In this document: piece after piece, positions 1-64,000 of the stretch | How the letters are laid out: each line of letters begins with the position of its first letter | Position numbering within the stretch: the first letter of the stretch is position 1 | From: Prasinococcaceae sp. CCMP 1430 | Taxonomy: Eukaryota; Plantae; Prasinodermophyta | Reading direction: 5' to 3' | Assembly (NCBI GenBank): GCA_013416795.1 | Contig: RQSC01000125.1 | Coordinates: forward strand, 8,799-72,798 | DNA: 64,000 nucleotides | Notes under the pieces: generated by a model | What the model was told of the DNA's origin: nothing | Databases searched by the model: none | Seen by the model: the letters and a program-made list of their open reading frames with translations, nothing else | Position numbers and translations under genes: made by a program

Positions 1-513
1 GCCGCGGCGCGCCGCGGCACGCCGCGCGCGGCGGCGGCGGCGGCGCCCGCGCTGCTCTCGAGGTGCGTTGTGATTGCGGCGCGTGTGCGCGTTCCACGCG
101 ACACACACGCCCAGGCACGCGCACGCGCGCGCGCGCGCCCACTACGATGCGCACACACGCGCTCGCACACGAACGGCGCGTGTGCGCGTGCCCGCATGCT
201 TGCACACACAATCTGCTGAGGCTGACCGGAGCGTTGCGCCGCGCCTTTCTCGCGTGCTGTGCTCAGGCTCGCTCCGGAGGGCAACGGCGGACCGGTCGAC
301 GCGTCTGAGGCGTGCGACGCGGTCCTGGACGGCTGGCTCGAACCACTCGCAGCGGCGGCACGATGCTCCGACCAGTCCGTGCGCGCGGCGGCCGTGGCCG
401 TGGCCGCGGCCGTGCGTGAGAGCGACGAGGCGCGGCAGCTCGCCGCGGACCGCGGGCTCAGCGCGCTGCTCGCGAGCGTGGCGATTGACGACGTGGACGG
501 ACGCCAACGCTGA
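1..513 (+). CDS. 3' end of an unidentified protein (intron ~63-266, last exon 267-513)
   Basis: GT donor at 63, GCTGAC branch-like site, CAG acceptor at 264-266; the following exon is Ala-rich with GC-rich codon bias (LAPEGNGGPVDASEACDAVLDGWLEPL...) and ends at TGA 511-513. Confidence 0.45.
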
Positions 514-653
514 AATTATATTCGTCTGTGGTGCGACGCTCGCCGCGGCTGCAGGCCCGTCGATCATCGTCGCCCCATAAGTCACGCCACGCAAAGGCGC
601 ATTGTTCATCCATATGGTGCATACATATTAAGGGATGCACGCGCGCCGAGGCG

Positions 654-3356
654 CTAGTTCTGTACCCACACGCACCACTCATCGCCAGACGCGGCGATGT
701 CCCACTTGTTGGACACTTCGCGCGCGCGCTCGTCCATGTGCGGGCTGAAGTCCCCAGGGCCGATCTTGACGATGAGCGCGCCACCGTCAATCATGGCGGC
801 GTAGTGTTCAGCGTCCACGCCCAAAATCTTGACCGACGAGCGCGAGTGAATGCGCAACTTCTTGCGCAGGTCCATGAGCGCAAGAATGCCGCCACGCAGG
901 TTGCCGTCGTACAGATGGTCGGTGAAGACCGTGGGCGTGCCCGGGTGCGTCAGGATGTAGGCGTAGCCTTGCGCAATGCCATGCGACGGGAAGGGCCAGT
1001 GATTGAGCGTGCTGCCCGTGTCGTGGTTGTCGATGAAGGTGACCGCCCTGCTCGGCCAGAAGCCCAGCACACCCGGCGGCCTCCCCGCGGGATCGATGAG
1101 GCGCCAGTACTCACGGCGGCCGATCGCCTCCTGGAGGACGGCCTTGGTGGTGAAGTCGAAGGCTCCGCTGCGACCGCCGGTCGAGTCGATCCAATTGATG
1201 GTGCGCTGCCTGTGCGCGTTCTGGTTGTAGTCGAGCACGCCCTCCGTGTACGAGCACGTGTCCCAGAACTCGCCCACGACCATCTTGGGCGCCGGGTGGG
1301 TGTTGGCGATGTACTCGCCCGTGTATTTGCCCGGGTAGCCCTTGACATAGTCGAAGCGCCATCCCTCGTAGCCGACGTCACTCCGGAGATAGTTGAGCCA
1401 TTCAGAGATGTCCCTCCGCACGGTATCGTTCGTGTGGTCGAGGTTCGGCGCGGCGGTGAAGTTCTCCTCCTCCTTCGCCCTGCCAGTGCCACCGAACATG
1501 CCGGAGTCGGCAGTGATGGCCCACGTGCCCCAGTTCATCCTGCCATGGTACTGGTTCCAGCGTCCCTGGCTGTCCTGCCCTTGCGCGCACCGGTGATTCA
1601 CGACGATGTCCGCCAAAGGAATGATGCCCTCGTCACGCACTGTGTTCAGGCAATCGCGCAGGCTCTGCTCGCTACCGTACTCCGAGTTGAGGTTCCACAG
1701 GTCCCCTGGGAGGTACCCCTGATCGGACACGGACTGTGACGGCGGTGGCAGCCACATCGCGGTGACGCCCTGCCCCGCGATCTCCTTGACCGAGCCCCGC
1801 AGGTTGTCGTAGTAGTTTCCGCGCCAGCTCTCCCAGTTGAACGCCTGCAACAAGATCTCGTAGCCGGTGCCGGTCGCCTGGTAGGCAGGCGCCTCCTCCT
1901 CGACCTCGACAGCCTCCTGCTGGAAGCCCACGGGAGGCGCTTCCGGCGGGGGGGGCGCGACGGGGGGCTCGAGGAGCTCGAGCGGCAGGGCGGGGGCCTC
2001 TTGTGCAGCGGCTGCCGCAATCTTGCTGACTTCGATGCCCTTGATGAGGCGCTGCAGCGCCGCCGCCGCCTCGTCGCTCGCCACCTGCTGCGCGGAGAGG
2101 TTGAGCTCGGCGAACTCGAGCTGGCCTGTGAGCGCCTCGATCTCGTCCTGGAGCGCGCCCGCCTCGACGGCCTCGTTGACCTGCGCCTGCACGGAGTTGA
2201 GCTCTGCCAGGGCCATGTCAGCGGCCGCGAGCGCCGTCCGCGCCTGATCGGCCCTCTCCTTGAGCTCCCTCCTCTCTTTGACGACCGCCGCGCCCTCGTC
2301 GTCCGCGGAGCGGATGAGGTCCTCCGCAACCATAATCTGATCCTTCAGCACGCCCGCCGTTCGCTCGCTCTCGCTGATGGTGCCGATGACGCTCTCGGCG
2401 AGCTGGGCGTCAATCTGCGCGGCCTCCCTGGTGATCGGACCCTCCTCCTGCTCCTTGGTCGACACGGGCGGGGGCTCCATGATCTGATCGCTCCCCGGCA
2501 GCTTGCCAAAGATGGCCGGCATGGTGCTGCGCGAGGTCTTGCGAGGGTTGAGGAGCAGCACGATGACCTGGCGCAGCGCATCGAAGCTCGACTCGGGCAC
2601 CTGCGTGCCGTCCTCCCGCAGGATGTCGAAGGTGTCCACCACCTTCCCCGTCGCGCGATCGGTGCTCACCGACGCGTTGAAGAGGCGCATGCCAAAGGTG
2701 GTCATCTCGGCGATGATCTTGGCGAGCAGCGCGCCCTGGTCGAAGTCCACGGCCACGGTGGATATGGTCAGGCGCGTGAGTCCCTTGGCGCCCATCGCGT
2801 CGTTGCGCAGCTGCACGCTGATGCCCTTGGACGCGTCGTAGATGACCATGCGATCGGTCAGCGCGCGGCGCGTGGCCTTGGGCAGCTGCTTGAAGTCCTC
2901 CTTGAGCAGGTACGCCGCGCGCACGGGCGAGGACGCCCTCACCGTCGCGCCGCGCCGCCTGTCGGTGATCAGCGCGATCTCGCCGAAGTACCCGCCCTTG
3001 CGGTAGCGCATGAGCGGCGAGTTCTCGCCGCCCTTGTCCTCGCGAAAGGCGAACGCCTCGCCCTCCATGAGCATGTAGAAGCGCTCGCCCACGTTGCCCT
3101 GCGTGACGATGTTCTCGCCCGCCTGGAAGTCGGCCACGTACAGCCGGCTGCGCACGAGCTCGACGGCCCTATCGTCGAGCGTGGCGAAGAGCGGCACCGA
3201 GCGCACGAACGAGGAGTCCACGGCGCTCTCGCTGTCGCTCTCGCTCTCGCTGTCGCTGAAGTCGAACCCCGCCGCGGCCGCGATCGGCTTCAGGTGCTTC
3301 TGCTGCCACCACCGCCGCTCCTCGCCGCGCCGCCGCGCCGCCGCGCGCGCGGGCGC
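654..3356 (-). CDS. Alpha-amylase (GH13, plant AMY2/AMY3-like catalytic domain) with N-terminal cNMP-binding domain, ACT-like domain and coiled coil; start uncertain (N at 3357)
   Basis: One uninterrupted ORF. Catalytic motifs GWRFDYVKG, VGEFWD, FIDNHDTGS; also YEILLQAFNWES and DIVVNHRC. cNMP motifs IVTQGNVGERFYMLMEG and GGYFGEIALITDRRRGATVRA. ACT-like DQGALLAKIIAEMTTFGMRLFNASVSTD...VVDTFDI. Confidence 0.92.
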   Translation of the reverse strand, partial: APARAAARRRGEERRWWQQKHLKPIAAAAGFDFSDSESESDSESAVDSSFVRSVPLFATLDDRAVELVRSRLYVADFQAGENIVTQGNVGERFYMLMEGEAFAFREDKGGENSPLMRYRKGGYFGEIALITDRRRGATVRASSPVRAAYLLKEDFKQLPKATRRALTDRMVIYDASKGISVQLRNDAMGAKGLTRLTISTVAVDFDQGALLAKIIAEMTTFGMRLFNASVSTDRATGKVVDTFDILREDGTQVPESSFDALRQVIVLLLNPRKTSRSTMPAIFGKLPGSDQIMEPPPVSTKEQEEGPITREAAQIDAQLAESVIGTISESERTAGVLKDQIMVAEDLIRSADDEGAAVVKERRELKERADQARTALAAADMALAELNSVQAQVNEAVEAGALQDEIEALTGQLEFAELNLSAQQVASDEAAAALQRLIKGIEVSKIAAAAAQEAPALPLELLEPPVAPPPPEAPPVGFQQEAVEVEEEAPAYQATGTGYEILLQAFNWESWRGNYYDNLRGSVKEIAGQGVTAMWLPPPSQSVSDQGYLPGDLWNLNSEYGSEQSLRDCLNTVRDEGIIPLADIVVNHRCAQGQDSQGRWNQYHGRMNWGTWAITADSGMFGGTGRAKEEENFTAAPNLDHTNDTVRRDISEWLNYLRSDVGYEGWRFDYVKGYPGKYTGEYIANTHPAPKMVVGEFWDTCSYTEGVLDYNQNAHRQRTINWIDSTGGRSGAFDFTTKAVLQEAIGRREYWRLIDPAGRPPGVLGFWPSRAVTFIDNHDTGSTLNHWPFPSHGIAQGYAYILTHPGTPTVFTDHLYDGNLRGGILALMDLRKKLRIHSRSSVKILGVDAEHYAAMIDGGALIVKIGPGDFSPHMDERAREVSNKWDIAASGDEWCVWVQN

Positions 3357-3618
3357 NTGGGGGGAGGCGTGCGAGCCCCCCTCGGGGGTCCCGCGCCGCC
3401 GCCGCGCGTCGCAGGGGGGGGGGGAGGGAGGGGCGGAGGCGGCCCGCTGAGGGGCCGCCGCGCCCGTCGAGGCGGGGAAGCGTGCGGTGCGGTGGGTGGG
3501 GTGGGGGGAGGGGAGGGGGGCGCTGTGTGGCACCCTGCCCCGCGCGGCCGCGCCCGCCCGCACGCCTGTCGCCCTAAGCAGGCCCGTGAATAGACAATAA
3601 AAAGAAAAACAAAAAAAA

Positions 3619-3990
3619 TCGTGTGCGATTTGACCTCCGAAGGCCCCGGGCATTTGTGGGGCGTTTTGGGCGGAAAAAAGCCGCCTTTGATTTGATGGTT
3701 CCCAACAGCACCAACAGCCGACGGGCACGCGAAAACAAAAAGAAAAAGAAAAAAGAAAAAGAAAAAAGTTCGTGTGCGATTTGACCTCCGAAAGCCCCCG
3801 CGTTTGTGAGGCGGTTTTCGGCGGCGGGCGTCTGAAACAAAACGGACCGCTTTTGATTTGATGGTTCCCGTCAACAACAGCCGACGGGCACGCGAAAAAA
3901 ACAAAAAAAAAGAAAAATTCGGGTGCGATTTGACCTCCGAAAGCCCCCGCGTTTGCGAGGCGTTTTCGGCGGCGGGCGCCCGGAAAAAGA
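3619..3990. repeat. Three imperfect tandem copies of a ~150-bp unit separated by poly(A)-rich linkers
   Basis: TCG(T/G)GTGCGATTTGACCTCCGAA starts at 3619, 3770 and 3919 (spacing 151 and 149). Copies 1 and 2 share TTTGATTTGATGGTTCCC and CAACAGCCGACGGGCACGCGAAAA. Confidence 0.9.
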
Positions 3991-4265
3991 AAAAAAAGTT
4001 TTGAGGCGTTTTAGGGTTGGGGTTTCTTTTTCTTTTTTTTCTTTTTTTTCCTGTTGTCGTCGTTCGACGGGGATCGGGCCCGCGCGCGCGCGCGCGCGCG
4101 CTCGAGCGCCCCCAAATGCGCCCCTTCCGTAAGATGCTTCGGTCAAAACGCACCTGCACTGCGCGCGATGCCCCTCCCAAACCTCCTCGAAATGCGTCCC
4201 CGAAAAGGCCTCCAAAAGGGCGCGCGGGGAGAGATCCGGCGGCGCGCTTTTGGGGCGCCGGAGCG

Positions 4266-4282
4266 AACCCTAATAAACCCTA
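4266..4282. promoter_or_regulatory. Telo-box-like motifs (AACCCTAA / AAACCCTA) between divergent genes
   Basis: AACCCTAATAAACCCTA. Related motifs at 4009, 11365, 24825, 32854, 54473, 60505 and 61183, mostly near gene 5' ends. Confidence 0.5.
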
Positions 4283-4850
4283 CCTTAAATACCGACGGAC
4301 GGGAGCGGCCACAAACCTCAACTCCAGAGCGGCGGAGTTCCCCCGCGCGGCGCGGGCGGCTACCTGAGCAGGGGACGCGGAGGGGGGGAGAGGGGGGAAG
4401 GGGAGTGGAGCGGCCGGCGGCGGCGGCGGGGAGGGCGCTGCGGTCGCGGGCGAGCCCGAACAGGCGACGTGCACGGGCCGCGCGGACGCAGACGCGGGGA
4501 GCAGCAGCGGCATAAGGCTCGGCGACATCAGCGCCCAGATCCTCGCCTGCGGCCGCGAGGTCCGGCGAGCTCTGGCGTTCCTGCACGGGAGCGGCGCGCG
4601 CAGCAGCAACAACACCAACGACGACAAGAACAATAGCAGCAACAACCGCGAGCCCACACTCGAGGGCCTGAGCGCTGCAGGCGGCAGATCGCTCTCCGAG
4701 CCGCCCTCCGCCGGGCAGCGCGACAGTGCCAATGCGGGGGTCGACGATGGCACCCTCCGCGGCGATGGCCGGGCCGATGCGCTCGCGGCGGCGCGCACCG
4801 CCGGCGGGCCTGATCGCACAACCGGCGAAGCCGTCGGTAGGGGAGCAGCG

Positions 4851-5918
4851 ATGGCGCAGGTCGCGCATGAGCGATCGGCAGCGGTGACCGTGGGCAGCGG
4901 CGCGGGTGCGTTCGCAGCTGGTGCGCTGGTGGCAGCGGGCATCTCTCGCGCTGCACGCCTTGCGTGCGCGCCGCCGCGCGCGCGGGGGCTGCTCAGGCAG
5001 CTTCGCGGCGCCCTGATCTTCGCTTCGCGGGTGGCAGTGGTCGGTCTGCGCGCGCCGCCGCACCTCGGCACGCACACGTTCCCGCCCTTGCTTGAGGTTG
5101 CGGAGCATGGGCCGCCACCATGGGACGCAGCGAGCGAGATCAGTGAGGGCTGGGTCGAGGTCGAAGCCGAGGAAGAGGGCACAATCGTGGCGGCAGCGGC
5201 CGCGCCCGGTCCTGGGCGAGGTGCGGAATCGACGCTCGAGAAGGAACTCGATGAGCTCGCATCGGCGCTAGCGGCAGAGCGTGAGGCGTTGGCGGCAGCC
5301 GCACTGGCGGATGCCGAGGCGGCACAGGAGGAGAAGGCTGCGCTCGCGCGCGCGCGCGACGCGATGATCGCTGTGGCGGACGCGGCGGCGGTGCGTGGGG
5401 ATGCGCTCGATGATCCCAAGGCGTTTGCACGCGCGCTGCCTGCGGACGTTGCGGTGGGGACGAAGTACGAAGGCATCGCGGCGCAAGACGAGCTGGGCGA
5501 AGGGGGCGCTGAGAGCACCGGCTCGATTGTTGCCGACTCGGACGCAAGTAGCACTGGCCTGCACTCCGATGACGGCGAGGGGGCTGGCAGCGTGGTGCAC
5601 GTGGTGCCTGGGCGCCGGCCGAGCATGTTCGAGATCATCGAGGCGCCCGGAGGTGATCCGATGGCGCCGACTGTGTCACGCAGCGTGAGCCTGGTCATCG
5701 AACAGTCCGCCAACTCGTCCGCTGCAGCGGAGAAGGCCGTCGCCGAGGCCCACGCGTCGCTGCTGCCCGCCCCGCGCGCCGATGCTCCGCCTGCAGCCGG
5801 GCCCGCCAAGGAGAACCGTGCACATCCTGCTGCCGAAGGGCAGGGAAGTAGGCGCCCGACAAAAAGTGGGCCGAGGCGCGGCCTACTCGCGTGTCTGTGC
5901 GGGCCGACGAGCGCATGA
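4851..5918 (+). CDS. Hypothetical protein with central coiled coil and C-terminal LACLCG motif; frame appears to extend upstream of 4851
   Basis: 355-aa ORF with an acidic/Ala-rich heptad segment (TLEKELDELASALAAEREALAA...) ending RRGLLACLCGPTSA. No family recognised. Confidence 0.5.
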   Translation: MAQVAHERSAAVTVGSGAGAFAAGALVAAGISRAARLACAPPRARGLLRQLRGALIFASRVAVVGLRAPPHLGTHTFPPLLEVAEHGPPPWDAASEISEGWVEVEAEEEGTIVAAAAAPGPGRGAESTLEKELDELASALAAEREALAAAALADAEAAQEEKAALARARDAMIAVADAAAVRGDALDDPKAFARALPADVAVGTKYEGIAAQDELGEGGAESTGSIVADSDASSTGLHSDDGEGAGSVVHVVPGRRPSMFEIIEAPGGDPMAPTVSRSVSLVIEQSANSSAAAEKAVAEAHASLLPAPRADAPPAAGPAKENRAHPAAEGQGSRRPTKSGPRRGLLACLCGPTSA

Positions 5919-6164
5919 ACCTCGATCGCGCACGCCCGTGCGCGCGCTCGAGCGCGCGCGGCGAGGGCACGAAGGCTGACAGGCACGCTGATGAGGTGCC
6001 GGGAACATCACTGTACTGTACACATTGGGTCACCTATTTGCATTATTACACGGCGGTGAGAACGTTCGAAGCCTCGCACGCAGGCCGTCGCATCCGTGAC
6101 GCGGCGGCGTCCGTGCGATGCGAACGTGCCGCTAATTCATTGTTTCGTGACGCCACCCCGTTCA

Positions 6165-7310
6165 TTAGTTATTAGACCGGGACATCTCCCTTTCGAGGTG
6201 TCGCTCGATGTGGCTCGCGGCGAACCAGCGGTGCATCACATCCTTGCGCACGGCCGCCGCCAGCTCCAGTCCGGATCCGTCATCGCTGCTGTCTTCGCCA
6301 TCCCCCGCCCCAGCGGGCCCGCCATAGAGTTGATCGGCCCCAAAGCAGGCGTAGCTCGGCGGGTGAACGACTGTCGCCTCGGTAGCGCCAGCGCGGGCCA
6401 CCAGCGGCACCGAGGCGCTGGTAATTCCTCCGGCCACGACCTCGCAGCCCGTGCTGTCGAGCTGCTCACGGAGCCGCCTCACCTTGTCCCCCATCGCCCG
6501 CACGTTGTACTCCCATCTGCCCGGGTTGACCGCCATCGCGACGACGCGGTCGGGAGTGCAGCCCCGCAGCGCCAGGTAGTGCAGCAGCTCATGAGGGTTC
6601 GTCCCAGGCAGCAGCGCCACGCCCACGCGCTCGAAGCCCATGTGTCGACAGGCGTCTAGCGCTGCGGCCACCGCCCCGGCGATGAAGTCAGAGTCGCCAG
6701 CCGCCGACCGGGGATCTCGCGCGTAGCCCTCCACGTGAATCGTAATGTCGCGCACCCCTGCCGCCGCCAGGCGGGGCGCGAACGTCGCCACGCTGCGGGG
6801 CGTGCAGTACATGTGCGCCTCCACGGCCAGCAGAGCCGCGGCCTCTTCGACGTGGGAGAAATCGAGCGAGGACATGTCGTCTACCCCCATTCGCGCGTCG
6901 AGCTTCCCGTCGTGGAGCCACAGAACTCCGGCGTCGTAGCGCGCGTCGCGTAACACGCGCGCCGACACTCCGAGGTGAGGACGCTCCGCCGTAAACGGCG
7001 GCGCGAGCGTCGCTCGCAGCGCCGGGCGCACGGTGCGGGCGGGCCGCGCAGCAGCCTCTCTCNNNNNNNNNNNNNNNNNNNNNNNNNNNNNNNNNNNNNN
7101 NNNNNNNNNNNNNNNNNNNNNNNNNNNACCCGGTGCCAGGCACACGCGCGCGCGCGCGCGCGCGCGCGCGCGCGCATGCGCTCTGATGGCGAACGCGCCG
7201 AGCGAAGGGGCGCGCGCAGCGGCGCGCGCCCCCTTCGCTTCGCACACCCCCGCGCTCGCGTTGAAATCACATCTAAAGTAAATACGTATCACGCGTACCC
7301 ACGGGAGCAC
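6165..7310 (-). CDS. Divergent ribulose-phosphate 3-epimerase-like TIM-barrel protein, probably catalytically inactive; 5' end spans a gap
   Basis: RPE motifs in the correct order: LAPPFTAERPHLG (~IAPSILSADFANLG), LHDG (~VMDG), EAHMY (~DVHLM), ITIHVE, GVALLPGT (~GLALNPAT), DRVVAMAVNPG, DKVRRLR, VVAGGIT (~VDGGIN), ARAGA. Confidence 0.75.
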   Translation of the reverse strand: MLPWVRVIRIYFRCDFNASAGVCEAKGARAAARAPSLGAFAIRAHARARARARARVCLAPGXXXXXXXXXXXXXXXXXXXXXXREAAARPARTVRPALRATLAPPFTAERPHLGVSARVLRDARYDAGVLWLHDGKLDARMGVDDMSSLDFSHVEEAAALLAVEAHMYCTPRSVATFAPRLAAAGVRDITIHVEGYARDPRSAAGDSDFIAGAVAAALDACRHMGFERVGVALLPGTNPHELLHYLALRGCTPDRVVAMAVNPGRWEYNVRAMGDKVRRLREQLDSTGCEVVAGGITSASVPLVARAGATEATVVHPPSYACFGADQLYGGPAGAGDGEDSSDDGSGLELAAAVRKDVMHRWFAASHIERHLEREMSRSNN

Positions 7311-7357
7311 TGGAAGATGCGTTTTGATGCGGATGCGGGCGCGTGCCCCTTCGTTCG

Positions 7358-8530
7358 ATGGGGCGTATCAAAGCGCATGCGCGCGCGCGTGTGCCGCGCG
7401 GCGTGTGCCGGCCACGCGGCGCGAGACCGCGAGGCTTGGCATCAGCGGCCATCGCTACGGTCGCGGCCGACGCGGCCCCGGCGCCGCGCCCCATCCAGAT
7501 CATCCCCAGCGTCCTCCCGGCGGACTGGGCCAACATGGGCCAGTGCGTCAAGGACCTCGAGGAGGCCGGCGTGGATCGCATCCAGTTCGGTGCGTGGCGC
7601 GTCGCCCCTGCTCCGCCCGCGAGCGACGCGCGCGGCGCGAAGCGGTGCGTGCTGACACCCGAAACCCCTCCTCGCTCACGTCCGCGTGCTTGCTGCCCGC
7701 AGACGTGATGGACGGCAACTTCGTCCCGAACCTGACCTTCGGCCCCGAGATGATCGCGGCGTGCCGCAAGTACTGCTCGACCCCCTTCGAGACCCAGCTC
7801 ATGGTGACGAACTACAACAGCGACACGATGCTCGAGGAGTACGTCGAGGCGACCAAGGGCCCCAATGGCGAGCCGGGCGTGGTCATCGTCCACGTTGAGG
7901 CGTGCGTGCACCTGCACCGCACCCTTGCGAAGATCCGCCAGATGGGCGGCTCGCCCTCGGTCGCGCTCAACCCCCACACGCCGGCCGAGATGGTGCTCAA
8001 CGTCCTCGACATGGTCGACCACGTCCTCGTCATGACCGTCAACCCGGGGTTCGGCGGCCAGGCCTACATCCCCACCATGCTCGACAAGATCTCCCGGATC
8101 CGTGCTGCCGCCGACGCGAAGGGGTTCGCCATTGACATCGAGGTACGTGCCGTCGGCGGTCGCCGCCGGGCCGCGCGAACCCGTCTTGCCAGCGGCTCGG
8201 TGGCTGCGTGCGTGCGCCGGCACCTGCAGGCGCATGCACGCTTTGGCGGAGGGAACCCCGCCAGCTCTGTCGCGGATCGCGTGCGAGCGCAACGCTGACC
8301 TGACGCGCCGCCCCTCTCCGCGCGACTTCACGCAGGTCGACGGCGGCATCAAGGCGGACTGGACCATCTCGCAGTGCGCGGCCGCCGGTGCCAACTGCTT
8401 CATTGCCGGCAGCGGCATGTTTGCCTACCCCACGCTCAAGGAGGGGTGCGACGAGCTCCGCAAGGTGGCCGAGGAGGCGCGCGAGGGCAAGGTGCTTGAG
8501 AAGCCCACGCCTGAGGTCGTCGCAGCCTAG
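7358..8530 (+). CDS. RPE: Ribulose-phosphate 3-epimerase family protein (exons 7358-7589, 7703-8142, 8336-8530)
   Basis: Spliced product has IIPSVLPADW, RIQF|DVMDGNFVPNLTFGP, VALNPHTP, VLVMTVNPGFGGQ, IE|VDGGI, FIAGSGMF. GT-AG introns 7590-7702 and 8143-8335 restore the frame exactly. Start ATG 7358 is inferred. Confidence 0.93.
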
Positions 8531-8603
8531 GTTTTTAATAGCCTCCTTCGTGCTACTGCATGTATAGCGCGCACAAATGTCTGTGCATGCGCTCAGGGCG
8601 GCC

Positions 8604-10994
8604 CTACTGCGCCGCGCCGTTTCGCTGCGCGGCGTCGGCGAGGGCCGCGGCGATTCTCGCCTCGCGCGCGGCGCCCGCGATGGCCGCGCCAATCCTCGCC
8701 TCGGCCGTGAGGCCGTCATCCACCGGCGGCGCGGGGAGCGCCGCGAGCGCAAAGTTGTAGTCCTTTCCTTCGGCGTTGTCCCAGCGCTCGCCCTCGCCGT
8801 CGGTGAACGCCACGTTGAGCTCGCGCGCGCCCTCGGGCGCCCGCAGGGTGACTGCCCAATAGCCGCCGCCCTGTTTCTCCATCGGCAGGCGCGAGATGGC
8901 CGCGCTCCAGCCGTCGAAGCCAACCTGCGCGTGCATCTCCTCGGCGCCCGCGAGCGGCCCGTCCGCCCAGGCGAGCAGCCGCACGACCTTCCCCGGCAGC
9001 GGCTGTGGCGGCAGCACTGCCGCGCGCACGTCGTCGAGCGCGCGCGCCTCCGCGGCTTGGAGCGCCTCGTCGCGCGCTTCCAGGTAGTCGTTGGCTGCCC
9101 GGCCGATGTCCACGCAAAAGGTGTCCGCGGCGGCGGCGGCGAGCTCCGCGGCACGCATGGCACCCTCCACACCCCACCACGGCTGCGCCACCCACAGCGC
9201 CGCCTGTCGTCGCGCCGCGCACGCAGCAGAGGCGGGAGACACGGCTTCCGTCAGCGCAAGGCGCGCCAAAGCTTGTGTTGATGAGTTTGCGTGCGTGCGC
9301 GGAGATGCGCACGCGCGCGCGCGCGTGTGTGCGCGCGCGCGGGGGCGTGCATTCAGAGGCCCGCCACGCACCTCTGGCAGCCTTTTCGCCCACGCTTCCT
9401 CCGAGTGCGTCGCCCCTTTCACGAGGTTGGAGCGCACCCGCGCGGACAGTCCCGCGCCACCCATCCACGCCACGCACTCGCCGTACATGCGGCTGAGCAT
9501 ATCGTCCAAGTCGTGGCGGTCCTCGGAGCCCTCCCGCGTCGAGTACTCCTTCGTGCCCATGGCGATGTACATGCGCGCGGGCCAGCGCGCGTCCACCTGT
9601 GAAGAAGGTGCGCGCGCGCGTCAGCGCGCCGCTGACTTGCGGGGGATTCCAGGCGCCGCATGGCGTGCCCGCGGTCGCACGCGCGCGCACAATGCACGCG
9701 CGCTCACGCGCGCGACGAGCTGTTCGCGCGCGCACTCGCAAGGCAGGGCGCACGCAATATGCGTGGGCACGCACGCGTGCACACACGGACGCACCGACGA
9801 GAGCCGCGTCTTGACCCTCTCGAGCAGGCGCCCCTCCTCCACCCAGAAGCTGGGCGACTCGAAGATACACGCCGCGACGTCGTCCGGCCTACAAAGAGCG
9901 GCGCCAGCGGTGCGCTGTGTGAGGCGGTGCGACGCCAGCGCGCGCGCTGCGCATCCACGAGACGCGCGTGCACACAGGCGCACGCGCGCTTGCGCCGCGC
10001 GCGCAAGGCAGCTCCCCACACACATCAACATACACGAGCTTGCACGAGCGCTCGTTCGGACGTTCGCCCACGCACCTCTCCATGGCCATGTGCAGCGCGG
10101 CGACGCCGCCAAAGGACGACCCACCGAAGGCGCGGAGCGCGGGCTCGTTGGCGCCGAGGCCTGGGAAGGCCTCGGCGAGCGCCGGCGCAACGTGGTCGAG
10201 GACGAAGCCCAGGTGCTCCGAGATGCCACCGCCAGGCCAGTCGGCGGCCTCCGGGCGCATGTCGCCTGGGCCCATGCCTGGGCGGTACGGAAGGTACTCG
10301 TACGGGCGCCTGCGAAGGAGCGGCGGGCTGGGGAGCGTCATGTTCTCGCCGTACGGGGCGAGCGGTGGTGGGGGTGGGGGCGGAGTGGGGCCGAGCCCGG
10401 GGTTCAGCCCAACATCGCCGGGGTTTTCGCCAACAAGGTGGATGGNAGAGGCCTGGGATGCGGGAGGTGCGGGTGCGGGATGGGGGAGGAGGGAAGGAGA
10501 AAGGAGGGCATGAGTGAGCGGCGGTACGTGCGTGTGTGCGCGAGCGCGCACTCGACGTCGTGTCGGCACGGGCGAGCACACGCGCGAGCTTGCGCAGCGC
10601 GCGTCGCGCACCTCGCCCCGGCGTTATCTATTGCCGCCACGGCGAACGGCGGCGCCGCTCCTGCCGCTATGAGCGCGCTCGCGGCCTCCGCCGCGCGCCA
10701 GCTCGAGCCGCTGTACGACTCCTCGTCGTAGAAGACGTTCTGGCCGTCGAGCAGCAGCAGCACCGGCACGCGGCCGCGCATGGCCGCCGCGGCGCTGCCG
10801 AACGCCGGCGGCAGCCACGCGCGCACGCGGCGCGAGTTGCCCTCGCACGGGCCGTGCACCTGCGAGCGCGTGCGCGCGCGTGCGTCGCGCGGAGGTCAGC
10901 GGGAGGGGACGGCCCAACGCGCCCACGCCGGCGCTGTGCGGCTCTTTCTGCCCCCCTGGTCACGCACGCGCGTACGCACACGAGCGCGCTCTCT

Positions 10995-11039
<45 letters not shown>

Positions 11040-11296
11040 ACCGTGATCTCGCGGAGCGTGCCGCCTGCGAGCGGCACTCCGCAGCCCTCGTCCGCCATCG
11101 ACCACTGCGCCCGCGCGCCCGCGCTGTTGAGGGGCACCGGCACGGCCGGCGGCAGCGAGGTGCCCCCGCCGAAGACCCCGCCGAACATGCCCGCGCACCG
11201 CGCGCGGCGTATGCCCCACCCGCCGCGCAGGACCGCCCACCCCGCCGGGTGGGCCGCAGCAGCGCACCGCGGTTCATGCGGGGCTGCTGCGTGCAT
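8604..11296 (-). CDS. Alpha/beta-hydrolase (putative esterase, Fes/IroE-like) with C-terminal starch-binding CBM (CBM53/CBM25-like); six exons
   Basis: Exons ~11296-11042, 10859-10612, 10309-10076, 9888-9795, 9596-9372, 9203-8604, with canonical GT-AG borders. Motifs PVLLLLDGQNVF, AIDNAG, GGSSFGG (nucleophile elbow), ESPSFW, GATHSEEAWAKRLP; then VGFDGW...GYWAVTL...LNVAFTDGEGERWDNAEGKDY. Confidence 0.85.
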
Positions 11297-11583
11297 GCTC
11301 GAAATCAGTGGTCAGAGCGCATGCGCAACGTGCGGGGCCAGGCCAAAACCTTAATCTCAAGTGCTAGGGTTTACAATGAGCGCCCACCGGCAACGGATGC
11401 GAATTGATGTTCATCATGATGGTGATGGCATGCGGTATGCGCACGCGCGACAGATGCAACCTTAACCCGTCCACCCATGGCCGCGCAGGGGGGAAAATGT
11501 GCTGTTGCAGTCGCGTGCGAGTGCGGCCCCAGCGGCGCGCGCCACAGCTGCGCGGGCGGGGCGCGGTGGGGGTCCCTCCCGCG

Positions 11584-11745
11584 ATGCTCGCGCGCGCGGC
11601 GCGCGAGGCGAGCCGCCGCGCGGCGGCGCCGCTGCGGCGCTACGCTGCCGCGCCCGCGCTCGTGTCGGACGTGACGGTGCCCTTCACAGTCGTTGACTAC
11701 GATGGGGTGCGCCACAAGTGCGTCGGCCGCGTGGGCCACAACCTC
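11584..11745 (+). CDS. 5' fragment of a mitochondrial 2Fe-2S ferredoxin-like protein (adrenodoxin / complex I ferredoxin-bridge type), truncated at N11746
   Basis: Arg/Ala-rich presequence MLARAAREASRRAAAPLRRY, then VSDVTVPFTVVDYDGVRHKCVGRVGHNL, matching the ferredoxin N-terminal strand pattern (V.F.D.DG....V.G..G.NL). The Cys region is missing. Confidence 0.6.
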
Positions 11746-11984
11746 NGCGCGCGCGCGCGCGCGCGCGCGCGCGCACGCGTGGCGTCGCGCCCACCCCCTA
11801 CACAACCTTTTTCATCACCGCTTTTTTCTCACAATCACTTCAGATAGCATTTTAAAAACACGGTTGGAGCGCGGTCTGTCGCGTGGGACCGGACTTGCGC
11901 CCCCGCCCAAATCCGATCCGCGGAAACAAAAAAAGCGCGCGCCGAACCCCGAACCCGCCGTCGCCGAACCGGCGGTCGACGCCC

Positions 11985-12160
11985 GCGAATCCGTTACGAA
12001 TGACGTCCCACAACGACGACATCAGACCCTTTGGAGATTCAGCGAATCCATTACAGATGACGTCGCATGACGACGACATCAGACCCTTAAGAGTTTCAGC
12101 GAATCCATTACAAATGACGTCGCGCAACGATGACAGACCCTTTGTAGTTTCAACCCCGAA
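11985..12160. repeat. Three tandem copies of a 57-bp unit
   Basis: GCGAATCC(G/A)TTAC...ATGACGTC...CAGACCCTT starts at 11985, 12042 and 12099. Confidence 0.9.
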
Positions 12161-12217
12161 TCCGGAAAGCGCGCGCGCGCCGGGGGGGGCCGCGCGCGCG
12201 AGGGCGCCGACGGCGAA

Positions 12218-12427
12218 CCCAAACCTCGCCGACTCGATTCGAATTCGCAATGACCTCCTCAAAGGCGATACACAGACCCTTAAAGTACATACCTCAAAGA
12301 TGTTCCGCGGCGCGCGGCGGCGCGGGGGGCGCGCGCGCGACGCCTCTTTGAGGTATGCACAGAAAGGGTCTGTGTATCTCATTTGAGGAGGTCATTGTGC
12401 ATTGGAATCGAGTCGGTGAGGTTTGGG
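12218..12427. repeat. Long imperfect inverted repeat (83-bp arms, 44-bp GC-rich spacer)
   Basis: 12218-12300 aligns ungapped to the reverse complement of 12345-12427, with 10 mismatches in 83 by manual count. Confidence 0.9.
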
Positions 12428-12489
12428 GCTGTCGTCGGCGTCATCGAACGCGCGCGTGGGCGTGGGCGTGGGCGCGGGCGCGGGCGCGG

Positions 12490-12850
12490 CGGGGGAGTGA
12501 CTGCACACACACGCACGGCGCTGGCGTTAGAAGCACACACACACAACACATCCATACACACAGCACATACACACACACAGCACACAACAACGCACGCAAC
12601 GCAACACACACAGCACACAACACAGCGCACGCAACACAGCGCGCACATGCGCGCAGCGCAGCGCAGGCGCTCCACGCGCACGGCGCCGGCGCTGCACACA
12701 CAGACACAGGCATGGCGCTGGCGTTGCACACACACGCCGCACGGTGGTGGCGTTACACACACAGACACACACAGCACTCACACGCACACAGCACTCACAC
12801 GCACACAACACACGCAACGCAACACGCGCAGCGCACAGCACAGCACGCGC
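12490..12850. repeat. CA-rich low-complexity/microsatellite tract with recurring GGCGCTGGCGTT motif
   Basis: Direct reading of the sequence. Confidence 0.75.
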
Positions 12851-13046
12851 GACACGGCTGCGCGCGCGCGCAGCGCTCGCGTCGCCCGCGTGGCGCCCCG
12901 CGCGGCGCGACCCCGGCGACGATCTTTATCATAGTTATCTGCGCGCGCGCGCGCTTTACGCGGAAGGAGCGCGTTTTCGGGGACGCGCGAGCGTTTTTTT
13001 TCCCATCCGTCGGCGCTGTCCGTCCCACTGTCGGTCGTCGAGGGGC

Positions 13047-15358
13047 GATGGGCTGGCCGTTGCCGCTGGGGGGGACGAGGGAGCCGGGGGAGGCGGCGCT
13101 GACGGCGCGGACGAGGGCGAGCGGTGGCAGCGTCGCAGCTGGAGCCTGCGCAACTGGGCGGAGGCGCACGCGCTGCAGGAGGCCGCCCACGGCGCGGAGG
13201 ACGCGCGCCAGCGCGAGCGCGCCGCGGGGGCGCGCCACGCCAGTCTGGCGGCGGCGGCCGCCGCGTTTTGGCAGGAGTGCGGCGGCGCTGAGGCCGCGCG
13301 AGGGGACGCCGCGGGAGGCGNGCCAGGGGGGGCGGCTCGCTCGCCGCGTACGCCAACCTGCACGAGACGTTCGGCCTGCTGCCGCCCGCGCCCGGCGTGG
13401 GCGGCGGGCCCACGCTGCGCGAGTGGATCCCCGCCGCGCAGGCGGTCGCCGTCGTGGGCGACTTCAACGGCTGGGAGCCGCACGGCGACGGCAAGTGGTG
13501 GGCCACGAAGGACGAGGACACCGGCGTGTGGACGCTCGAGCTCCCCGCGGGCGCGCTCAAGCACGGCGACCACTACCGCCTGCGCGTGCAGGGCCCCGGC
13601 GACGTGTGGCACGACCGCCTGCCGGCGTTCGCGCGCTACGCCGAGCCGGGCGACGCGATGCTCGACAGCGGCGCGGGGAAGCGCTACGACGGCGTGTACT
13701 GGGACCCGCCGGGCGGCGCGCGGCTCTCCGCGCGGCCGCCGCGGCCCGTGCGGCCGAACTCGCCGCGCGTGTACGAGTGCCACGCGGGGATGGGCACGCC
13801 GGAGGAGCGCGTGGGCACGTGGCGCGAGTTCGCCGACGAGGTGCTGCCGCGCGCGGCGGCGAACGGCTACAACGCCGTGCAGCTGATGGCCGTGCAGGAG
13901 CACCCGTACTACGCGTCCTTCGGCTACCACGTGTCGCTGCCCTTCGCGCCGTCGTCGCGCTGCGGCCCGCCGGAGGACCTCGTGTACCTGGTGGACAAGG
14001 CGCACGAGCTGGGGCTGCAGGTGCTGCTCGACGTGGTGCACTCGCACGCGTGCAAGAACGTGGAGGACGGCGTGGCGGGCCTGGACCTGGGCGGCGGCGG
14101 CGGCACCAGCCTCTTCCACGAGGGCGAGCGCGGCTACCACAGGCTGTGGGACAGCCGCTGCTACGACTACGGCAGCGAGTTCGTCAAACGCTACCTGCTG
14201 TCCAACCTGCGCTACTGGATGGAGGACTACGGCTTCGACGGCTTCCGCTTCGACGGCGTGACGTCGATGCTGTACACGCACCACGGCATCCACACCGAGT
14301 TCCACGGGTACCAGGACTACTTCGGCACGCACACGGACGTCGAGGCGTGCGTGTACCTCATGATGGCCAACGAGCTCATCAAGGAGATCAACCCCGAGGG
14401 GATCAGCATCGCCGAGGACGTGTCGGGCATGCCCACGCTCTGCAGGAGCGTCGGCGTGGGCGGCGTGGGCTTCGACTACAGGCTGGCGATGGGCGTGCCC
14501 GACCTGTACATCGACCTGCTCGAGAACTACAGGGACGAGCACTGGCCGGTGAGCCGCATCGTCTCCACGCTGTGCAACCGCCGCCAGCTGGTCGAGAAGT
14601 GCATCGCGTACACCGAGTCGCACGACCAGGCCATGGTGGGCGACAAGACGCACGCCATGTGGCTCATGTGCCCCGAGATCTACGACGGCATGTCGGCGCT
14701 CGAGGAGCCCTCCGCGGTCATCGCCAGGGGGATGGCGCTGCACAAGCTCCTGAGGCTCATCACCATCGGCCTCGGCGGCGAGGGCTACCTCACCTTCTTC
14801 GGCAACGAGTTCGGCCACCCCGAGTGGATCGACTTCCCGCGCGAGGGCAACGGCTGGACCTACAAGCACTGCCGGCGGCAGTGGCACCTCCCCGACGCCA
14901 CGCACCTGCGCTTCCACCAGCTCGGCTACTTCGACAGGGAGATGCTGGAGCTCGAGGAGCGCACGGGCTTCATGACCACCGACTGGCTGTGGGTGAGCCG
15001 CCAGCACGACGAGCAGAAGCTCGTCGTGTTCGAGCGCGGCCCCAACCTCGTCTTCGTCATCAACTTCCACCCGCACGAGGACTACGTGGACCTCAAGGTG
15101 GGCGCCGGCCAGCCGGGGCGCTACCGCGTCGCCCTCGACTCGGACCAGCCGCGGTACGGAGGCTTCGGGCGCATCCCCGGCCCGGAGTGGGAGAAGGAGC
15201 CCCCCCGCGAGTTCCCCATGCCGTGGCCCGAGGGCCCGTGGGACCACTTCACCGAGCCCGCCGGGCCGGGCGGCATCGACGGGCGCGACTGCTACCTCAC
15301 CATCCCGCTCGTGCCCGCGCGCAGCGCGATGGTGCTCGAGCTGCAGACCGACGACTGA
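13047..15358 (+). CDS. SBE: Starch branching enzyme (GH13_8); 5' end uncertain, frame broken by N13321
   Basis: REWIPAAQAVAVVGDFNGW, VYECHAGMG, HPYYASFGYHV, DVVHSHA, DGFRFDGVTSMLY (nucleophile), AEDVSGMP, YTESHDQAMVGDKT, YLTFFGNEFGHPEWIDFPREGNGW. No introns seen. Confidence 0.95.
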
Positions 15359-15414
15359 GGCGTTCCGCGGCGCCAGCAGAGCGCGCACGGGCGCAAAAGA
15401 GCACGCAAACGAGC

Positions 15415-15463
15415 AAGCAAGCAAGCAAGCAAGCAAACAAACAAACAAACAAACAAACAAACA
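15415..15463. repeat. (GCAA)n(ACAA)n compound microsatellite in the SBE 3' flank
   Basis: Direct reading of the sequence. Confidence 0.85.
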
Positions 15464-16034
15464 CAACGCGGAGGGCTCTACGTGCAATCCCGCAGCAGGC
15501 GTCACCTCCCCCCTCTCCCTCCCAACGAGCCACCCCGAGCTGCCCCGCAGCAACGCGCTTAGAGACCCCCCCGTCGGGCCGTTAGTCAACCCTCCAGAGT
15601 GCACGCACGCGCAAGCGGGGCCCCTGCGCGCGCGCAGCGCGCTAGCGCGGCGGGCCGCTCACGGCGTCCTTCGCCTCCCTGCCCCATCCCAACCTCCCTC
15701 TTCGCCCCCCTCTCTCTCGCGCACACCCCCACACGCTGCCCCGCGGGCCATGCTCGCCGCGCGCGCCAGCTGCCTGGAATGCTCTCCCGTGGTTACATGT
15801 GCCCATACATCACATGATATGTTTAAACCCGAAATGTTGGAGGAGCCAGGCGTGCGAGCAGCGCGCGCACACTGTGCGCGCGAGCGTGCGTGCGTGTGTG
15901 TGCGTGTGGGTGTGCGTGTGGGTGTGTGGGTGTGTGGGTGTGCGCCGTGCCACAGCGCCCGCGCGTCGGCGCGCCCGCGCGCTATGTGCGCGCGCGCGGC
16001 GTGCGCGTGCACCGCTCGCGCGTGGCGCGCGTGC

Positions 16035-16079
<45 letters not shown>

Positions 16080-16218
16080 GCGCGCGCGCGCGCGCGCGCA
16101 CACACACATACACACGTGCTTGTGTGTGCACGCTCCCCCCCGCACACACGCGCGCGCACGCGCGCGCTCGCGCGCATGTGCTGACGCGCTCTCGCGCTCT
16201 CGCTCGCCGCGTCCTTAG

Positions 16219-16412
16219 GGTCATCCGCGCCCTGCGCCTCGGCGCGCGCGTACATGATGTCCTTCTCGGGGATGGCCGACGAGCTCGGCTGGGCGCCGCG
16301 CCCCCCCGTGGTGGCGCCGGCCGACCGCGCGCGCGTGCTGCGCGCGTGGGAGGTGCGCGCGCGACCGCGCGCGACCGCGCGTCCGCGACCGCGTTGGCGT
16401 GGGAATGTGAAT

Positions 16413-16452
<40 letters not shown>

Positions 16453-17063
16453 TCACTCACGCGCGCGCGCACGCTCACACACACACACACACGCGCGCGC
16501 ATGCGCTCGCGCACTAACGCACACGCGCCAAAACACACGCACGCGCGCGCGCACGCGTGCACACACACGCACAGGCGCGCGCGCGCGCCGCGGGGAGGGA
16601 GGAGGTGGGCCTCGGCGAGGCCAGCCTGCCGTTCGCCGACATCCGGAGGATGTCGCCCGAGGAGTTCGTGGAGGTGCGTGCGTGCGTGTGTGCGCGCGCC
16701 CGTGTGTGGGCGTGTGCCCTCGCGTGCGCGCGCGCGCGCGCGCGCGCGCGTGTGCTTGCGCGCGTGTGTGAGGTCGCCGGCAATGCTGACATCGCGCGGG
16801 CGCACTACACGCACTCACGCGCACACACAGCTGCTCCACTCCGGCGTGGGTGCGGCCGGCGTGGTGGCGGGCTCCAACTACCGCTTCGGCTACCGCGCCG
16901 CCGGTGGCGCCGACGAGCTGCGCGAGCTCGCCGAGGCGCGCGGGATGGCCGTGGAGATCGTGGACCTCGTCGGCGACGACGAAGGGGGGGGAGGCGGCGA
17001 CGAGGGTGCGCGAGCGCGCGAGCGCGCAAACACACACACACACACACACACAGAGAGACACAG

Positions 17064-17120
<57 letters not shown>

Positions 17121-17576
17121 ACGCGCGATGCGCGATGCGCGACGCGCGACGCGCGCGAGGGGTTGTGTCGATGCTTACGTGTGTACACGCGCGCGCACAC
17201 ACACACACACACACGCACACACACCGCAGGCGCCGACGTGTCGTCGACGCGCGTGCGCTCCGCGCTCGCCCACGGCGACCCGGGCCTCGCCGCGCGCCTG
17301 CTGGGCCGCCCCCACCGCGTGCTGCTCGCCTCCGACGGCGCCACGCCGCTCAACGCGCTGCCCGCGCCCGGTGAGTACGAAGGCAAGGTCGTCGGCTCGG
17401 TGACGGCCTCCCTCGCCTCTGGGGCGGACGAGCTGCTCGCCGGGGCGGGCGAGCCGCCGGCGGAGGTCGACGCGGTGGTGAGCGTGGGCGAGGACGGCCT
17501 CGTGCGCGTGCCGCCGGCGGCGGCGGACGCCGTGGGGGGCTGCGTGGCGGTGGAGTTCCTAAGGCCGGCGTTCTAA
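16219..17576 (+). CDS. Plant-type FAD synthetase (RibF-like); exons ~16219-16352, 16575-16673, 16831-17005, 17230-17576; upstream exon unclear
   Basis: SFSGMADELGWAPRPPVVAPADRARVLRAW, FADIRRMSPEEFVE, GVVAGSNYRFGYRAAG, VSSTRVRSALAHGD...LLGRPHRV. GT-AG borders keep the frame. Confidence 0.85.
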
Positions 17577-17744
17577 TACTGCGTGTGCCGCGCGAGCGCG
17601 CGAGAGCGCGCGTGCGCGTGTGTGCGTGTGTATGGGCGCGTGTGTGTGTGTGTATGTGTGTGTGTGCATAGGCAAGCGCGTGTGTGCCTCTTCGTGCGTG
17701 CGTGCGCGCGGTGCTTACGTTCGCGCGCGCTCGCGCGCGCGCTG

Positions 17745-18184
17745 CTAGCCGAACGTGTTGTCCGCGCCGCAGTGCTCGTCGAGCCAGCTCTGCACGAAGC
17801 GGACGGCGCACGCGTCATGCGCGTGCATAGCCGCGAGCTCCGCCTCGTCGAGCTTAGCCTCCGCGCCGGGCCGGGTGTCCGTGAGCTCCCCGCGCGCCTC
17901 GTGCAGCGTCACCGGCTTGCCCGCTGCGGCCGCCGCGACGCGCGCCTGCCGCACCGCGCGCGCCTGCGTCAGCGCGCGTGCCACCGCGCGGACGCGCACA
18001 CATGTTCACCGGCGGGCGCCCATATGCACGCGCGCAAACGCGTGCACACACACGCGGGCGCATCAGCCCACACACGCATGCGCGCACACGCGCAGGCGCA
18101 TGCGCTCAACACGCGCGCGAACGCTTGCATGCGCGCTCTCCCTCCATCCCTCCTCCACGCACACACACACACGCACACACACAC

Positions 18185-18226
<42 letters not shown>

Positions 18227-18640
18227 CGTCGATGGCGTCCCCTCCGAGCCGCGCGTCGATGACGAGCCCGCCGACGTCTCGTGGCGCGAGCGCCGCGGCC
18301 GCCGCCAAGCCTGCGGCGCGCGCGCCCGACGCGGTCAACGCGCCCTCCAGCGGCGCGGCGAGCCACAGGTAGTCGTCGGTGGTCGCCGCGCGGTGGTGCG
18401 CGCAAGCATGCGAGCGCTCGTGTGTGTGCACTCGTGCGTCTACGTCTGCGCCTGTGTGAGCTCGTATGCGCGCTCGTGTGTGCGAGCGCGTGCGTCTGTG
18501 TGTACGTGTCCCGCAGCAGACGGCAGCGAGCGCCGCCAGGCGGCTGTACGGCGGCAGGGCCGCCAGGAAGACCGCCGCCGGCAGCAGCGGCGCGGCCGAG
18601 CGCGCCGCCAGGCAGAAGAACAAGGAGAAGGGGGGAAAAA
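17745..18640 (-). CDS. Hypothetical multi-exon protein; 5' end undefined
   Basis: Coding-like exons (DDYLWLAAPLEGALTAS...GGDAIDE; ARAVRQARV...VRFVQSWLDEHCGADNTFG*) bounded by GT/AG sites at 18224 and 17964, with (CA)/(TG) introns between. Confidence 0.4.
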
Positions 18641-18988
18641 GGCGCGCGCTTGCGCGGGCGCGCGCGCACGCGCTTGTGTGCGCACGAGAGAGAGAGAGCC
18701 TCTGCGCGCGTGCACGTGTGCGCGCGTGCTCACGTGCGTGTGTGTGCCAGCGCGTGCGCACACGCACACGCACACGCACCCAGCGTGGGACAGTCGTAGT
18801 CGCAATCAACAGTGATTCAATCCAAATACATGTACGGTACATACAACGTACAGCAGGAGGGCAGCATGCCGACCTGGCGGTCAGCACCCTCAGCCGGCGC
18901 TTGCGCTCGCTCGCTAGGCGCCGCGGCGCGGGGCTGCCACCCGGCGCCGCGGCGCTGCGATGGGGCGGTCGCCCCGCCCTTGCACGCA

Positions 18989-21900
18989 TCAGACGGAGCG
19001 GATGAGGACGGCGGGTCCGTCGGTGTCCCCCGTGCTCGGGGCGTTGCTCGGAGCAGAACGACCGGGCGCGCAGGTCGTGCCTGTCGCAGGGCAGTCGGCG
19101 CGGGCTCCTGCAGCAGAGCCCCGGTCGGACACCGGCAGCCCACGCATCGCGCCCCAAGACGGCCCGACCTTCGCCTTGGTAGCCATGCGGGGGGCGTTAG
19201 CGAGCCCGAGCCTGGATGGTGCGCAGATCATCGCGCTCGCGAGGGCCTGCGCCACCCGCGCGGCGTCTGCCTCGGCGCACTCGGCGACCAGCTCGTCGTG
19301 GATGCACAGCACGAGCACCGCCCCAAGTTGCTGCAGCTCTGCCTGCACGTCCACGATGGCCACCTTGACGACGTCAGACAGCGAGCCCTGCACGATCGCC
19401 GAGGCAAGCTGACGGACTCGCTCGCCACGGCTCCCCACCTTCGCCGGGAGCGTCCGCTGCCGGCCACTGACTGTCGACACAAACCCCTTCTGCTCGGCGT
19501 GGTGGGAGGTCGACACGAGCCACTTGAGAGACGTCCCGAAGATGTTGTCGAACGACTGGTCGAACGCCGGCCCGGAACCTGAGGCCGTGCCCAGCGAGTA
19601 CAGGCGGGAGTACACCAGGCGCTTCGCCTCGGCGCGGGCGCACCCGGCGCTGTCCGCCAATTGCTGGAAGATGTCGCAGCCACTCGCGAGAAGGTCACAC
19701 AGCGCGGCGTCGTTTGCCATAGCAGCCAGTACGCGAAGCTCCGCCTCGCTGTAGTCGACGCTGACGAGCACGTTGCCAGGCGAGCGCGCGACGAAGCACG
19801 CGCGCGCGCTCGGATGGCTCGTCGAGCGCGCGGAGTGCTGCCTTTGCACGCACTGCAAGTTGGGGCCCTCGCTCACAAGGCGGCCGGTGGCAGCGGCGCA
19901 CTGCAGCCAGCTGGTGTGAACGCGTTCGACCATTGCGAGTGCTGCGCTGCTGTCGGAGGGCAGCGCGCTGAGGCGCACCGAGCTTGCGGCGCACGTCAGG
20001 TACGAGTCCAAGTTGCCGATGAGCCGCTGGAGCTGCCGCGCCTCCAGCACCAGATCGACAACGCCCTCGGTACACGCCATCTCCTCGAGAACCTCGGAAC
20101 GCGTCGAGATGCGACCCGAACGCAGCTTCGGCGCCCCATCGGGTGGTCTCAAGCGCAGGGGCCTGCCACCGAAGAGCGCGTCAGAGAGGTGCTCGGGTGA
20201 TTCCCATCGCACCTTCTCGCCATTGAATGCGCGCGACAGACTCGCCTCCACTCCGCTGAGGCACTTTCTCGCAGCGGCCCGGCACTTGTCCGCTGCACGC
20301 CCATTGAAGCCAATGCCCTCCTCTTCCATCGACGCCAGCGCGCGAATCAGCGGCATCTCCATGCGGGCGTACGCGGATGCGACGCCGTCGTTGCAGGCGA
20401 AGGCGCGCCGCTGGTGCTCGGCGAGCGCCAGTGCGAGCGCCGCGCGCTCGCACGCGTCGCGCGGCCCGCTCCCCCGCTCGCCAAAGAGTTCGCAGCCGGC
20501 TGTGGCCACTGCGACTGCGAGCCCCTGGTGGCCATCACGTCCACGCCCGTATTCTTCGAGGACCTCCGCGAGTGCCATGGACGTCTCATGTCTCTGGCCG
20601 CCCGCGAGCAGACACTCTGCGATGAGGGTGTCCCGCCAGCCAACGAGACGAGATGCGAGTGCGAGCGGCCGCCCGCACACGCCGAACTCAATGGCGACGA
20701 GCTGCCTGCGCAAGTCCCAGCAGGCACAGCGCACGCCCGCCATCGCAGTGATGTGGTCATGCGAGGCCCCCGCGAGTCGGCGCAGCCCATCGCAGACCAC
20801 CTCCCATCGCTCGCGGACGACGCCAGCTGTCACACCGGACTCAGCATCGAGGCGAAGGCCGATGTACACCTTCAGCACGTCCGCAAACGCTTCGTCGGCC
20901 TGCGTTGTCACGCCAGGCGTCGTTCCGCCTCCCGTTGGGCGCACGAGCGCGATAGCGACCCCTGCAAGCACGCTTCGCGGCGCGCCCTGGCGGCGGTCGG
21001 CGGTGCGAGATTCGACGATGTGGGCTTCGAATCCGAATTCGTTCGACGCTGCCCACAGGCGCGCGAATCCGTCCAGGCCGTCTGGCTCAAAAGCCTCCAC
21101 GTCGCAACACAGCACGTGGCGTGCTGCGTTGGCGCAGATCCGCGCGTGCTCGATGTGGGCTGCCTGTCGGCACGAATAGCTCTCCCACAGCTTCCCTGCT
21201 GCCCGCACGATGCGGGTCGCGAGGGCCTTGAGCGCACGCGTCTTCTGGGGGGGAGCGCGCCCGGAGATCGCAGCGTACACGCGATCACCCCCGGCCCTCG
21301 CTACCCGCTCGATAGAGGTCAACCCCGCTTTGTGGAGGAGGCGCGCGCGGCCCGACTTGACGCCAGGGATCTCGCACAACGCTCGTACCTCCTCATTGCC
21401 ACCGGCGCTCACACGCGGCGCAAGCTTCGTGAGCATCGCCGCGAGACTGTCCAGGGCGATCGACCTGACCCGCATCTGTCGGCATTCTCTGGGGTCCGCC
21501 GCCAGCGCCTCGAACACGCCTCCGAGTGACGTCACACGCATGCCTGCGCTCTCCCTGAGGGCTTCTAGGTCCGGGAGAATGATGTCTGGAAACATTTTGC
21601 GCATGTCTGCCGTCACCTCCTGGACTTCGACGCCCTCGGCGAGGCGAGCGAGCGCGAGCGCAAAGTAAAGCTTGACGGCGGCCCGGGCCGGGCCGCTCGG
21701 AATGTCCGTGCTCGCGGGGACGGCGCCCTTGCCACGCCGAGCTTGGAAGAAGAAGCCCTCGTCGACGCCGAGCGCAATCGCAAGCGCCTTCTCGTGTTTC
21801 GAGAAGGACGAGTCCCACGCCTGATACATACAGTTCCACTGCGTACTCTCCCACCGCACAGCGCAATCCCACGCGATGCCCTCAGGGACCGCCATCCAGC

Positions 21901-24820
21901 AGAGTGCGACCGGTGTGTCAAGCAACTTCAGCTCGACAACTTTTTGGGCGTCCGCTATGGCAGCCAGTATCTGTTCGGGAGACATCGTCGGAGCCCGCGT
22001 CATCGCGGACCCTCGCGAACACGCGACCCAGCGCATCGCGGACTTGTCAAACGCCAGCAGGCGCTGGCGCTCGCACCATCGCAGTGCCTCCACAGCGGTA
22101 TCAGAGGCCACCGACCCTTTGCTTGTCCCACCACCGGTCGCAGCGAGCAGCGTGCACGCCAAGAAAGCCTCAACATCGCTCGCTGTCGCGACCCAGCCAC
22201 CAACGACAGCCTCAAGCACAGCTTGGCGCATTGCTCGGTTTCCGCCTAGAACGGCCTTCGCATTGCGCTTCGACGGACAGGCTAAGGGCTCCGACGCATG
22301 CTGCCTCCGCCCGTCCCGCGCCTCGCGCGCACCTGGCTGTCGCACGCCATCATCAGCGGGCGGCGCAAAGCAGCTTCGGATCGCATCGCCGCCGACGGCG
22401 GTGGCCGAGACCTCGCCCTGCGAGCGAGCGCCGTCCAGAAGCTGCTTGGCGCTCGTGCGTGCGGATGACGGTACAACAACGAAGGCCTCGCCAATCGTGT
22501 CAAAGCCGGCACGTCCAGCTCGGCCGCACATCTGCCTGATGGTAGTCGGGTCGTGCAGATCACGCCCAGCTTTCAACCCCATGATGAGCACCCGACGCGC
22601 TGGGAGGTTGACTCCGGCTGCGAGCGTGGTGGTCGCACACAGAACTCGAATGCCGCCCTGGCGGTAGCCACCCTCGACAACCTTGCGCTCGTCATTCGTG
22701 AGAGCTGAGTTGTGCCAGCCCACACCAGCCTGAATGCATTCTTGCAAGATGTCATCCGCGGTTCCCTGCCTGCCTTGCCCCTGCTGACCGCGCGTGCCAC
22801 CAGCCTTCGGCAGGGCGCTGCGATCGGCGACCTGCAGCTCCTCAAGTGCAGCGTTGCGCGCCTTGTTCGCTTTGTCATCGGAAGGCACTAGCACAGACGG
22901 GTCGACCCGTCGAAGGAGCTCTACCATCCCCTTCGCGAGCTGCCAGCACTTCGCCTTCGTCGGGCAGAAGAGCAGCGCGGCCCCGCCGCCGGAGAGGGTT
23001 TCTTGCACGAGCGCCACCGCGGCCGTCACTTCAGCATCAGCAGCGAGCATGTCTGGACTGCTGCAGCAGTCAATCTGGCGCACAGAACGGTCATCCACCG
23101 GGTCAATGATGTCCACGAATCCCGCCTTGCTCGTGTGTGCGCCCGATGCCTGCTTGAACGCACTCGCAGCACTCGAAGCGCCGGTAGCAGGCCTTATGCT
23201 CAGCGACTGCGTGTAGACGCATATCCACTCTGAAAGGGGCACTGGTCTATCCGAGTCCGTGGCACGAAATGCCGCGCCCCCGAGCCATCGATGGACTGCA
23301 CCCGCGCCAGGGAGCGTTGCGCTCATGCCGACGAGCAGGATATCGGGCGTTTGGCCGTGCTGCTGCTGCTGTCGCCGCCGTGCGCGGTCGAGATCTTTCT
23401 TGGTGTCGGTCGAAGCGGCATCAGCTCCAGCGGTGCCCTCGAGCACAGCTTCTCGGCCGTTGCCGTAGCCTTTCGTTCCTGGCCTTCTTCCGCCGCCGAT
23501 GTACAGCAGCTTGGCCATGAGCAGCTCGCATAGGTGGCCCCTGCTTGGATCGGCGACCATGTGCAGCTCATCCACGACGACGATGCAAAACGTATCGAGC
23601 AAAGTTTTCTCCAGCACGAGCTCGTTGACGAGACCGTTGGCCTTCTCGATGGTCGCAACACACACGGCAGTGCCGCGTTCTGGAGGGCCATGGCCGATTG
23701 CACCGTGGTACGCCTTGACGCCGCGTCCGGTGCCACGAAAGAGGCGCTCGTACTCCTCGACCTTTTCATTCACGAGGCTCACGAAAGGCACGACTACGAG
23801 CGCTGCGCGATTCGTCGCAGACACAGCGCGAAGCAAGATCATGTCGGCCACGATCGACTTTCCTCCGCTGGTTGGCGCCGAGTAGACGAGGTTGCCTCCG
23901 GTGCGCGCTTGCTGCTCGAGGCACGACGCCTGCCAGCGGTGCAGCCGCGGAGAGCCGCCGAGCTTCTTCTCGAAGTACCGGTGCGCGAAGCGTGGCAGGC
24001 CCCACCTGGGGTGGCGTGGGTCGAGCTGTGTGTCATCGTGCCAGTCGAAGCTATTCGTCGTCGCCTGCGAAGAGTGCTGCGCCTGGAAGCCAACGCCGTC
24101 CTCTGACGCCAGCGACACTCGAGAGGGCAGATTCTCCGCGCGCAGAGACTGCACCACGGCGTCGGCCGCCGCATTCGCCACAGCTGCCACGCTCGCATCG
24201 GCAAAGACCGCAACATCGTCGCCATGGCTGGGCACCACACTTCCCCGGCGCGATGTGTCATCAGACTGCCGAGCGACAGTCACCGCTCCCAGCTCGCCGA
24301 GGGCATCCTCAGCCACGCCCACGATCGGAACGGGCAGCGCCTGGCCTGTCGACTCACGGGTTCGCCGAGGTCCTCCCGGTCCTGGCAGCTGTACGCCCTG
24401 TTGGCACGCCGCCACCTCCTGGATCGTCTCATGCGACTGCTGCTGCCCGAGCGGTGGCCGACCCGGCCTGTGCTGCGACGGCGGCTCCGACGCCCGTTGA
24501 TGCAGCCGCTGCGAGCGCGTCTGGTGAGGCTCGACGACCTCTGGCAGCGCGCCGCTCGCGACGCCGAGCGACGCGAGCAGGCCGGGGCGCGGCTCCGCGG
24601 CGCCGACGCGGCCGGGGGCTGGGACGGGAGGCCGATAACCGGGAGGCCGCGCGCCGGGAGCGGGGCGGCGGTGGCCTGGTGTCGCAGGGCGAGGACGGGG
24701 TGGGGGCGGGGAGGCGGGACTGCGGGACGCGCGCGCCGTGTGGCGCCGCTGCTGGCATGCACGCGCGCGAACACAACTCGATTCGTTCAACCTTGTTGTG
24801 GGGGTACACAAAACCTCCAT
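18989..24820 (-). CDS. POLQ: DNA polymerase theta (helicase + family A polymerase), intronless
   Basis: 1943-aa ORF. Helicase: NLVYSAPTSGGKS, VVVDELHM, GMSATL, GWHNSALT, CATTTLAAGVNLPARRV, QMCGRAGRAG. Pol A: TGRLVSEGPNLQ, motif A DYSEAELRVLA, motif B RAEAKRLVY, motif C IHDEL. Confidence 0.93.
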   Translation of the reverse strand: MEVLCTPTTRLNESSCVRARACQQRRHTARASRSPASPPPPRPRPATPGHRRPAPGARPPGYRPPVPAPGRVGAAEPRPGLLASLGVASGALPEVVEPHQTRSQRLHQRASEPPSQHRPGRPPLGQQQSHETIQEVAACQQGVQLPGPGGPRRTRESTGQALPVPIVGVAEDALGELGAVTVARQSDDTSRRGSVVPSHGDDVAVFADASVAAVANAAADAVVQSLRAENLPSRVSLASEDGVGFQAQHSSQATTNSFDWHDDTQLDPRHPRWGLPRFAHRYFEKKLGGSPRLHRWQASCLEQQARTGGNLVYSAPTSGGKSIVADMILLRAVSATNRAALVVVPFVSLVNEKVEEYERLFRGTGRGVKAYHGAIGHGPPERGTAVCVATIEKANGLVNELVLEKTLLDTFCIVVVDELHMVADPSRGHLCELLMAKLLYIGGGRRPGTKGYGNGREAVLEGTAGADAASTDTKKDLDRARRRQQQQHGQTPDILLVGMSATLPGAGAVHRWLGGAAFRATDSDRPVPLSEWICVYTQSLSIRPATGASSAASAFKQASGAHTSKAGFVDIIDPVDDRSVRQIDCCSSPDMLAADAEVTAAVALVQETLSGGGAALLFCPTKAKCWQLAKGMVELLRRVDPSVLVPSDDKANKARNAALEELQVADRSALPKAGGTRGQQGQGRQGTADDILQECIQAGVGWHNSALTNDERKVVEGGYRQGGIRVLCATTTLAAGVNLPARRVLIMGLKAGRDLHDPTTIRQMCGRAGRAGFDTIGEAFVVVPSSARTSAKQLLDGARSQGEVSATAVGGDAIRSCFAPPADDGVRQPGAREARDGRRQHASEPLACPSKRNAKAVLGGNRAMRQAVLEAVVGGWVATASDVEAFLACTLLAATGGGTSKGSVASDTAVEALRWCERQRLLAFDKSAMRWVACSRGSAMTRAPTMSPEQILAAIADAQKVVELKLLDTPVALCWMAVPEGIAWDCAVRWESTQWNCMYQAWDSSFSKHEKALAIALGVDEGFFFQARRGKGAVPASTDIPSGPARAAVKLYFALALARLAEGVEVQEVTADMRKMFPDIILPDLEALRESAGMRVTSLGGVFEALAADPRECRQMRVRSIALDSLAAMLTKLAPRVSAGGNEEVRALCEIPGVKSGRARLLHKAGLTSIERVARAGGDRVYAAISGRAPPQKTRALKALATRIVRAAGKLWESYSCRQAAHIEHARICANAARHVLCCDVEAFEPDGLDGFARLWAASNEFGFEAHIVESRTADRRQGAPRSVLAGVAIALVRPTGGGTTPGVTTQADEAFADVLKVYIGLRLDAESGVTAGVVRERWEVVCDGLRRLAGASHDHITAMAGVRCACWDLRRQLVAIEFGVCGRPLALASRLVGWRDTLIAECLLAGGQRHETSMALAEVLEEYGRGRDGHQGLAVAVATAGCELFGERGSGPRDACERAALALALAEHQRRAFACNDGVASAYARMEMPLIRALASMEEEGIGFNGRAADKCRAAARKCLSGVEASLSRAFNGEKVRWESPEHLSDALFGGRPLRLRPPDGAPKLRSGRISTRSEVLEEMACTEGVVDLVLEARQLQRLIGNLDSYLTCAASSVRLSALPSDSSAALAMVERVHTSWLQCAAATGRLVSEGPNLQCVQRQHSARSTSHPSARACFVARSPGNVLVSVDYSEAELRVLAAMANDAALCDLLASGCDIFQQLADSAGCARAEAKRLVYSRLYSLGTASGSGPAFDQSFDNIFGTSLKWLVSTSHHAEQKGFVSTVSGRQRTLPAKVGSRGERVRQLASAIVQGSLSDVVKVAIVDVQAELQQLGAVLVLCIHDELVAECAEADAARVAQALASAMICAPSRLGLANAPRMATKAKVGPSWGAMRGLPVSDRGSAAGARADCPATGTTCAPGRSAPSNAPSTGDTDGPAVLIRSV

Positions 24821-25236
24821 TTAATTTAGGGTAAGAGGCCAACCTGCGAGCGCGCATGACGCGCGCAATCAAAACTTTTGTACAGAGAATTGATTCGAAA
24901 TTGAGGGGGCCGCTGGCGCCAATTCGATCGCCGTTCCCCCAGGGCCGCGCGGCCGGCCGAAGCGGCGCACCCGCGGGGCCGGACGAAGGGGCGCGCCGCG
25001 CCCGCGCAGGCAGATGCGCTGCGCGAGATGGGCGCGGAGGATGTGTTGGTCGTCGTGAGCACGGCAGCGGGTGCGCGGGGCCACTCGACGGGCCGCTCGC
25101 GCGGCGCGGGCGGAGGAGCAGGCGGCGTGGCGCCGTTGGTGAACCAGGGTGCCAGTGCCGAGACGTCAGGCGAGGCGTGAGGGTGTGACAGGGCCCTGTG
25201 AGGCAGGTTGTGTGAGGGGGGGGGGGGCGTTGAGAA

Positions 25237-26748
25237 GTGCGTGCTCGACTGTCGGACCGAGAGGGTGGAGTGTCGATGCCGGGCAATTTGAGCTCTCGCC
25301 TGGGCGAGGCGACCGCGCGTCCAGGCTTCGACTTGTTGGCATCGGACAGCGACGATGACGACTTCGTTGTCGTCGAGGCCAGAAAAAAAGATGGGGCGCC
25401 TCTCGACATCGCCGATGCGACCGAGCGCGCGATCTTTGCCGACGCGCAACGCGAGGCGATCGCGCGCGTCCGCGGCGAGGAGACCATCGCGACGCGTGCG
25501 CCAGTCAGAAATACGCATGGCGCGCGAGCAAGGCCAACGCATAGGCAGCCCGCATCTCGAGCAGGCGCAGCGCTAGACGCCTCAAATCTCGAGGCGCTCA
25601 TGTCAACGGCGCCGGCGCACGCAGGTCTAGAGCCAGAGGCAGGCGCTGCCCTCGACGCTTCGACATTGGACTCCTTCATGGCGTCGCACCGCCGACGTGC
25701 ATTAGACACTGGCAACGAATCTGCGGGTATGCGGACCGATCCCAGCAGGCTGAATCTCGGAAACTTGATCGACTCAGGCGTTGTCGGCGGCTCGATGAGC
25801 ACCGTGGAGGCGCTCGAGCAGCTCTCCAAGGTCTTGCCCGTCGTGAGCAGAGAGATTGTTCCTGTCTCGAATGTCGTTGGTAGCGTTGGCGGAATAGCCA
25901 CCCCCGCACCGTGCTGCGGGGGGCGGCCGCCAGTAGGAATTGTGTGGCTCATCGATCACGCCGAGGATGCAACCTCCGTGGCAGATATGCTCGCAATGCA
26001 ACTCAGTGCAAAAGTCACAGGCGTTGGTGGGGAGTTCAGCGGCCTGCCACCGATCTATCTCGGCGTGGTCCAGCCGCCCCGCAACTTCTTTAGGGAGCTC
26101 GGCAGGGATGCGTCGGCGTGGATGGATCCCGGCTGCCCTCTGGTCTCCTCGGGCGACCCGTGTTCTGCGGGCGTGTCTGTCGACCATCTAACGGTCCTCG
26201 CGGAAATCTAAAACGCCGTGAGCCGCGTACAGCGCGTCGTGGAGAGCATTGCCGATGGGGGCATATGGACGGAGCGGACGATTTTGTGCGGCTCCGGCCA
26301 GGGTGGGACGTTGGCAGTGCACGCCGCGGCCACACAAGAGTGCAAGGACACGCCGCTCGCTGGGGCTGTGAGCTTCGGTGGAGGCTGCGCTCTCGCATCC
26401 GCACTGACTTCGGAAAAGATCACGCGCGCAGGGCGTTCGCGGCCTGTACTACTCGCTCGCGGAGAGGGCGACGATGCGATGCCAACTGCGCACGTTGACG
26501 TGGCTGTCACCATGCTTGCCAGGGTTGGCATCCCCGTGCGCTCGCAGACCCTGCCAGGAGGCGGGCGAGGTCCCGGCGGGCACATGATTGACGCGCTGCT
26601 GCGCTGCGTGACCGCGTGGTGCGACACTCCAGTTTCCTCCCAGCGGCCGAAGGGTGCCGCAGCGTTTACGGAGGCGCAGCAGCTTCTCGACGAAGCGGGC
26701 GTGCCACAGCCACCTTCCATGGTGCTAGGTGCGACAGTGTCTCGCTAG
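25237..26748 (+). CDS. Phospholipase/carboxylesterase (acyl-protein thioesterase-like) fold protein with low-complexity N-terminus; in-frame TAA at 26209-26211
   Basis: ORFs 25237-26211 and 26218-26748 are in the same frame. GIWTERTILCGSGQGG (~GIPSERIVLGGFSQGG), LAGAVSFGG, PVLLARGEGDDAMP (~PILLCHG..D..VP), GGHMI. Confidence 0.6.
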
Positions 26749-26874
26749 CTAGCTCCTGCCGGCGCGTGCGATCGCGCGACCTACCCCCGCCTGCACGCAT
26801 GTTCCCGCAATGGACCCGTATGGACGCGCATCGCTGACCCTGACCCGCTTGTGTCTATTCGGGCCGACCCGCGC

Positions 26875-27499
26875 ATGTGCCCAAACTTGAAGCAGCAAAC
26901 GCTGCATGGCGCGCGGAGACATCGGCGTCCGCGCAGGCAAATGGAGCGCCAGCGAGGCGTGCAGAGGCTGCAAGGCTGCGCGCACGGGCGGAGGAGGAGC
27001 GGCAGCACAAGGCACGGGCGAAGTCATTAGCAGCAGCGGCACAATGTGCCCCGGCGGACAACAATGAGAAGGAAAAGGTGTGCTTCGCGTGGATTGCTTC
27101 GCGTGGATGCGTGTACATGTGATGGATTGCGAGTGTCGAATAGGCGCGAGAGCACTGTGTGTTCGCATCTAACGCGAGCGCAACCATCCGTCGCAGCCTA
27201 CCGGGACTCGACTGGTCGCGAGGAAGCCAGTCGCTCCCGCCGCCGCTGCGCCGACAATCGCCGAGCACAAGGAGGCAGCGCGCTCCGGAGATGCCGCCAT
27301 TGACGCCGCGCTTTCAAACGGCGACTGCTCAGACGAGCTCGCGGCGATCGAAGCGGAGATGGCTCGAATGCAGCTGGAGCGCAAGGCGGTCTTCAAGCGC
27401 GCGAATGGCGCTGACAAGGCGGCGTACACGAAACTCTTTTCGGCGCGAATGCGCCTGCTCAGCGCGCGGAAGGCTGAGTGCGCGCGCCTGCTGCACTGA
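26875..27499 (+). CDS. Possible small coiled-coil protein (two or more exons)
   Basis: Coding-like segments AEAARLRARAEEERQHK...NNEKEK (GT donor after) and DELAAIEAEMARMQLERKAVFK...ARLLH*. The splicing model is not resolved. Confidence 0.3.
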
Positions 27500-27604
27500 C
27501 GCCTTGCGCCGCTTGCTGGCGCGCGCATGTGAGGGCAACTCTGCAAAGTGCCCTGCCGAGCGAGAGCAAGAGCAAAGGTGGTTGCAATAAAGCTGCCATT
27601 ATTA

Positions 27605-28782
27605 TTATTCGATGGCCCCGAGCTCCTTGCCCGCCACCGCGTCGAGCACCCTCGGCAGCGCCTTCTGGAGGCTCTCGGCAGCCGCGCCGAGGTTCTCCAG
27701 GAACTCCTCCTCAGTGGGCTTGTCACCGTCGACGATGTCGGTGACGCTCTTCACGCAGAACCACGGCACGTCGGCGGCCTCCGCAACGTAGGCGATGGCT
27801 GCGGCCTCCATGTCCTTTACGTTGGCCTCTGCCATGCCCATGCGGTCCATGCACTGCTTGGTGGCGTCCAGCGAGTTACCCGTGGTCACCACACCCGTCT
27901 TAAAGCCCAGCTCGCCCGCGAGGCGGTGCACGTCGACGGCGTCGCGCGCGGCGATGTGGTAGTCACCGTACTTGTCGAAGCCCGGCAGCGGGATGCGCCT
28001 GTCGTGGTTGCGCACCTGCGCGCGTGCGCGCGTGCGCGCGAGAGTGTGCAAGCGCGTGCGTGCGCGTGTGAGCATGCGAGCACACACTTGAGCACGCACG
28101 TACGTGCCTGCGCATGCGCGCACATACCGCAGAGCTGAGGTAGATGTCGCCCACCTTGGCGCCACGCGCCGCGAAGCCGCCGGAGGTGCCAGCGTTGATG
28201 ATGAGATCGGGGGACAGCTCGGCGATGGCGGCGTACGTGGTGAGCGCTGCGGGGACGGTGCCCACGGCGGGCACACCGTGCGCGGTGTCGGTGCCGTTGA
28301 TCGCCACGTGCACGCGCGCGCCGCCCACCTCGCCCGAGAACACCTTCGAGGGATCGGCGTTGCGGTGGGAGGGTGGGTGGGTGGGGGCACAGGAAGACGT
28401 GCGAACGTGTGTGCGCGCGCGAGGGCGAAGGTGAGGGTGAGCACTTGGTGCGAGCATGTGTCGTTTCCGTGCCCGCGTGCGCGTGCGCGGCGTGCATGTG
28501 CGCGCGCGAGCACACATGCGCGCGAATGGCGCCGCGCGCTCACCTTGGCAGGCGTCATGGGGAGCTTGACGGACGCGTTCTCCGCAAGCCCTTCGGCGGC
28601 GACAAAGGGTGCAGCCTCCTGGTCCATCGCAATCACGAAGAGCACCGTCTTGATGGGCTACGGGCGCATGTGTGCGCGCGCGGGTGGAGGCACGCGCGCG
28701 CGTGTCAGTACATGCGTGTGCGCGATGGGGTCCCCCGCACGTTGGCGGTGGCCAGCACGCAGCGCGCGATGCGCGCACGCAT
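27605..28782 (-). CDS. MTN: 5'-methylthioadenosine/S-adenosylhomocysteine nucleosidase (plant-type), multi-exon
   Basis: VLFVIAMDQEA, VPAVGTVPAALTTY, PDLIINAGTSGGF, HDRRIPLPGFDKYG, VTTGNSLD, KDMEAAA, KSVTDIVDGDKPTEEEFLENL. Exon 1 MRARIARCVLATAN is inferred. Confidence 0.92.
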
Positions 28783-29244
28783 AGCCGGACAGCGCCCGTA
28801 TTTCCGGGAGCGCGCCAACGTCTGCGCCCGCACACGCGTGTCCGCACACACACGCTCACACTCGCGCATACGCGCGCGCGCTCCGCTCGCGCGCGCACGC
28901 ACGTCGTGCGCGTCCGCGGCGGTCGCGCGCGCGGNNNNNNNNNNNNNNNNNNNNNNNNNNNNNNNNNNNNNNNNNNNNNNNNNNNNNNNNNNNNNNNNNN
29001 NNNNNNNNNNNNNNNNNNNNNNNNNNNNNNNNNNNNNNNNNNNNNNNNNNNNNNNNNNNNNNNNNNNNNNNNNNNNNNNNNNNNNNNNNNNNNNNNNNNN
29101 NNNNNNNNNNNNNNNNNNNNNNNNNNNNNNNNNNNNNNNNNNNNNNNNNNNNNNNNNNNNNNNNNNNNNNNNNNNNNNNNNNNNNNNNNNNNNNNNNNNN
29201 NNNNNNNNNNNNNNNNNNNNNNNNNNNNNNNNNNNNNNNNNNNN

Positions 29245-30369
29245 GGCGCGCGCGGGCTGTACGCGAGCGCCGCCATCGCTGCCGGCGATGAGCTCGCGCG
29301 CGTCCCCGCGCGCTGCGTGCTGCGCGCGCCCGCCACCGGCGAGGGCGCCGGCGAGGAGGCGTACCTGCGCCTCGCGCGAGAGCTGGTGACGCAGCGAGCG
29401 CTGGTGGCACAGGTGGGCGCAGGCATGGCATTCATGGCGCCCTACCTCGAGAGCCTGCCGGACGCGTCCGCCGAGCTCGCCTGCGTCGACTTGTACTGGG
29501 AAGAGGAGGAGCGTGTGCTGCTCGCGCACGCGGCGGCCGCGAGGCGCATGGCTGCGCGGCAGGCGCAGGTGGACGCCGCGGCGGCTGCCGCAGACGTGCC
29601 CGCGGACGCGCTGCGCGATGCCGCCGCGCTCGTGTGCAGCCGGGTCTTCGGTGGCGGCAGCGGCAGCGAGCTCGTGCCGCTCATGGACCTCGCCAACCAC
29701 GCGCCCACCGCGGACGCGGCCGCGCGCATCGCTCCCGACGAGGACGGCGGCTACGCGATGGTCGCGCTGCGCGACATCTCGGAGGGGGAGGAGATCACGC
29801 ACTCGTACAGGGGAGGCGCCGATGCCACGGGCGGTGGCGAAGGGGGGCTGGGACTGCTGCCCGCGGAGGAGGCGCTGCGGGACTACGGCTTTTTGCCGAC
29901 GGGGATGATGAACGCGGTGGCGGCGCACGCTGCCGGCGCGCGCGAGGACGTCGCCGTGGCTGCTGCGGAGCTCGCTGAGGACGCTGCGGAGCTCTGCTCC
30001 TTCCTCGAGCCCGGAGTGTCGCTCGTCGAGGCCCTCGCAGAGGCCCTGGCGCTGTGCGCGAGCGACCTCGCGCTTCTGGGCGGCTCGGGGGCCGAAGGTG
30101 AGGACGGGCGTCCCCTCGGAGAGCGTGCGGAGGCGGCAATCTGGTACAGGCTCACGCGTAGGCTCTTCTTCGCGGCCGCGCAGGTGGCGTACGCGGAAGG
30201 GGAGAAGGCCCCGGCCGTCGTGGACGCCGTGGGCGAGCTCGCACTGCGCTCGGGCGGCCTGGGCGCCGACGAGCAACGCGCCCAGGCGGTGCTGCGAGCG
30301 CACACTGCCGCCGCACGCCGCGCCGTCGAGTCGGGCATGGGCGCGGTGGCGGCGGCGACAGCGGCAGCG
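29245..30369 (+). CDS. SET-domain protein (Rubisco LSMT/SETD3-like); 5' end in gap; natural C-terminus replaced by an insertion in this copy
   Basis: GLYASAAIAAGDELARVP, PYLESLP, VCSRVF, LVPLMDLANH, ALRDISEGEEITHSY, LRDYGF. Confidence 0.85.
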
Positions 30370-30636
30370 AGGGCGGCGGACACCCACCCTGCCGCGATCG
30401 GCACACACACACGCCCGCCCACCGCGCGAACGCCGGCACCCGGAGCTGCCAGCCGATCCACTCACACACCGCAGCGTCGATCCGACCGCACGCCCCTGCC
30501 GCGCCGAAGCGTGGCACCTCCCCCAACTCCACCCCCTCGTCCTCGAGTGGGACCTCCACCACCTCCAGCTCCCCCTCCTCCTCGGCGTCGTCGCCCTCGC
30601 CCCATCACAGACGAGACGGGGTTCGTTTCGAGCGTG

Positions 30637-30685
30637 AGTTTAGGTTGAAAAACGGGGGTTTGAGGTTTGGGGTGTAGGGTTAATG
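30637..30685 (+). repeat. Degenerate telomere-like (TTTAGGG-type) repeats
   Basis: GAGTTTAGGTTGAAAAACGGGGTTTGAGGTTTGGGGTGTAGGGTTAATG. Confidence 0.55.
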
Positions 30686-31319
30686 TCCTCTCGAGCTCCT
30701 AGTGGCAAAATTCTCGGATGAGGGGTGGAAAGGAGTGAAAGGCTTACCAAGCCTGGTGATAGCTGGTTCTCCGCGAAATCTATGTAGGTAGACTAGACCC
30801 AGACTCCTTTTCGGAGGTAGAGCACTTGTTGGATGACGGGAGCCCAAACCTTTACGAAGTCCAAGAAAACTCCGAAGGCCGACAAAGGGTGGGTATCTGT
30901 ACAGACTCTGGGCGCGAAGGTCCAGGGTCGAGAGGGGAAGAGCCCAGACCGTCCGTTAAGGTCCCAAAGTGTGCCCTGAGTGCGCAAGGAAGTCAGAAAA
31001 CAGAGACATTCAGGAGATGGGCTTGGAAGCAGCCGTTCTATGATGATCGCGTACCAGCGCACTGAATGAGTTTTTTGGCGCCGACCATACTCGGGACTGA
31101 AGGGCACCACCGAAACGACGGAGAACGATTCGTTCTGGTAGCGGAGCGTCCTGTGTTCCTTTGAAGGAAAAAGGATACTTTTTCTGGAGGACTCGGGAGT
31201 GAGCATGCTGACATGAGTAACGAGGCTCGGGGAGCCAATCCCCGTCGCCGTATGCGCACGGGTTCCACAGCACTGTTGACCATCTGTGGAAGACACGGAT
31301 CCTAAGAAGATGAGAGAAG
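30686..31319 (+). rRNA. Fragment of organellar/bacterial-type LSU rRNA (domain II including the GTPase-associated centre), probably mitochondrial (NUMT or assembly chimera)
   Basis: Colinear 23S landmarks: GTGAAAGGC..CCAAG..TGGTGATAGCTGGTTCTCCGCGAAATCTAT, GGTAGAGCACT, AAACTCCGAA, GTCGAGAGGGGAAGAGCCCAGACC..TAAGGTCCC, GGCTTGGAAGCAGCC, ATGCTGACATGAGTAACGA. Markedly lower GC than the flanks. Confidence 0.92.
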
Positions 31320-31320
31320 N

Positions 31321-31914
31321 CTGCCCGCGGAGGAGGCGCTGCGGGACTACGGCTTTTTGCCGACGGGGATGATGAACGCGGTGGCGGCGCACGCTGCCGG
31401 CGCGCGCGAGGACGTCGCCGTGGCTGCTGCGGAGCTCGCTGAGGACGCTGCGGAGCTCTGCTCCTTCCTCGAGCCCGGAGTGTCGCTCGTCGAGGCCCTC
31501 GCAGAGGCCCTGGCGCTGTGCGCGAGCGACCTCGCGCTTCTGGGCGGCTCGGGGGCCGAAGGTGAGGACGGGCGTCCCCTCGGAGAGCGTGCGGAGGCGG
31601 CAATCTGGTACAGGCTCACGCGTAGGCTCTTCTTCGCGGCCGCGCAGGTGGCGTACGCGGAAGGGGAGAAGGCCCCGGCCGTCGTGGACGCCGTGGGCGA
31701 GCTCGCACTGCGCTCGGGCGGCCTGGGCGCCGACGAGCAACGCGCCCAGGCGGTGCTGCGAGCGCACACTGCCGCCGCACGCCGCGCCGTCGAGTCGGGC
31801 ATGGGCGCGGTGGCGGCGGCGACAGCGGCAGCGGCGGCGGCCCGAGACGCCGCGAGCGGCGGGGTTGCGGGTGCAGCCCCAGCAGACACGCTCGTCCCGC
31901 GGCAGGCGCTCTAG
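31321..31914 (+). other. Second copy of SET-gene 3' region (31321-31833 duplicates 29857-30369) carrying the apparently native C-terminus and stop
   Basis: 513-bp direct repeat that appears identical by eye. This copy continues AAARDAASGGVAGAAPADTLVPRQAL*. Confidence 0.88.
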
Positions 31915-32029
31915 CCTTCGCGCTCTAGCCCCCGCGTGCTGCGCGTGCTCGCGCGCGCGCCGGCGCACCGGTAGGCGTGCGCTCGGGCGCGGCGGCCCGC
32001 GGCCTTGCGCGAACACAATAAATGAACGC

Positions 32030-32500
32030 AGAGCGGATTTGGTTGATTTTGATAGCCGCACCAGAAATGTACATTGAAGCGCATCCGCACCGCTGAAATT
32101 CTCCGAAGGCTCCTCGTGGTGGACTTTCCGTACCTGTTCAAATCTAATTTTTGACAGGTTCGTCTGGGCAGCGCAGCGCGATGAGCACATGGGCATGCTT
32201 GAAAGCCCGGATAACGCCTGGGTGGATGTGGGTGCCGCAGCCGTCCACGAAGCATATTGCGGGCGACGCATCGGCCAGCAACCCTCCAGCCTTCTCCAGC
32301 GTCGGCACAATCACCTTGTGCAACAGCGACACAAGCGTGTGGACATCGAAGCTCCCTTTCTCGTTGCTGCTTAGTGTAGTGGCCGTATCTCCGGATGTCC
32401 ATGAAGCGATCGGCCAGGTCATCGCTTTCGAAAAGGAGGCGGAGCAAGCCGCGTTGGTGGCTGCTCCGGACGTCAAGCTCTCGAGCATCCTCGAGCGGAG
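32030..32500 (-). mobile_element. Degenerate pogo/Tc1-mariner (DDE_1-type) transposase remnant
   Basis: SNEKGSFDVHTLVSLLHKVIVPTL...PAICFVDGCGTHIHPGVIRAFKHAHVLIALRCP matches N.KGWM...F..W....P...P.LL.LDGH.SH...I.....LP. After a frameshift, TCQKLDLNRYGK resembles T..LQPLD...FG. Lower GC than host genes. Confidence 0.7.
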
Positions 32501-33608
32501 TGCGCGCACTGTTCCGATGTTGGCGCGAGGCTACGCGTCACTCGGGGCGGCGCTGAGTGCGAACGGGAAGCGTGCGCGCCCTCGTGGTGGTGCGCAGGCC
32601 GAGCCGAGGGCTGCGCCGCCGGCTCGTATGGCGCGCCTGCTGGGTGGGAACCCGGCGTCACAGGTGCCGTGCAGGAACTGGCAGACCTGCAATCGCCCGT
32701 GTCACTTCAGGCCGCGGCTAGAGACGGGCCTGAGCTTGCAAGGGAAGCGCGAGGCGCACCGCTTACCCCGGTGTAGTTTCCACGCGGACCTGGGTAGGTC
32801 ACTTGGTACGCACGGCGGCACGCAGGCGAGCGCGCCGCCGAGAATTTACGTAGACCCTAACCCTAAAATCGTAAACTCGCATCGACCCCAATGCACGGCA
32901 GCCCAACGGCGGCGGCGGCGGCTGCGCGCGCCGGCGCAGCCCCTTCCCCCCCCCCCCCATCCCCCCACGCGCGCGCCGACCGCGCAACCCACCACTCGCT
33001 GCACGCGCGGCGCGTCCTCGCCTCGCGCAGCGGGNNNNNNNNNNNNNNNNNNNNNNNNNNNNNNNNNNNNNNNNNNNNNNNNNNNNNNNNNNNNNNNNNN
33101 NNNNNNNNNNNNNNNNNNNNNNNNNNNNNNNNNNNNNNNNNNNNNNNNNNNNNNNNNNNNNNNNNNNNNNNNNNNNNNNNNNNNNNNNNNNNNNNNNNNN
33201 NNNNNNNNNNNNNNNNNNNNNNNNNNNNNNNNNNNNNNNNNNNNNNNNNNNNNNNNNNNNNNNNNNNNNNNNNNNNNNNNNNNNNNNNNNNNNNNNNNNN
33301 NNNNNNNNNNNNNNNNNNNATGCGCGCGCGCCCACACACAGCAGCGCGGCGGTGAGCGCAGCCAGACGCCGCCGCGCCCGCGGTCGCATTGCGCTGCGGC
33401 GCGCCGTGCGCCGTGCGCCACCACTGGTGCGCCCTGGCGCCGCGCCTACGCCCACCGACGAGGCAACGCCTGCTGGAACGTCCGCCAGGTGGCCGCGCCG
33501 GCAGCAGGAGCTTCGAAAGAGCTCAGATTCGAAGCGCCACACCGCGAACAGCACGCTCAGCGCCCCGCACAGCGCTGGCGCTGGCGCGGGCTCAGCGCAG
33601 CGTAGGCA

Positions 33609-34611
33609 ATGGGCTCGGCTCAGTCGACGGCGCGCGAGCGTTCGACGGTGGGAGCGGCGGCGCTCGCCGCGCTCGCGCCCGACGAGCGCGACGCAGTGCT
33701 CGCAGCCGAGGGGCGCGCGCACGCGGCAGCAGTCGGCGGCGGCGGCGCCGGCGACGATGAGGCTGGGGCGGGCGAGCTGCGCGTTCTGCTCGAGCGCGCC
33801 GCCGAAGTCGACCCCGACGCGCTTGTGCTCGCGGTGGCAGCCGCGCTCGCGACTCCCGCGGAGCGCTTCGAGTGGGCGTGGTCACTCACAACGTCGAAGC
33901 ACACTGGAGGTAGCAGCGGCGGCGCGGGGGCGCTCTCGGTGCTACTGCGCGCGGCGGCGCAGCATGCAGTCGGGTACGACGACGATAGCAGGAAAAGCGC
34001 TACTGCCTTTGCAGAGGCCGTCTTGACGCCGTTGGGCACTGCCACCGCGCGCCGGCGCGCCGGCGCGCTTGCCCGGCGAGGCCCTCGCACCCCGTCGCTG
34101 GTGGCCAGGTTTAGGTTTTACGGTAGACTAGTTGGAATTGAAAAAATCCAGTTTTCGAGGTTTTTGAGGCCAGAAATTCCAGTCCCAAAAACCTCGAAAA
34201 CTGGAATTTTTTCTACAGTAGACTAGTTGGAATTTTGGTATTAGGGTAGATTTTAGGGTTCGTAATCATTCTGCCGATCGATGCGATCGCGCTGCGAATG
34301 GCGGGAAAACGCGGCGCTGCGGAGGTGGGGTGGGGTGGGGGTGCAGGGGTGCAGGGGGGAAGCTGAAGAAGGAGAAGAGGAGTAAGCGCGGTCGCGACCT
34401 GGACTTCGCGCGTTGGGAGGATCGCGCAATGCTGCAGCACGCTGAGTGGTACTGCGTGGTGGACGGCCACAACGCTGCCGATGCCGCGGGGCCACTTGCC
34501 GAGGGCGCTTCGCCAGCGATGGCGATCATGTGCATCCCCGTAGCCGCTGAGGCGAAGCTCCTCCAGAGCCTGAGCGAGCTCATGGCCGACCTCGAGAGTG
34601 GGTGCCAATGA
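33609..34611 (+). CDS. Hypothetical protein with N-myristoylation motif (MGSAQS); putative intron 34109-34346
   Basis: Ala-rich coding-like ORF from 33609. A phase-2 donor AG|GT at 34109 and acceptor CAG at 34344-34346 join it in frame to GAGGKLKKEK...LESGCQ*. Confidence 0.45.
34123..34234. repeat. 27/28-bp inverted repeat (19-bp loop) flanked by a 17-bp direct repeat
   Basis: GTAGACTAGTTGGAATT at 34123 and 34218. Arms GAAAAAATCCAGTTTTCGAGGTTTTTG (34140-34166) and CAAAAACCTCGAAAACTGGAATTTTTTC (34186-34213). Confidence 0.9.
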
Positions 34612-34731
34612 CAGCAGTGGGATTAAGATTGCATTACACCCAAGCCTACACGCGCGACAGGCTCACGCGCGCTCAGATGAGAGAGCAGCCTCGAGGTCAT
34701 CGCGTGCCCCGCCGTCGTCGTCCTCGCCGCT

Positions 34732-36145
34732 ATGAGCGGTCTCATTAGCAGTATCATCACTGGCTGCAGAAACTTCCGCGCCCGTGCTCTCGCCGTTGGC
34801 TTCGCCCACGTCTATGACGGTGTCGGTCGCGGGAGCCTGCNCCGACGCGCTTGCAGCGGCCGCGGCTGGCGCTGGCGCAGCCGACGGCGCCGGCGCTGGC
34901 GCGCCGGCCGCGGCGCCAGCATTTTCCCTGCGCAAGTTGCTGTACCTCTCGTCGCTGGGTGGCGGCGAGCGCGGCGACGGCGCCTCCCTGCGCGTGGCCG
35001 CGTGCGCGCTGGGCCTCGAGGGCGCCGACGTCTTCGCCACGCTCAATCCGATGGGCGCCGTCGGCCTCAGCGCGTTCTCGACTGCTGGCAACCCGCTACT
35101 CAGCAAAGTTGGCGGCGCGGGCGTCGGCGCAAGCGCCGAGTGCCTCGGGCAGAGCCTCACGGCGTCGGCGGTGGCGTGCACGGGTGCCGACGCGTCCTCC
35201 GGCGGCCTCGCCGCTGCGCAGCTCATGCTCAGGCCGGGCAGCCGCACCGCGATCGCGCTCACCGCCACCGCGGAGCGCAAGGGCGCCGGTGCGGGGGTTG
35301 AGGGTGCTAGCGCTGGCGCGGTGGCGGCCGCGGGTGCCGCCGCGCGCGCCGCGCGTGGCCCCGGCAACGCCGCCAGCGCCGGAGGCGAGAGCGCGCCGGG
35401 TCCTAAGGATCCCCTGAGCGTCCTTGTGAGCCCGGCGGGCCCCGGCGACGGCGACGATGGTGGCGTGCGAGTGGCGATGGCCGTGGAAGAAGGCGACGAG
35501 ACAGTGGCGACGCAGGCGGCCAGCACGTCCTCGAGCACTTCATCGGGCGCGTCCACGCCTGCAGCCCCCACCTCCCCTGCTGACGTCGACACGGCGGCGG
35601 CCATGGCGACTTCCAATGTCGCTGCAGCGGCCGCGCTCGCTGCCGCGGCGACAGAGCCCGCGCCCGCGCCCGCCGTTCCCGCCACAGAGGCGTTGGACGC
35701 CGCAGCTTGTGCTGCAGGCGCTGCCTCGGTGTCGTTGGCGGCGTCGTTTGGCGTAGCCCTCGGTGGGCTGTGCACGCTCGCCGGGTGGGCCGCGGCGGAG
35801 GACTGTGGCAGCGTTGGGTTGATGGAGGGCGGAGGGGGTAGCGGGTTCGGGGGCTCGCTTCGGCCGCAGCAGTGCGCACTGATGGTCATGCCCCCGCCCG
35901 GCGCTGGCGGCGGCTGGGGACTGCTCGCCGGCCACGTGTGCCGCGGCGGGGGCGCCGGTGCGCTGGGCGCCGGTGCGGTGGGCGCCTGCGACGAGGGCTT
36001 CGTCGCAGAGGCGTTCGTACGACTGTCATCGGCGGACAGGCGCGTGAGCGTTGTACCAGGCGTGGTGCACGTCCGCCCCGGCGGCCTCGCGAGCGGCCTC
36101 GACGGCACCACCTCGCTGGTGCTCAAGAGCCGCCTCACCTTCTGA
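34732..36145 (+). CDS. Uncharacterised protein with beta-barrel-like C-terminus; frame broken by N34841
   Basis: ATG 34732 segment plus the long ORF to 36145. C-terminal AEAFVRLSSADRRVSVVPGVVHV...TTSLVLKSRLTF* has alternating hydrophobic strands and a terminal Phe. Confidence 0.6.
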
Positions 36146-36869
36146 GCGCGTGCGCGGTGAGGCCAGCGGCTCCGCCCGCGCGCATGCCGTGCCACGTGCG
36201 CCGTGCCACATCAGCATGGTATGCTCCCTGTGCCACACGCGCCACACCACGCATGTGCATAGTGTACGTATGCATGCATGCGCCAAAGCCATGGTATCAC
36301 CATTTTTAAATTTCGAGATTTTGGTCAATTTTCACGAGAGTATTTTTTGCAGCCCAGCCGTCGCAGCGCGAGGCGCGAGGCGTGTGCCTCGGGGCTGCGT
36401 GCCACACCCCGGGCGTGCTGCGCCGCGCTGCGTCCCCGGCGGGGCGACGAGAAGGTGCGTGCTTGAGGCGGCGCGTGTGTGTGGGTAAGTGGTCGGGGGT
36501 AGGAGGGTGCCACCTTTTCGATCGCGTCCGTGCCGCGCGCGCGACGGGCGCCTCGCGCCGCCGAGCCCGCGGGAAAACTATCGTCGCCGCTGGCTCGCCC
36601 ACCAGCGGCGCCGCTGATACCCCGCGCAGACGAACAGAGGGCGTTCCAGGCTGCTGTTCTCGCCCTTTGCCGAGGCGGCGGCGTCTTAACCGCCCGCAAC
36701 ACTCGCGTGCGCGCTACACGCGCCCGCCCCGCCCCTCACGTGGCCCCGTGCGCCCGCCCGACCGAAACCTAAATGTGTGTCGCTCACCGCCGGCGGCGAG
36801 CTGACGCCGTCCTGCTTGATCGCCCGATCGCGCGCAGGGCGCTCTCCTGCCCGCCGACCGCACGCAGCC

Positions 36870-37886
36870 ATGTCGTCGAGTGGCTGGTGCACCGTCGAGA
36901 GCGACCCGGGCGTCTTCACCGAGCTCGTATCGGAGATGGGCGCGCGTGGGGTGAGCGTCGAGGAGCTGTGGTCGCTCGACGAGGACAGCCTGCGTGCGCT
37001 CGGAAAGGTGCACGGCCTCATCTTCCTCTTCAAGTGGCGTGCTGAGCAGGACTCACGCCCCGTCGTTGCGGACGGCGCCGCCCCGAACGTCTTCTTCGCC
37101 AAACAGGTCATCACCAACGCGTGCGCTACGCAAGCATTGCTGTCCATCCTGCTCAACGCCGAGGGCGTCGAACTGGGCGACACGCTGTCCGACTTCAAGG
37201 CCTTCGTGGCGGACTTCCCTGCTGACCTCAAGGGCCTGGCGATCTCCAACCAGGAGGCCATTCGCGCGGCGCACAACTCGTTCGCGCGGCCCGAGCCATT
37301 CGTCAGCGACGAGCGCGTCGCCCAGCCCGACGACGACGTGTTCCACTTCATCAGCTACGTGCGGGTCGGGAGCACTCTCTATGAGCTGGATGGTCTGAAG
37401 GAGGGGCCCATCGTGTGCGCGGAGGGCGTGGGCGGTGCCGACTGGCTCGGATCGGCCGCCGCCGCAGTGCAGGCGCGCATTGAGAGGTACGCCGCCTCCG
37501 AGATCAAGTTCAATCTCATGGCGATGTGCGAGAGCAAGCAGACGGCGCTGACGAGGCAGAGGGAGGCGGCGGAGGCGCGGCTGGTGGCGCTCGCCGATGG
37601 CGCTGCGCCCATGGACACCGGCGATGGCTCGTCGCTTCCTGAAGGGGAGGAGGCACTCGCGGCCGAGCGCGCGCGCCTGATGGCTGAGATCGCAGACGTG
37701 GACGCGCAGCTCGCTGCCGATGGCGACAAGCGCGCGCGCTGGAAGGAGGAGAACGCGCGCCGAAAGCACAACTACGTGCCATTCGTGTACAACTTCCTCC
37801 GGCTGCTTGCGGAGCACAAGCAGCTGAAGCCGCTGGTGGACGCCGCGAGGCAGCGGCAGGAGCAGCGGCGGCAGCAGCAGCAATAG
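36870..37886 (+). CDS. UCH37: Ubiquitin C-terminal hydrolase UCH37/UCHL5 (peptidase C12)
   Basis: WCTVESDPGVFTEL, GLIFLFKW, FFAKQVITNACATQA, AHNSFARPEPF, DVFHFISY, LYELDGLKEGP, EIKFNLMA, ENARRKHNYVPF. Confidence 0.96.
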   Translation: MSSSGWCTVESDPGVFTELVSEMGARGVSVEELWSLDEDSLRALGKVHGLIFLFKWRAEQDSRPVVADGAAPNVFFAKQVITNACATQALLSILLNAEGVELGDTLSDFKAFVADFPADLKGLAISNQEAIRAAHNSFARPEPFVSDERVAQPDDDVFHFISYVRVGSTLYELDGLKEGPIVCAEGVGGADWLGSAAAAVQARIERYAASEIKFNLMAMCESKQTALTRQREAAEARLVALADGAAPMDTGDGSSLPEGEEALAAERARLMAEIADVDAQLAADGDKRARWKEENARRKHNYVPFVYNFLRLLAEHKQLKPLVDAARQRQEQRRQQQQ

Positions 37887-38150
37887 CTGCGGCGCACCGC
37901 CGCAGCAACACCCCGCGAGTGCGGCGCGCATAGCAATAGCCTGTAACATCATGTACCATTGCGAGGGGATGCTTCCGCCCCCCGCCGCGCCGCCCCGCCG
38001 CCGGCGCGCGGCTCGTCCGGCAACCCATCCCCTCCGCCACCGCGCGGCGCGGGCGGACGTGGCGCGGCGCTCGTCGCGTGCACGCGAGGCGCATGCCGGC
38101 GTGTGCTCAATGCTGCGCGCATTGGGGGCGAGCGTGAGAGTTCCGTTTTA

Positions 38151-38858
38151 TCACAGGAACAGACGATTCGGGTCGGCCTGGAGCGCGGCCTTAATCGCTG
38201 CCTGAGCGGCGCGTTCGCGCTGGCGCAGCTCCGCGCGCCGCGCCCGCTTCGCCGCCCTTGGGGACCCAATGGCCTCGTCCTCCCTCGACCTCGGTCCTCG
38301 CAACAACCGCTGCGCCTCGCGCTCTTCCTCCTCCGCCGCCCGCTCCTCCTCCTCTGCTTTTGCCTTCGCTGCCTCCTCGCGCCGGCGCGCGTCCACGCGC
38401 CGGCCCGCCTCATCCTCTGCCAGCTCGCGCTCGGCCTCGCGCGCCCCCACCTCCGCTTTCAAGGCTAGGCAAACCCCCATTAGGGCGAGAAAGTTCGCGT
38501 CGTCCCCGAGCCCGCCACCCCGCAGACATTCGAGCATCGCCGTCGCCCCCTTCCAGCAGGTGGTCGCGACTTCTCTTTGTTCGCAAACAGCTTCTCGGCG
38601 GCGGTATCGCGCGAGGGCGCCGCTGTTCTCGGCGTCGTGCGGATCCCACGTGGCGACCTGGGACTTCTCCATGTCGCGCTCAGTCGCGAGGTCGAGGCCG
38701 GCGGGGAGTCGCCCGGGGAGGAGCAGGGCCGGGGCGCGCCGCGCGCGCGCGGTGTGCGCGCCCGCGCTCGCGCGGCGCTCGCCACTTGTTCGAAAACCGG
38801 TTCGAAGAAGTTTTCCCCAATTTATTTCGATGGAGACACCTTCCGTGATTCGCATCAA
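38151..38858 (-). CDS. Hypothetical protein with coiled-coil C-terminal half; start uncertain
   Basis: Coding-like E/R/A-rich ORF (MEKSQVATWDPHD...AERELAEDEAG...DPNRLFL*). Confidence 0.4.
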   Translation of the reverse strand: MMRITEGVSIEINWGKLLRTGFRTSGERRASAGAHTARARRAPALLLPGRLPAGLDLATERDMEKSQVATWDPHDAENSGALARYRRREAVCEQREVATTCWKGATAMLECLRGGGLGDDANFLALMGVCLALKAEVGAREAERELAEDEAGRRVDARRREEAAKAKAEEEERAAEEEEREAQRLLRGPRSREDEAIGSPRAAKRARRAELRQRERAAQAAIKAALQADPNRLFL

Positions 38859-39362
38859 CGCGCGTGGAAAAGGCGGCCACTGGCGGACGACGCTCTTCCG
38901 TAGCTTTTGGAGGACCCGCTTTCACTCCCATACCTGGTATCGGAGGTCCCTCGGCGGGATGCGCATTTTTTCTTTTTTCTTTTTTCTTTTTTCTTTTTTC
39001 TTTTTTCGGAAAAAGAGAGGTGCATGAGCTGCGACCCGCAGCCGCCGCGTCCGAGGGTTTGGCGGAATTGATTTCGCGTCAGCTCGCCGCGGTTTTGGCG
39101 TGGTAGCGGGAATGTGGAGCGCGCGGCCGGGAATTCCGCGGAAAGCGCGCGCACGTGATGACGATAGCCACAGCCGCGCGCGGGGGCTGCGGCCCCGGCG
39201 TCGTCAACCTCCCTCTCCACTCCTCCCACTCCCTGCGCGCTCTCGCGCGGCGCTGCGGCCCCGCGCGGCCGCTCTCGTGGTCCTCCTCCCCTCTCCCTCC
39301 TCCTCTGCGGGCGGCGGCGATGGCGGCGGCGGCGGCGGCGCGCGCGCAGGCCGGCGGCGGCC

Positions 39363-40451
39363 GTGGCGACCGACGAGGTGGGGGCGCGCGTGGGCGGCGC
39401 GGCGGCCTCGAACGGCCACATCGCCTGGTCCACCGACGCGGAGTGCAACGGCGCGGCCGCCAGCGACGCTGAGCGCCTGCTGCCCGGCCAGCGCCTCAAG
39501 CTGAGCGTGCCCGCGACGAGCGCCAACATGGGCCCCGGCTTCGACTCGTTCGGCTTCGCGCTCGACCTGTCCAACGAGCTCATCATCGAGCGCAAGGGCT
39601 TCGGCGTGGACATCATCGGCCAGGGCGCCGACAGCCTCCCGCGCGACCGCTCCAACGCCATCGTCGAGGCGGTCGCGCAGGGCTACGCGTTCGCGACCGG
39701 CGGCGAGGACCTGCCCGCCGACCTGCACTTCACGTGCGTCAACAACATCCCCACCGCGCGCGGGCTCGGCTCGAGCAGCGCGGCGCTCGTGTCGGGGCTC
39801 GCGGCGGGGCTCCAGCTCGCGGGCAGGGACGTGTCGAAGCCGAACGTGCGCCGCGACCTGCTCCAGCTGGCGGCCGATGCGGAGGGCCACCCAGACAACG
39901 TCGCGCCGGCCATCTACGGCGGCTTCCAGATCGCCATCAACACCGGGGGGGAGAACCCGCAGTGGGTGACGCAGGGCGTCAAGATGCCGGAGAGCCTGCA
40001 GGCCGTGCTCTTCATCCCGGAGTTCGAGAGCCTCACCTCGGAGACGCGCGCCGCGCTGCCCAAGGAGATTCCGGTGGCCGACGCCGTGTTCAACATCAGC
40101 CGCGCGGCGATGCTCGTCAACTCGTTCGCCACGGGCAACTTCGAGACGCTCCGCTACGCTTGCGAGGACGTGCTGCACCAGCCCGTGCGCGGCGCTGACT
40201 TCCCGCTCTACCCGATGATGGAGGCCGCGCTCAAGAGCGGCGCGCATGGCTGCTTCTTGTCGGGCGCGGGTCCCACGGTGCTCGCGCTGACCGGGGGGCA
40301 TGGCTCGGACGTCAACGCGGACACCATGGTCACGTACATGGCCGTAGAGACGGCCGAGGCCATGCGCAAGGAGGCTCTCAAGGACGACCTGAAGGGCAGG
40401 GTGGTCATCGCGACGCCCGACCTCACGGGCGTGGTGTGCAAGAAGATCTGA
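39363..40451 (+). CDS. thrB: Homoserine kinase (GHMP family); start codon likely on an upstream exon
   Basis: VPATSANMGPGFD, IPTARGLGSSSAA, EGHPDNVAPAIYGG, DAVFNISRA, EDVLHQPVR, FLSGAGPT. Confidence 0.95.
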   Translation: MATDEVGARVGGAAASNGHIAWSTDAECNGAAASDAERLLPGQRLKLSVPATSANMGPGFDSFGFALDLSNELIIERKGFGVDIIGQGADSLPRDRSNAIVEAVAQGYAFATGGEDLPADLHFTCVNNIPTARGLGSSSAALVSGLAAGLQLAGRDVSKPNVRRDLLQLAADAEGHPDNVAPAIYGGFQIAINTGGENPQWVTQGVKMPESLQAVLFIPEFESLTSETRAALPKEIPVADAVFNISRAAMLVNSFATGNFETLRYACEDVLHQPVRGADFPLYPMMEAALKSGAHGCFLSGAGPTVLALTGGHGSDVNADTMVTYMAVETAEAMRKEALKDDLKGRVVIATPDLTGVVCKKI

Positions 40452-40745
40452 GCGCCTCAACCGTGGCCCGCCGAGCTGGAGCGCACGCCCGCCAGCCTGC
40501 GCGCAAGGGCTCTTTTCCAGCACACGCTCCTTCGCGCGCGGTAAGCACTCCAGCACTCGCACACCCTCCGCGCTGGCTCGCGTGCCCTCTGCGCGCGTCC
40601 GCGCCTTTTGACGGTGGGGTATGCTCGCGCACGTTGCTCTCATCTCGCCAAAAATTACGCGTGCCACCGTGGCGGACGGACACACTGGCAGTGCGCGCAC
40701 ACGCGGCGCGCACGCCTGCCCGCAAACAGTGCCCTCGACCGCCCA

Positions 40746-42350
40746 TTACTGGTTGCCAATCGCCTGCAGGAAGGCGGCGGCGTTGTCGGCGTACGTGGGC
40801 ACGCCCGCAGCGATCTTCTCGGCCGCCTGCTTGTCGAGCTGGGCGTCCGAGGCGGCAAGGAGCGGCTCGATGAGGTTGGTGACGAGCGTGGTGCTGCCGG
40901 GGTTCGCGCGGTGTGTCGCGAGGTTCGCCATGGGGCCCTCGTGCGTAGTGAGCGCCTGCACGATCATGCCCAGCCAGGCGAGCATGGCGAGACGTCCGTG
41001 CTTCAGCTCGCGAACCTGCATCAGACGCAGGTACTCGTCGTTGGTGTTGCCGCCTGGCGCAACGCCCACGTTGAGCGGATCGAAGCGCCCGCCGGGGTAC
41101 ATGTCGTTCTGTGTGCAGTCCTCGAAGGCGGACGGCGGCGTCTCGTCGAAGGCGGGCCAGCCCGTGCGATGCACTTCGACGCCCGTCATGAGCAGAATCT
41201 CCACGAACAGCAGCCCCCACGCGGCGTACGGGACAGTGTCGATGTCGTAGCCACCGTAGGTGATGGTGCACGGCGTGGTGATGTCAAAATCGCACGCAGC
41301 ACCGGCCTCGAACCACGGCACGCCCGTCGTGTTCTCGGCGGCGATGGCGCCCGTCACGCCAAGCATCGCCCAGCGTCCGTGCATGAGCTCGCGCGCCGCC
41401 TTCTTGGCCACCTTGGGGTCGCTCGACGTAATCATGTCAATCGCTCCATCGTTGCCCCACTCGGGGTACGCAGAGGGCACGCGCGCGTTCTGTGCCAGCG
41501 CGCGAAGGAACCACCCTCCTTTCACGGGCGTGCCCTGGGCGTCGGCGACGGCGCAAATCTGTCAGGGAGTGCCGACACGGGAGCACGAGGGGCGCGACCA
41601 CTCGTTCCGGGCGCACGCGCGCGCGCGAGGGAGCGAGCGCATCATGCGGCGCGCACGCTGGGGACAGTCGCCACGCGCCCGATCCTCACCTTGTTCCAGT
41701 TGTTCGATGCGAAGGGGAAGAACATCAGCCAGAGCGGGTAGGGCTCCTCGTCCTTCGTGGGGCCGTAGGTGCTCTTCACCCAGTTGTTGCCCGACTTCTT
41801 CGCTTTCTTGACGGACGCCGGAGCCTCCTTCGCCTTGGCGGCCGAACTCTTGGTGCCATCCGCCTTGGCCTCCGTCTTCTCCCCTTCAACAGTGGTGGAC
41901 GCAACGGTGACGTTGGCGTCATCGCCACCCGCGCCCTGGCACCGCACGCAGTCACCGCCGCAGCGGCCCTTCTTCATCTTGGGCGCCGCGGTGGTTCCCG
42001 AGGTGGGCGCTGGGGGCGAGAATTCGTCGACGCGCGCCTCCGACGTGTGGATTTTGCTCTGCACGGCGTGAGCGCGCGGACGGCGCGAGTGCCGACGGGC
42101 GAGGCACGTGCCAGCGGCGTCAGCGGCGGCGAGCAGTACGAGCGGGCGCGGCAATCGAGGCCGCTCAGAGGCCGCGGCGGCGCGCGCGCCCTGCCGCGCG
42201 TGGACGCACCCGCAGCACCCACTTCCTGCGCGTCCAGGTGCGCCTCTGCGCCGGCTTGCTGGACGGGCGGGCGGCGCCGGGCGCGGCCACGCTTGGCGCT
42301 GCTCGCCGCTGACCCCTGCCTGCGGACCGTACGCACGCCGAACGGCGCCG
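40746..42350 (-). CDS. Chlorophyll a/b-binding (LHC) protein with long atypical N-terminal extension; exons 41558-40746 and 42058-41689, 5' exons uncertain
   Basis: ARELMHGRWAMLG (helix 1), PWFEAG, VEILLMTGVEVHR (helix 2), YPGGRFDPL, RELKHGRLAMLAWLG (helix 3), GPMANLATH. Intron 41559-41688 keeps the frame. Confidence 0.88.
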
Positions 42351-42904
42351 CGGACGACAACTTCGGCTACAGCGCGGCCGCCACGGGCGCCATCGCTGCG
42401 GTGGGCGCAGGGGCGGCGAGCGCAGCGCACGAGCGCATCCTGCGCGTCTGTCGGGGGGCCGGGGCGTGCGGTGCACGCGCTCTGGTGCCCGCACCGCCTG
42501 CGGCCGCCCTCGCCGTGGGTGGGCCGGCTGGTGCAGGATGGAAGTAGTGCGCAAATTTGAAGTGCGAACGCGCCACACACACGCCACACGCCAAGCACAT
42601 CCGCCTGCGCGAGTCACGAAAAGGCCCCCCGGCGAATCGCGCGCGCATGGTCGCACGCGCAGCCTGAGCAGAGAGGAGCGCGCGCTCCGGCGTCGAATCT
42701 GGGATTGCCCCTGCTCCCAGTGCGCGCGCCGGCCACACGCACGCCGCGCATATCTGCGGGTGCGCCGGCCGCGGCGCACCCGGCAGCCGAACGCATGGCG
42801 AGCGCGCCGCCGAGTGACGTGCCCGTTCGCCGGCCGGCGCGTGGCGAGCACGCGCGCCCGATGGCGCGCGCGCGCACCATCGGGCGCGGCGGCGGTTATC
42901 GTTA

Positions 42905-43150
42905 TGAATCTCCCATCATTTCGGATGCAACCGTTTACGGCACACGACACACATGCGATGACGCACCCACGGGATACTACTGTACATGAATCTCCCATCA
43001 TTTCGGATGCAACCGTTTACGGCACACGAAGTACATGCGATGACGCACCCACGGGATACTCTTGTACGTGAATCTCCCATCATTTCGGATGCAACCGTTT
43101 ACGGCACACGAAGTGCATGCGATGAAGCACCCACGGGATACTACTGTGCA
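42905..43150. repeat. Three tandem copies of an 82-bp unit
   Basis: Units start at 42905, 42987 and 43069. The first 43 bp (TGAATCTCCCATCATTTCGGATGCAACCGTTTACGGCACACGA) are identical in all three. Confidence 0.95.
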
Positions 43151-44039
43151 ATCTCAACATCACAGATCAGTATTCAGCAGGGCGATTGCGCGGAGTCGCT
43201 CGACTCGCGCGAATCTCAGCTCATGCGCGGTGTCCGAAAAGGGATTTGGCGCTGGCCTCAGGCATGCGCAGACATGGCCAGTTTACGTACTCATGGCTGC
43301 GAAAAAGGAGCGAAATTTCTCTTGCGCGAGTTGGGGGCGACGGCGGGCGACGCGGGGCCTCCCGCGGGCCGAAAAAACGCCCGGAATTTCGCGCGCGCGC
43401 CCTCCGCGATACTCGTCGCGGGCGGTGGCCCGCACATGCAAACTTTTCGTCGCCGTTTCCATGGGTAATTCAAGAAATGTTTTTGTTAGGGGCTCGGGAC
43501 AGGGATTTAGATTTAAAATCCCCGGTTCGGGAAGGCTCCGAACCGGGCTGTAAGGTAAAACCTCCTTTAGGCACACGTGACTACTTGCTGATCCACCGGT
43601 CTCTTCCGACCGCCCGACCGACCGACCTGCGGGGACCCCGCGGGTCTACACCGCAACAGCCTCCTCCCAGGCGGGGAACCTTCCCCCCCTCCAACCCCAT
43701 CAAATCGAGTGCGCGCGTCGCCTGTGCCTCGAAAAAATACGCAAATTATCTGGGATATCCGCGCGAAGTGGCACCGGAAGGCGACGTTAGACCGGGTGTC
43801 TTCGCCGGATGAATTCGAATACATCGGGTTTAGTTAGGAGAAGAGGGGGGAAATGGAAGCGCGCGCGCGCGCGCGCGCGCCTCAGAGCGCGCACGCAGCG
43901 GCGCGCGCGCGGCGGCGCCGCGCTCGCGCTCGGACCTCCCAGGCTCATCCACGCACGCACGCACGCACGCACACACACCACAGCGACCACACACACCTCC
44001 CCCCCCATTCCCTCGCGGGACCCCTGGGGGTCGGCCGCG

Positions 44040-45371
44040 ATGTCGTCGTTTCAGCCGCCGCCGGGATGGGGAGCGCCTCCGCAGCAGCCGCAGCAGGGGC
44101 AGCAGCAGCAGCAGCCGGCGCACTGGCAGCAGCAACAGGCGCAGCCGCAGCAGGGGCAACAGCTGCAGCAGCGCTACCAGGCTCAGCCGCAGCAGCGCTA
44201 CCAGGCTCAGCCGCAGCACGCGCAGCATCAGCAGCAGCAGCAGCCAGGCTACGGCGCGGGGGGATACGGGTCGTCGGCTGCGCCGGCGGTACCTTCGGGG
44301 GCGATGGATCCGACGGCGGGCGTCTCGGGCGGTGCGTGCGCCAGGCCCCCGCACGCGCGACGAGGAGAGCGCTCTCGCGCCACTGCCGCCTGCCGCTGCG
44401 CGCTGGCCCGCGGACCTAACCGAGCGCGCGCGCGCGCGCCCGCCCCGCCTCCCATGCCCGCGCCCGGCCGCTCTCGTGCTGACGTGCGCGTCCCCGCAGA
44501 AGACCTCGGCGCGGCCGCGACCGCGATGGGCGCCAACCCCGTCGCTGCCGGCCTGCTCGGCTCGTACGGCGAGCGGCTCATGGGCTCCGTGAAGACCAAC
44601 GTGAGCAGCAACTGGCTGGTGCGCTACGTGGCGGGCGTCGAGTTCACCGAGTACTTCGCCGTCGACGCCGCCTACTTGCGACGCAAGCTGAAAATGGTGC
44701 TGCTGCCCTTCGCGCATCGCGGCAGCTGGTCGCGCCTGTGCGACGGCGTGGCCGGCGGGCTGCGCTTCAAGTCGCCGCGCGAGGACGTCAACGCGCCCGA
44801 CTTGTACCTGCCGCTGATGGCGATGTGCGCGCACTGCGTGCTGCGCGCGGCGGCGCTCGGAGTAGAGGGGGAGATGGCACACGCGGCGGCGGCCGCCGCA
44901 CACGCAGCGCATGCAGCGACGCACGGCGAGCTCGCCGTCGATGGGGACCTCGCGACCGCGCACTTTTACGCAGACGTCAAGCGCTTCAACCCGAGCGTCA
45001 TGTCCGACGGCTTCAACAAGGCCATGTTCTGGTGGGTGGCGCAGGCCTTCGCGCTCAAGGCGACGGTGTACGTGCTCGGATCGCAGCAGCTTCCCCTCAA
45101 GGTGGCGTTCATGGACCTGATGGCCTACACGGGCTACATCTTCGTGGGCATCGCGCTGTCGGGGCTGCTGCGGCCAATGGGCGCGCTCGTGTACCGCGGA
45201 GTGCTGCTCTACTCTGCGGTGATGTGCGCGCTGTTCCTCCTTCGCACCCTCAAGCGGGCGGCGCTGTGGGGTGGTGCACACCAGGGCGCGGTGGACGCTG
45301 CCAAGGTCAACTACGTGCTGCTGTGCGCGGCCGCCGCACAGGTCGCCATGGTGTGGCTGATGAGCTACTAG
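44040..45371 (+). CDS. YIF1: YIF1/Hrf1-family ER-Golgi membrane protein with Gln-rich N-terminus; intron 44332-44499
   Basis: YFAVDAAYLRRKLKMVLLPF, PREDVNAPDLYLPLMA, DLMAYTGYIFVG, several hydrophobic helices; canonical intron with GCTGAC branch site. Confidence 0.92.
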   Translation: MSSFQPPPGWGAPPQQPQQGQQQQQPAHWQQQQAQPQQGQQLQQRYQAQPQQRYQAQPQHAQHQQQQQPGYGAGGYGSSAAPAVPSGAMDPTAGVSGGACARPPHARRGERSRATAACRCALARGPNRARARAPAPPPMPAPGRSRADVRVPAEDLGAAATAMGANPVAAGLLGSYGERLMGSVKTNVSSNWLVRYVAGVEFTEYFAVDAAYLRRKLKMVLLPFAHRGSWSRLCDGVAGGLRFKSPREDVNAPDLYLPLMAMCAHCVLRAAALGVEGEMAHAAAAAAHAAHAATHGELAVDGDLATAHFYADVKRFNPSVMSDGFNKAMFWWVAQAFALKATVYVLGSQQLPLKVAFMDLMAYTGYIFVGIALSGLLRPMGALVYRGVLLYSAVMCALFLLRTLKRAALWGGAHQGAVDAAKVNYVLLCAAAAQVAMVWLMSY

Positions 45372-45485
45372 GTCGCGCGCGCAACGCCGCGTCGGCGGCC
45401 TGCGCATGTACCGTGAACGCAACCTTTGCAAGTGTAGCCCGCACCTGCGCCACCCCACGCACGCACGCTGCCTCGCGCTGCCCCT

Positions 45486-45525
<40 letters not shown>

Positions 45526-45650
45526 TTCCGGTCCGCGTGTGCCCGCCTCGAGCGCGCCCGCCGGGCGCAGGGCCAACAAAAAGAGAGAATATACATGTAG
45601 CGTACACGAACTCCTGGGGCGCGCGCGCGTGCGCACCGCCAGGCGACCCT

Positions 45651-46494
45651 TCAGCGGTTCTTGTGCTTGTTCTGCGTGTGCTCCTCTCGCGCCTTCTTGA
45701 TCTCGCGGTCGACGCGGAGCAGCTCCGTTGCGCGCGCGTACTTGCGCGGGTGGCGGCGCACGAGTGCCAGCAGGTCATTCACGTGCACCTTGCCCTCCTC
45801 GGCGCCGATCTCTGCCGCCTTCTGCGTCATCTCGAGGATGTACTCGATGCAAATCTCCTCCACCACGTCGACGGTCTCTTTGAGCGGATCGGCGTCGTCG
45901 CCATAGCCGTACATGATGCGCCGCACTGCGTGGGCAGGTGGGGTAGGGCGGGGAACGTGGCGCACGGTCAGTAGTGGGGGGCGGTTATGGCGCTTCGGAA
46001 GGAGCGCGCGGGGCGCCAGCGCGAGGAGGGCGCCCGGCGGTGCGTGTGGCGACTCGAAGCTGAGTTGGGGTGGCGCACGGGGAGAGCCATGATCACCGCA
46101 AGCTCGAGCTCCCGCGCTTTCATGTGCGCGCTCGCGCGGGCGGGCGGCGGCGCGCACAGGAGCTTCGGCCGCGCTGGGCGCAGCGCCACCACTCACAGTC
46201 CTCAGTGAATATCCCTCGCTTCTTCTTCAGCGCGAACTCCTCCCATCGCTTCTTCTCCGCCTCGGGATCGAGCGGCGCGTCCGCGGCTGCTGCGGCGCCG
46301 CCCGCCGCACCGCCCGCCGAGCGCTTGCCGGGGGAGGCGGCCACACGCTGCGCGCGCGGCGCACGCCGCGCCCCACCTGCGCGCGGCGCCCGCTGCGAGC
46401 CGCGGCCTGCCGAGTGATCCCTCGCTCCGACTCCTCCTCCTCCCCCCTCTGGCCGCTTCCCCGCCCGCACCTCCCCCCCCCCACCGCGCATCAT
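45651..46494 (-). CDS. TAF13: Transcription initiation factor TFIID subunit 13; intron 45926-46196
   Basis: Spliced KKKRGIFTED|LRRIMYGYGDDADPLKETVDVVEEICIEYI...DLLALVRRHPRKYARATELL. The only in-frame upstream ATGs seen are at 46491 and 46494. Confidence 0.88.
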
Positions 46495-47877
46495 GGAGAT
46501 GCACCACAAGCTCCGCCGCGACAAGAGCTGGTCCATCCACGGCTGCAACACGTGCGGCCAGGAGGGCCACCAGGCGGCGAACTGCCCGAACGGCTCCAAC
46601 GACTTCAAGGCTCTCGGCTTCGACTACCACGTCTACGAGAGCATCAAGGTGAGCGCCGCGAGCGCGCAGGGCCGGCGCTCGTGCGCTCGCTTCCTCGCTC
46701 GCGCACGCGCTCGCGCCCCGCGCGCGACCTGCTCACCAGCTGCGTGCGTGGCTGGCCTGCGCCCGAGCGACGACGGCTCGCCGCTGACACGCGCACATGC
46801 GTGGACTGCGCCAACGCGCTCGCGATTGTCCTGCGGCCATCGCGTCCCCGCTCTCGGGCGCGCTCTCGCATGGCTCGACGCTCGGTTGTCTCTCCCTCCT
46901 TTGCCTCTTGCGCTCGCGCCTGCGCAGCCAAAGCTGAAGGTCGACTTCGAGACGCTCGAGGCGCGAGCCAGGGCGTATGCGGCGGCGATGGGCAAGACAG
47001 ACGACCCAGCCGTCGCGGCGCAGGCGGCCGCGGACGTGTTGCCCGCGGCGCTGGACGAGTCCAAGGGCGGGGGCTGGAAGTCGGACGTCGACTTCGCAAC
47101 GGGGCGGCGCTACTGGTACAACGAGCTCACGTGCGAGAGCCGCTGGCACCCACCGCAGCTCCAGCCGACGCAACCACAGCTGCTGCCCGTGCCAGGCGCT
47201 GCGCAGGTGCAGGCCGAGGCGGGCGCGGCCACCGCGGCCGCGGCGGCGCTCCCGCCGCCCGCGATGCCGCCCCCCGCGNNNNNNNNNNNNNNNNNNNNNN
47301 NNNNNNNNNNNNNNNNNNNNNNNNNNNNNNNNNNNNNNNNNNNNNNNNNNNNNNNNNNNNNNNNNNNNNNNNNNNNNNNNNNNNNNNNNNNNNNNNNNNN
47401 NNNNNNNNNNNNNNNNNNNNNNNNNNNNNNNNNNNNNNNNNNNNNNNNNNNNNNNNNNNNNNNNNNNNNNNNNNNNNNNNNNNNNNNNNNNNNNNNNNNN
47501 NNNNNNNNNNNNNNNNNNNNNNNNNNNNNNNNNNNNNNNNNNNNNNNNNNNNNNNNNNNNNNNNNNNNNNNNNNNNNNNNNNNNNNNNNNNNNNNNNNNN
47601 NNNNNNNNNNNNNNNNNNNNNNNNNNNNNNNNNNNNNNNNNNNNNNNNNNNNNNNNNNNNNNNNNNNNNNNNNNNNNNNNNNNNNNNNNNNNNNNGGCGC
47701 GCTGCGCGCGCGGCGGCCGCCGCACAGCGCTCCGCAGAGGCGGCGTCTGCCGCGCGCGCGGCGCTCGCAGCGGCTGATGCTGAGCGCGACGAGCTGCGCG
47801 CTTGGCTCGGCGACGCCGCGTGCGGGACGCTCGGAGAGGTGCGCGCCGCTTGCGCTCGTCAGCGCCTGGCGCGCTGA
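46493..47877 (+). CDS. CCHC zinc-knuckle + WW-domain protein; intron 46649-46927; spans a gap
   Basis: CNTCGQEGHQAANC (CX2CX4HX4C) and GWKSDVDFATGRRYWYNELTCESRWHPP (WW). The post-gap segment ending at 47877 is assigned tentatively. Confidence 0.8.
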
Positions 47878-48057
47878 TGCGCAGGCGCCGCGCGACAGGC
47901 GCTGAATCGCTCGCCAGGGGCCTCGCCGGAGCGCTGACGGCGTCCTTGCGACAACCCGCTCACCCACCTCGCTCCACGACAGGGTCCCGCGGCTGCCGAC
48001 GCCGACGGGCATGCCCATGCCCACGCGTACGCGCATGTTGCGCACGCGGGCGTCCCC

Positions 48058-49652
48058 ATGCCCGACGGCGCGAACGTGCTCAAGATGATATGGCAGGATG
48101 CACTCGGCGCGCACCGCTGCGCCGCCCTGCCTGTCGCGCAGCTGACCGGCCTGGGCGTGGCAGACAGCCCTGGTGCACTGGTCGGCACGAGTGGTGCTGC
48201 CGCGGAGAGCATCGACGACGGCGTCGCTGACGGCGCGTCTACAAGCGCGCGTGCCGAGTGCGCCCTGCGTGCCTTGCCGGTCCCGTCGCCATCGCCGATG
48301 CTCTGTCCGTGGGACCCTCGCGCTGCGCTGTGCTTTGCTCGCCTCGCGCGTGACGAGCCGAAGCTGCCGCATAGTGCGCTGTGTGCGCGCGCGGCACTGC
48401 GGCGCGTCGCCGAGGCACTCAGTGCCGAGCAGGTGCGTTTGTACAAACGCGCGTGGATCGGGCGCGCGCTCGCGCGACTGGTGCGTGCTCGCTTGGCGGG
48501 GGAAAACGCTGACACGGATGGGCTGGCGCGCTCGCCTCGCAGGGCATACGGGTTCGAGTCGCCTTCGAGGCGGACTGCGCCTTCGACTCAACTCAACCAT
48601 CGGCGGCGCACACGCGCACCCATACGCGCGCCTCTGCGCATCTTTACTCCGCCGACAAGCTCTCGGACGCGTGGAACAAGGTACACCGCGCACAAGAGTG
48701 GATGCGCGAAGCGGGCTCGCCGCTCGCGAGCGTGAGTGCTTGTGGCGACGGTCGCGTGCGCCTCAGCGGCCTCGCCCTGCCGCCAATGGCCGCCGCCGAT
48801 GCGTTTATGCTCTGCCGAGAGGCAATGGATGCGTCGTGTGCAGGCACACGGGCGGATGGGGCTCACGTCGGTGAGCGGGCATCGTTCGCAGGCTCCGAGC
48901 TGCGCATGCGCGTGACGCTGTGGGACGCTGGCCCCGCCGCAGAAGCCGGCGAGGGGCGCGCGACCGCGAGTGTGCTCGATCGCGCCCCGCGCAGTTCTGG
49001 CGACTCGATGCAGATTCGTGTGTCGCGCGCGCAAGGGACGGCCGGGTTTCCCGTGGCCGACGCCAAAACTGAGGGCACCGAGCCCAATGTCGAGGTCGAG
49101 CTATCGCGCACCGGCGAGAGCTTCGTTGCAGGCGTGCTCGACGCTTTGCCCACCCTCGCGGGCTTTGCCGGCCCGAGTACAACGCACGCCGCGTGGGGAG
49201 TGCGCACGGCGGGGGTCCCAGTTCGTGTTCTGCCGGCGGCCGCACGCGCTGACGGCGCTGACGCGGCCGGGGCGAACGGGCACGGGCCGCTCGCTGCTGC
49301 AGCTGCAGCCGCCGTGGAGGTTCGCATCGGCGAGAGCACTTGCAACGTGCACGCGGCACTTGCTGCCGTCCTTGCTGCCGGTGCACACGGCGTGCGCACG
49401 CAGGCCCAGCTTCCCGCGCCGTTCGTGCGCAGGCCCGCTCGCGCGAGCATTGAGCAGCGCGCGGCTGCCAGTGCGTGCGAGCTGCCGGCGAGCGCAAAGG
49501 CGTGCGCCGAGGCGCTGCGTCAGAAACTGAGGTGCGGGCGCTCGCGAGAGTGCTTTGCTCACCGCGTGCTTGGCGTTCGCGTGAGAGCGCGCGCCCGCGA
49601 CGCAATTTGCGCGTGCAAGCTCGATCGTTCCGGCTGCGCAAAGATGCGCTGA
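48058..49652 (+). CDS. Degenerate glutamine synthetase-like protein (GSI/NodGS/FluG-type catalytic domain); intron from 48433
   Basis: LKMIWQDALGAHRCAALP (~RLLWVDASGQHRCRVVP), LCPW, CARAALRRV (~CPR..LRRV), DALPTLAGFAGP, WGVRT..VPVRV (~WG.ENR..PLR), EVRIGESTCNVHAALAAVLAAGAHGV (~E.R..D...NPYL.LAA..AAG..G), LPAS...AEAL. Confidence 0.65.
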
Positions 49653-50083
49653 CATCGACGCTGTCGCCGTCGATCGCGCGCGCTCGAGCGCGCACGCCTG
49701 CATAGCTCGAGCGCGGAGGGCACTGCGGGGGCTGCCGTGTGCCGCGCTCTCGGCGCGGCGTATGTGGATATGCTAGCGACGTGCTGGGAGGATCGTGCCA
49801 CGCGCAAGAAGGAAGGCCAAGCTTAAATGCACGCGCGCGCGCATGTGAGGACACGCGCGTGCTGGCATCGGTGCGTTGGGTGTCGTTTTGACTACTGTAC
49901 TGTATGTCTAATTGCGTCAGGTCGTGCTCGAACCTGCCCTCGCGTTGCCAGCGGTCGCGGACGCGCGCGCGTCTGATGCACGCGTGGCCGCTCGCAGGGC
50001 TGGCCGCTCTAGCGCACGGGCGCACCAGTGGCGTCCTCTCTGACGCGCAGACGCGCCTGTCAACGTCTGTCTGCCGCATATAC

Positions 50084-50617
50084 CTACGCCGCATGGGGCA
50101 CGGTTCTGAAGTTCCTCTGCTCGTTGGGGAGCTGCATGAACTCGAGGGCCTTTGAGGCACGTCGCTCAACCTTGCGCGCGCGCTCGGCTTCCTGCCCCAG
50201 CGTGCGCGAGTCCGCCACGGTCGCCTTCTCCGAGATGGAGCCCGCGCGCTCGCTGCGGCTCTGCTTGGGCTCAGGGGATGAAAAAACCTTCGAGAAGGAC
50301 GTGCGCCTCAGCGCCTCCTGCGCCGTCGGCTCGTGGTAGCCCGGGCCCGGCTTGGGTGGGTTGCGGGCCGCCTCCTGGCGCGCGGCCTCGTTGGCCGCAC
50401 GCTCGGCGTCCACCCTCATCTTGTATGCGGCAGTCTTCTCGATGGTGTCGATCGCCGAGCGCTGCCTCTGCAGCTCCGCGGCGCGCGCGCTGTCCTTGGT
50501 GGCCTCTGAGATTGTGCCATTCCGGCCGTCGTCGCGGCCCTCCTTGGCGGGTGCGCCGCCGAAGAGGCGCACGAACGCGTCGTGGCTGCGCGGCGCCGCG
50601 CGGCGCGGCGCGGCCAA
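50084..50617 (-). CDS. Hypothetical charged protein; start uncertain
   Basis: Coding-like ORF with normal amino-acid diversity (SAIDTIEKTAAYKMRVDAERAANE...FMQLPNEQRNFRTVPHAA*). Confidence 0.45.
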   Translation of the reverse strand: MAAPRRAAPRSHDAFVRLFGGAPAKEGRDDGRNGTISEATKDSARAAELQRQRSAIDTIEKTAAYKMRVDAERAANEAARQEAARNPPKPGPGYHEPTAQEALRRTSFSKVFSSPEPKQSRSERAGSISEKATVADSRTLGQEAERARKVERRASKALEFMQLPNEQRNFRTVPHAA

Positions 50618-51599
50618 GTCAGTGGGGGCTCAGCAGCCCGCGCCGCGCGCGCCCCGAGGCATTCCCCGCGCCTCGCGCCTGGCCTCTCTTCGCCCCGCGC
50701 CTCGCGCCTCGCCGCGCCCCTCGCGCGCCCGCCGCACCTGCCCATTGGAATCGGTCGGAGAGGGGGACGAGCGAACGTGATCTCGGCGCCGCGCCGCGGT
50801 GCTGCGCGCAGGAGTGGCGCCGCCCGCGCCGCCGCCGCAATCCCTCGCGCCGCTCTCCCAGCCGCGCGCGCGCGCGTGCGCGCGCGCGCGCGCGCGCGCG
50901 TTCCCCGACTTGCGCGCGCGCGACGAAATCCCGCGCGGCGAAACGGACGACGCACACAACAGGCAGCAATCAATTGGAGGGGAGTGAGGTGGCCTCGGTC
51001 GGAAGCGGCTCCCGGCCGAGCTCCGCAGGCACGTGCGTAGGCAGTGGGTGGGTGGGTGCGGGGACGGCGGGAGTCGCACGCCGCGTTGGGCTGACGTGGC
51101 GGGGGGCGCACGCGGACGTGGCAGGGGCGGTCCGCGTAAGCCGCGTGCCGATGCATAGCTACGTACACCTGTCTGTGTAGCTGGCGTACAACATTTATGT
51201 CTCGTCGCGCGCCCGGCCCCGTCCGTGATTGGCGTAGGCCTCCCGCCACGAGCGAGTCACCCGGCCGGTACCACTCCCCCGTGCCCGTCGCCCGCCCGAC
51301 CGAGCTCACACTCAGCGGAGGATGCTGGCTGGCTGGCGGGAGCGCGCTCCGCCCCGGCTGGGCCGTGGATGCGGGCTGGTTCCCCCGTGCGGCTCATCAA
51401 TCAATCCGAAGGTATGACAGAGTTCTTATTATCAAACGACGAAGGGGCGCGGGGGCGCGCGTCCCTTGGGGCCGCGGCGCCTCCCTGCGCGGGCCGCGGC
51501 TCCGAGTCGCTCGCGGGCCTGCGCAGGCGAACGCGCGCGTGCTGGGCGAGCCTGTCCCGCGACAGACGGATGAACGCCGGGCTCCCGCCTTCCATGCCG

Positions 51600-53723
51600 T
51601 CACTCGTCGCGCGCCATTGCGACGGGGTCGGTGACGAGGGCCGTCGTGGAGTGCCGGGGCGCCGCCCGGGCGCGCGGGTGGAGGGCCTCGGGCATGTTGC
51701 TGCACGAGCGCCTGTCCCGGTGCGCGGCGGGGTCCCTTGAGACGCTCCGGCGTGAGGGAGAGGCGCCATTTTCCCCCTGAGTCTGCGCGAAGGCGCGTGC
51801 AGCCCCCGCGTGACACAGGTCGTTCAAGCGCATCTGCCCGCCGTTTTGAGCCTCCTCCACGGACATGCGCGCAGACGCCGATGAGAGCGAGGTGCGGGTG
51901 TCGCTGACCAGCCGGAGCGGCGACTCCATGCGCGAGTTGCGAGGCTGCCGGCCGAGGGCAACGCCGGCGACCAAACCGCCTCCAGAGGGTGGATTCCCCG
52001 CGCTTGCTGATGGGCGAAGGCTGGGCGCGGGCGCCGACACTTCCGGCCCCGCGAGGGCCGCGGCAAAGTCGGGGACCTGGCGCACGGGCACGGCGCCGTG
52101 CGCCTCGCCTTTGCCGTCACTCGTGCTGACCTTGCGCAACCCACCCGAGGACGGCCGGTCACGCGAGCGCCGCGGCTGTGGGTGAGACGGGTGCGAGAAT
52201 GTCTTCGAGCGCGTGAGGTCCTGCGCATCCATCGGCGGACGCCCAGGATGCGCTCCGGTGACGTTGCCCTCCGCTGCGATCGCGCCGCTGGATTGCCGGC
52301 GGTGCCGGCGTGCCGCGCCCTCGCTCCTCCCGTTCGCGTGTGGAGCGTTAGCGTCCCGCAGGCGCGCGTCCCCGTTTCGGCGATGTGTGGGCGCTCGGCG
52401 TATCGGTATCGCCTTGTGCGAGTCCGGCGCCAAGGGCATTTCGATCGGATCCGCCATGCGCGTCCCCCGCGAGAAGTACCCGTGCGCCAGCGCCTCGCCG
52501 GCGCTGCTCCGGCGACTCGAGTCGTACGACATCAGCGCGCGCACCAAGGCCACGGTGGGGGCCTCGAGGCCTTTCTCGCGCAGCACGCTCTCCAACCTGT
52601 CGGGATACGAGCTGGGCGGCCGCATGAGCATCGCGTCGCGCGCGTAGCCCGAACGCGCCATCGAGTCCCAATAAGACTCCGGAGGCGTGCCGCACAGCTT
52701 CCATATTCGATGCAGCTGCTCCACCTCGGTTCTGCCAGGGAGCATTGGCCGCCCCACGACGAGCTCAGCCAGCATCGCGCCCACGCTCCACATGTCAACC
52801 TCGGAGCCGTACCTTGTCTTGCCCAGAAGCAGCTCGGGGGGGCGGTACCACAGGGTGATCACGCGGGTTGTCAGTGGTCTCAGCATCGTCTCAGACGCGT
52901 CGAGCTGGACGGCCAGCCCGAAATCGGCGATTTTGAGCTCGCCTTGGTTGTTCACGAGCAGGTTAGACGCCTTGAGGTCCCTGTGGCACACGCCCATAGA
53001 GTGGATGTACTCGAGCCCCCGCAGCAGCTGCAGCATGTAACGTTTGATCTGGCCTTCGGTCACGGCCGACCCGCGCGTGCTCCCCATGAGCGCCTGCAGG
53101 TCGTGCGGCAGGTACTCGAAGATGAGATACAGCGCGTTGGGCTTTCTGCTGGCAACCACTGCGCGCAGCTCGACGATGTTCTCGTGGCGCAGCCGCGTCA
53201 GGATTCGCACCTCGCGGCTTATGAACGCGAGCGCCTCGGCGTCGAACGGATCGAATTGCACCCTCTTCAGAGCGACCACTTCGCCTGAGGCTCGGTCCAC
53301 GCCCTTGTACACGATTGAATACGTCCCCTCTCCGATCTTGGCGACTCGTTCGAAGTCGTCAATGGAGCGCAGCGGCTGCCGTCGCGACGCGGCCACCTGG
53401 CGCGCCAGCGAGGCGAGCCAGCGTGGCCAGCGCGACACATCGGCGTCCAGCATGGGCGCCACCTTGCTCATGCTCCCGCCAGCGCCGTTGCTGCCGCTTC
53501 CCGGCCGGCTCCCCCCGCTGCTGCTGAAGCTGTTTCGCCGGCTGCCCGCGCGGCTGCTTTCATGACTGCTCGGGTGGCTCCCTTGGCCATCGCCCCCAGC
53601 CGCAGAGAAGCGCTGCTTTTCGCCCTGCCAGGTTCCCACGTGAGCGGCTTGCTCCTTCCCCGGCCTCTCTGCATGCTGCTCGTCGCGCACATGCGCTGCG
53701 GCCCCGGACGCGCAGTTTCCCAT
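51600..53723 (-). CDS. Cyclin-dependent kinase-like Ser/Thr kinase (plant CDKC/CKL-like) with MGNCAS lipidation motif
   Basis: WPRWL, KIGEGTYSIVY, VALKRV, REVRIL, FEYLPHDL, HRDLKASNLL, KIADFGLA, VITLWYRPPELLLG, DMWSVG, EVEQLHRIWKLCGTP. Confidence 0.94.
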   Translation of the reverse strand: MGNCASGAAAHVRDEQHAERPGKEQAAHVGTWQGEKQRFSAAGGDGQGSHPSSHESSRAGSRRNSFSSSGGSRPGSGSNGAGGSMSKVAPMLDADVSRWPRWLASLARQVAASRRQPLRSIDDFERVAKIGEGTYSIVYKGVDRASGEVVALKRVQFDPFDAEALAFISREVRILTRLRHENIVELRAVVASRKPNALYLIFEYLPHDLQALMGSTRGSAVTEGQIKRYMLQLLRGLEYIHSMGVCHRDLKASNLLVNNQGELKIADFGLAVQLDASETMLRPLTTRVITLWYRPPELLLGKTRYGSEVDMWSVGAMLAELVVGRPMLPGRTEVEQLHRIWKLCGTPPESYWDSMARSGYARDAMLMRPPSSYPDRLESVLREKGLEAPTVALVRALMSYDSSRRSSAGEALAHGYFSRGTRMADPIEMPLAPDSHKAIPIRRAPTHRRNGDARLRDANAPHANGRSEGAARRHRRQSSGAIAAEGNVTGAHPGRPPMDAQDLTRSKTFSHPSHPQPRRSRDRPSSGGLRKVSTSDGKGEAHGAVPVRQVPDFAAALAGPEVSAPAPSLRPSASAGNPPSGGGLVAGVALGRQPRNSRMESPLRLVSDTRTSLSSASARMSVEEAQNGGQMRLNDLCHAGAARAFAQTQGENGASPSRRSVSRDPAAHRDRRSCSNMPEALHPRARAAPRHSTTALVTDPVAMARDE

Positions 53724-53946
53724 CGCGCGCGCGGGCAGGCGTGCCCCTCCTTCGGCGACCAGCATCAGGAGGCAGTCATGGCGAAGCTCATTGCACCTTG
53801 AGCCTCGACCAGGCCGATGGCATCAACTCGGAGGCGCTGGTGGCGCTGCCAGAGGCGCCGGCCCGGCCTTCGTGTTCGCGGCCGACGGCGCCGCCGAGCA
53901 GCCGAGCGAGCCACCGGCCAACAGACGTGAGGCAGGTAGGACACGC

Positions 53947-54000
53947 TCCTCTCTCTCTCTCTCTCTCTGCCTCTCTCTCTCTCTGTCTCTCTGTCTCTCT
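53947..54000. repeat. (CT)n-rich microsatellite upstream of the kinase
   Basis: Direct reading of the sequence. Confidence 0.8.
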
Positions 54001-54579
54001 CCGGTCGCGGGCGCAGGCGGCGCGCCGCGCGCCGCGTGCGCGACTGGCGCCCCGCCGACGCGCGGTTTGATTTTGATGGCCGTTCCCCGAACCCGCACCA
54101 TCCGCGGCGCGCGCGCAGATTTTCCCGCGGGCGCGCAACAGGAACAGGTCGTCGCGAGGAACGCGCGGCGCATCGCACCCGTCGATCGACGGCTGGCATT
54201 CGACGGCGTCCGTTCAATCGACGTGCCCGCTCCGCTTGGTCGGAGATGTGGGGGCGGGCCGAGCGAGCGCCTCCCCCGCGAGAGTCCAGTCGAGCAGCAC
54301 GACCACCGACCGACCGACCGAGCGACACAACAGGCTCCGGGCGGCCGGCACGCGGCCCACACCCCCACCTCGTCGGCCGGAGTCCATCTCGCTTACCAGC
54401 TCCAGCTCAAGCGAGTCCAGCCCCACGGCGGACTCCGTCAGCAGGCTCGCGCTCGCTGGCTGGTCTGAGATGAACCCTACCCCTAACTCTGCGCGTTCGC
54501 GGGGGGGCGTCAAAGCCGCGCGGATCCACGCTCCGCGCGGCGCAGCGCGCCGTCGCGTCCGCGGCACGCACACCGTCAG

Positions 54580-55105
54580 TCAGATGGTGGGTTCGTACAC
54601 GAGGCTGTTCGTGCTGACTGAGGGCGCGCTGAAGCCCAACCCCAACCCCGCGGTGTCGTGGGCACCACCACCACCCACATACTGTACATGGACATGCGTG
54701 CCGTGTGTGCGTGTGGGTCGGTCATCGCGACTGTTGGCACACTCGAACAGGCAGGACACACCCCAAAAAACGTGTGGTGAGCAGCAGCCCCGCGCGGCGG
54801 GCGCGCAGCGGGTGCGGATTGATGTGGTGAGAAGTCGCCCGTGGGTGGGTTTGGGGCCTCGGGCGTGGGCTCGTCCGCGGCGGTGGGCGACTTGGTCGGC
54901 GACTTGGTGGGGCGGTCCTTGGGAGGCAGCGTGGGCGCCTTGGTGGGCGACGCCGTCGGGAGCGCCGGGCAGTGCGTCGGGCCCACCGCATCGCCGCACG
55001 AGAAGTACGACTTGCGCTCGCAGCCGGCGGGCTTGCAGAAGCACTCGGTGGGGTCGACAGGGCCCTTGCCCGGCGGGCCGCCGCACTCGACCGTGGCGCC
55101 CTCGC
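54580..55105 (-). CDS. 3' fragment of a Cys-rich, PT-repeat (mucin-like) protein, truncated at N55106
   Basis: ECGGPPGKGPVDPTECFCKPAGCERKSYFSCGDAVGPTHCPALPTASPTKAPTLPPKDRPTKSPTKSPT with strong GC3 bias. The terminal exon is inferred. Confidence 0.55.
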
Positions 55106-55197
55106 NGCGTGCGCGTCGCCGGAAGCTGCGCGCCGCGCGCTGACGCGTCACGCGCCGCGGCGGCGCCGGTTGCGATGGCGCGCGCGCGCGCGCGCAG

Positions 55198-56997
55198 GCT
55201 CCCATGCTCATCAACGGCGAGTGGGTGCAGTCCAAGACGAGCGAGTGGATCGAGGTGCGCGACCCTGCCACGCAGGACGTGCTCTCGCTCGTGCCCGAGA
55301 TGACTGCCGCCGAGTTCGACCTCGCCGTGCGGGGCGCAAAGGACGCCTTCCCCGCGTGGCGGGCGACGCCGCCGTCGCAGCGCGCGCGCGTCATGCTGCG
55401 CCTGCAGGAGGCCATCAACGCCAACATGGACGAGCTCGCCGCGGCGATCACGCGCGAGCAGGGCAAGACGCTCGCCGACGCGCGCGGCGACGTCTTCCGG
55501 GGCCTCGAGGTGGTCGAGGCCATGGCCGGCATGCCCTCCCTGCTGATGGGCGAGCTCGTGGAGAACGTCTCCAGGGGCATCGACACGTACTCCATCAAGC
55601 AGCCGCTGGGCGTCACCGGCGGCATCTGCCCCTTCAACTTCCCCGCGATGATTCCGCTGTGGATGTTCCCGGTGGCGCTCACCGCCGGCAACACCATGGT
55701 GCTCAAGCCCAGCGAGAAGGACCCGGCGGCCGCGATGATGCTCGCCGACCTCGCGCTGCAAGCGGGGCTGCCGAAGGGCGTGCTGCAGATCGTGCACGGC
55801 TCCAAAGGCTGCGTCAACGCGCTCCTCGAACACCCGGACGTCAAGTCGATCTCCTTCGTGGGCTCGACCCCCGCGGGCAAGTACATCGCCACCAAGGGCG
55901 CGGCGCACGGCAAGCGCGTGCAGTCCAACATGGGCGCGAAGAACCACGCGCTCATCATGCCCGACGCGGACGTCGCGCAGGTGGCGAACGCGCTGGCAGG
56001 GGCGAGCTTCGCGGCGGCGGGCCAGCGCTGCATGGCGCTGTCGGCGGTGGTGGTGGTGGGCGACGACGCGCGCGTCGACGCCATCGCGGGGGCCGTGGCC
56101 AAGCTCGGCGAGGGGCTCAAGCTCGGGGCGGGCAAGGACGACGGCACCGACGTGGGTCCGCTCATCACTCCCGAGGCGGCCAAGCGCGCCGAGGACCTGA
56201 TCACCGAGGGCGAGAGCAAGGCGAGTGCGCGCGCCCTCAGCGTGCGGCGTCGCTACCAGCCTCCCACCCCCCCGCACACATGCGCCCTCGCACGCGTGCA
56301 TACACATCCCCCCCGCGCGCACTGCACTGCACTGCACTGCACTGCCGGGTGTGGCGCTGACCCAGCCAGCCGCGCTCGCCGCGCTCGTGCTCCGCGCAGG
56401 GCGCCAAGGTCGTCCTGGATGGCCGTGACCCGAGCGTGCCTGGCTACCCCAACGGCAATTTCGTGGGGCCCACCTTGCTGTCCGGCGTGACCACCGACAT
56501 GGATTGTTACAAGGAGGAGATCTTCGGCCCCGTGCTGGTGGTGCTCCAAGCGCGTGACATGGACGAGGCCATCGCGCTCATCAATGCCAACCCGTACGCC
56601 AATGGCACCGCCATCTTCACCACCTCTGGTGCGGCCGCGCGCAAGTTCCAGCACGACATCGACGGAGGCATGGTGGGCGTGAACGTGCCCATCCCCGTCC
56701 CGCTGCCGTTCTTCTCCTTCACGGGCAACAAGGACTCCTTCCAAGGCGAAAACTACTGTGCGTGCGCTCCCCTCCTCTCGCCCGCGCGCCCGCGCGCTGC
56801 GCGCCCCTTCTCCTAGACCCCGTAGCCCGCAGCTGCCTGGCCGGCGCCGCTGACCCGGCCCCGCGCCCACGGCGTCGCCCTCTGCAGTCTACGGCAAGGC
56901 GGGCGTCAACTTCTTCACGCGGACCAAGACTGTCACCACCGCGTGGAAGGACGACTACATGACCAAGCCCTCGATGGCCGGCGTCGGCACCGGCTGA
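55198..56997 (+). CDS. ALDH6: Methylmalonate-semialdehyde dehydrogenase (ALDH6); 5' exon(s) missing; exons 55198-56220, 56400-56757, 56888-56997
   Basis: [113 protein letters not shown]. Confidence 0.96.
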
Positions 56998-57374
56998 GCG
57001 GGCGGCGGCGCGGCGCGCATCGCCGCGCACTCGCCGCACACGGCCCTCGTCACGGCGCTCGCGACGAGGAGGAGACCTTCGAGGTGCAGGGCGAGCTCGC
57101 GCTCGCCCAGCAGCACGCGCGCAGAGCGCGGAAACTGAAAAAGAAAGTTGCAGAACGCCTCGGCCAGCGCGCGCACGCCGCGCCGCTGCCGCGCCGCGGG
57201 GGGCGCTCGCCACAGCGAGAAGCGAGCGCGCGCCGCGCCGCGCGCCGCCGTCCGCGGGGGCGCGCGGGCTCGTGCGGGGGAGAGGGTAGCGCCGTGTGGG
57301 GTGTTGGTGGGGTGGTGGGTCGGAAGAGGGAGCAGGTTGGGGCGGGGCGCTGATCCCCCCCACGCGCGGGTGCC

Positions 57375-58842
57375 ATGGCGCAGCGCTCGTCGCAGCTCGA
57401 CGCGCTGCTGCTCGACAGCGAGCTGTGCTCGATGCTGTTCGACCAGCTCAGCGCGGTGTTCGCGCAGCTTCCCGCGGGGCGCGTCGCGCTGGAGCGATAC
57501 GCGCCCGAGGCGCGGCTCGCGCTGGGCGTGGCCATCTGGGCGGCGACCGTCGGCCGCGGCGGGCAGACGCCCGGGTACGCGCTCATGAACCTGCGCCGCG
57601 TCGCCGGGGCGCGGCGAGGCGCGGACGCGGTGGGTGGCGGCGCGGTCAGGCGCGCCGCGCGAACAGGTACGGAGGGCGCACCGCTCGGTGCCGCACGGCG
57701 GTACGCGTGGCTTCTCAGTGCCGTCGTCGCGCCGTGGGCGTTTGCGCGTGCGCGCGACGCCATGGCCGCGCGGCGCTGGGGGTCGCAGCCGCCCGGGAGC
57801 GCGCGGCGGAGGCTGTGGGACGCCCACGGGTACGCGGAGAGGTTCGCGAGCGTCGCCAGCCTGGGCAACTGGGTGCTCTTCCTGATGGTGCGTTTAGCCG
57901 CCGCCGCCACCACCGCGAGTGCGGCTCGCATCACTCGTGGGCTGCGATGTCGCGCGCGCAAAAGAGCGCGCATCCCCCTGACTCGAGCCACGCGCGCGTG
58001 ACTGGCGCCCATCCACCGTGCGGTACAGTGGGGGGGGTACCCGACAGTCTCGGAGCGCGTCGCTGGCGCGCGCGCCGTGCCCGCGCGCGCCGACGTCGGC
58101 CGCGCGCCCGACTTCGAGGAGCTCTCGCGCCAGCTCGTGTGGCGCGAACTCTCCGAGACCATGCTGTACATCCTGCCCGTGCTAAGCGCTCAGGGCGCGC
58201 GCGTTCGCGCGATGATGCGAGGGGTGACAAGCGCGGGAGGGGGTAAAGGGACCACGCTGGATGCCGACACCAGGTGTGCCCTCGCTCGCCGCCTGCGTGC
58301 CTGCAAGCGCCCGCTGACGTGCGCGCGCTTGCGCGTGCGCGTGCGTTTGTGCATGGATGCCTGTGGGATGGGGCATATGTGAGCGAGCCGACGCGCGTGC
58401 CCTGACGAGGCGCTCACATGCCGGCACGCGCCACGACGGCGCTCGGCGACGCAGGTCGCACGCGTCGGGATGCCCCGTTTGTGGTTCGGCGCGATGCGTT
58501 GCGCCGTACGCCGCTGAGCCCTGCGGTCACGTGTACTGCTACTACTGCTTGCGCGCGTTGGCCGCAGACGCAGAGCGACGCGGAGCCGGCGCGCCGCGCT
58601 GCGCGCGTTGCTTCGAGCCCATTGAAGCGATGCGCAGAAAGCTGCCGCCGCGCGTCGATGCCGAGGACGGCGAGGCCGAGGACGATACCCAAGCTGTCGC
58701 AGATGGCGTCAACGCGACGCTCGACGCCGCCCAAGCGGCGGCCGACGTTGATGCCCAGGCGCTCGCCCTCGCTGAGGCGGCGGCTGAGGCTCAGGGAGCG
58801 GCGGCCGTGGCTGGCGGCGAAGGCGGGGCGTGTGACGCATGA
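57375..58842 (+). CDS. PEX2: Peroxin-2 (Pex2/Pex12 domain + C-terminal RING), multi-exon
   Basis: SQLDALLLDSEL, QTPGYALMNLR, ASLGNWVLFL|WGGYPTVSER, FEELSRQLVWRELSE, CPVCG...PCGHVYCYYC...CARC. Confidence 0.92.
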
Positions 58843-59040
58843 CGCCGTCGCGCCGTGCCGCGCTCTTCGCCTCTAATAACTAATACACACGTGCGCCGCC
58901 ATTGCGCGCTCACGCCGTGAGTCCAGTAGGTTTCACGCCCTCGATTACGCGCGCAAAGGCGCGAGCCCGGGGGCGCGGTCTGGCTTGCTTGTTGCTGTGT
59001 GGACATTCGGCATGCAATGCGCACGCCCACGCATCATGCG

Positions 59041-59666
59041 CTACTCCTTCGTGTCGCCGTCGGCCCCATCCGTCTTGGGCGCGGGTGCGTCCGCACTCGC
59101 CTCGTCACCGTCGCCCCCGTCGCCCTCGAACTTCTTGAGGTACGGCTCAACTTCGTCGTAGGCGGCCTGCACCTTGTCCACGAGCGCCAAGCAAAGCTCC
59201 TTGCTCTCCTTGATGGTCGCCTGGCGCAGCTCGACCAGCGCCTTGGTCACCTTGTCGGCGCCCATGCTGCGCGCAGGAGGCAGGTGCGACGGCGAAGGAG
59301 GGGGCGTGCGCGCGCGGAGGAGGACGCCACGGGGCGCGCACGGGTCAGCCACTCGGTCGGGCGTGCTAGCACCTGCCACTCCGAGGGGAGCAGGGCGGGG
59401 CGCGCGCTCCGCCGTCGCTGCGGCGAGCGGCGCGCTCCGGGCGCTGCGGCGGCGACGACGCACTTTGACGAGCTCCCCTTGAACTGGTGCGCCGTGGCGT
59501 CAATCTTCTTCCACTGAGGGTCGTCCTCTGTGGCGAGCGTGCGGAGCTTGGTGGTGTGCTCGGCCGCGTCCTCCATGTATTGCTTGGTCACCTCGGCGAC
59601 GAAGCTCGGCCCGTCGGGGTCGTCGTCGAGCATCACGAGCTGCACGAACTGGTCGACGATGATTCC
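59041..59666 (-). CDS. Histidine-containing phosphotransfer protein (HPt/AHP-like); 5' part in gap; intron 59267-59463
   Basis: IVDQFVQLVMLDDDPDGPSFVAEV, DATAHQFKGSSS|NMGADKV (conserved phospho-His in HQFKGSS), LRQA...C. Confidence 0.92.
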
Positions 59667-61732
59667 CTGCGAGCGCGAGGCGAGCGCGGCGGGCGGGCTC
59701 GCTGGTCAGCGCGTCGAGTGACGGGCGTCCGCGGGCCACCGCGCCGCCCGCTCNNNNNNNNNNNNNNNNNNNNNNNNNNNNNNNNNNNNNNNNNNNNNNN
59801 NNNNNNNNNNNNNNNNNNNNNNNNNNNNNNNNNNNNNNNNNNNNNNNNNNNNNNNNNNNNNNNNNNNNNNNNNNNNNNNNNNNNNNNNNNNNNNNNNNNN
59901 NNNNNNNNNNNNNNNNNNNNNNNNNNNNNNNNNNNNNNNNNNNNNNNNNNNNNNNNNNNNNNNNNNNNNNNNNNNNNNNNNNNNNNNNNNNNNNNNNNNN
60001 NNNNNNNNNNNNNNNNNNNNNNNNNNNNNNNNNNNNNNNNNNNNNNNNNNNNNNNNNNNNNNNNNNNNNNNNNNNNNNNNNNNNNNNNNNNNNNNNNNNN
60101 NNNNNNNNNNNNNNNNNNNNNNNNNNNNNNNNNNNNNNNNNNNNNNNNNNNNNNNNNNNNNNNNNNNNNNNNNNNNNNNNNNNNNNNNNNNNNNNNNNNN
60201 NNNNNNNNNNNNNNNNNNNNNNNNNNNNNNNNNNNNNNNNNNNNNNNNNNNNNNNNNNNNNNNNNNNNNNNNNNNNNNNNNNNNNNNNNNNNNNNNGCGC
60301 GCGCGCCGCGCGCTCGCCGGCTCCGCTCGGCCGCCGACCCCTCCCTCCGCGTCGAGACCGCCCTCGGCGCGGACGGCACGCGGGGGGGGGAGGGTGCGGG
60401 GGCGCGCGCGCCGCGCTGTGGCACCCCCCTGACCTCCCTCCCTGCCCCCCCACACCCTCGCGCGCGCGCGCGCGCGCGCGCGCGGGCCCCAGCCGCTCCA
60501 CTCCAGGGTTAGTTAGGGGTTCGGACGTCAAAAGGCAAAGGCGACGCCGGCAGGGCCCTTCGCACGAACCGTAGGATGAACAGGCGCGCGCGCGAGGTCG
60601 CCCCGGCCTCGTCGGCGTTTTGGCAGGGTCTACGGATTGATGCGAACGCATACGGAGACGCGGCCGTCGGCGTCCGGGGCCGGCCGCGGCGGCGCGCGCC
60701 GCGGGGAGGTCAAAATGAATGTCTGATTGAGTTGCGGTCGAATGAAATGGGGTTTCTCGTGTGGACAGCACCTGCCACCACCCCCGCGCCGGTTCACTTT
60801 GACCTATGAAATACGGAAAGACGTTATTTAGACGTTGAAAACGTTTTATAACTTAAAGTGTATGAGGGTCTCCCATACAATCGCCTGCAAACACGAGCTA
60901 CGGCACTGACATCACAGGAGAAAAGGCCGTCTTCGCCCAACCGAGTGGCGAGGACGATTGATTTGACCCCACGAAAGAATCAAACCCCACCATCAACCGA
61001 AGGGTGCTTCACGTACATGTAATAGATGTGATGGTTTCCCTCAGCGCGGGGCGCGCCCGCTCCTCATCTGACATCTCGCCGATCAGGCGTTACCATCAGG
61101 ATGGTGCAGTACACTGGACAGTACGTACGGTAGTACTGCGGTACGCCTCCCTGATGATCGCCCGCGTTCAAAGTGACGGCATAAACCCTACTAAACCCCA
61201 AAGGCGGCGTCCGCGCGTCTCCGGCGCGCCGATCGCTGCGCGTCGCACCCGAGTATGCGCGCACTTATGCAAGTGCTCGCCCGTTTGTTATTATTATGTC
61301 GTTTTATTTGATGAGATGCCGAAGTGGCGCGCGCGCGGTAGTCGCTGGCGCGCTCGGCGCGCACGGGCGGGCGCACAGCGCGCGCGAGCGGCGCCACCTG
61401 CCACCCCGTTCCCCCCCCCCCCCCTCCACGTCGTCCCCTGCCCCGGGACGCACTCGTTCGTCCTCCGTACGGGAGGAGCGCGTGGGCGGGGCTCGCGGGC
61501 GGGGCTGCGGATTGCCGGGGGGCATCCGAGGGGCGCGATGGGGCGCAGGCGCGGCGGCGGGGGCGCGNNNNNNNNNNNNNNNNNNNNNNNNNNNNNNNNN
61601 NNNNNNNNNNNNNNNNNNNNNNNNNNNNNNNNNNNNNNNNNNNNNNNNNNNNNNNNNNNNNNNNNNNNNNNNNNNNNNNNNNNNNNNNNNNNNNNNNNNN
61701 NNNNNNNNNNNNNNNNNNNNNNNNNNNNNNNN

Positions 61733-64000
61733 GCGGCAGAAGCGGAGGCGCGCCAGCTGGAGCTCGCGCGCGCCGTCGGCGCCGCCGCCTCGCGCTACCG
61801 CGCGGACGCCGCGAGCATCGGGCCCGTCGCCGAGGACGCGTACGACGCGGTGCGCACGCGCTGGAAGGTGCTGTGCGCGCAATGGGAGTGCGTGCGCCTG
61901 CGCGCGGCCGTCGTCGACCGCGAGCAGCGCGCGATCCGCGAGGAGATGGCGCGCCGACGCGCGCAGCCACGCTCGGGCGGCGCATCGGCGCGCGCGCAGG
62001 AGGAGTGGCGAGCCTTCACCGAGCGCGCGCAGGCGGAGCTGGCCGACCTGAAGAACCGCCAGCAGGAGGCTGCGCAGCAGATCGGCCAGGCCGTGCGCTA
62101 CTGGGAAAACCTTGCCATGCAGTACGCGCAGGCGTGGCAGCGCGCGCCGTCGCTGCCGTCCGACGGCGTGCACCAGCAGCGCATCGCCCACTTCCACCGC
62201 GAGAAGGACGCGGTCAAGCTCGCGCACGCCGTCAGCGATGGCGAAGAGCCCAACGCGAGCCTGCGCATGCACGTCGACGACATGTGCGCCGCGGGCCATC
62301 TCATTCGCGACCGCCTGCGTGAGTGGCTGCTCATGCACGCCGAGGAGGCGCAGGCGGCGCGCGAGGCGCGCGCCGCCAAGGCGCGTGCCGACGCTGCCGA
62401 GGCCGACGCCGCGATGGAGGCCATGGAGGCGGGGGGGGATGGCGATGCCGCGGACGCTGGCGTCGCGGCCGACGCGTCGGCAAACGGGGAGGGCCCGGGG
62501 GGGGCGCATGAGCATCCGGAGGAGACGCACGCGGAGGAGGCCGCAGAGGCGCAGCGACAGACTGGGGAAGAGGACGACCGCCAGCGCCGGCGCCTGCTCG
62601 CTTCCGAGGAGCGGCGCGAGCGGCGAGTCGCCGCCGCAGCCGCAGTGATTCCCGAGCCACTGGCGAGCGAGCTGCGGGCGTCTGAGAGCTCGTGCGGCGA
62701 GGCGGCCGCTGCGCGAGCGGAAGCTGACGCCGAGCTGATCTCGCTGTGGCGTGAGGCGCTCGAGCCCGGCGCCGCGCGCGACTTGCAGGCGGCGCTGGTG
62801 GCCGCCGCGCAGTCAGCGCGCGGGGCCGCCGCGCTGCTCGACGAGGGAGCAGGGGGCGACGCGGGCGCGGGCCCACCCATGCCGTCGCTCGATGGCGGCT
62901 TGAGCGACCCCGCCTACGCGCTGACGTCTGACGCCACCCGGGCGGCGCGGCACGCGGCGGACTCGGTGGAGCGGCTGCACGCCGCACATGTGGGCATGCA
63001 GCGCCTGCTGGGCACGCTGGCGGTGTGTTCGCTGCGCGAGCCGCTGCGTTACTTCCGCGCAGCTGGTGCCGCCGCGGCCGCGGAGCGCCTACTCGAGGCA
63101 GAGCAGCGCGCCGCCGAGGAGCAGCAGCGCAAGCGCGAGCGCGAGCGCGAGCGCCAAGCAGAGCGTGTGCGGCGCGCCAACGAAGCGAGGCACAAGGTCA
63201 AGCTCGAGGCAGCGGCTGCTCAGAAGCAGGCCGAGGCCGAGGAGCGCGAGCGCACGCATGCGCGCGCCGTCGCTGCCGCCGGCCGTGGCACGGGCAGCGG
63301 TGCGGGCGGCTCGTCCACGAGCGCTGGCGGGAGAGTGGCCAATGGAAGTGCGATCGCGGACGCCAACGGCGACGGCGCAGGCACGTCTGCGGGACACGAC
63401 GGCGGCGCGTGGTCTGGCTCGGCGCGTGCTGCCTCAGGGGGCACGGACGCGGACGCGGATTCCTTCATGGCGCGGGAGCTGGAGGCGGCCAGGCGCCTCG
63501 AGGCCGTGCTCGCGTCGGGAGGAGAGGTCGACGCTGCTGCGCTTGAGAGCGCACTCGAAAGCGCTGCGGACGGCGGGGCCGGGTGGGAGGATGCCGGCAC
63601 TAGCAAGCGCAGGGGCGGTGGTGGCGCTGGCAAGCACTCCCAGAGGCAGCGACCTTCGAGCGGAAAGGGAGGTCGCGCGCGCGACGCGCGCGCGCGCGAC
63701 GCGCGCGGCGCGAACGGCGCGCGCGAGCGCGAGCGCACCAACGGCAGCAGCGGGCGCGCGAATGGGAGCAAGACGGACGGCAAGGCCGCGCACAGGCACC
63801 ATCAGCCACAGCCCGAGGCAACCAGCGCTACAGGTGCCGAATCACCGGTGGAATCTGCGTCGGTGCCGGCCGGGAAGCCGGCGACAGCCGCGGCTGCTCC
63901 TTCTGCGGCACCTTCGGCGCCGCCGCCGGTGTCGGACGTGCAGACGCCTCCGCCGGTCCAAGCAATTCAATTTGGCAGCATCAGCCTCGATATGATCTCC
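61733..64000 (+). CDS. Large hypothetical coiled-coil/low-complexity protein, 5' end in gap, runs off the window
   Basis: Coding-like frame AAEAEARQLEL...RWKVLCAQWECVRL...QAIQFGSISLDMIS with no stop seen. It is absent from the ORF track, presumably because no stop falls within the window. Confidence 0.65.

Follow-up and report, generated by a model that had tools for sequence, protein, structure and literature searches.

Gene and Domain Organization

The stretch of DNA analyzed here (the window) comprises 64,000 nucleotides of contig RQSC01000125.1 from Prasinococcaceae sp. CCMP 1430. On its minus strand a reading frame is open from position 3728 to the stop codon at 654-656 (window coordinates), and the part from 3356 downward translates to 900 amino acids. 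Residues are numbered from the first codon after the single N at 3357 (translation of window:657-3356:-). This single frame (654-3356, minus strand) encodes, in order, a cyclic nucleotide-binding (CNB) domain, an ACT-like domain, three long helices and a plant-type GH13 alpha-amylase. A Pfam search with the 900-aa product placed cNMP_binding at aa 77-158 with an E of 1.5e-15, which passes the curated cut-off, and also reported Alpha-amylase (E 1.5e-11) as well as Alpha-amyl_C2 (E 7.7e-15); the domain borders were taken from an AlphaFold2 (AF2) model. An earlier note on this DNA, made from the letters alone, had placed all four modules in one frame; the Pfam matches and the AF2 limits bear this out, and its coordinates agree with the latter within about 30 nt. 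No tRNAs were found within the window. Nine of its ORFs, looked up by exact match, had no entry in the protein collection; the nearest relative and the GC content (69.8% is reported for Prasinoderma coloniale) suggest a Prasinoderma-like green alga. The features of the locus are as follows.

3358..3728, minus strand: upstream continuation of the open frame, coding status doubtful
3357: single N; the window has 7 such positions in all
3216..3356, minus strand: pre-CNB stretch with an acidic SDSESESDSES run encoded by a 6-nt tandem repeat (3224-3257)
2838..3215, minus strand: CNB domain, aa 48-173 (Pfam, PDB CNB matches, AF2 model)
2934..2993, minus strand: phosphate-binding cassette GYFGEIALITDRRRGATVRA, aa 122-141
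2979-2981, minus strand: cassette Glu126, the ribose-contacting Glu
2952-2954, minus strand: cassette Arg135, the phosphate-contacting Arg
2550..2822, minus strand: ACT-like domain (AF2; hhalign to the chlorophyte AMA2 N-domain profile)
2505..2549, minus strand: linker with the motif TSRSTMPAIFG between ACT-like domain and stalk (alignments A1, A4, A5)
1998..2429, minus strand: stalk of three long alpha-helices, aa 310-350, 356-398 and 403-453 (AF2 secondary structure)
657..1862, minus strand: GH13 plant-type alpha-amylase catalytic domain and C-terminal beta domain, aa 499-900 (Pfam, barley AMY1/AMY2, Foldseek, AF2)
~666-854, minus strand: Alpha-amyl_C2, the C-terminal beta domain (Pfam)
1350..1352, minus strand: catalytic nucleophile Asp669, motif GWRFDYVKG
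1269..1271, minus strand: general acid/base Glu696, motif VGEFWD
1020..1022, minus strand: transition-state stabilizer Asp779, motif FIDNHDTGS

The Catalytic Domain

The GH13 part matches barley AMY1/AMY2 with an E of ~1e-109, and Foldseek superimposes its model on barley AMY1 (1rp8/1ht6) with a TM of 0.87; pLDDT is mostly >85. Pfam and Foldseek agree on a TIM-barrel fold followed by a C-terminal beta-sheet domain. The motifs around Asp669, Glu696 and Asp779 line up with their counterparts in barley AMY1 and all three residues are invariant in alignment A1, so the three catalytic acids are intact, as had been noted earlier. The domain is predicted to be a starch-degrading alpha-amylase, catalyzing endo-hydrolysis of alpha-1,4-glucans.

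The ACT-Like Domain and the Helical Stalk

Searched alone, the ACT-like domain of the window protein gave no Pfam ACT family match above threshold. Its homology to the N-terminal domain of AMA2 is established by hhalign against a profile of 45 chlorophyte AMA2-type N-domains, from which Prasinoderma sequences were left out (probability 99.0%, E 5e-18). Among family members, Pfam reported the bHLH ACT-like family in 27/48 and ACT in 18/48. The best PDB fold match of the window domain is weak (GL3 ACT-like domain, E 5.6e-3), and the ACT family profile finds marginal matches among PDB sequences (Rel ACT domain 6lxg, E 1.3e-3; 1zpv, E 0.03). A Leu (DQGALL) and a Phe (VDTFDIL) are conserved in the domain and, by motif position, appear to correspond to Leu110 and Phe141 of AMA2 from Chlamydomonas reinhardtii (CrAMA2).

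The linker motif has the family consensus SSRSSxPAIYG, in which P, I and G are invariant (alignments A1, A4, A5). The helices beyond it (271-311, 317-359 and 364-414 in the numbering of the AF2 model) align with the helical region of AMA2-type amylases, and the region gives a weak Pfam match to the ATG16 coiled coil. The coiled coil proposed earlier at ~2400-2040 takes shape in the AF2 model as a stalk of three long helices. Model and alignments together show that the window protein has both the stalk and the PAIYG-type motif of AMA2-type amylases.

The CNB Domain

The match of the CNB domain to PF00027 scores 57.4 bits against a cut-off of 27.5 and covers profile positions 4-85 of 89. In the PDB it matches CNB domains of PKG and PKA-R, with per-domain E down to 2e-10, and it is modeled with a pLDDT of ~86-97. 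Its AF2 strands and helices, together with the Pfam and PDB matches, define the CNB fold, an eight-stranded beta-barrel with flanking helices. The gap between the C-terminal helix and strand 1 of the ACT-like domain is only ~5 residues. The internal Met inside the barrel stands in the sequence context YMLMEGE.

The cassette reads FGEIAL...RRRGATVRA and retains Glu126 and Arg135, in line with what had been seen from the letters alone. A PRGATVRA version of it occurs in P0001 and P0188/P0327, and equivalents of both residues are kept in the orthologue and the paralogue of Prasinoderma singulare. In all three Prasinoderma proteins the residue following the cassette Arg is Gly. At this position Ala is typical of PKA and Thr/Ser of PKG, so that the ligand preference is not readable from the sequence. 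The nearest database relatives of the domain are eukaryotic CNB-kinase(-PP2C) proteins (40-44% identity). By these sequence comparisons, its closest kin are eukaryotic PKG/PKA-type domains.

Distribution and Selection

In searches of ~5.8 and ~1.8 billion proteins, the combination of CNB, ACT-like domain and amylase was found in one other cluster only, from P. singulare. The fusion is rare. The P. singulare protein has the same layout, with 64% identity over 95% of the length, and its cluster includes a transcript-derived ORF, P0320, that begins within the CNB domain and extends to the C-terminus of the amylase; in the sister species a single mRNA thus carries both. Between the window gene and its P. 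singulare counterpart, dN/dS is ~0.18-0.31 in each of the regions compared, namely the two CNB parts, the ACT-like domain and GH13. In the CNB stretch that precedes the first in-frame Met (48 codons), dN is 0.24 and dS 1.3 (dN/dS ~0.18); 31 residues are identical, 18/31 of them encoded by different codons, and GC3 is ~1.0. Purifying selection is of similar strength in every domain, and the CNB codons that precede this Met are no exception.

A second P. singulare protein joins the CNB-ACT-helix module to a SET-domain methyltransferase (cluster P0188/P0327; UniRef A0A7S3BC10). The module of the SET protein is 50-56% identical, with 50% over 230 aa against the window protein. Its gene has at least one confirmed intron in the CNB-coding region, probably a second intron, and spliced transcripts. 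The presence of the same module on a SET enzyme with spliced transcripts points to a portable regulatory cassette.

The 5' End of the Gene

No in-frame ATG precedes the CNB domain, either in the window or in P. singulare, between the upstream stop or the N and the domain. The pre-CNB stretch is not conserved (2/19 aligned residues identical in the sister species) and may in part be intron or linker, while N3357 may mark an unresolved assembly join. Beyond it, 3358-3557 is of low complexity with ~85% GC, and 3357-3650 contains no ATG in any frame. The only upstream in-frame ATG (3651-3653) is a doubtful start: it lies within a repeat copy, and GC3 is ~0.5 over the 32 codons down to 3558. Reading N3357 as T would create an ATG, but in another frame that meets a stop, and this reading was rejected. 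The upstream minus-strand ORF 4528-4283 ends at a possible GTAGGG donor; this is of phase 2, however, and the AG acceptors just before the CNB domain are all of phase 0.

In P. singulare, where an in-frame TGA lies 22 codons upstream, a candidate phase-0 exon extends from an ATG at L007:59 to CAG|GTGCGC (39 aa, Ala/Arg-rich), and a candidate phase-0 acceptor, CGCAG|GCT, comes with a CTGAC branch site. A phase-compatible candidate upstream exon is present in four independent P. singulare contigs; in L004 and L015 the upstream sequence differs. This lineage does have introns with a GTGCG donor and a CTGAC branch site, and a 5' intron in the gene is likely. The earlier description of the gene as intron-free stands for the part between the CNB domain and the stop codon; the start codon was not located.

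Proposed Regulation and Alternative Explanations

The closest characterized enzyme is CrAMA2 (Cre08.g362450), an ACT-domain alpha-amylase that is dimeric via its N-terminal region and is activated by L-Gln through the N-terminal ACT domain with an EC50 of ~2 mM (Scholtysek et al., 2024; PMC11190351). Activation by Gln was seen only with the full-length enzyme, deletion of the N-terminus raised activity 2.8-fold, and in structural models three helices connect the ACT domain to the amylase (Scholtysek et al., 2024). cGMP, cAMP and other nucleotides had no effect on CrAMA2, which implies a catalytic/ACT core without an intrinsic response to cyclic nucleotides (cNMPs). Nevertheless, 15 starch-metabolism enzymes of Chlamydomonas, AMA2 included, were retained on cGMP beads, with no direct effect on activity (Scholtysek et al., 2024).

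On balance, we consider it fairly probable that the window encodes an AMA2-type amylase of a Prasinoderma-like alga with an added PKA/PKG-type CNB, in which cNMP and Gln input together set starch hydrolysis. By homology to CrAMA2, the ACT-like domain and the three-helix stalk would most likely provide dimerization and glutamine-dependent activation, and a PKA/PKG-type CNB would have been added directly ahead of the ACT domain in this lineage. Once cAMP or cGMP occupies the intact cassette with its Glu126 and Arg135, the hinge/lid helix of the CNB, which is joined closely to strand 1 of the ACT-like domain, may move. The shift could alter the conformation of ACT-like domain and stalk and thereby change the restraint that the N-terminal region places on the catalytic domain. 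In this way the enzyme would integrate a second messenger with nitrogen status into a rate of starch (alpha-glucan) hydrolysis. For the window enzyme, we infer cNMP binding and ligand identity, the sign of regulation, dimerization, Gln sensing and a location in the plastid; that cAMP/cGMP would control it directly and allosterically is likewise a prediction from sequence.

Other explanations have to be weighed. It appears unlikely that the CNB is a ligand-insensitive CNB-homology domain, or a binder of some other ligand, that serves as an extra dimerization or autoinhibitory module while the amylase is regulated only by ACT and redox, as CrAMA2 is. CNB-like folds that do not bind cNMPs are known, e.g., in KCNH channels, the Gly after the cassette Arg is atypical in all three Prasinoderma proteins and CrAMA2 does not respond to cNMPs; however, known non-binding domains typically miss the cassette Arg, whereas in the window cassette FGE..AL and R-x-A-T-V are preserved, and with them the two residues that contact the ligand. 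The extent and significance of the Pfam match (positions 4-85 of 89, E 1.5e-15) and purifying selection on the domain in two enzymes and two species also speak for a working CNB. If the CNB were ligand-dead after all, what is left would be a known enzyme with a lineage-specific addition.

We regard as decidedly improbable a CNB that binds cNMP for localization, partner binding or assembly, e.g., to bring the enzyme to starch granules or a complex or to free it from them, and not for catalytic allostery. The retention of Chlamydomonas enzymes on cGMP beads without an effect on their activity suggests cNMP-linked complexes, and the same module on an unrelated SET enzyme fits generic targeting as well as allostery, but the very short CNB-ACT connection and the autoinhibitory/activating N-terminus of AMA2 favor direct conformational coupling, and no interaction motif was identified. 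Finally, an artefact of gene model or translation, in which translation begins at the internal Met of the CNB barrel or the CNB belongs to another transcript, is very hard to credit: P0320 (an MMETSP ORF) was called from the internal Met, prokaryote-style gene callers were forced to a GTG start and an upstream in-frame ATG is missing in both species, yet the 48 codons upstream of that Met bear the dN/dS, codon changes and GC3 of coding sequence, their counterpart in the SET paralogue is both coding and spliced, and introns of the GTGCG/CTGAC kind, with a phase-compatible candidate exon in four P. singulare contigs, could supply the start.

Returning to the AMA2-type amylase with an added CNB, its interest lies in how few eukaryotic cAMP/cGMP effectors are known (PKA, PKG, CNG/HCN channels, Epac and GAF-domain phosphodiesterases). 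Whether cyclic nucleotides influence the metabolism of plants and algae at all, and by what route, is still debated. A CNB fused in-frame to a starch-degrading enzyme would, if true, be a direct, kinase-free effector. The CNB-ACT-amylase fusion is rare and its CNB part new, and judging from the domains it could link cAMP/cGMP signaling directly to starch breakdown. It would also make a simple test system, in which a single recombinant protein is assayed colorimetrically with two candidate ligands.

That the module recurs on a SET enzyme suggests a sensor cassette that can be reused. Prasinodermophyta are an early-diverging green lineage. More tentatively, it is possible that CNB, ACT-like domain and stalk form a portable two-input cassette (cyclic nucleotide and amino acid) placed on at least two unrelated Prasinodermophyta enzymes, an alpha-amylase and a SETD3/LSMT-class methyltransferase, which would offer kinase-independent second-messenger control of carbon-store mobilization and a "Rosetta-stone" fusion explaining the capture of CrAMA2 and 14 other starch enzymes on cGMP beads. 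The CNB-amylase would also lend independent evolutionary support to the unexplained association of cGMP with starch enzymes in Chlamydomonas (PMC11190351).

Comparison With Known Systems

Plant plastidial AMY3 shares with the window protein the plant-type GH13 catalytic domain (42-46% identity) and a long N-terminal regulatory extension. In legume AMY3 matches this extension carries PF23166, which are carbohydrate-binding modules, and the Pfam search found no PF23166 in the 900-aa window product. The earlier view that the protein is not AMY3-like is upheld by this absence. To our knowledge, AMY3 has neither an ACT nor a CNB domain.

The CNB domains of PKA-R and PKG (Plasmodium PKG CNB-B, 5ezr/4rz7; bovine RI-alpha, 1rgs) have the same beta-barrel and the same cassette pattern, FGE-x-AL...R-x-A-T-V. 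The window protein differs in having a single CNB and no tandem pair, in the Gly after the cassette Arg, and in that an ACT-like domain and then a glycoside hydrolase come after its CNB, in place of a kinase or inhibitor sequence.

CrAMA2 and its chlorophyte orthologues are 40-47% identical to the window protein over the shared region, and the Leu and Phe at the apparent L110 and F141 positions are conserved. The ACT-helix-amylase layout is common to ~100 chlorophyte homologues in a database search; many AMA2-type matches carry a precomputed PF26956 annotation. This layout is not new but that of the widespread chlorophyte AMA2 type. The window protein departs from that type in that its first ACT hairpin contains an insertion of 4 residues, its first helix is longer and a complete CNB, absent from CrAMA2, stands ahead of the ACT domain. 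Since the rest is already characterized in CrAMA2 and present in the homologues, only the addition of the CNB is new. The earlier note knew of no characterized enzyme of this architecture, which stands for the CNB-amylase, none having been found in the literature searched, and falls for the ACT-domain amylase. Similarly, the metabolite sensor and oligomer that it envisaged are of a kind known from CrAMA2, and the novelty is again confined to the CNB. The CNB-ACT-helix-SET protein of P. singulare, finally, shares with the window protein the CNB with its PRGATVRA cassette, the ACT-like domain, the PAIFG motif and the helical region, and differs in its output, which is a SETD3/LSMT-class SET methyltransferase and not an amylase.

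Domain architecture of the amylase frame

An open minus-strand frame runs from 3728 to its stop codon (654-656), with a single N at 3357 as its sole interruption. The 900 codons below this N (numbered from the first codon after it) gave Pfam matches to three families, namely cNMP_binding (aa 77-158, E 1.5e-15; score 57 bits, cut-off 27.5), Alpha-amylase and Alpha-amyl_C2. An AlphaFold2 model, for which a 70-row alignment was the input (mean pLDDT 78), delimits the following parts:

3215-2838, minus strand: cyclic-nucleotide-binding (CNB) domain, aa 48-173, pLDDT ~90
2822-2550, minus strand: ACT-like domain
2429-1998, minus strand: three long helices (stalk), aa 310-453
1862-657, minus strand: amylase (GH13), aa 499-900

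Superposition of the amylase domain on barley AMY1 gives a TM of 0.87 (sequence match E ~1e-109), and its catalytic positions are filled by Asp669, Glu696 and Asp779. The best solved relatives of the CNB domain are those of PKG and PKA-R, and its phosphate-binding cassette, GYFGEIALITDRRRGATVRA, contains Glu126 and Arg135. The earlier note had placed a cNMP domain, an ACT-like domain, a coiled coil and GH13 in one frame, and this order and its coordinates are borne out by Pfam, the AlphaFold2 model, the two cassette residues and the catalytic triad. Directly before the CNB domain, 5.7 tandem copies of the 6-nt unit CGCTCT (3224-3257) encode an acidic SDSESESDSES run; this repeat is missing in the Prasinoderma singulare orthologue.

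An AMA2-type amylase with an added CNB domain

Among the matches in a search of 5.8 billion proteins were ~100 green-algal amylases of 620-770 aa, whose alignment with the window protein starts at the ACT-like domain and extends to the C-terminus (query coverage <=80%, identity 40-47%). The characterised member of this ACT-amylase type is Chlamydomonas AMA2, whose AlphaFold dimer models have three helices between the N-terminal ACT domain and the amylase (PMC11190351). AMA2 elutes as a dimer, while N-terminal deletion yields a monomer that is 2.8-fold more active; L-Gln activates the full-length enzyme only (168% of control, EC50 2.1 mM), a response altered on changing L110 or F141 (PMC11190351). 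Judged by motif position, these two residues appear to correspond to a conserved Leu and Phe of the ACT-like domain, which are invariant or nearly so in the alignments and both present in the window protein. The window ACT-like segment alone had no Pfam match, but it aligned with a profile of the chlorophyte AMA2-type domain (45 sequences, Prasinoderma left out) at an hhalign probability of 99.0% (E 5e-18). Pfam matches among AMA2-type family members were to bHLH ACT-like in 27/48 and to ACT in 18/48. Among PDB structures, an ACT-only model is closest in fold to the GL3 ACT-like domain (E 5.6e-3, TM 0.62), a consistent but weak match. The window protein is thus a CNB-bearing form of the known ACT-regulated AMA2-type amylase. 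The claim that no characterised enzyme has this architecture falls for the ACT-helix-amylase part, already described as AMA2 (PMC11190351), and stands for the CNB domain, which is new and rare.

Rarity was assessed by scoring residues 44-290 only against length-compatible proteins, and by an exhaustive HMMER search of the CNB and ACT segment against 1.84 billion representatives; only one other CNB-ACT-amylase cluster was found. Its representative, P0001 (803 aa, from Tara and other marine metagenomes), shows 64% identity to the window protein across 95% of the query and 69% in the N-terminal module. The cluster includes UniRef A0A7S3F620 ('alpha-amylase, Prasinoderma singulare'), which is the MMETSP transcript-derived ORF P0320. 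The source of the window is accordingly most probably a Prasinoderma-like alga; the GC reported for P. coloniale is 69.8%, and an exact look-up of nine window ORFs in the protein collection gave no match. No description of a CNB-amylase was found in the literature searched; the sequences are already public, but uncharacterised.

A second fusion of the N-terminal module

The exhaustive HMMER search also returned two further proteins, P0179 and P0188, with 51-56% identity to the window CNB and ACT segment, and their cluster includes UniRef A0A7S3BC10 ('SET domain-containing protein, P. singulare'). Its longest member, P0327, runs in the order CNB, ACT-like domain, PAIFG motif, helical region and SET domain, the last of the SETD3/LSMT class; it is 50% identical to the window protein over 230 aa and carries the same cassette (PRGATVRA). 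As the CNB-ACT-helix N-terminus occurs on both amylase and SET proteins, it can be read from the sequences as a putative regulatory cassette reused in the genus and joined to two unrelated catalytic domains in Prasinoderma. The SET gene of P. singulare is represented by two sequences:

L002:1-2867: CNB-ACT-helix-SET gene
L003:1-996: CNB-ACT-helix-SET sequence

Within its CNB region, a 127-nt intron (GTGCGT...CACAG, GT-AG; L002:273-399) has been precisely removed in L003 and P0327, and a further intron probably lies ahead of 'DREVERV'. Introns exist in this lineage.

Proposed regulation

By homology to AMA2, dimerisation is probably due to the ACT-like domain and stalk, which probably also hold back or tune the catalytic domain; the activator is probably Gln, acting via the ACT-like domain. 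The CNB domain keeps all the sequence features that cNMP binding requires. CNB domains typically show a cNMP-driven hinge/lid movement, and because only ~5 residues lead from the CNB C-terminal helix to ACT strand 1 in the AlphaFold2 model, this movement could be passed directly to the ACT/stalk assembly. We lean towards a two-input enzyme, in which cNMP and nitrogen status would adjust alpha-glucan hydrolysis. The sequence predicts neither the sign of the cNMP effect nor the preferred nucleotide; the cassette Arg is followed by Gly, whereas Ala occupies this position in PKA and Thr/Ser in PKG.

That the CNB-homology domain is ligand-dead or differently liganded seems unlikely. Still less probable is that cNMP steers localisation or assembly and not allostery. 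A translation or gene-model artefact is very improbable. The frame is unbroken through all domains in both the window species and P. singulare, and P0320 shows a single mRNA that begins within the CNB domain, ahead of the cassette, and reaches the stop codon of the amylase. Protein-level constraint acts on every domain, also on the portion of the CNB barrel that precedes the first Met, and GC3 is 0.86-1.0 throughout the domains.

Codon-level comparison of the window with L001 of P. singulare
48 CNB codons before first in-frame Met: dN 0.24, dS 1.32
Remainder of CNB domain: dN 0.25, dS 0.80
ACT-like domain: dN 0.27, dS 0.97
Helical stalk: dN 0.50, dS 0.92
GH13: dN 0.21, dS 0.85

5' end of the gene

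No in-frame ATG precedes the CNB domain in P. singulare, nor does the window have one between the N at 3357 and this domain. The only in-frame ATG of the window copy (3651-3653) falls within a 150-bp tandem repeat, in its third copy. GC3 is ~0.5 over 32 codons, counted from this ATG to 3558, and 3357-3650 holds no ATG in any frame. The repeat, directly upstream of the amylase frame (3571-4010), comprises three tandem copies of a ~150-bp unit, each containing GTGCGATTTGACCTCCGAA as its core together with an A-rich tract and a segment CCGACGGGCACGCG; within the window the core is unique to these repeats (3 matches vs 0.01 expected).

There are 13 N runs in the window, seven of them single Ns (3357, 10446, 11746, 13321, 31320, 34841 and 55106) and the others of 65-543 N (7063, 28935, 33035, 47279, 59754 and 61568); the assembly is gapped, and most of the apparent low-GC 'islands' of coarse composition profiles are such runs. 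At 13321 the GC3 phase differs between the two sides of the N, so continuity over the N at 3357 is not to be assumed; a single N may conceal a join whose length is unknown.

In P. singulare, the CNB domain is preceded by an in-frame TGA at a distance of 22 codons, and the start is placed at GTG by prokaryote-style gene callers and at an internal Met in the MMETSP ORF. Four independent contigs carry a candidate Ala/Arg-rich first exon ending in phase 0 (CAG|GTGCGC), as well as a CTGAC branch site and a phase-0 acceptor (CGCAG|GCT) right before the CNB domain, which makes a 5' intron and a transit-peptide-like exon plausible. Starch access would require plastid targeting, which is likewise no more than plausible.

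Metagenome contigs show at least three forms of the sequence that precedes the P. singulare amylase gene (L004:2750-3370 vs L007:1-770 and L015:1-450): L006-L009 mutually agree, L004 changes to a divergent NACHT-WD40 gene on the upstream side of a GTGCGTACG site, and L015 has a different ~220-nt segment. The five Logan contigs L010-L014 all share their first base, which lies 273 nt ahead of the called start and could mark either the end of a transcript or a break in coverage.

Genomic context

Window GC is ~68%, and the following are single long ORFs:

18989-24820, minus strand: PolQ-like helicase and family-A polymerase, 1943 aa
36777-37886, plus strand: UCH-type deubiquitinase (UCH hydrolase)
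43809-45371, plus strand: YIF1
46493-47905, plus strand: zinc-knuckle and WW protein, broken by an N run
51600-53765, minus strand: Ser/Thr protein kinase

Given such long single-ORF eukaryotic genes (PolQ-like, YIF1, kinase, UCH), the window is nuclear DNA of an intron-poor eukaryote. Several further ORFs of >300 aa matched no Pfam family and could be spurious frames that owe their length to GC content. A bacterial-type LSU rRNA fragment (30634-31208, plus strand, 575 nt; model positions 623-1297, 334 bits) has a GC of ~0.52-0.55 against 0.72-0.80 in its flanks, with the single N at 31320 just downstream; it looks like organelle-derived (plastid/mitochondrial) rDNA inserted into the nuclear genome, or else a contaminant of the assembly.

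Relation to cGMP-bead retention in Chlamydomonas

In addition to AMA2, cGMP beads retained 14 other starch enzymes of Chlamydomonas; none of them has a CNB or GAF domain, nucleotides had no direct effect on them, and the authors proposed that retention is indirect, through CNB-containing kinases (PMC11190351). That an early-diverging green lineage carries a natural CNB fusion to its AMA2 orthologue is evidence of the 'Rosetta-stone' type and, at the level of sequence, supports a genuine functional connection of cNMP signalling with AMA2-type amylase.

What the first reader, a model, noticed from the sequence alone, without database searches (positions are those of the whole stretch)
6165..8530. 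Head-to-head pair of RPE-fold genes: an apparent pseudoenzyme and a non-canonical partner
Seen: the minus-strand gene keeps the full RPE motif order but loses most metal/catalytic ligands. The H-x-D-x-M-D-G strand reads V-L-W-L-H-D-G (His->Val, catalytic Asp->Trp), VDGG becomes VAGG (second catalytic Asp lost), and the phosphate loop NPGFGGQ becomes NPGRWEY. Only the second His (EAHMY) survives, and there is an added acidic C-tail. Its 5' end lies at most ~200 bp from the divergent RPE, implying a shared bidirectional promoter. Known: RPE uses 2 His + 2 Asp around a divalent metal and is oligomeric. Inference: a co-expressed regulatory or scaffold subunit forming hetero-oligomers with RPE, i.e. 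an undescribed enzyme/pseudoenzyme module. The two genes are far too divergent for a recent tandem duplicate.
Basis: partly seen in the sequence, partly recalled or inferred. Interest (0 to 1): 0.75.

Follow-up and report, generated by a model that had tools for sequence, protein, structure and literature searches.

The report
Dead epimerase paralog beside plastid RPE
In the green picoalga Prasinoderma coloniale, a Calvin-cycle sugar epimerase gene sits head-to-head with a look-alike that has lost the catalytic residues, and this undescribed look-alike family stays next to the same enzyme gene in at least three distant marine green algae, which suggests the two work together.

Summary
The sequence observation holds. 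The minus-strand gene (6165 to the gap) has an RPE fold. It has lost both catalytic Asp, one of the two metal His, and two of three phosphate loops.

It is not a lone oddity. An exhaustive HMMER search found a small family at 26-42% identity. All members are unnamed, 'hypothetical', or auto-labelled epimerase. They come from Pycnococcus/Pseudoscourfieldia, MMETSP transcripts and marine metagenomes. The family has its own conserved motifs and a conserved C-terminal helix.

Linkage to RPE is conserved:
- An uncultured marine alga (L002) has the same head-to-head pair, 268 bp apart.
- In Pycnococcus and Pseudoscourfieldia the two genes carry consecutive NCBI ids on the same contig.

The partner has Gln at both metal-His positions. 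This is not peculiar to the alga. It is the standard rpe type of Prochlorococcus and marine Synechococcus, and several marine algae also carry it.

The gap hides the minus gene's start codon, so the ORF read through the Ns is an artefact.

A catalytically dead RPE paralog under selection and linked to RPE is well supported. A heteromer or regulatory role is inferred and was not tested. The scan had not noted this before on other DNA.

The parts
6165..7062 (-). RPE-like pseudo-epimerase gene. A single exon encodes residues 32-327 of the protein, with the stop codon at 6165-6167. The 5' end runs into the gap.
   Evidence: PF00834 at 28.8 bits. Colinear tblastn match to P0001, 98% identity over 296 residues. 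AF2 model with Foldseek top hits all RPE.
7063..7127 (.). Assembly gap. It must contain the start codon and about 31 codons (or more) of the minus-strand gene, probably a transit peptide. Its true length exceeds the nominal 65 nt.
   Evidence: Residues 1-31 of P0001 and 1-57 of P0133 have no match at 7128-7310. A (GC)n tract abuts the gap.
7128..7357 (.). Divergent intergenic region and candidate bidirectional promoter. It has a (GC)n tract at about 7143-7175 and an AT-richer core at about 7255-7320.
   Evidence: Read directly from the sequence and the repeat scan. The equivalent spacer in L002 is 268 bp.
7358..7589 (+). RPE exon 1: Ala/Arg-rich presequence plus beta-1 and the start of beta-2. 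The first in-frame ATG is at 7358, so the true start is uncertain.
   Evidence: The first ~27 residues of the published model are not encoded here.
7590..7702 (+). Intron 1 (GT..AG). It splits the codon of the catalytic Asp.
   Evidence: P0002 reads ...IQFDVMDG... across the junction.
7703..8142 (+). RPE exon 2. It carries DVMDG, ETQLMV, HVE, NPHT and NPGFGGQ.
   Evidence: PF00834 at 137 bits. 100% identical to P0002.
8143..8335 (+). Intron 2 (GT..AG).
8336..8530 (+). RPE exon 3 (VDGG, AGSG, C-terminus), with the stop codon at 8528-8530.

Best explanation
The minus-strand gene encodes a member of a small, previously undescribed family of RPE-derived (beta/alpha)8-barrel proteins found in early-branching marine green algae.

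Shown:
- The family keeps the RPE scaffold.
- Mostly hydrophobic or aromatic residues replace both acid/base Asp, one metal His, two of the three intermediate-stabilising Met and two phosphate loops (Val, Trp, Tyr, Leu, Trp). It cannot be a ribulose-phosphate 3-epimerase.
- It has gained a conserved C-terminal amphipathic helix with the motif V-R-x-D-x-x-H-R-W-x-A-A.
- It has been kept directly beside the alga's picocyanobacterial-type (Gln/Gln) RPE in three deep lineages. In two of them the pair is head-to-head across a spacer of about 270 bp.

Inferred:
- Both genes are transcribed from a shared bidirectional promoter.
- Both proteins carry plastid presequences.
- The dead paralog acts as a non-catalytic partner of the hexameric RPE, as a regulatory, stabilising or scaffolding subunit. 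RPE's ability to pair with its own kind would let the paralog join it.
For: Fold and homology:
- Pfam 28.8 bits; hhalign 97.3% probability.
- AF2 model with pLDDT 76.9 and pTM 0.76. Every top Foldseek hit is RPE, E about 3e-10, target-normalised TM about 0.77.

Dead site: alignments, read against the canonical 2 Asp + 2 His tetrad, three Met and hexamer described in bioRxiv 10.1101/2022.09.29.510120.

Conserved family:
- 7 further 50%-identity clusters, 6 at E 1e-44 to 3e-22 and one at E 3e-7.
- MMETSP transcripts exist for Pycnococcus and for one other alga, so the family is expressed.
- Family-specific motifs are shared.

Linkage:
- L002 has the head-to-head pair with a Gln/Gln RPE that is 72% identical, while the partners are only 26% identical.
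- Consecutive ids on the same contig: XRB19313/XRB19314, GHP07239/GHP07238 and XRB04527/XRB04528.
- L002 has a second paralog 5.8 kb further on.
Against: - No interaction, co-expression or activity data exist.
- AlphaFold-Multimer was not available.
- Picocyanobacteria run the same Gln/Gln RPE without any such partner.
- Chloropicon has the Gln/Gln RPE, but no named family member was seen there.
- Pycnococcus has a second paralog that is not linked to RPE.
- A conserved, largely hydrophobic pocket with a mostly retained Glu-x-His could be a new ligand site and not merely a filled-in one.
- The within-population dN/dS estimate rests on too few changes to be informative.
Confidence: 0.45

Rival explanations
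1. The protein is a neofunctionalised enzyme or ligand-binding protein. The RPE barrel has been rebuilt into a new pocket lined by Trp/Tyr/Leu with a Glu-x-His and capped by the new C-terminal helix. It binds or converts a different, probably non-phosphorylated or hydrophobic, molecule. The linkage to RPE then reflects a shared pathway or shared regulation, not physical association.
For: The replacement residues are themselves conserved across the family: Trp at the Asp position, Tyr at the Met position, the G-x-W-x-Y loop, and His in 7 of 8 subfamily representatives. The C-terminal helix carries invariant Asp and Arg. The family has persisted with 1-2 copies per genome.
Against: No polar constellation is invariant. 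The His is Tyr in P0151 and the Glu of HxE is missing in P0127. Most invariant positions are structural Gly, Pro, Thr, Leu or Tyr shared with RPE. No candidate substrate is in view.
Confidence: 0.3
2. The protein is functional, but the adjacency is only the inherited footprint of an old inverted tandem duplication, possibly moved between algae as a cassette. There is no functional coupling to RPE.
For: The Gln/Gln RPE has a patchy distribution among algae, and RPE genes are known to move laterally (PMC1920508). One Pycnococcus paralog is unlinked.
Against: The partner proteins have diverged to 26-40% identity while staying adjacent in three lineages, and head-to-head with the same ~270 bp spacing in two. 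Microsynteny surviving that much divergence by chance is unlikely.
Confidence: 0.2
3. The gene is a decaying, non-functional duplicate (a pseudogene).
For: Catalytic residues are lost. The gene is missing from the EukProt P. coloniale protein set among the hits.
Against: The ORF is intact for 296 codons. Intact orthologs occur in several species, with shared derived motifs and transcripts.
Confidence: 0.03

Closest known systems
Ribulose-phosphate 3-epimerase (RPE; EC 5.1.3.1; PF00834 / TIGR01163), e.g. Chlamydomonas CrRPE1 (7B1W) and Synechocystis RPE (1TQJ)
   Same: Same (beta/alpha)8 fold and strand order. Retained motifs are DG (of MDG), E-x-H on beta-3, x-V-E on beta-4, P-x-T on beta-5, NPG on beta-6, GG on beta-7 and AGA before beta-8.
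   Different: Both catalytic Asp, the first metal His, two Met, the GGQ loop and the beta-8 Gly-Ser are replaced. It scores 30 bits against the TIGR01163 cut-off of 212.6. It has an extra ~15-20 residue insert after beta-4 and a ~60-residue C-terminal extension with a conserved helix.
Picocyanobacterial-type RPE (the plus-strand neighbour; rpe of Prochlorococcus and marine Synechococcus)
   Same: Homologous barrel. Adjacent in the genome in three algal lineages. Both have Glu two residues before the second metal position.
   Different: The neighbour keeps both Asp, all phosphate loops and the Met residues, and passes TIGR01163 (222 vs 212.6). It has Gln at both His positions and an 8-residue insert between beta-3 and beta-4 that the dead paralog lacks.
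Pseudoenzyme paralogs that partner their active relatives (a general class; comparison from my own knowledge)
   Same: The fold is retained, catalytic residues are lost, the gene is under selection and it is genetically linked to the active paralog.
   Different: No physical or regulatory interaction has been shown here. No RPE-derived pseudoenzyme was found in the literature searches.
RPEL1 / AlsE / SgcE-type RPE-family paralogs
   Same: Members of PF00834.
   Different: Those keep the catalytic Asp pair and metal ligands (AlsE model NF007266; one search shows no significant match for the dead paralog).

Membership tests
RPE (EC 5.1.3.1), minus-strand gene | (beta/alpha)8 RPE fold | tested here: met
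   AF2 pLDDT 76.9. All top Foldseek hits are RPE, E about 3e-10. hhalign 97.3%.
RPE (EC 5.1.3.1), minus-strand gene | Pfam PF00834 gathering score | tested here: met
   28.8 vs 21.1 bits for P. coloniale. Most orthologs fall below the cut-off.
RPE (EC 5.1.3.1), minus-strand gene | NCBIfam TIGR01163 equivalog cut-off | tested here: not met
   30.3 bits vs 212.6.
RPE (EC 5.1.3.1), minus-strand gene | Metal tetrad of 2 His + 2 Asp, with the two Asp as acid/base catalysts | tested here: not met
   The tetrad positions read Val, Trp, His and a gap (or a hydrophobic residue in orthologs), so 1 of 4 is kept. Canonical tetrad per bioRxiv 10.1101/2022.09.29.510120.
RPE (EC 5.1.3.1), minus-strand gene | Three phosphate-binding loops (G-x-G-G-Q, D-G-G, G-S) | tested here: not met
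   G-R-W-E-Y is two residues shorter, only GG is kept, and G-S is replaced.
RPE (EC 5.1.3.1), plus-strand gene | TIGR01163 cut-off, catalytic Asp pair and phosphate loops | tested here: met
   222.2 vs 212.6 bits. DVMDG, VDGG, NPGFGGQ and AGSG are present.
RPE (EC 5.1.3.1), plus-strand gene | Two metal-binding His | tested here: not met
   Gln at both positions. The same holds in all 120 best relatives and in the Prochlorococcus and marine Synechococcus genome hits (337 in all, best 80 listed).
Pseudoenzyme partner of RPE (proposed) | Conserved genomic linkage to the active paralog | tested here: met
   Window, L002, and Pycnococcus/Pseudoscourfieldia by consecutive ids.
Pseudoenzyme partner of RPE (proposed) | Physical association with RPE or an effect on RPE | not testable with these tools
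   No multimer prediction or experiment was available.
Pseudoenzyme partner of RPE (proposed) | Purifying selection | tested here: inconclusive
   Deep conservation of motifs and intact ORFs argues for it. dN/dS from near-identical metagenome variants is 0.15-0.9 on 1-10 changes, and 0.44 over 107 codons.

The most novel reading that the evidence does not exclude
Early-branching marine green algae run their Calvin-cycle epimerase as a mixed complex of an active Gln/Gln (picocyanobacterial-type) RPE and one or two dead RPE paralogs. The paralogs' new C-terminal helix and hydrophobic pocket would sense a metabolite or redox signal, giving a regulatory layer on RPE not known in any phototroph. 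The dead paralog might even be the original plastid RPE, displaced by the incoming picocyanobacterial-type gene and repurposed.
Probability: 0.2. Interest if true: 0.75.

Novelty: new variant of a known kind. Interest (0 to 1): 0.6.

Why it matters
RPE is regarded as a simple, unregulated homo-oligomeric step of the Calvin cycle and the pentose-phosphate pathway. A dedicated, conserved, syntenic dead paralog would be the first RPE-derived pseudoenzyme. It would be a candidate regulator of RuBP regeneration in ecologically important picoalgae.

The work also shows that the RPE of the ocean's most abundant phototrophs, and of several algae, lacks both canonical metal-binding histidines. That raises a testable question about metal use (Fe/Zn versus a harder metal or none) in metal-poor, oxidising surface waters.

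Tried and rejected
- A word-index search with the P. coloniale protein found only its own 98% twin. A word-index search with the family profile found only two proteins, probably because low-complexity GC-rich words saturated the candidate list.
Contigs of P0001, P0125, P0151 and the Pycnococcus genomes could not be fetched, so gene orientation in Pycnococcus is unknown.
- Two viral-contig scans found nothing.
- An hmmsearch of the window's six-frame ORFs found no second family member in the window.
- dN/dS on metagenome variants was uninformative.
- Seven literature searches found no description of either the dead family or the Gln/Gln RPE.
HMM scores give only a weak hint: canonical-type P0130 and P0131 score 35-36 bits, against 30.5 bits or less for Gln/Gln RPEs.
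- The spliced RPE was searched exon by exon by reference. The joined-exon step was left out, and the database protein P0002 was used where a full-length sequence was needed.

Full report
**Organism and gene models**

The window is GC-rich eukaryotic DNA, 59-74% GC. The plus-strand gene is 100% identical over exon 2 to EukProt PRCOL_00006965-RA of Prasinoderma coloniale. This agrees with an earlier scan note naming the genome.

The plus gene has three exons: 7358-7589, 7703-8142 and 8336-8530, with GT..AG introns. I searched the exons separately by reference and never joined them. Where a full-length protein was needed I used the database entry P0002. The first ~27 residues of that published model are not encoded in the window, so the true start of the plus gene is uncertain.

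**The gap, tested first**

The minus-strand ORF is colinear with P0001 (327 aa, 98% identical) from residue 32 to the stop, window 7055 to 6168. Residues 1-31 of P0001, and 1-57 of the longer P0133, have no counterpart at 7128-7310.

The start codon and the presequence therefore lie inside the N run. That run must be longer than its nominal 65 nt. The 381-aa ORF 6165-7310 listed is an artefact of reading N as X. A (GC)n tract abuts the gap and probably broke the assembly. The distance between the two start codons cannot be measured here; nominally it is 231-295 bp plus the unknown gap length.

**Is the minus-strand gene RPE-like and catalytically dead?**

Evidence for the fold:
- Pfam PF00834 at 28.8 bits, cut-off 21.1.
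- PDB phmmer best hit is rice RPE.
- hhalign of the family against RPE profiles gives 97.3% probability, E 1.7e-11 over 182 columns.
- The AF2 model has pLDDT 76.9 and pTM 0.76, with an eight-strand barrel pattern.
- All top Foldseek PDB hits are RPEs, E about 3e-10, target-normalised TM about 0.77.

Canonical RPE is a homo-hexamer. It has a metal held by two Asp and two His, the two Asp act as acid/base catalysts, and three Met stabilise the intermediate (bioRxiv 10.1101/2022.09.29.510120).

In the alignments the protein reads as follows at those positions:

| Canonical position | P. coloniale | Orthologs |
|---|---|---|
| First metal His | Val | Val, Leu or Ser |
| First catalytic Asp | Trp | mostly Trp |
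| Second metal His | His | Tyr in P0151 |
| Second catalytic Asp | deleted | hydrophobic |
| Two of the three Met | changed | one mostly Tyr, the other variable |
| GFGGQ loop | G-R-W-E-Y, two residues shorter | G-x-W-x-Y |
| Beta-8 Gly-Ser | gone | gone |

It scores 30 bits against the TIGR01163 equivalog cut-off of 212.6. It cannot be a ribulose-phosphate 3-epimerase.

**It is a conserved family**

The word-index search found only its own twin. The exhaustive HMMER scan of 1.84 billion representatives found seven further clusters. Six have E 1e-44 to 3e-22 at 37-42% identity, and one has E 3e-7.

Their sources:
- Pycnococcus provasolii and Pseudoscourfieldia marina, with two paralogs each.
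- MMETSP transcripts, which are evidence of expression.
- Marine metagenome contigs.

Named members are called 'hypothetical' or 'uncharacterized' protein; JGI's automatic annotation labels a few 'pentose-5-phosphate-3-epimerase'. No bacterial member appeared.

The family shares derived motifs: R-D-A-R-F-D-x-G-V-L-W-x-x-D-G-x-L-D, L-P-V-E-A-H-L-Y, T-L-Q-V-E, L-P-G-T, L-P-D-R, N-P-G-x-W-x-Y, G-G-I-T and A-R-A-G-A. It also has a C-terminal helix, V-R-x-D-x-x-H-R-W-x-A-A...Y-L-E-R, modelled as one long helix over residues 292-326.

It is not conserved.

**Conserved linkage**

A metagenome scan with the most distant member, P0173 (26% identical to the window protein), returned ten contigs of one uncultured alga. 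The contigs are about 49% GC and carry a chlorophyll a/b-binding protein gene nearby.

In L002 the family gene (10001-11029, +) lies head-to-head with an RPE (8872-9732, -; PF00834 at 211 bits) across 268 bp. That RPE is 72% identical to the window's RPE and has the same Gln/Gln site. A second family paralog, P0202 (37% identical to P0173), lies 5.8 kb further on, at 15490-16683.

In the sequenced genomes the divergent gene and the Gln/Gln RPE carry consecutive identifiers on the same contig:

| Species | Divergent gene | RPE | Contig length |
|---|---|---|---|
| Pseudoscourfieldia marina | XRB19313.1 | XRB19314.1 | 766,343 bp |
| Pycnococcus provasolii | GHP07239.1 (PPROV_000598000) | GHP07238.1 (PPROV_000597900) | 534,558 bp |
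| Pycnococcus provasolii | XRB04527.1 | XRB04528.1 | 684,535 bp |

Adjacency has thus survived while the partner proteins diverged to 26-40% identity. This argues for selection on the arrangement, most simply co-regulation from a shared promoter.

**The partner RPE**

Both metal-binding His are Gln, as R-I-Q-F-D-V-M-D-G and F-E-T-Q-L-M-V. The two Asp, the Met residues and all phosphate loops are intact, and the protein passes TIGR01163 at 222 vs 212.6 bits.

This state is shared widely:
- All 120 best database relatives have it.
- It is the rpe found in 337 species-representative genomes; the 80 best listed are all Prochlorococcus or marine Synechococcus, including streamlined high-light strains.
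- It also occurs in Chloropicon primus and C. roscoffensis, in Pycnococcus, and in algae whose RPE carries a signal-peptide leader.

It is therefore almost certainly an active RPE. That inference rests on my own knowledge that these small genomes carry one rpe; I did not test it here. Because cyanobacteria use it without the dead paralog, the paralog is not a complementing subunit.

**Mechanism**

Shown: a dead RPE-fold family under long-term constraint, syntenic with the Gln/Gln RPE, which probably serves the plastid (an Ala/Arg-rich presequence is the only evidence for targeting).

Inferred: divergent co-transcription, plastid targeting of both proteins (Ala/Arg-rich N-termini), and a non-catalytic partner role built on the self-association surfaces of the RPE fold.

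The main rival is a rebuilt ligand pocket with its own function. The replacement residues are themselves conserved, which fits that rival. However, no polar catalytic constellation is invariant. A plain pseudogene is excluded by the conservation.

**Origin of the family**

The origin is unresolved. The family lacks the 8-residue insert of the Gln/Gln clade and keeps a His where that clade has Gln. Its HMM scores canonical-type RPEs slightly higher than Gln/Gln RPEs. These are only weak hints that it did not arise from the present neighbour.

**Literature**

RPE genes of algae are known to be replaced by lateral transfer (PMC1920508). None of seven searches found a description of an RPE pseudoenzyme or of the Gln/Gln clade.

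Noticed in passing
window 7358-8530 (+); L011-L090: The rpe of Prochlorococcus and marine Synechococcus has Gln at both canonical metal-binding His positions. So does the RPE of Prasinoderma, Pycnococcus, Chloropicon and several algae whose RPE carries a signal-peptide leader. This clade also has an 8-residue insert between beta-3 and beta-4. It was found in 337 species-representative genomes. This may mean a different metal, or none. I found no paper on it.
   Followed up: partly
L002:15490-16683 (-): The uncultured alga has a second, larger paralog of the dead-RPE family (P0202, 397 aa). It is 37% identical to P0173 and carries a ~30-residue insert in the former phosphate loop. It lies 5.8 kb from the RPE, beyond a DnaJ-like ORF and an FMN-dependent (glycolate-oxidase-like) dehydrogenase. 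Pfam does not recognise it.
   Followed up: partly
window 7358-7470 (+): The first ~27 residues of the published model PRCOL_00006965-RA are not encoded anywhere in the window, and the next stretch differs by a 3-residue indel. Either the presequence differs between strains or assemblies, or a first exon lies in the gap.
   Followed up: partly
window 7133-7415: A (GC)n tract next to the gap and imperfect inverted repeats (e.g. 7160-7187 with 7367-7394, 89% complementary) bracket the AT-richer core of the divergent intergenic region. They may be low-complexity chance, or may be related to the promoter.
   Followed up: no
P0136 (Pycnococcus provasolii PPROV_000356200): The unlinked Pycnococcus paralog carries a ~40-residue Ser/Asp-rich acidic insert ahead of the barrel. 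In P. coloniale the acidic stretch instead sits before the C-terminal helix.
   Followed up: no
P0265 (MDP6190733.1): A partial Gln/Gln RPE labelled 'MAG: Gammaproteobacteria bacterium' sits in a 90%-identity cluster whose other members are 293-aa marine metagenome proteins with N-terminal extensions. This may be a binning contaminant.
   Followed up: no
window 654-3356 and 8600-11300: The pair is flanked by starch-metabolism genes: an alpha-amylase fusion, an esterase with a starch-binding module, and a branching enzyme. This comes from earlier scan notes and I did not examine it.
   Followed up: no
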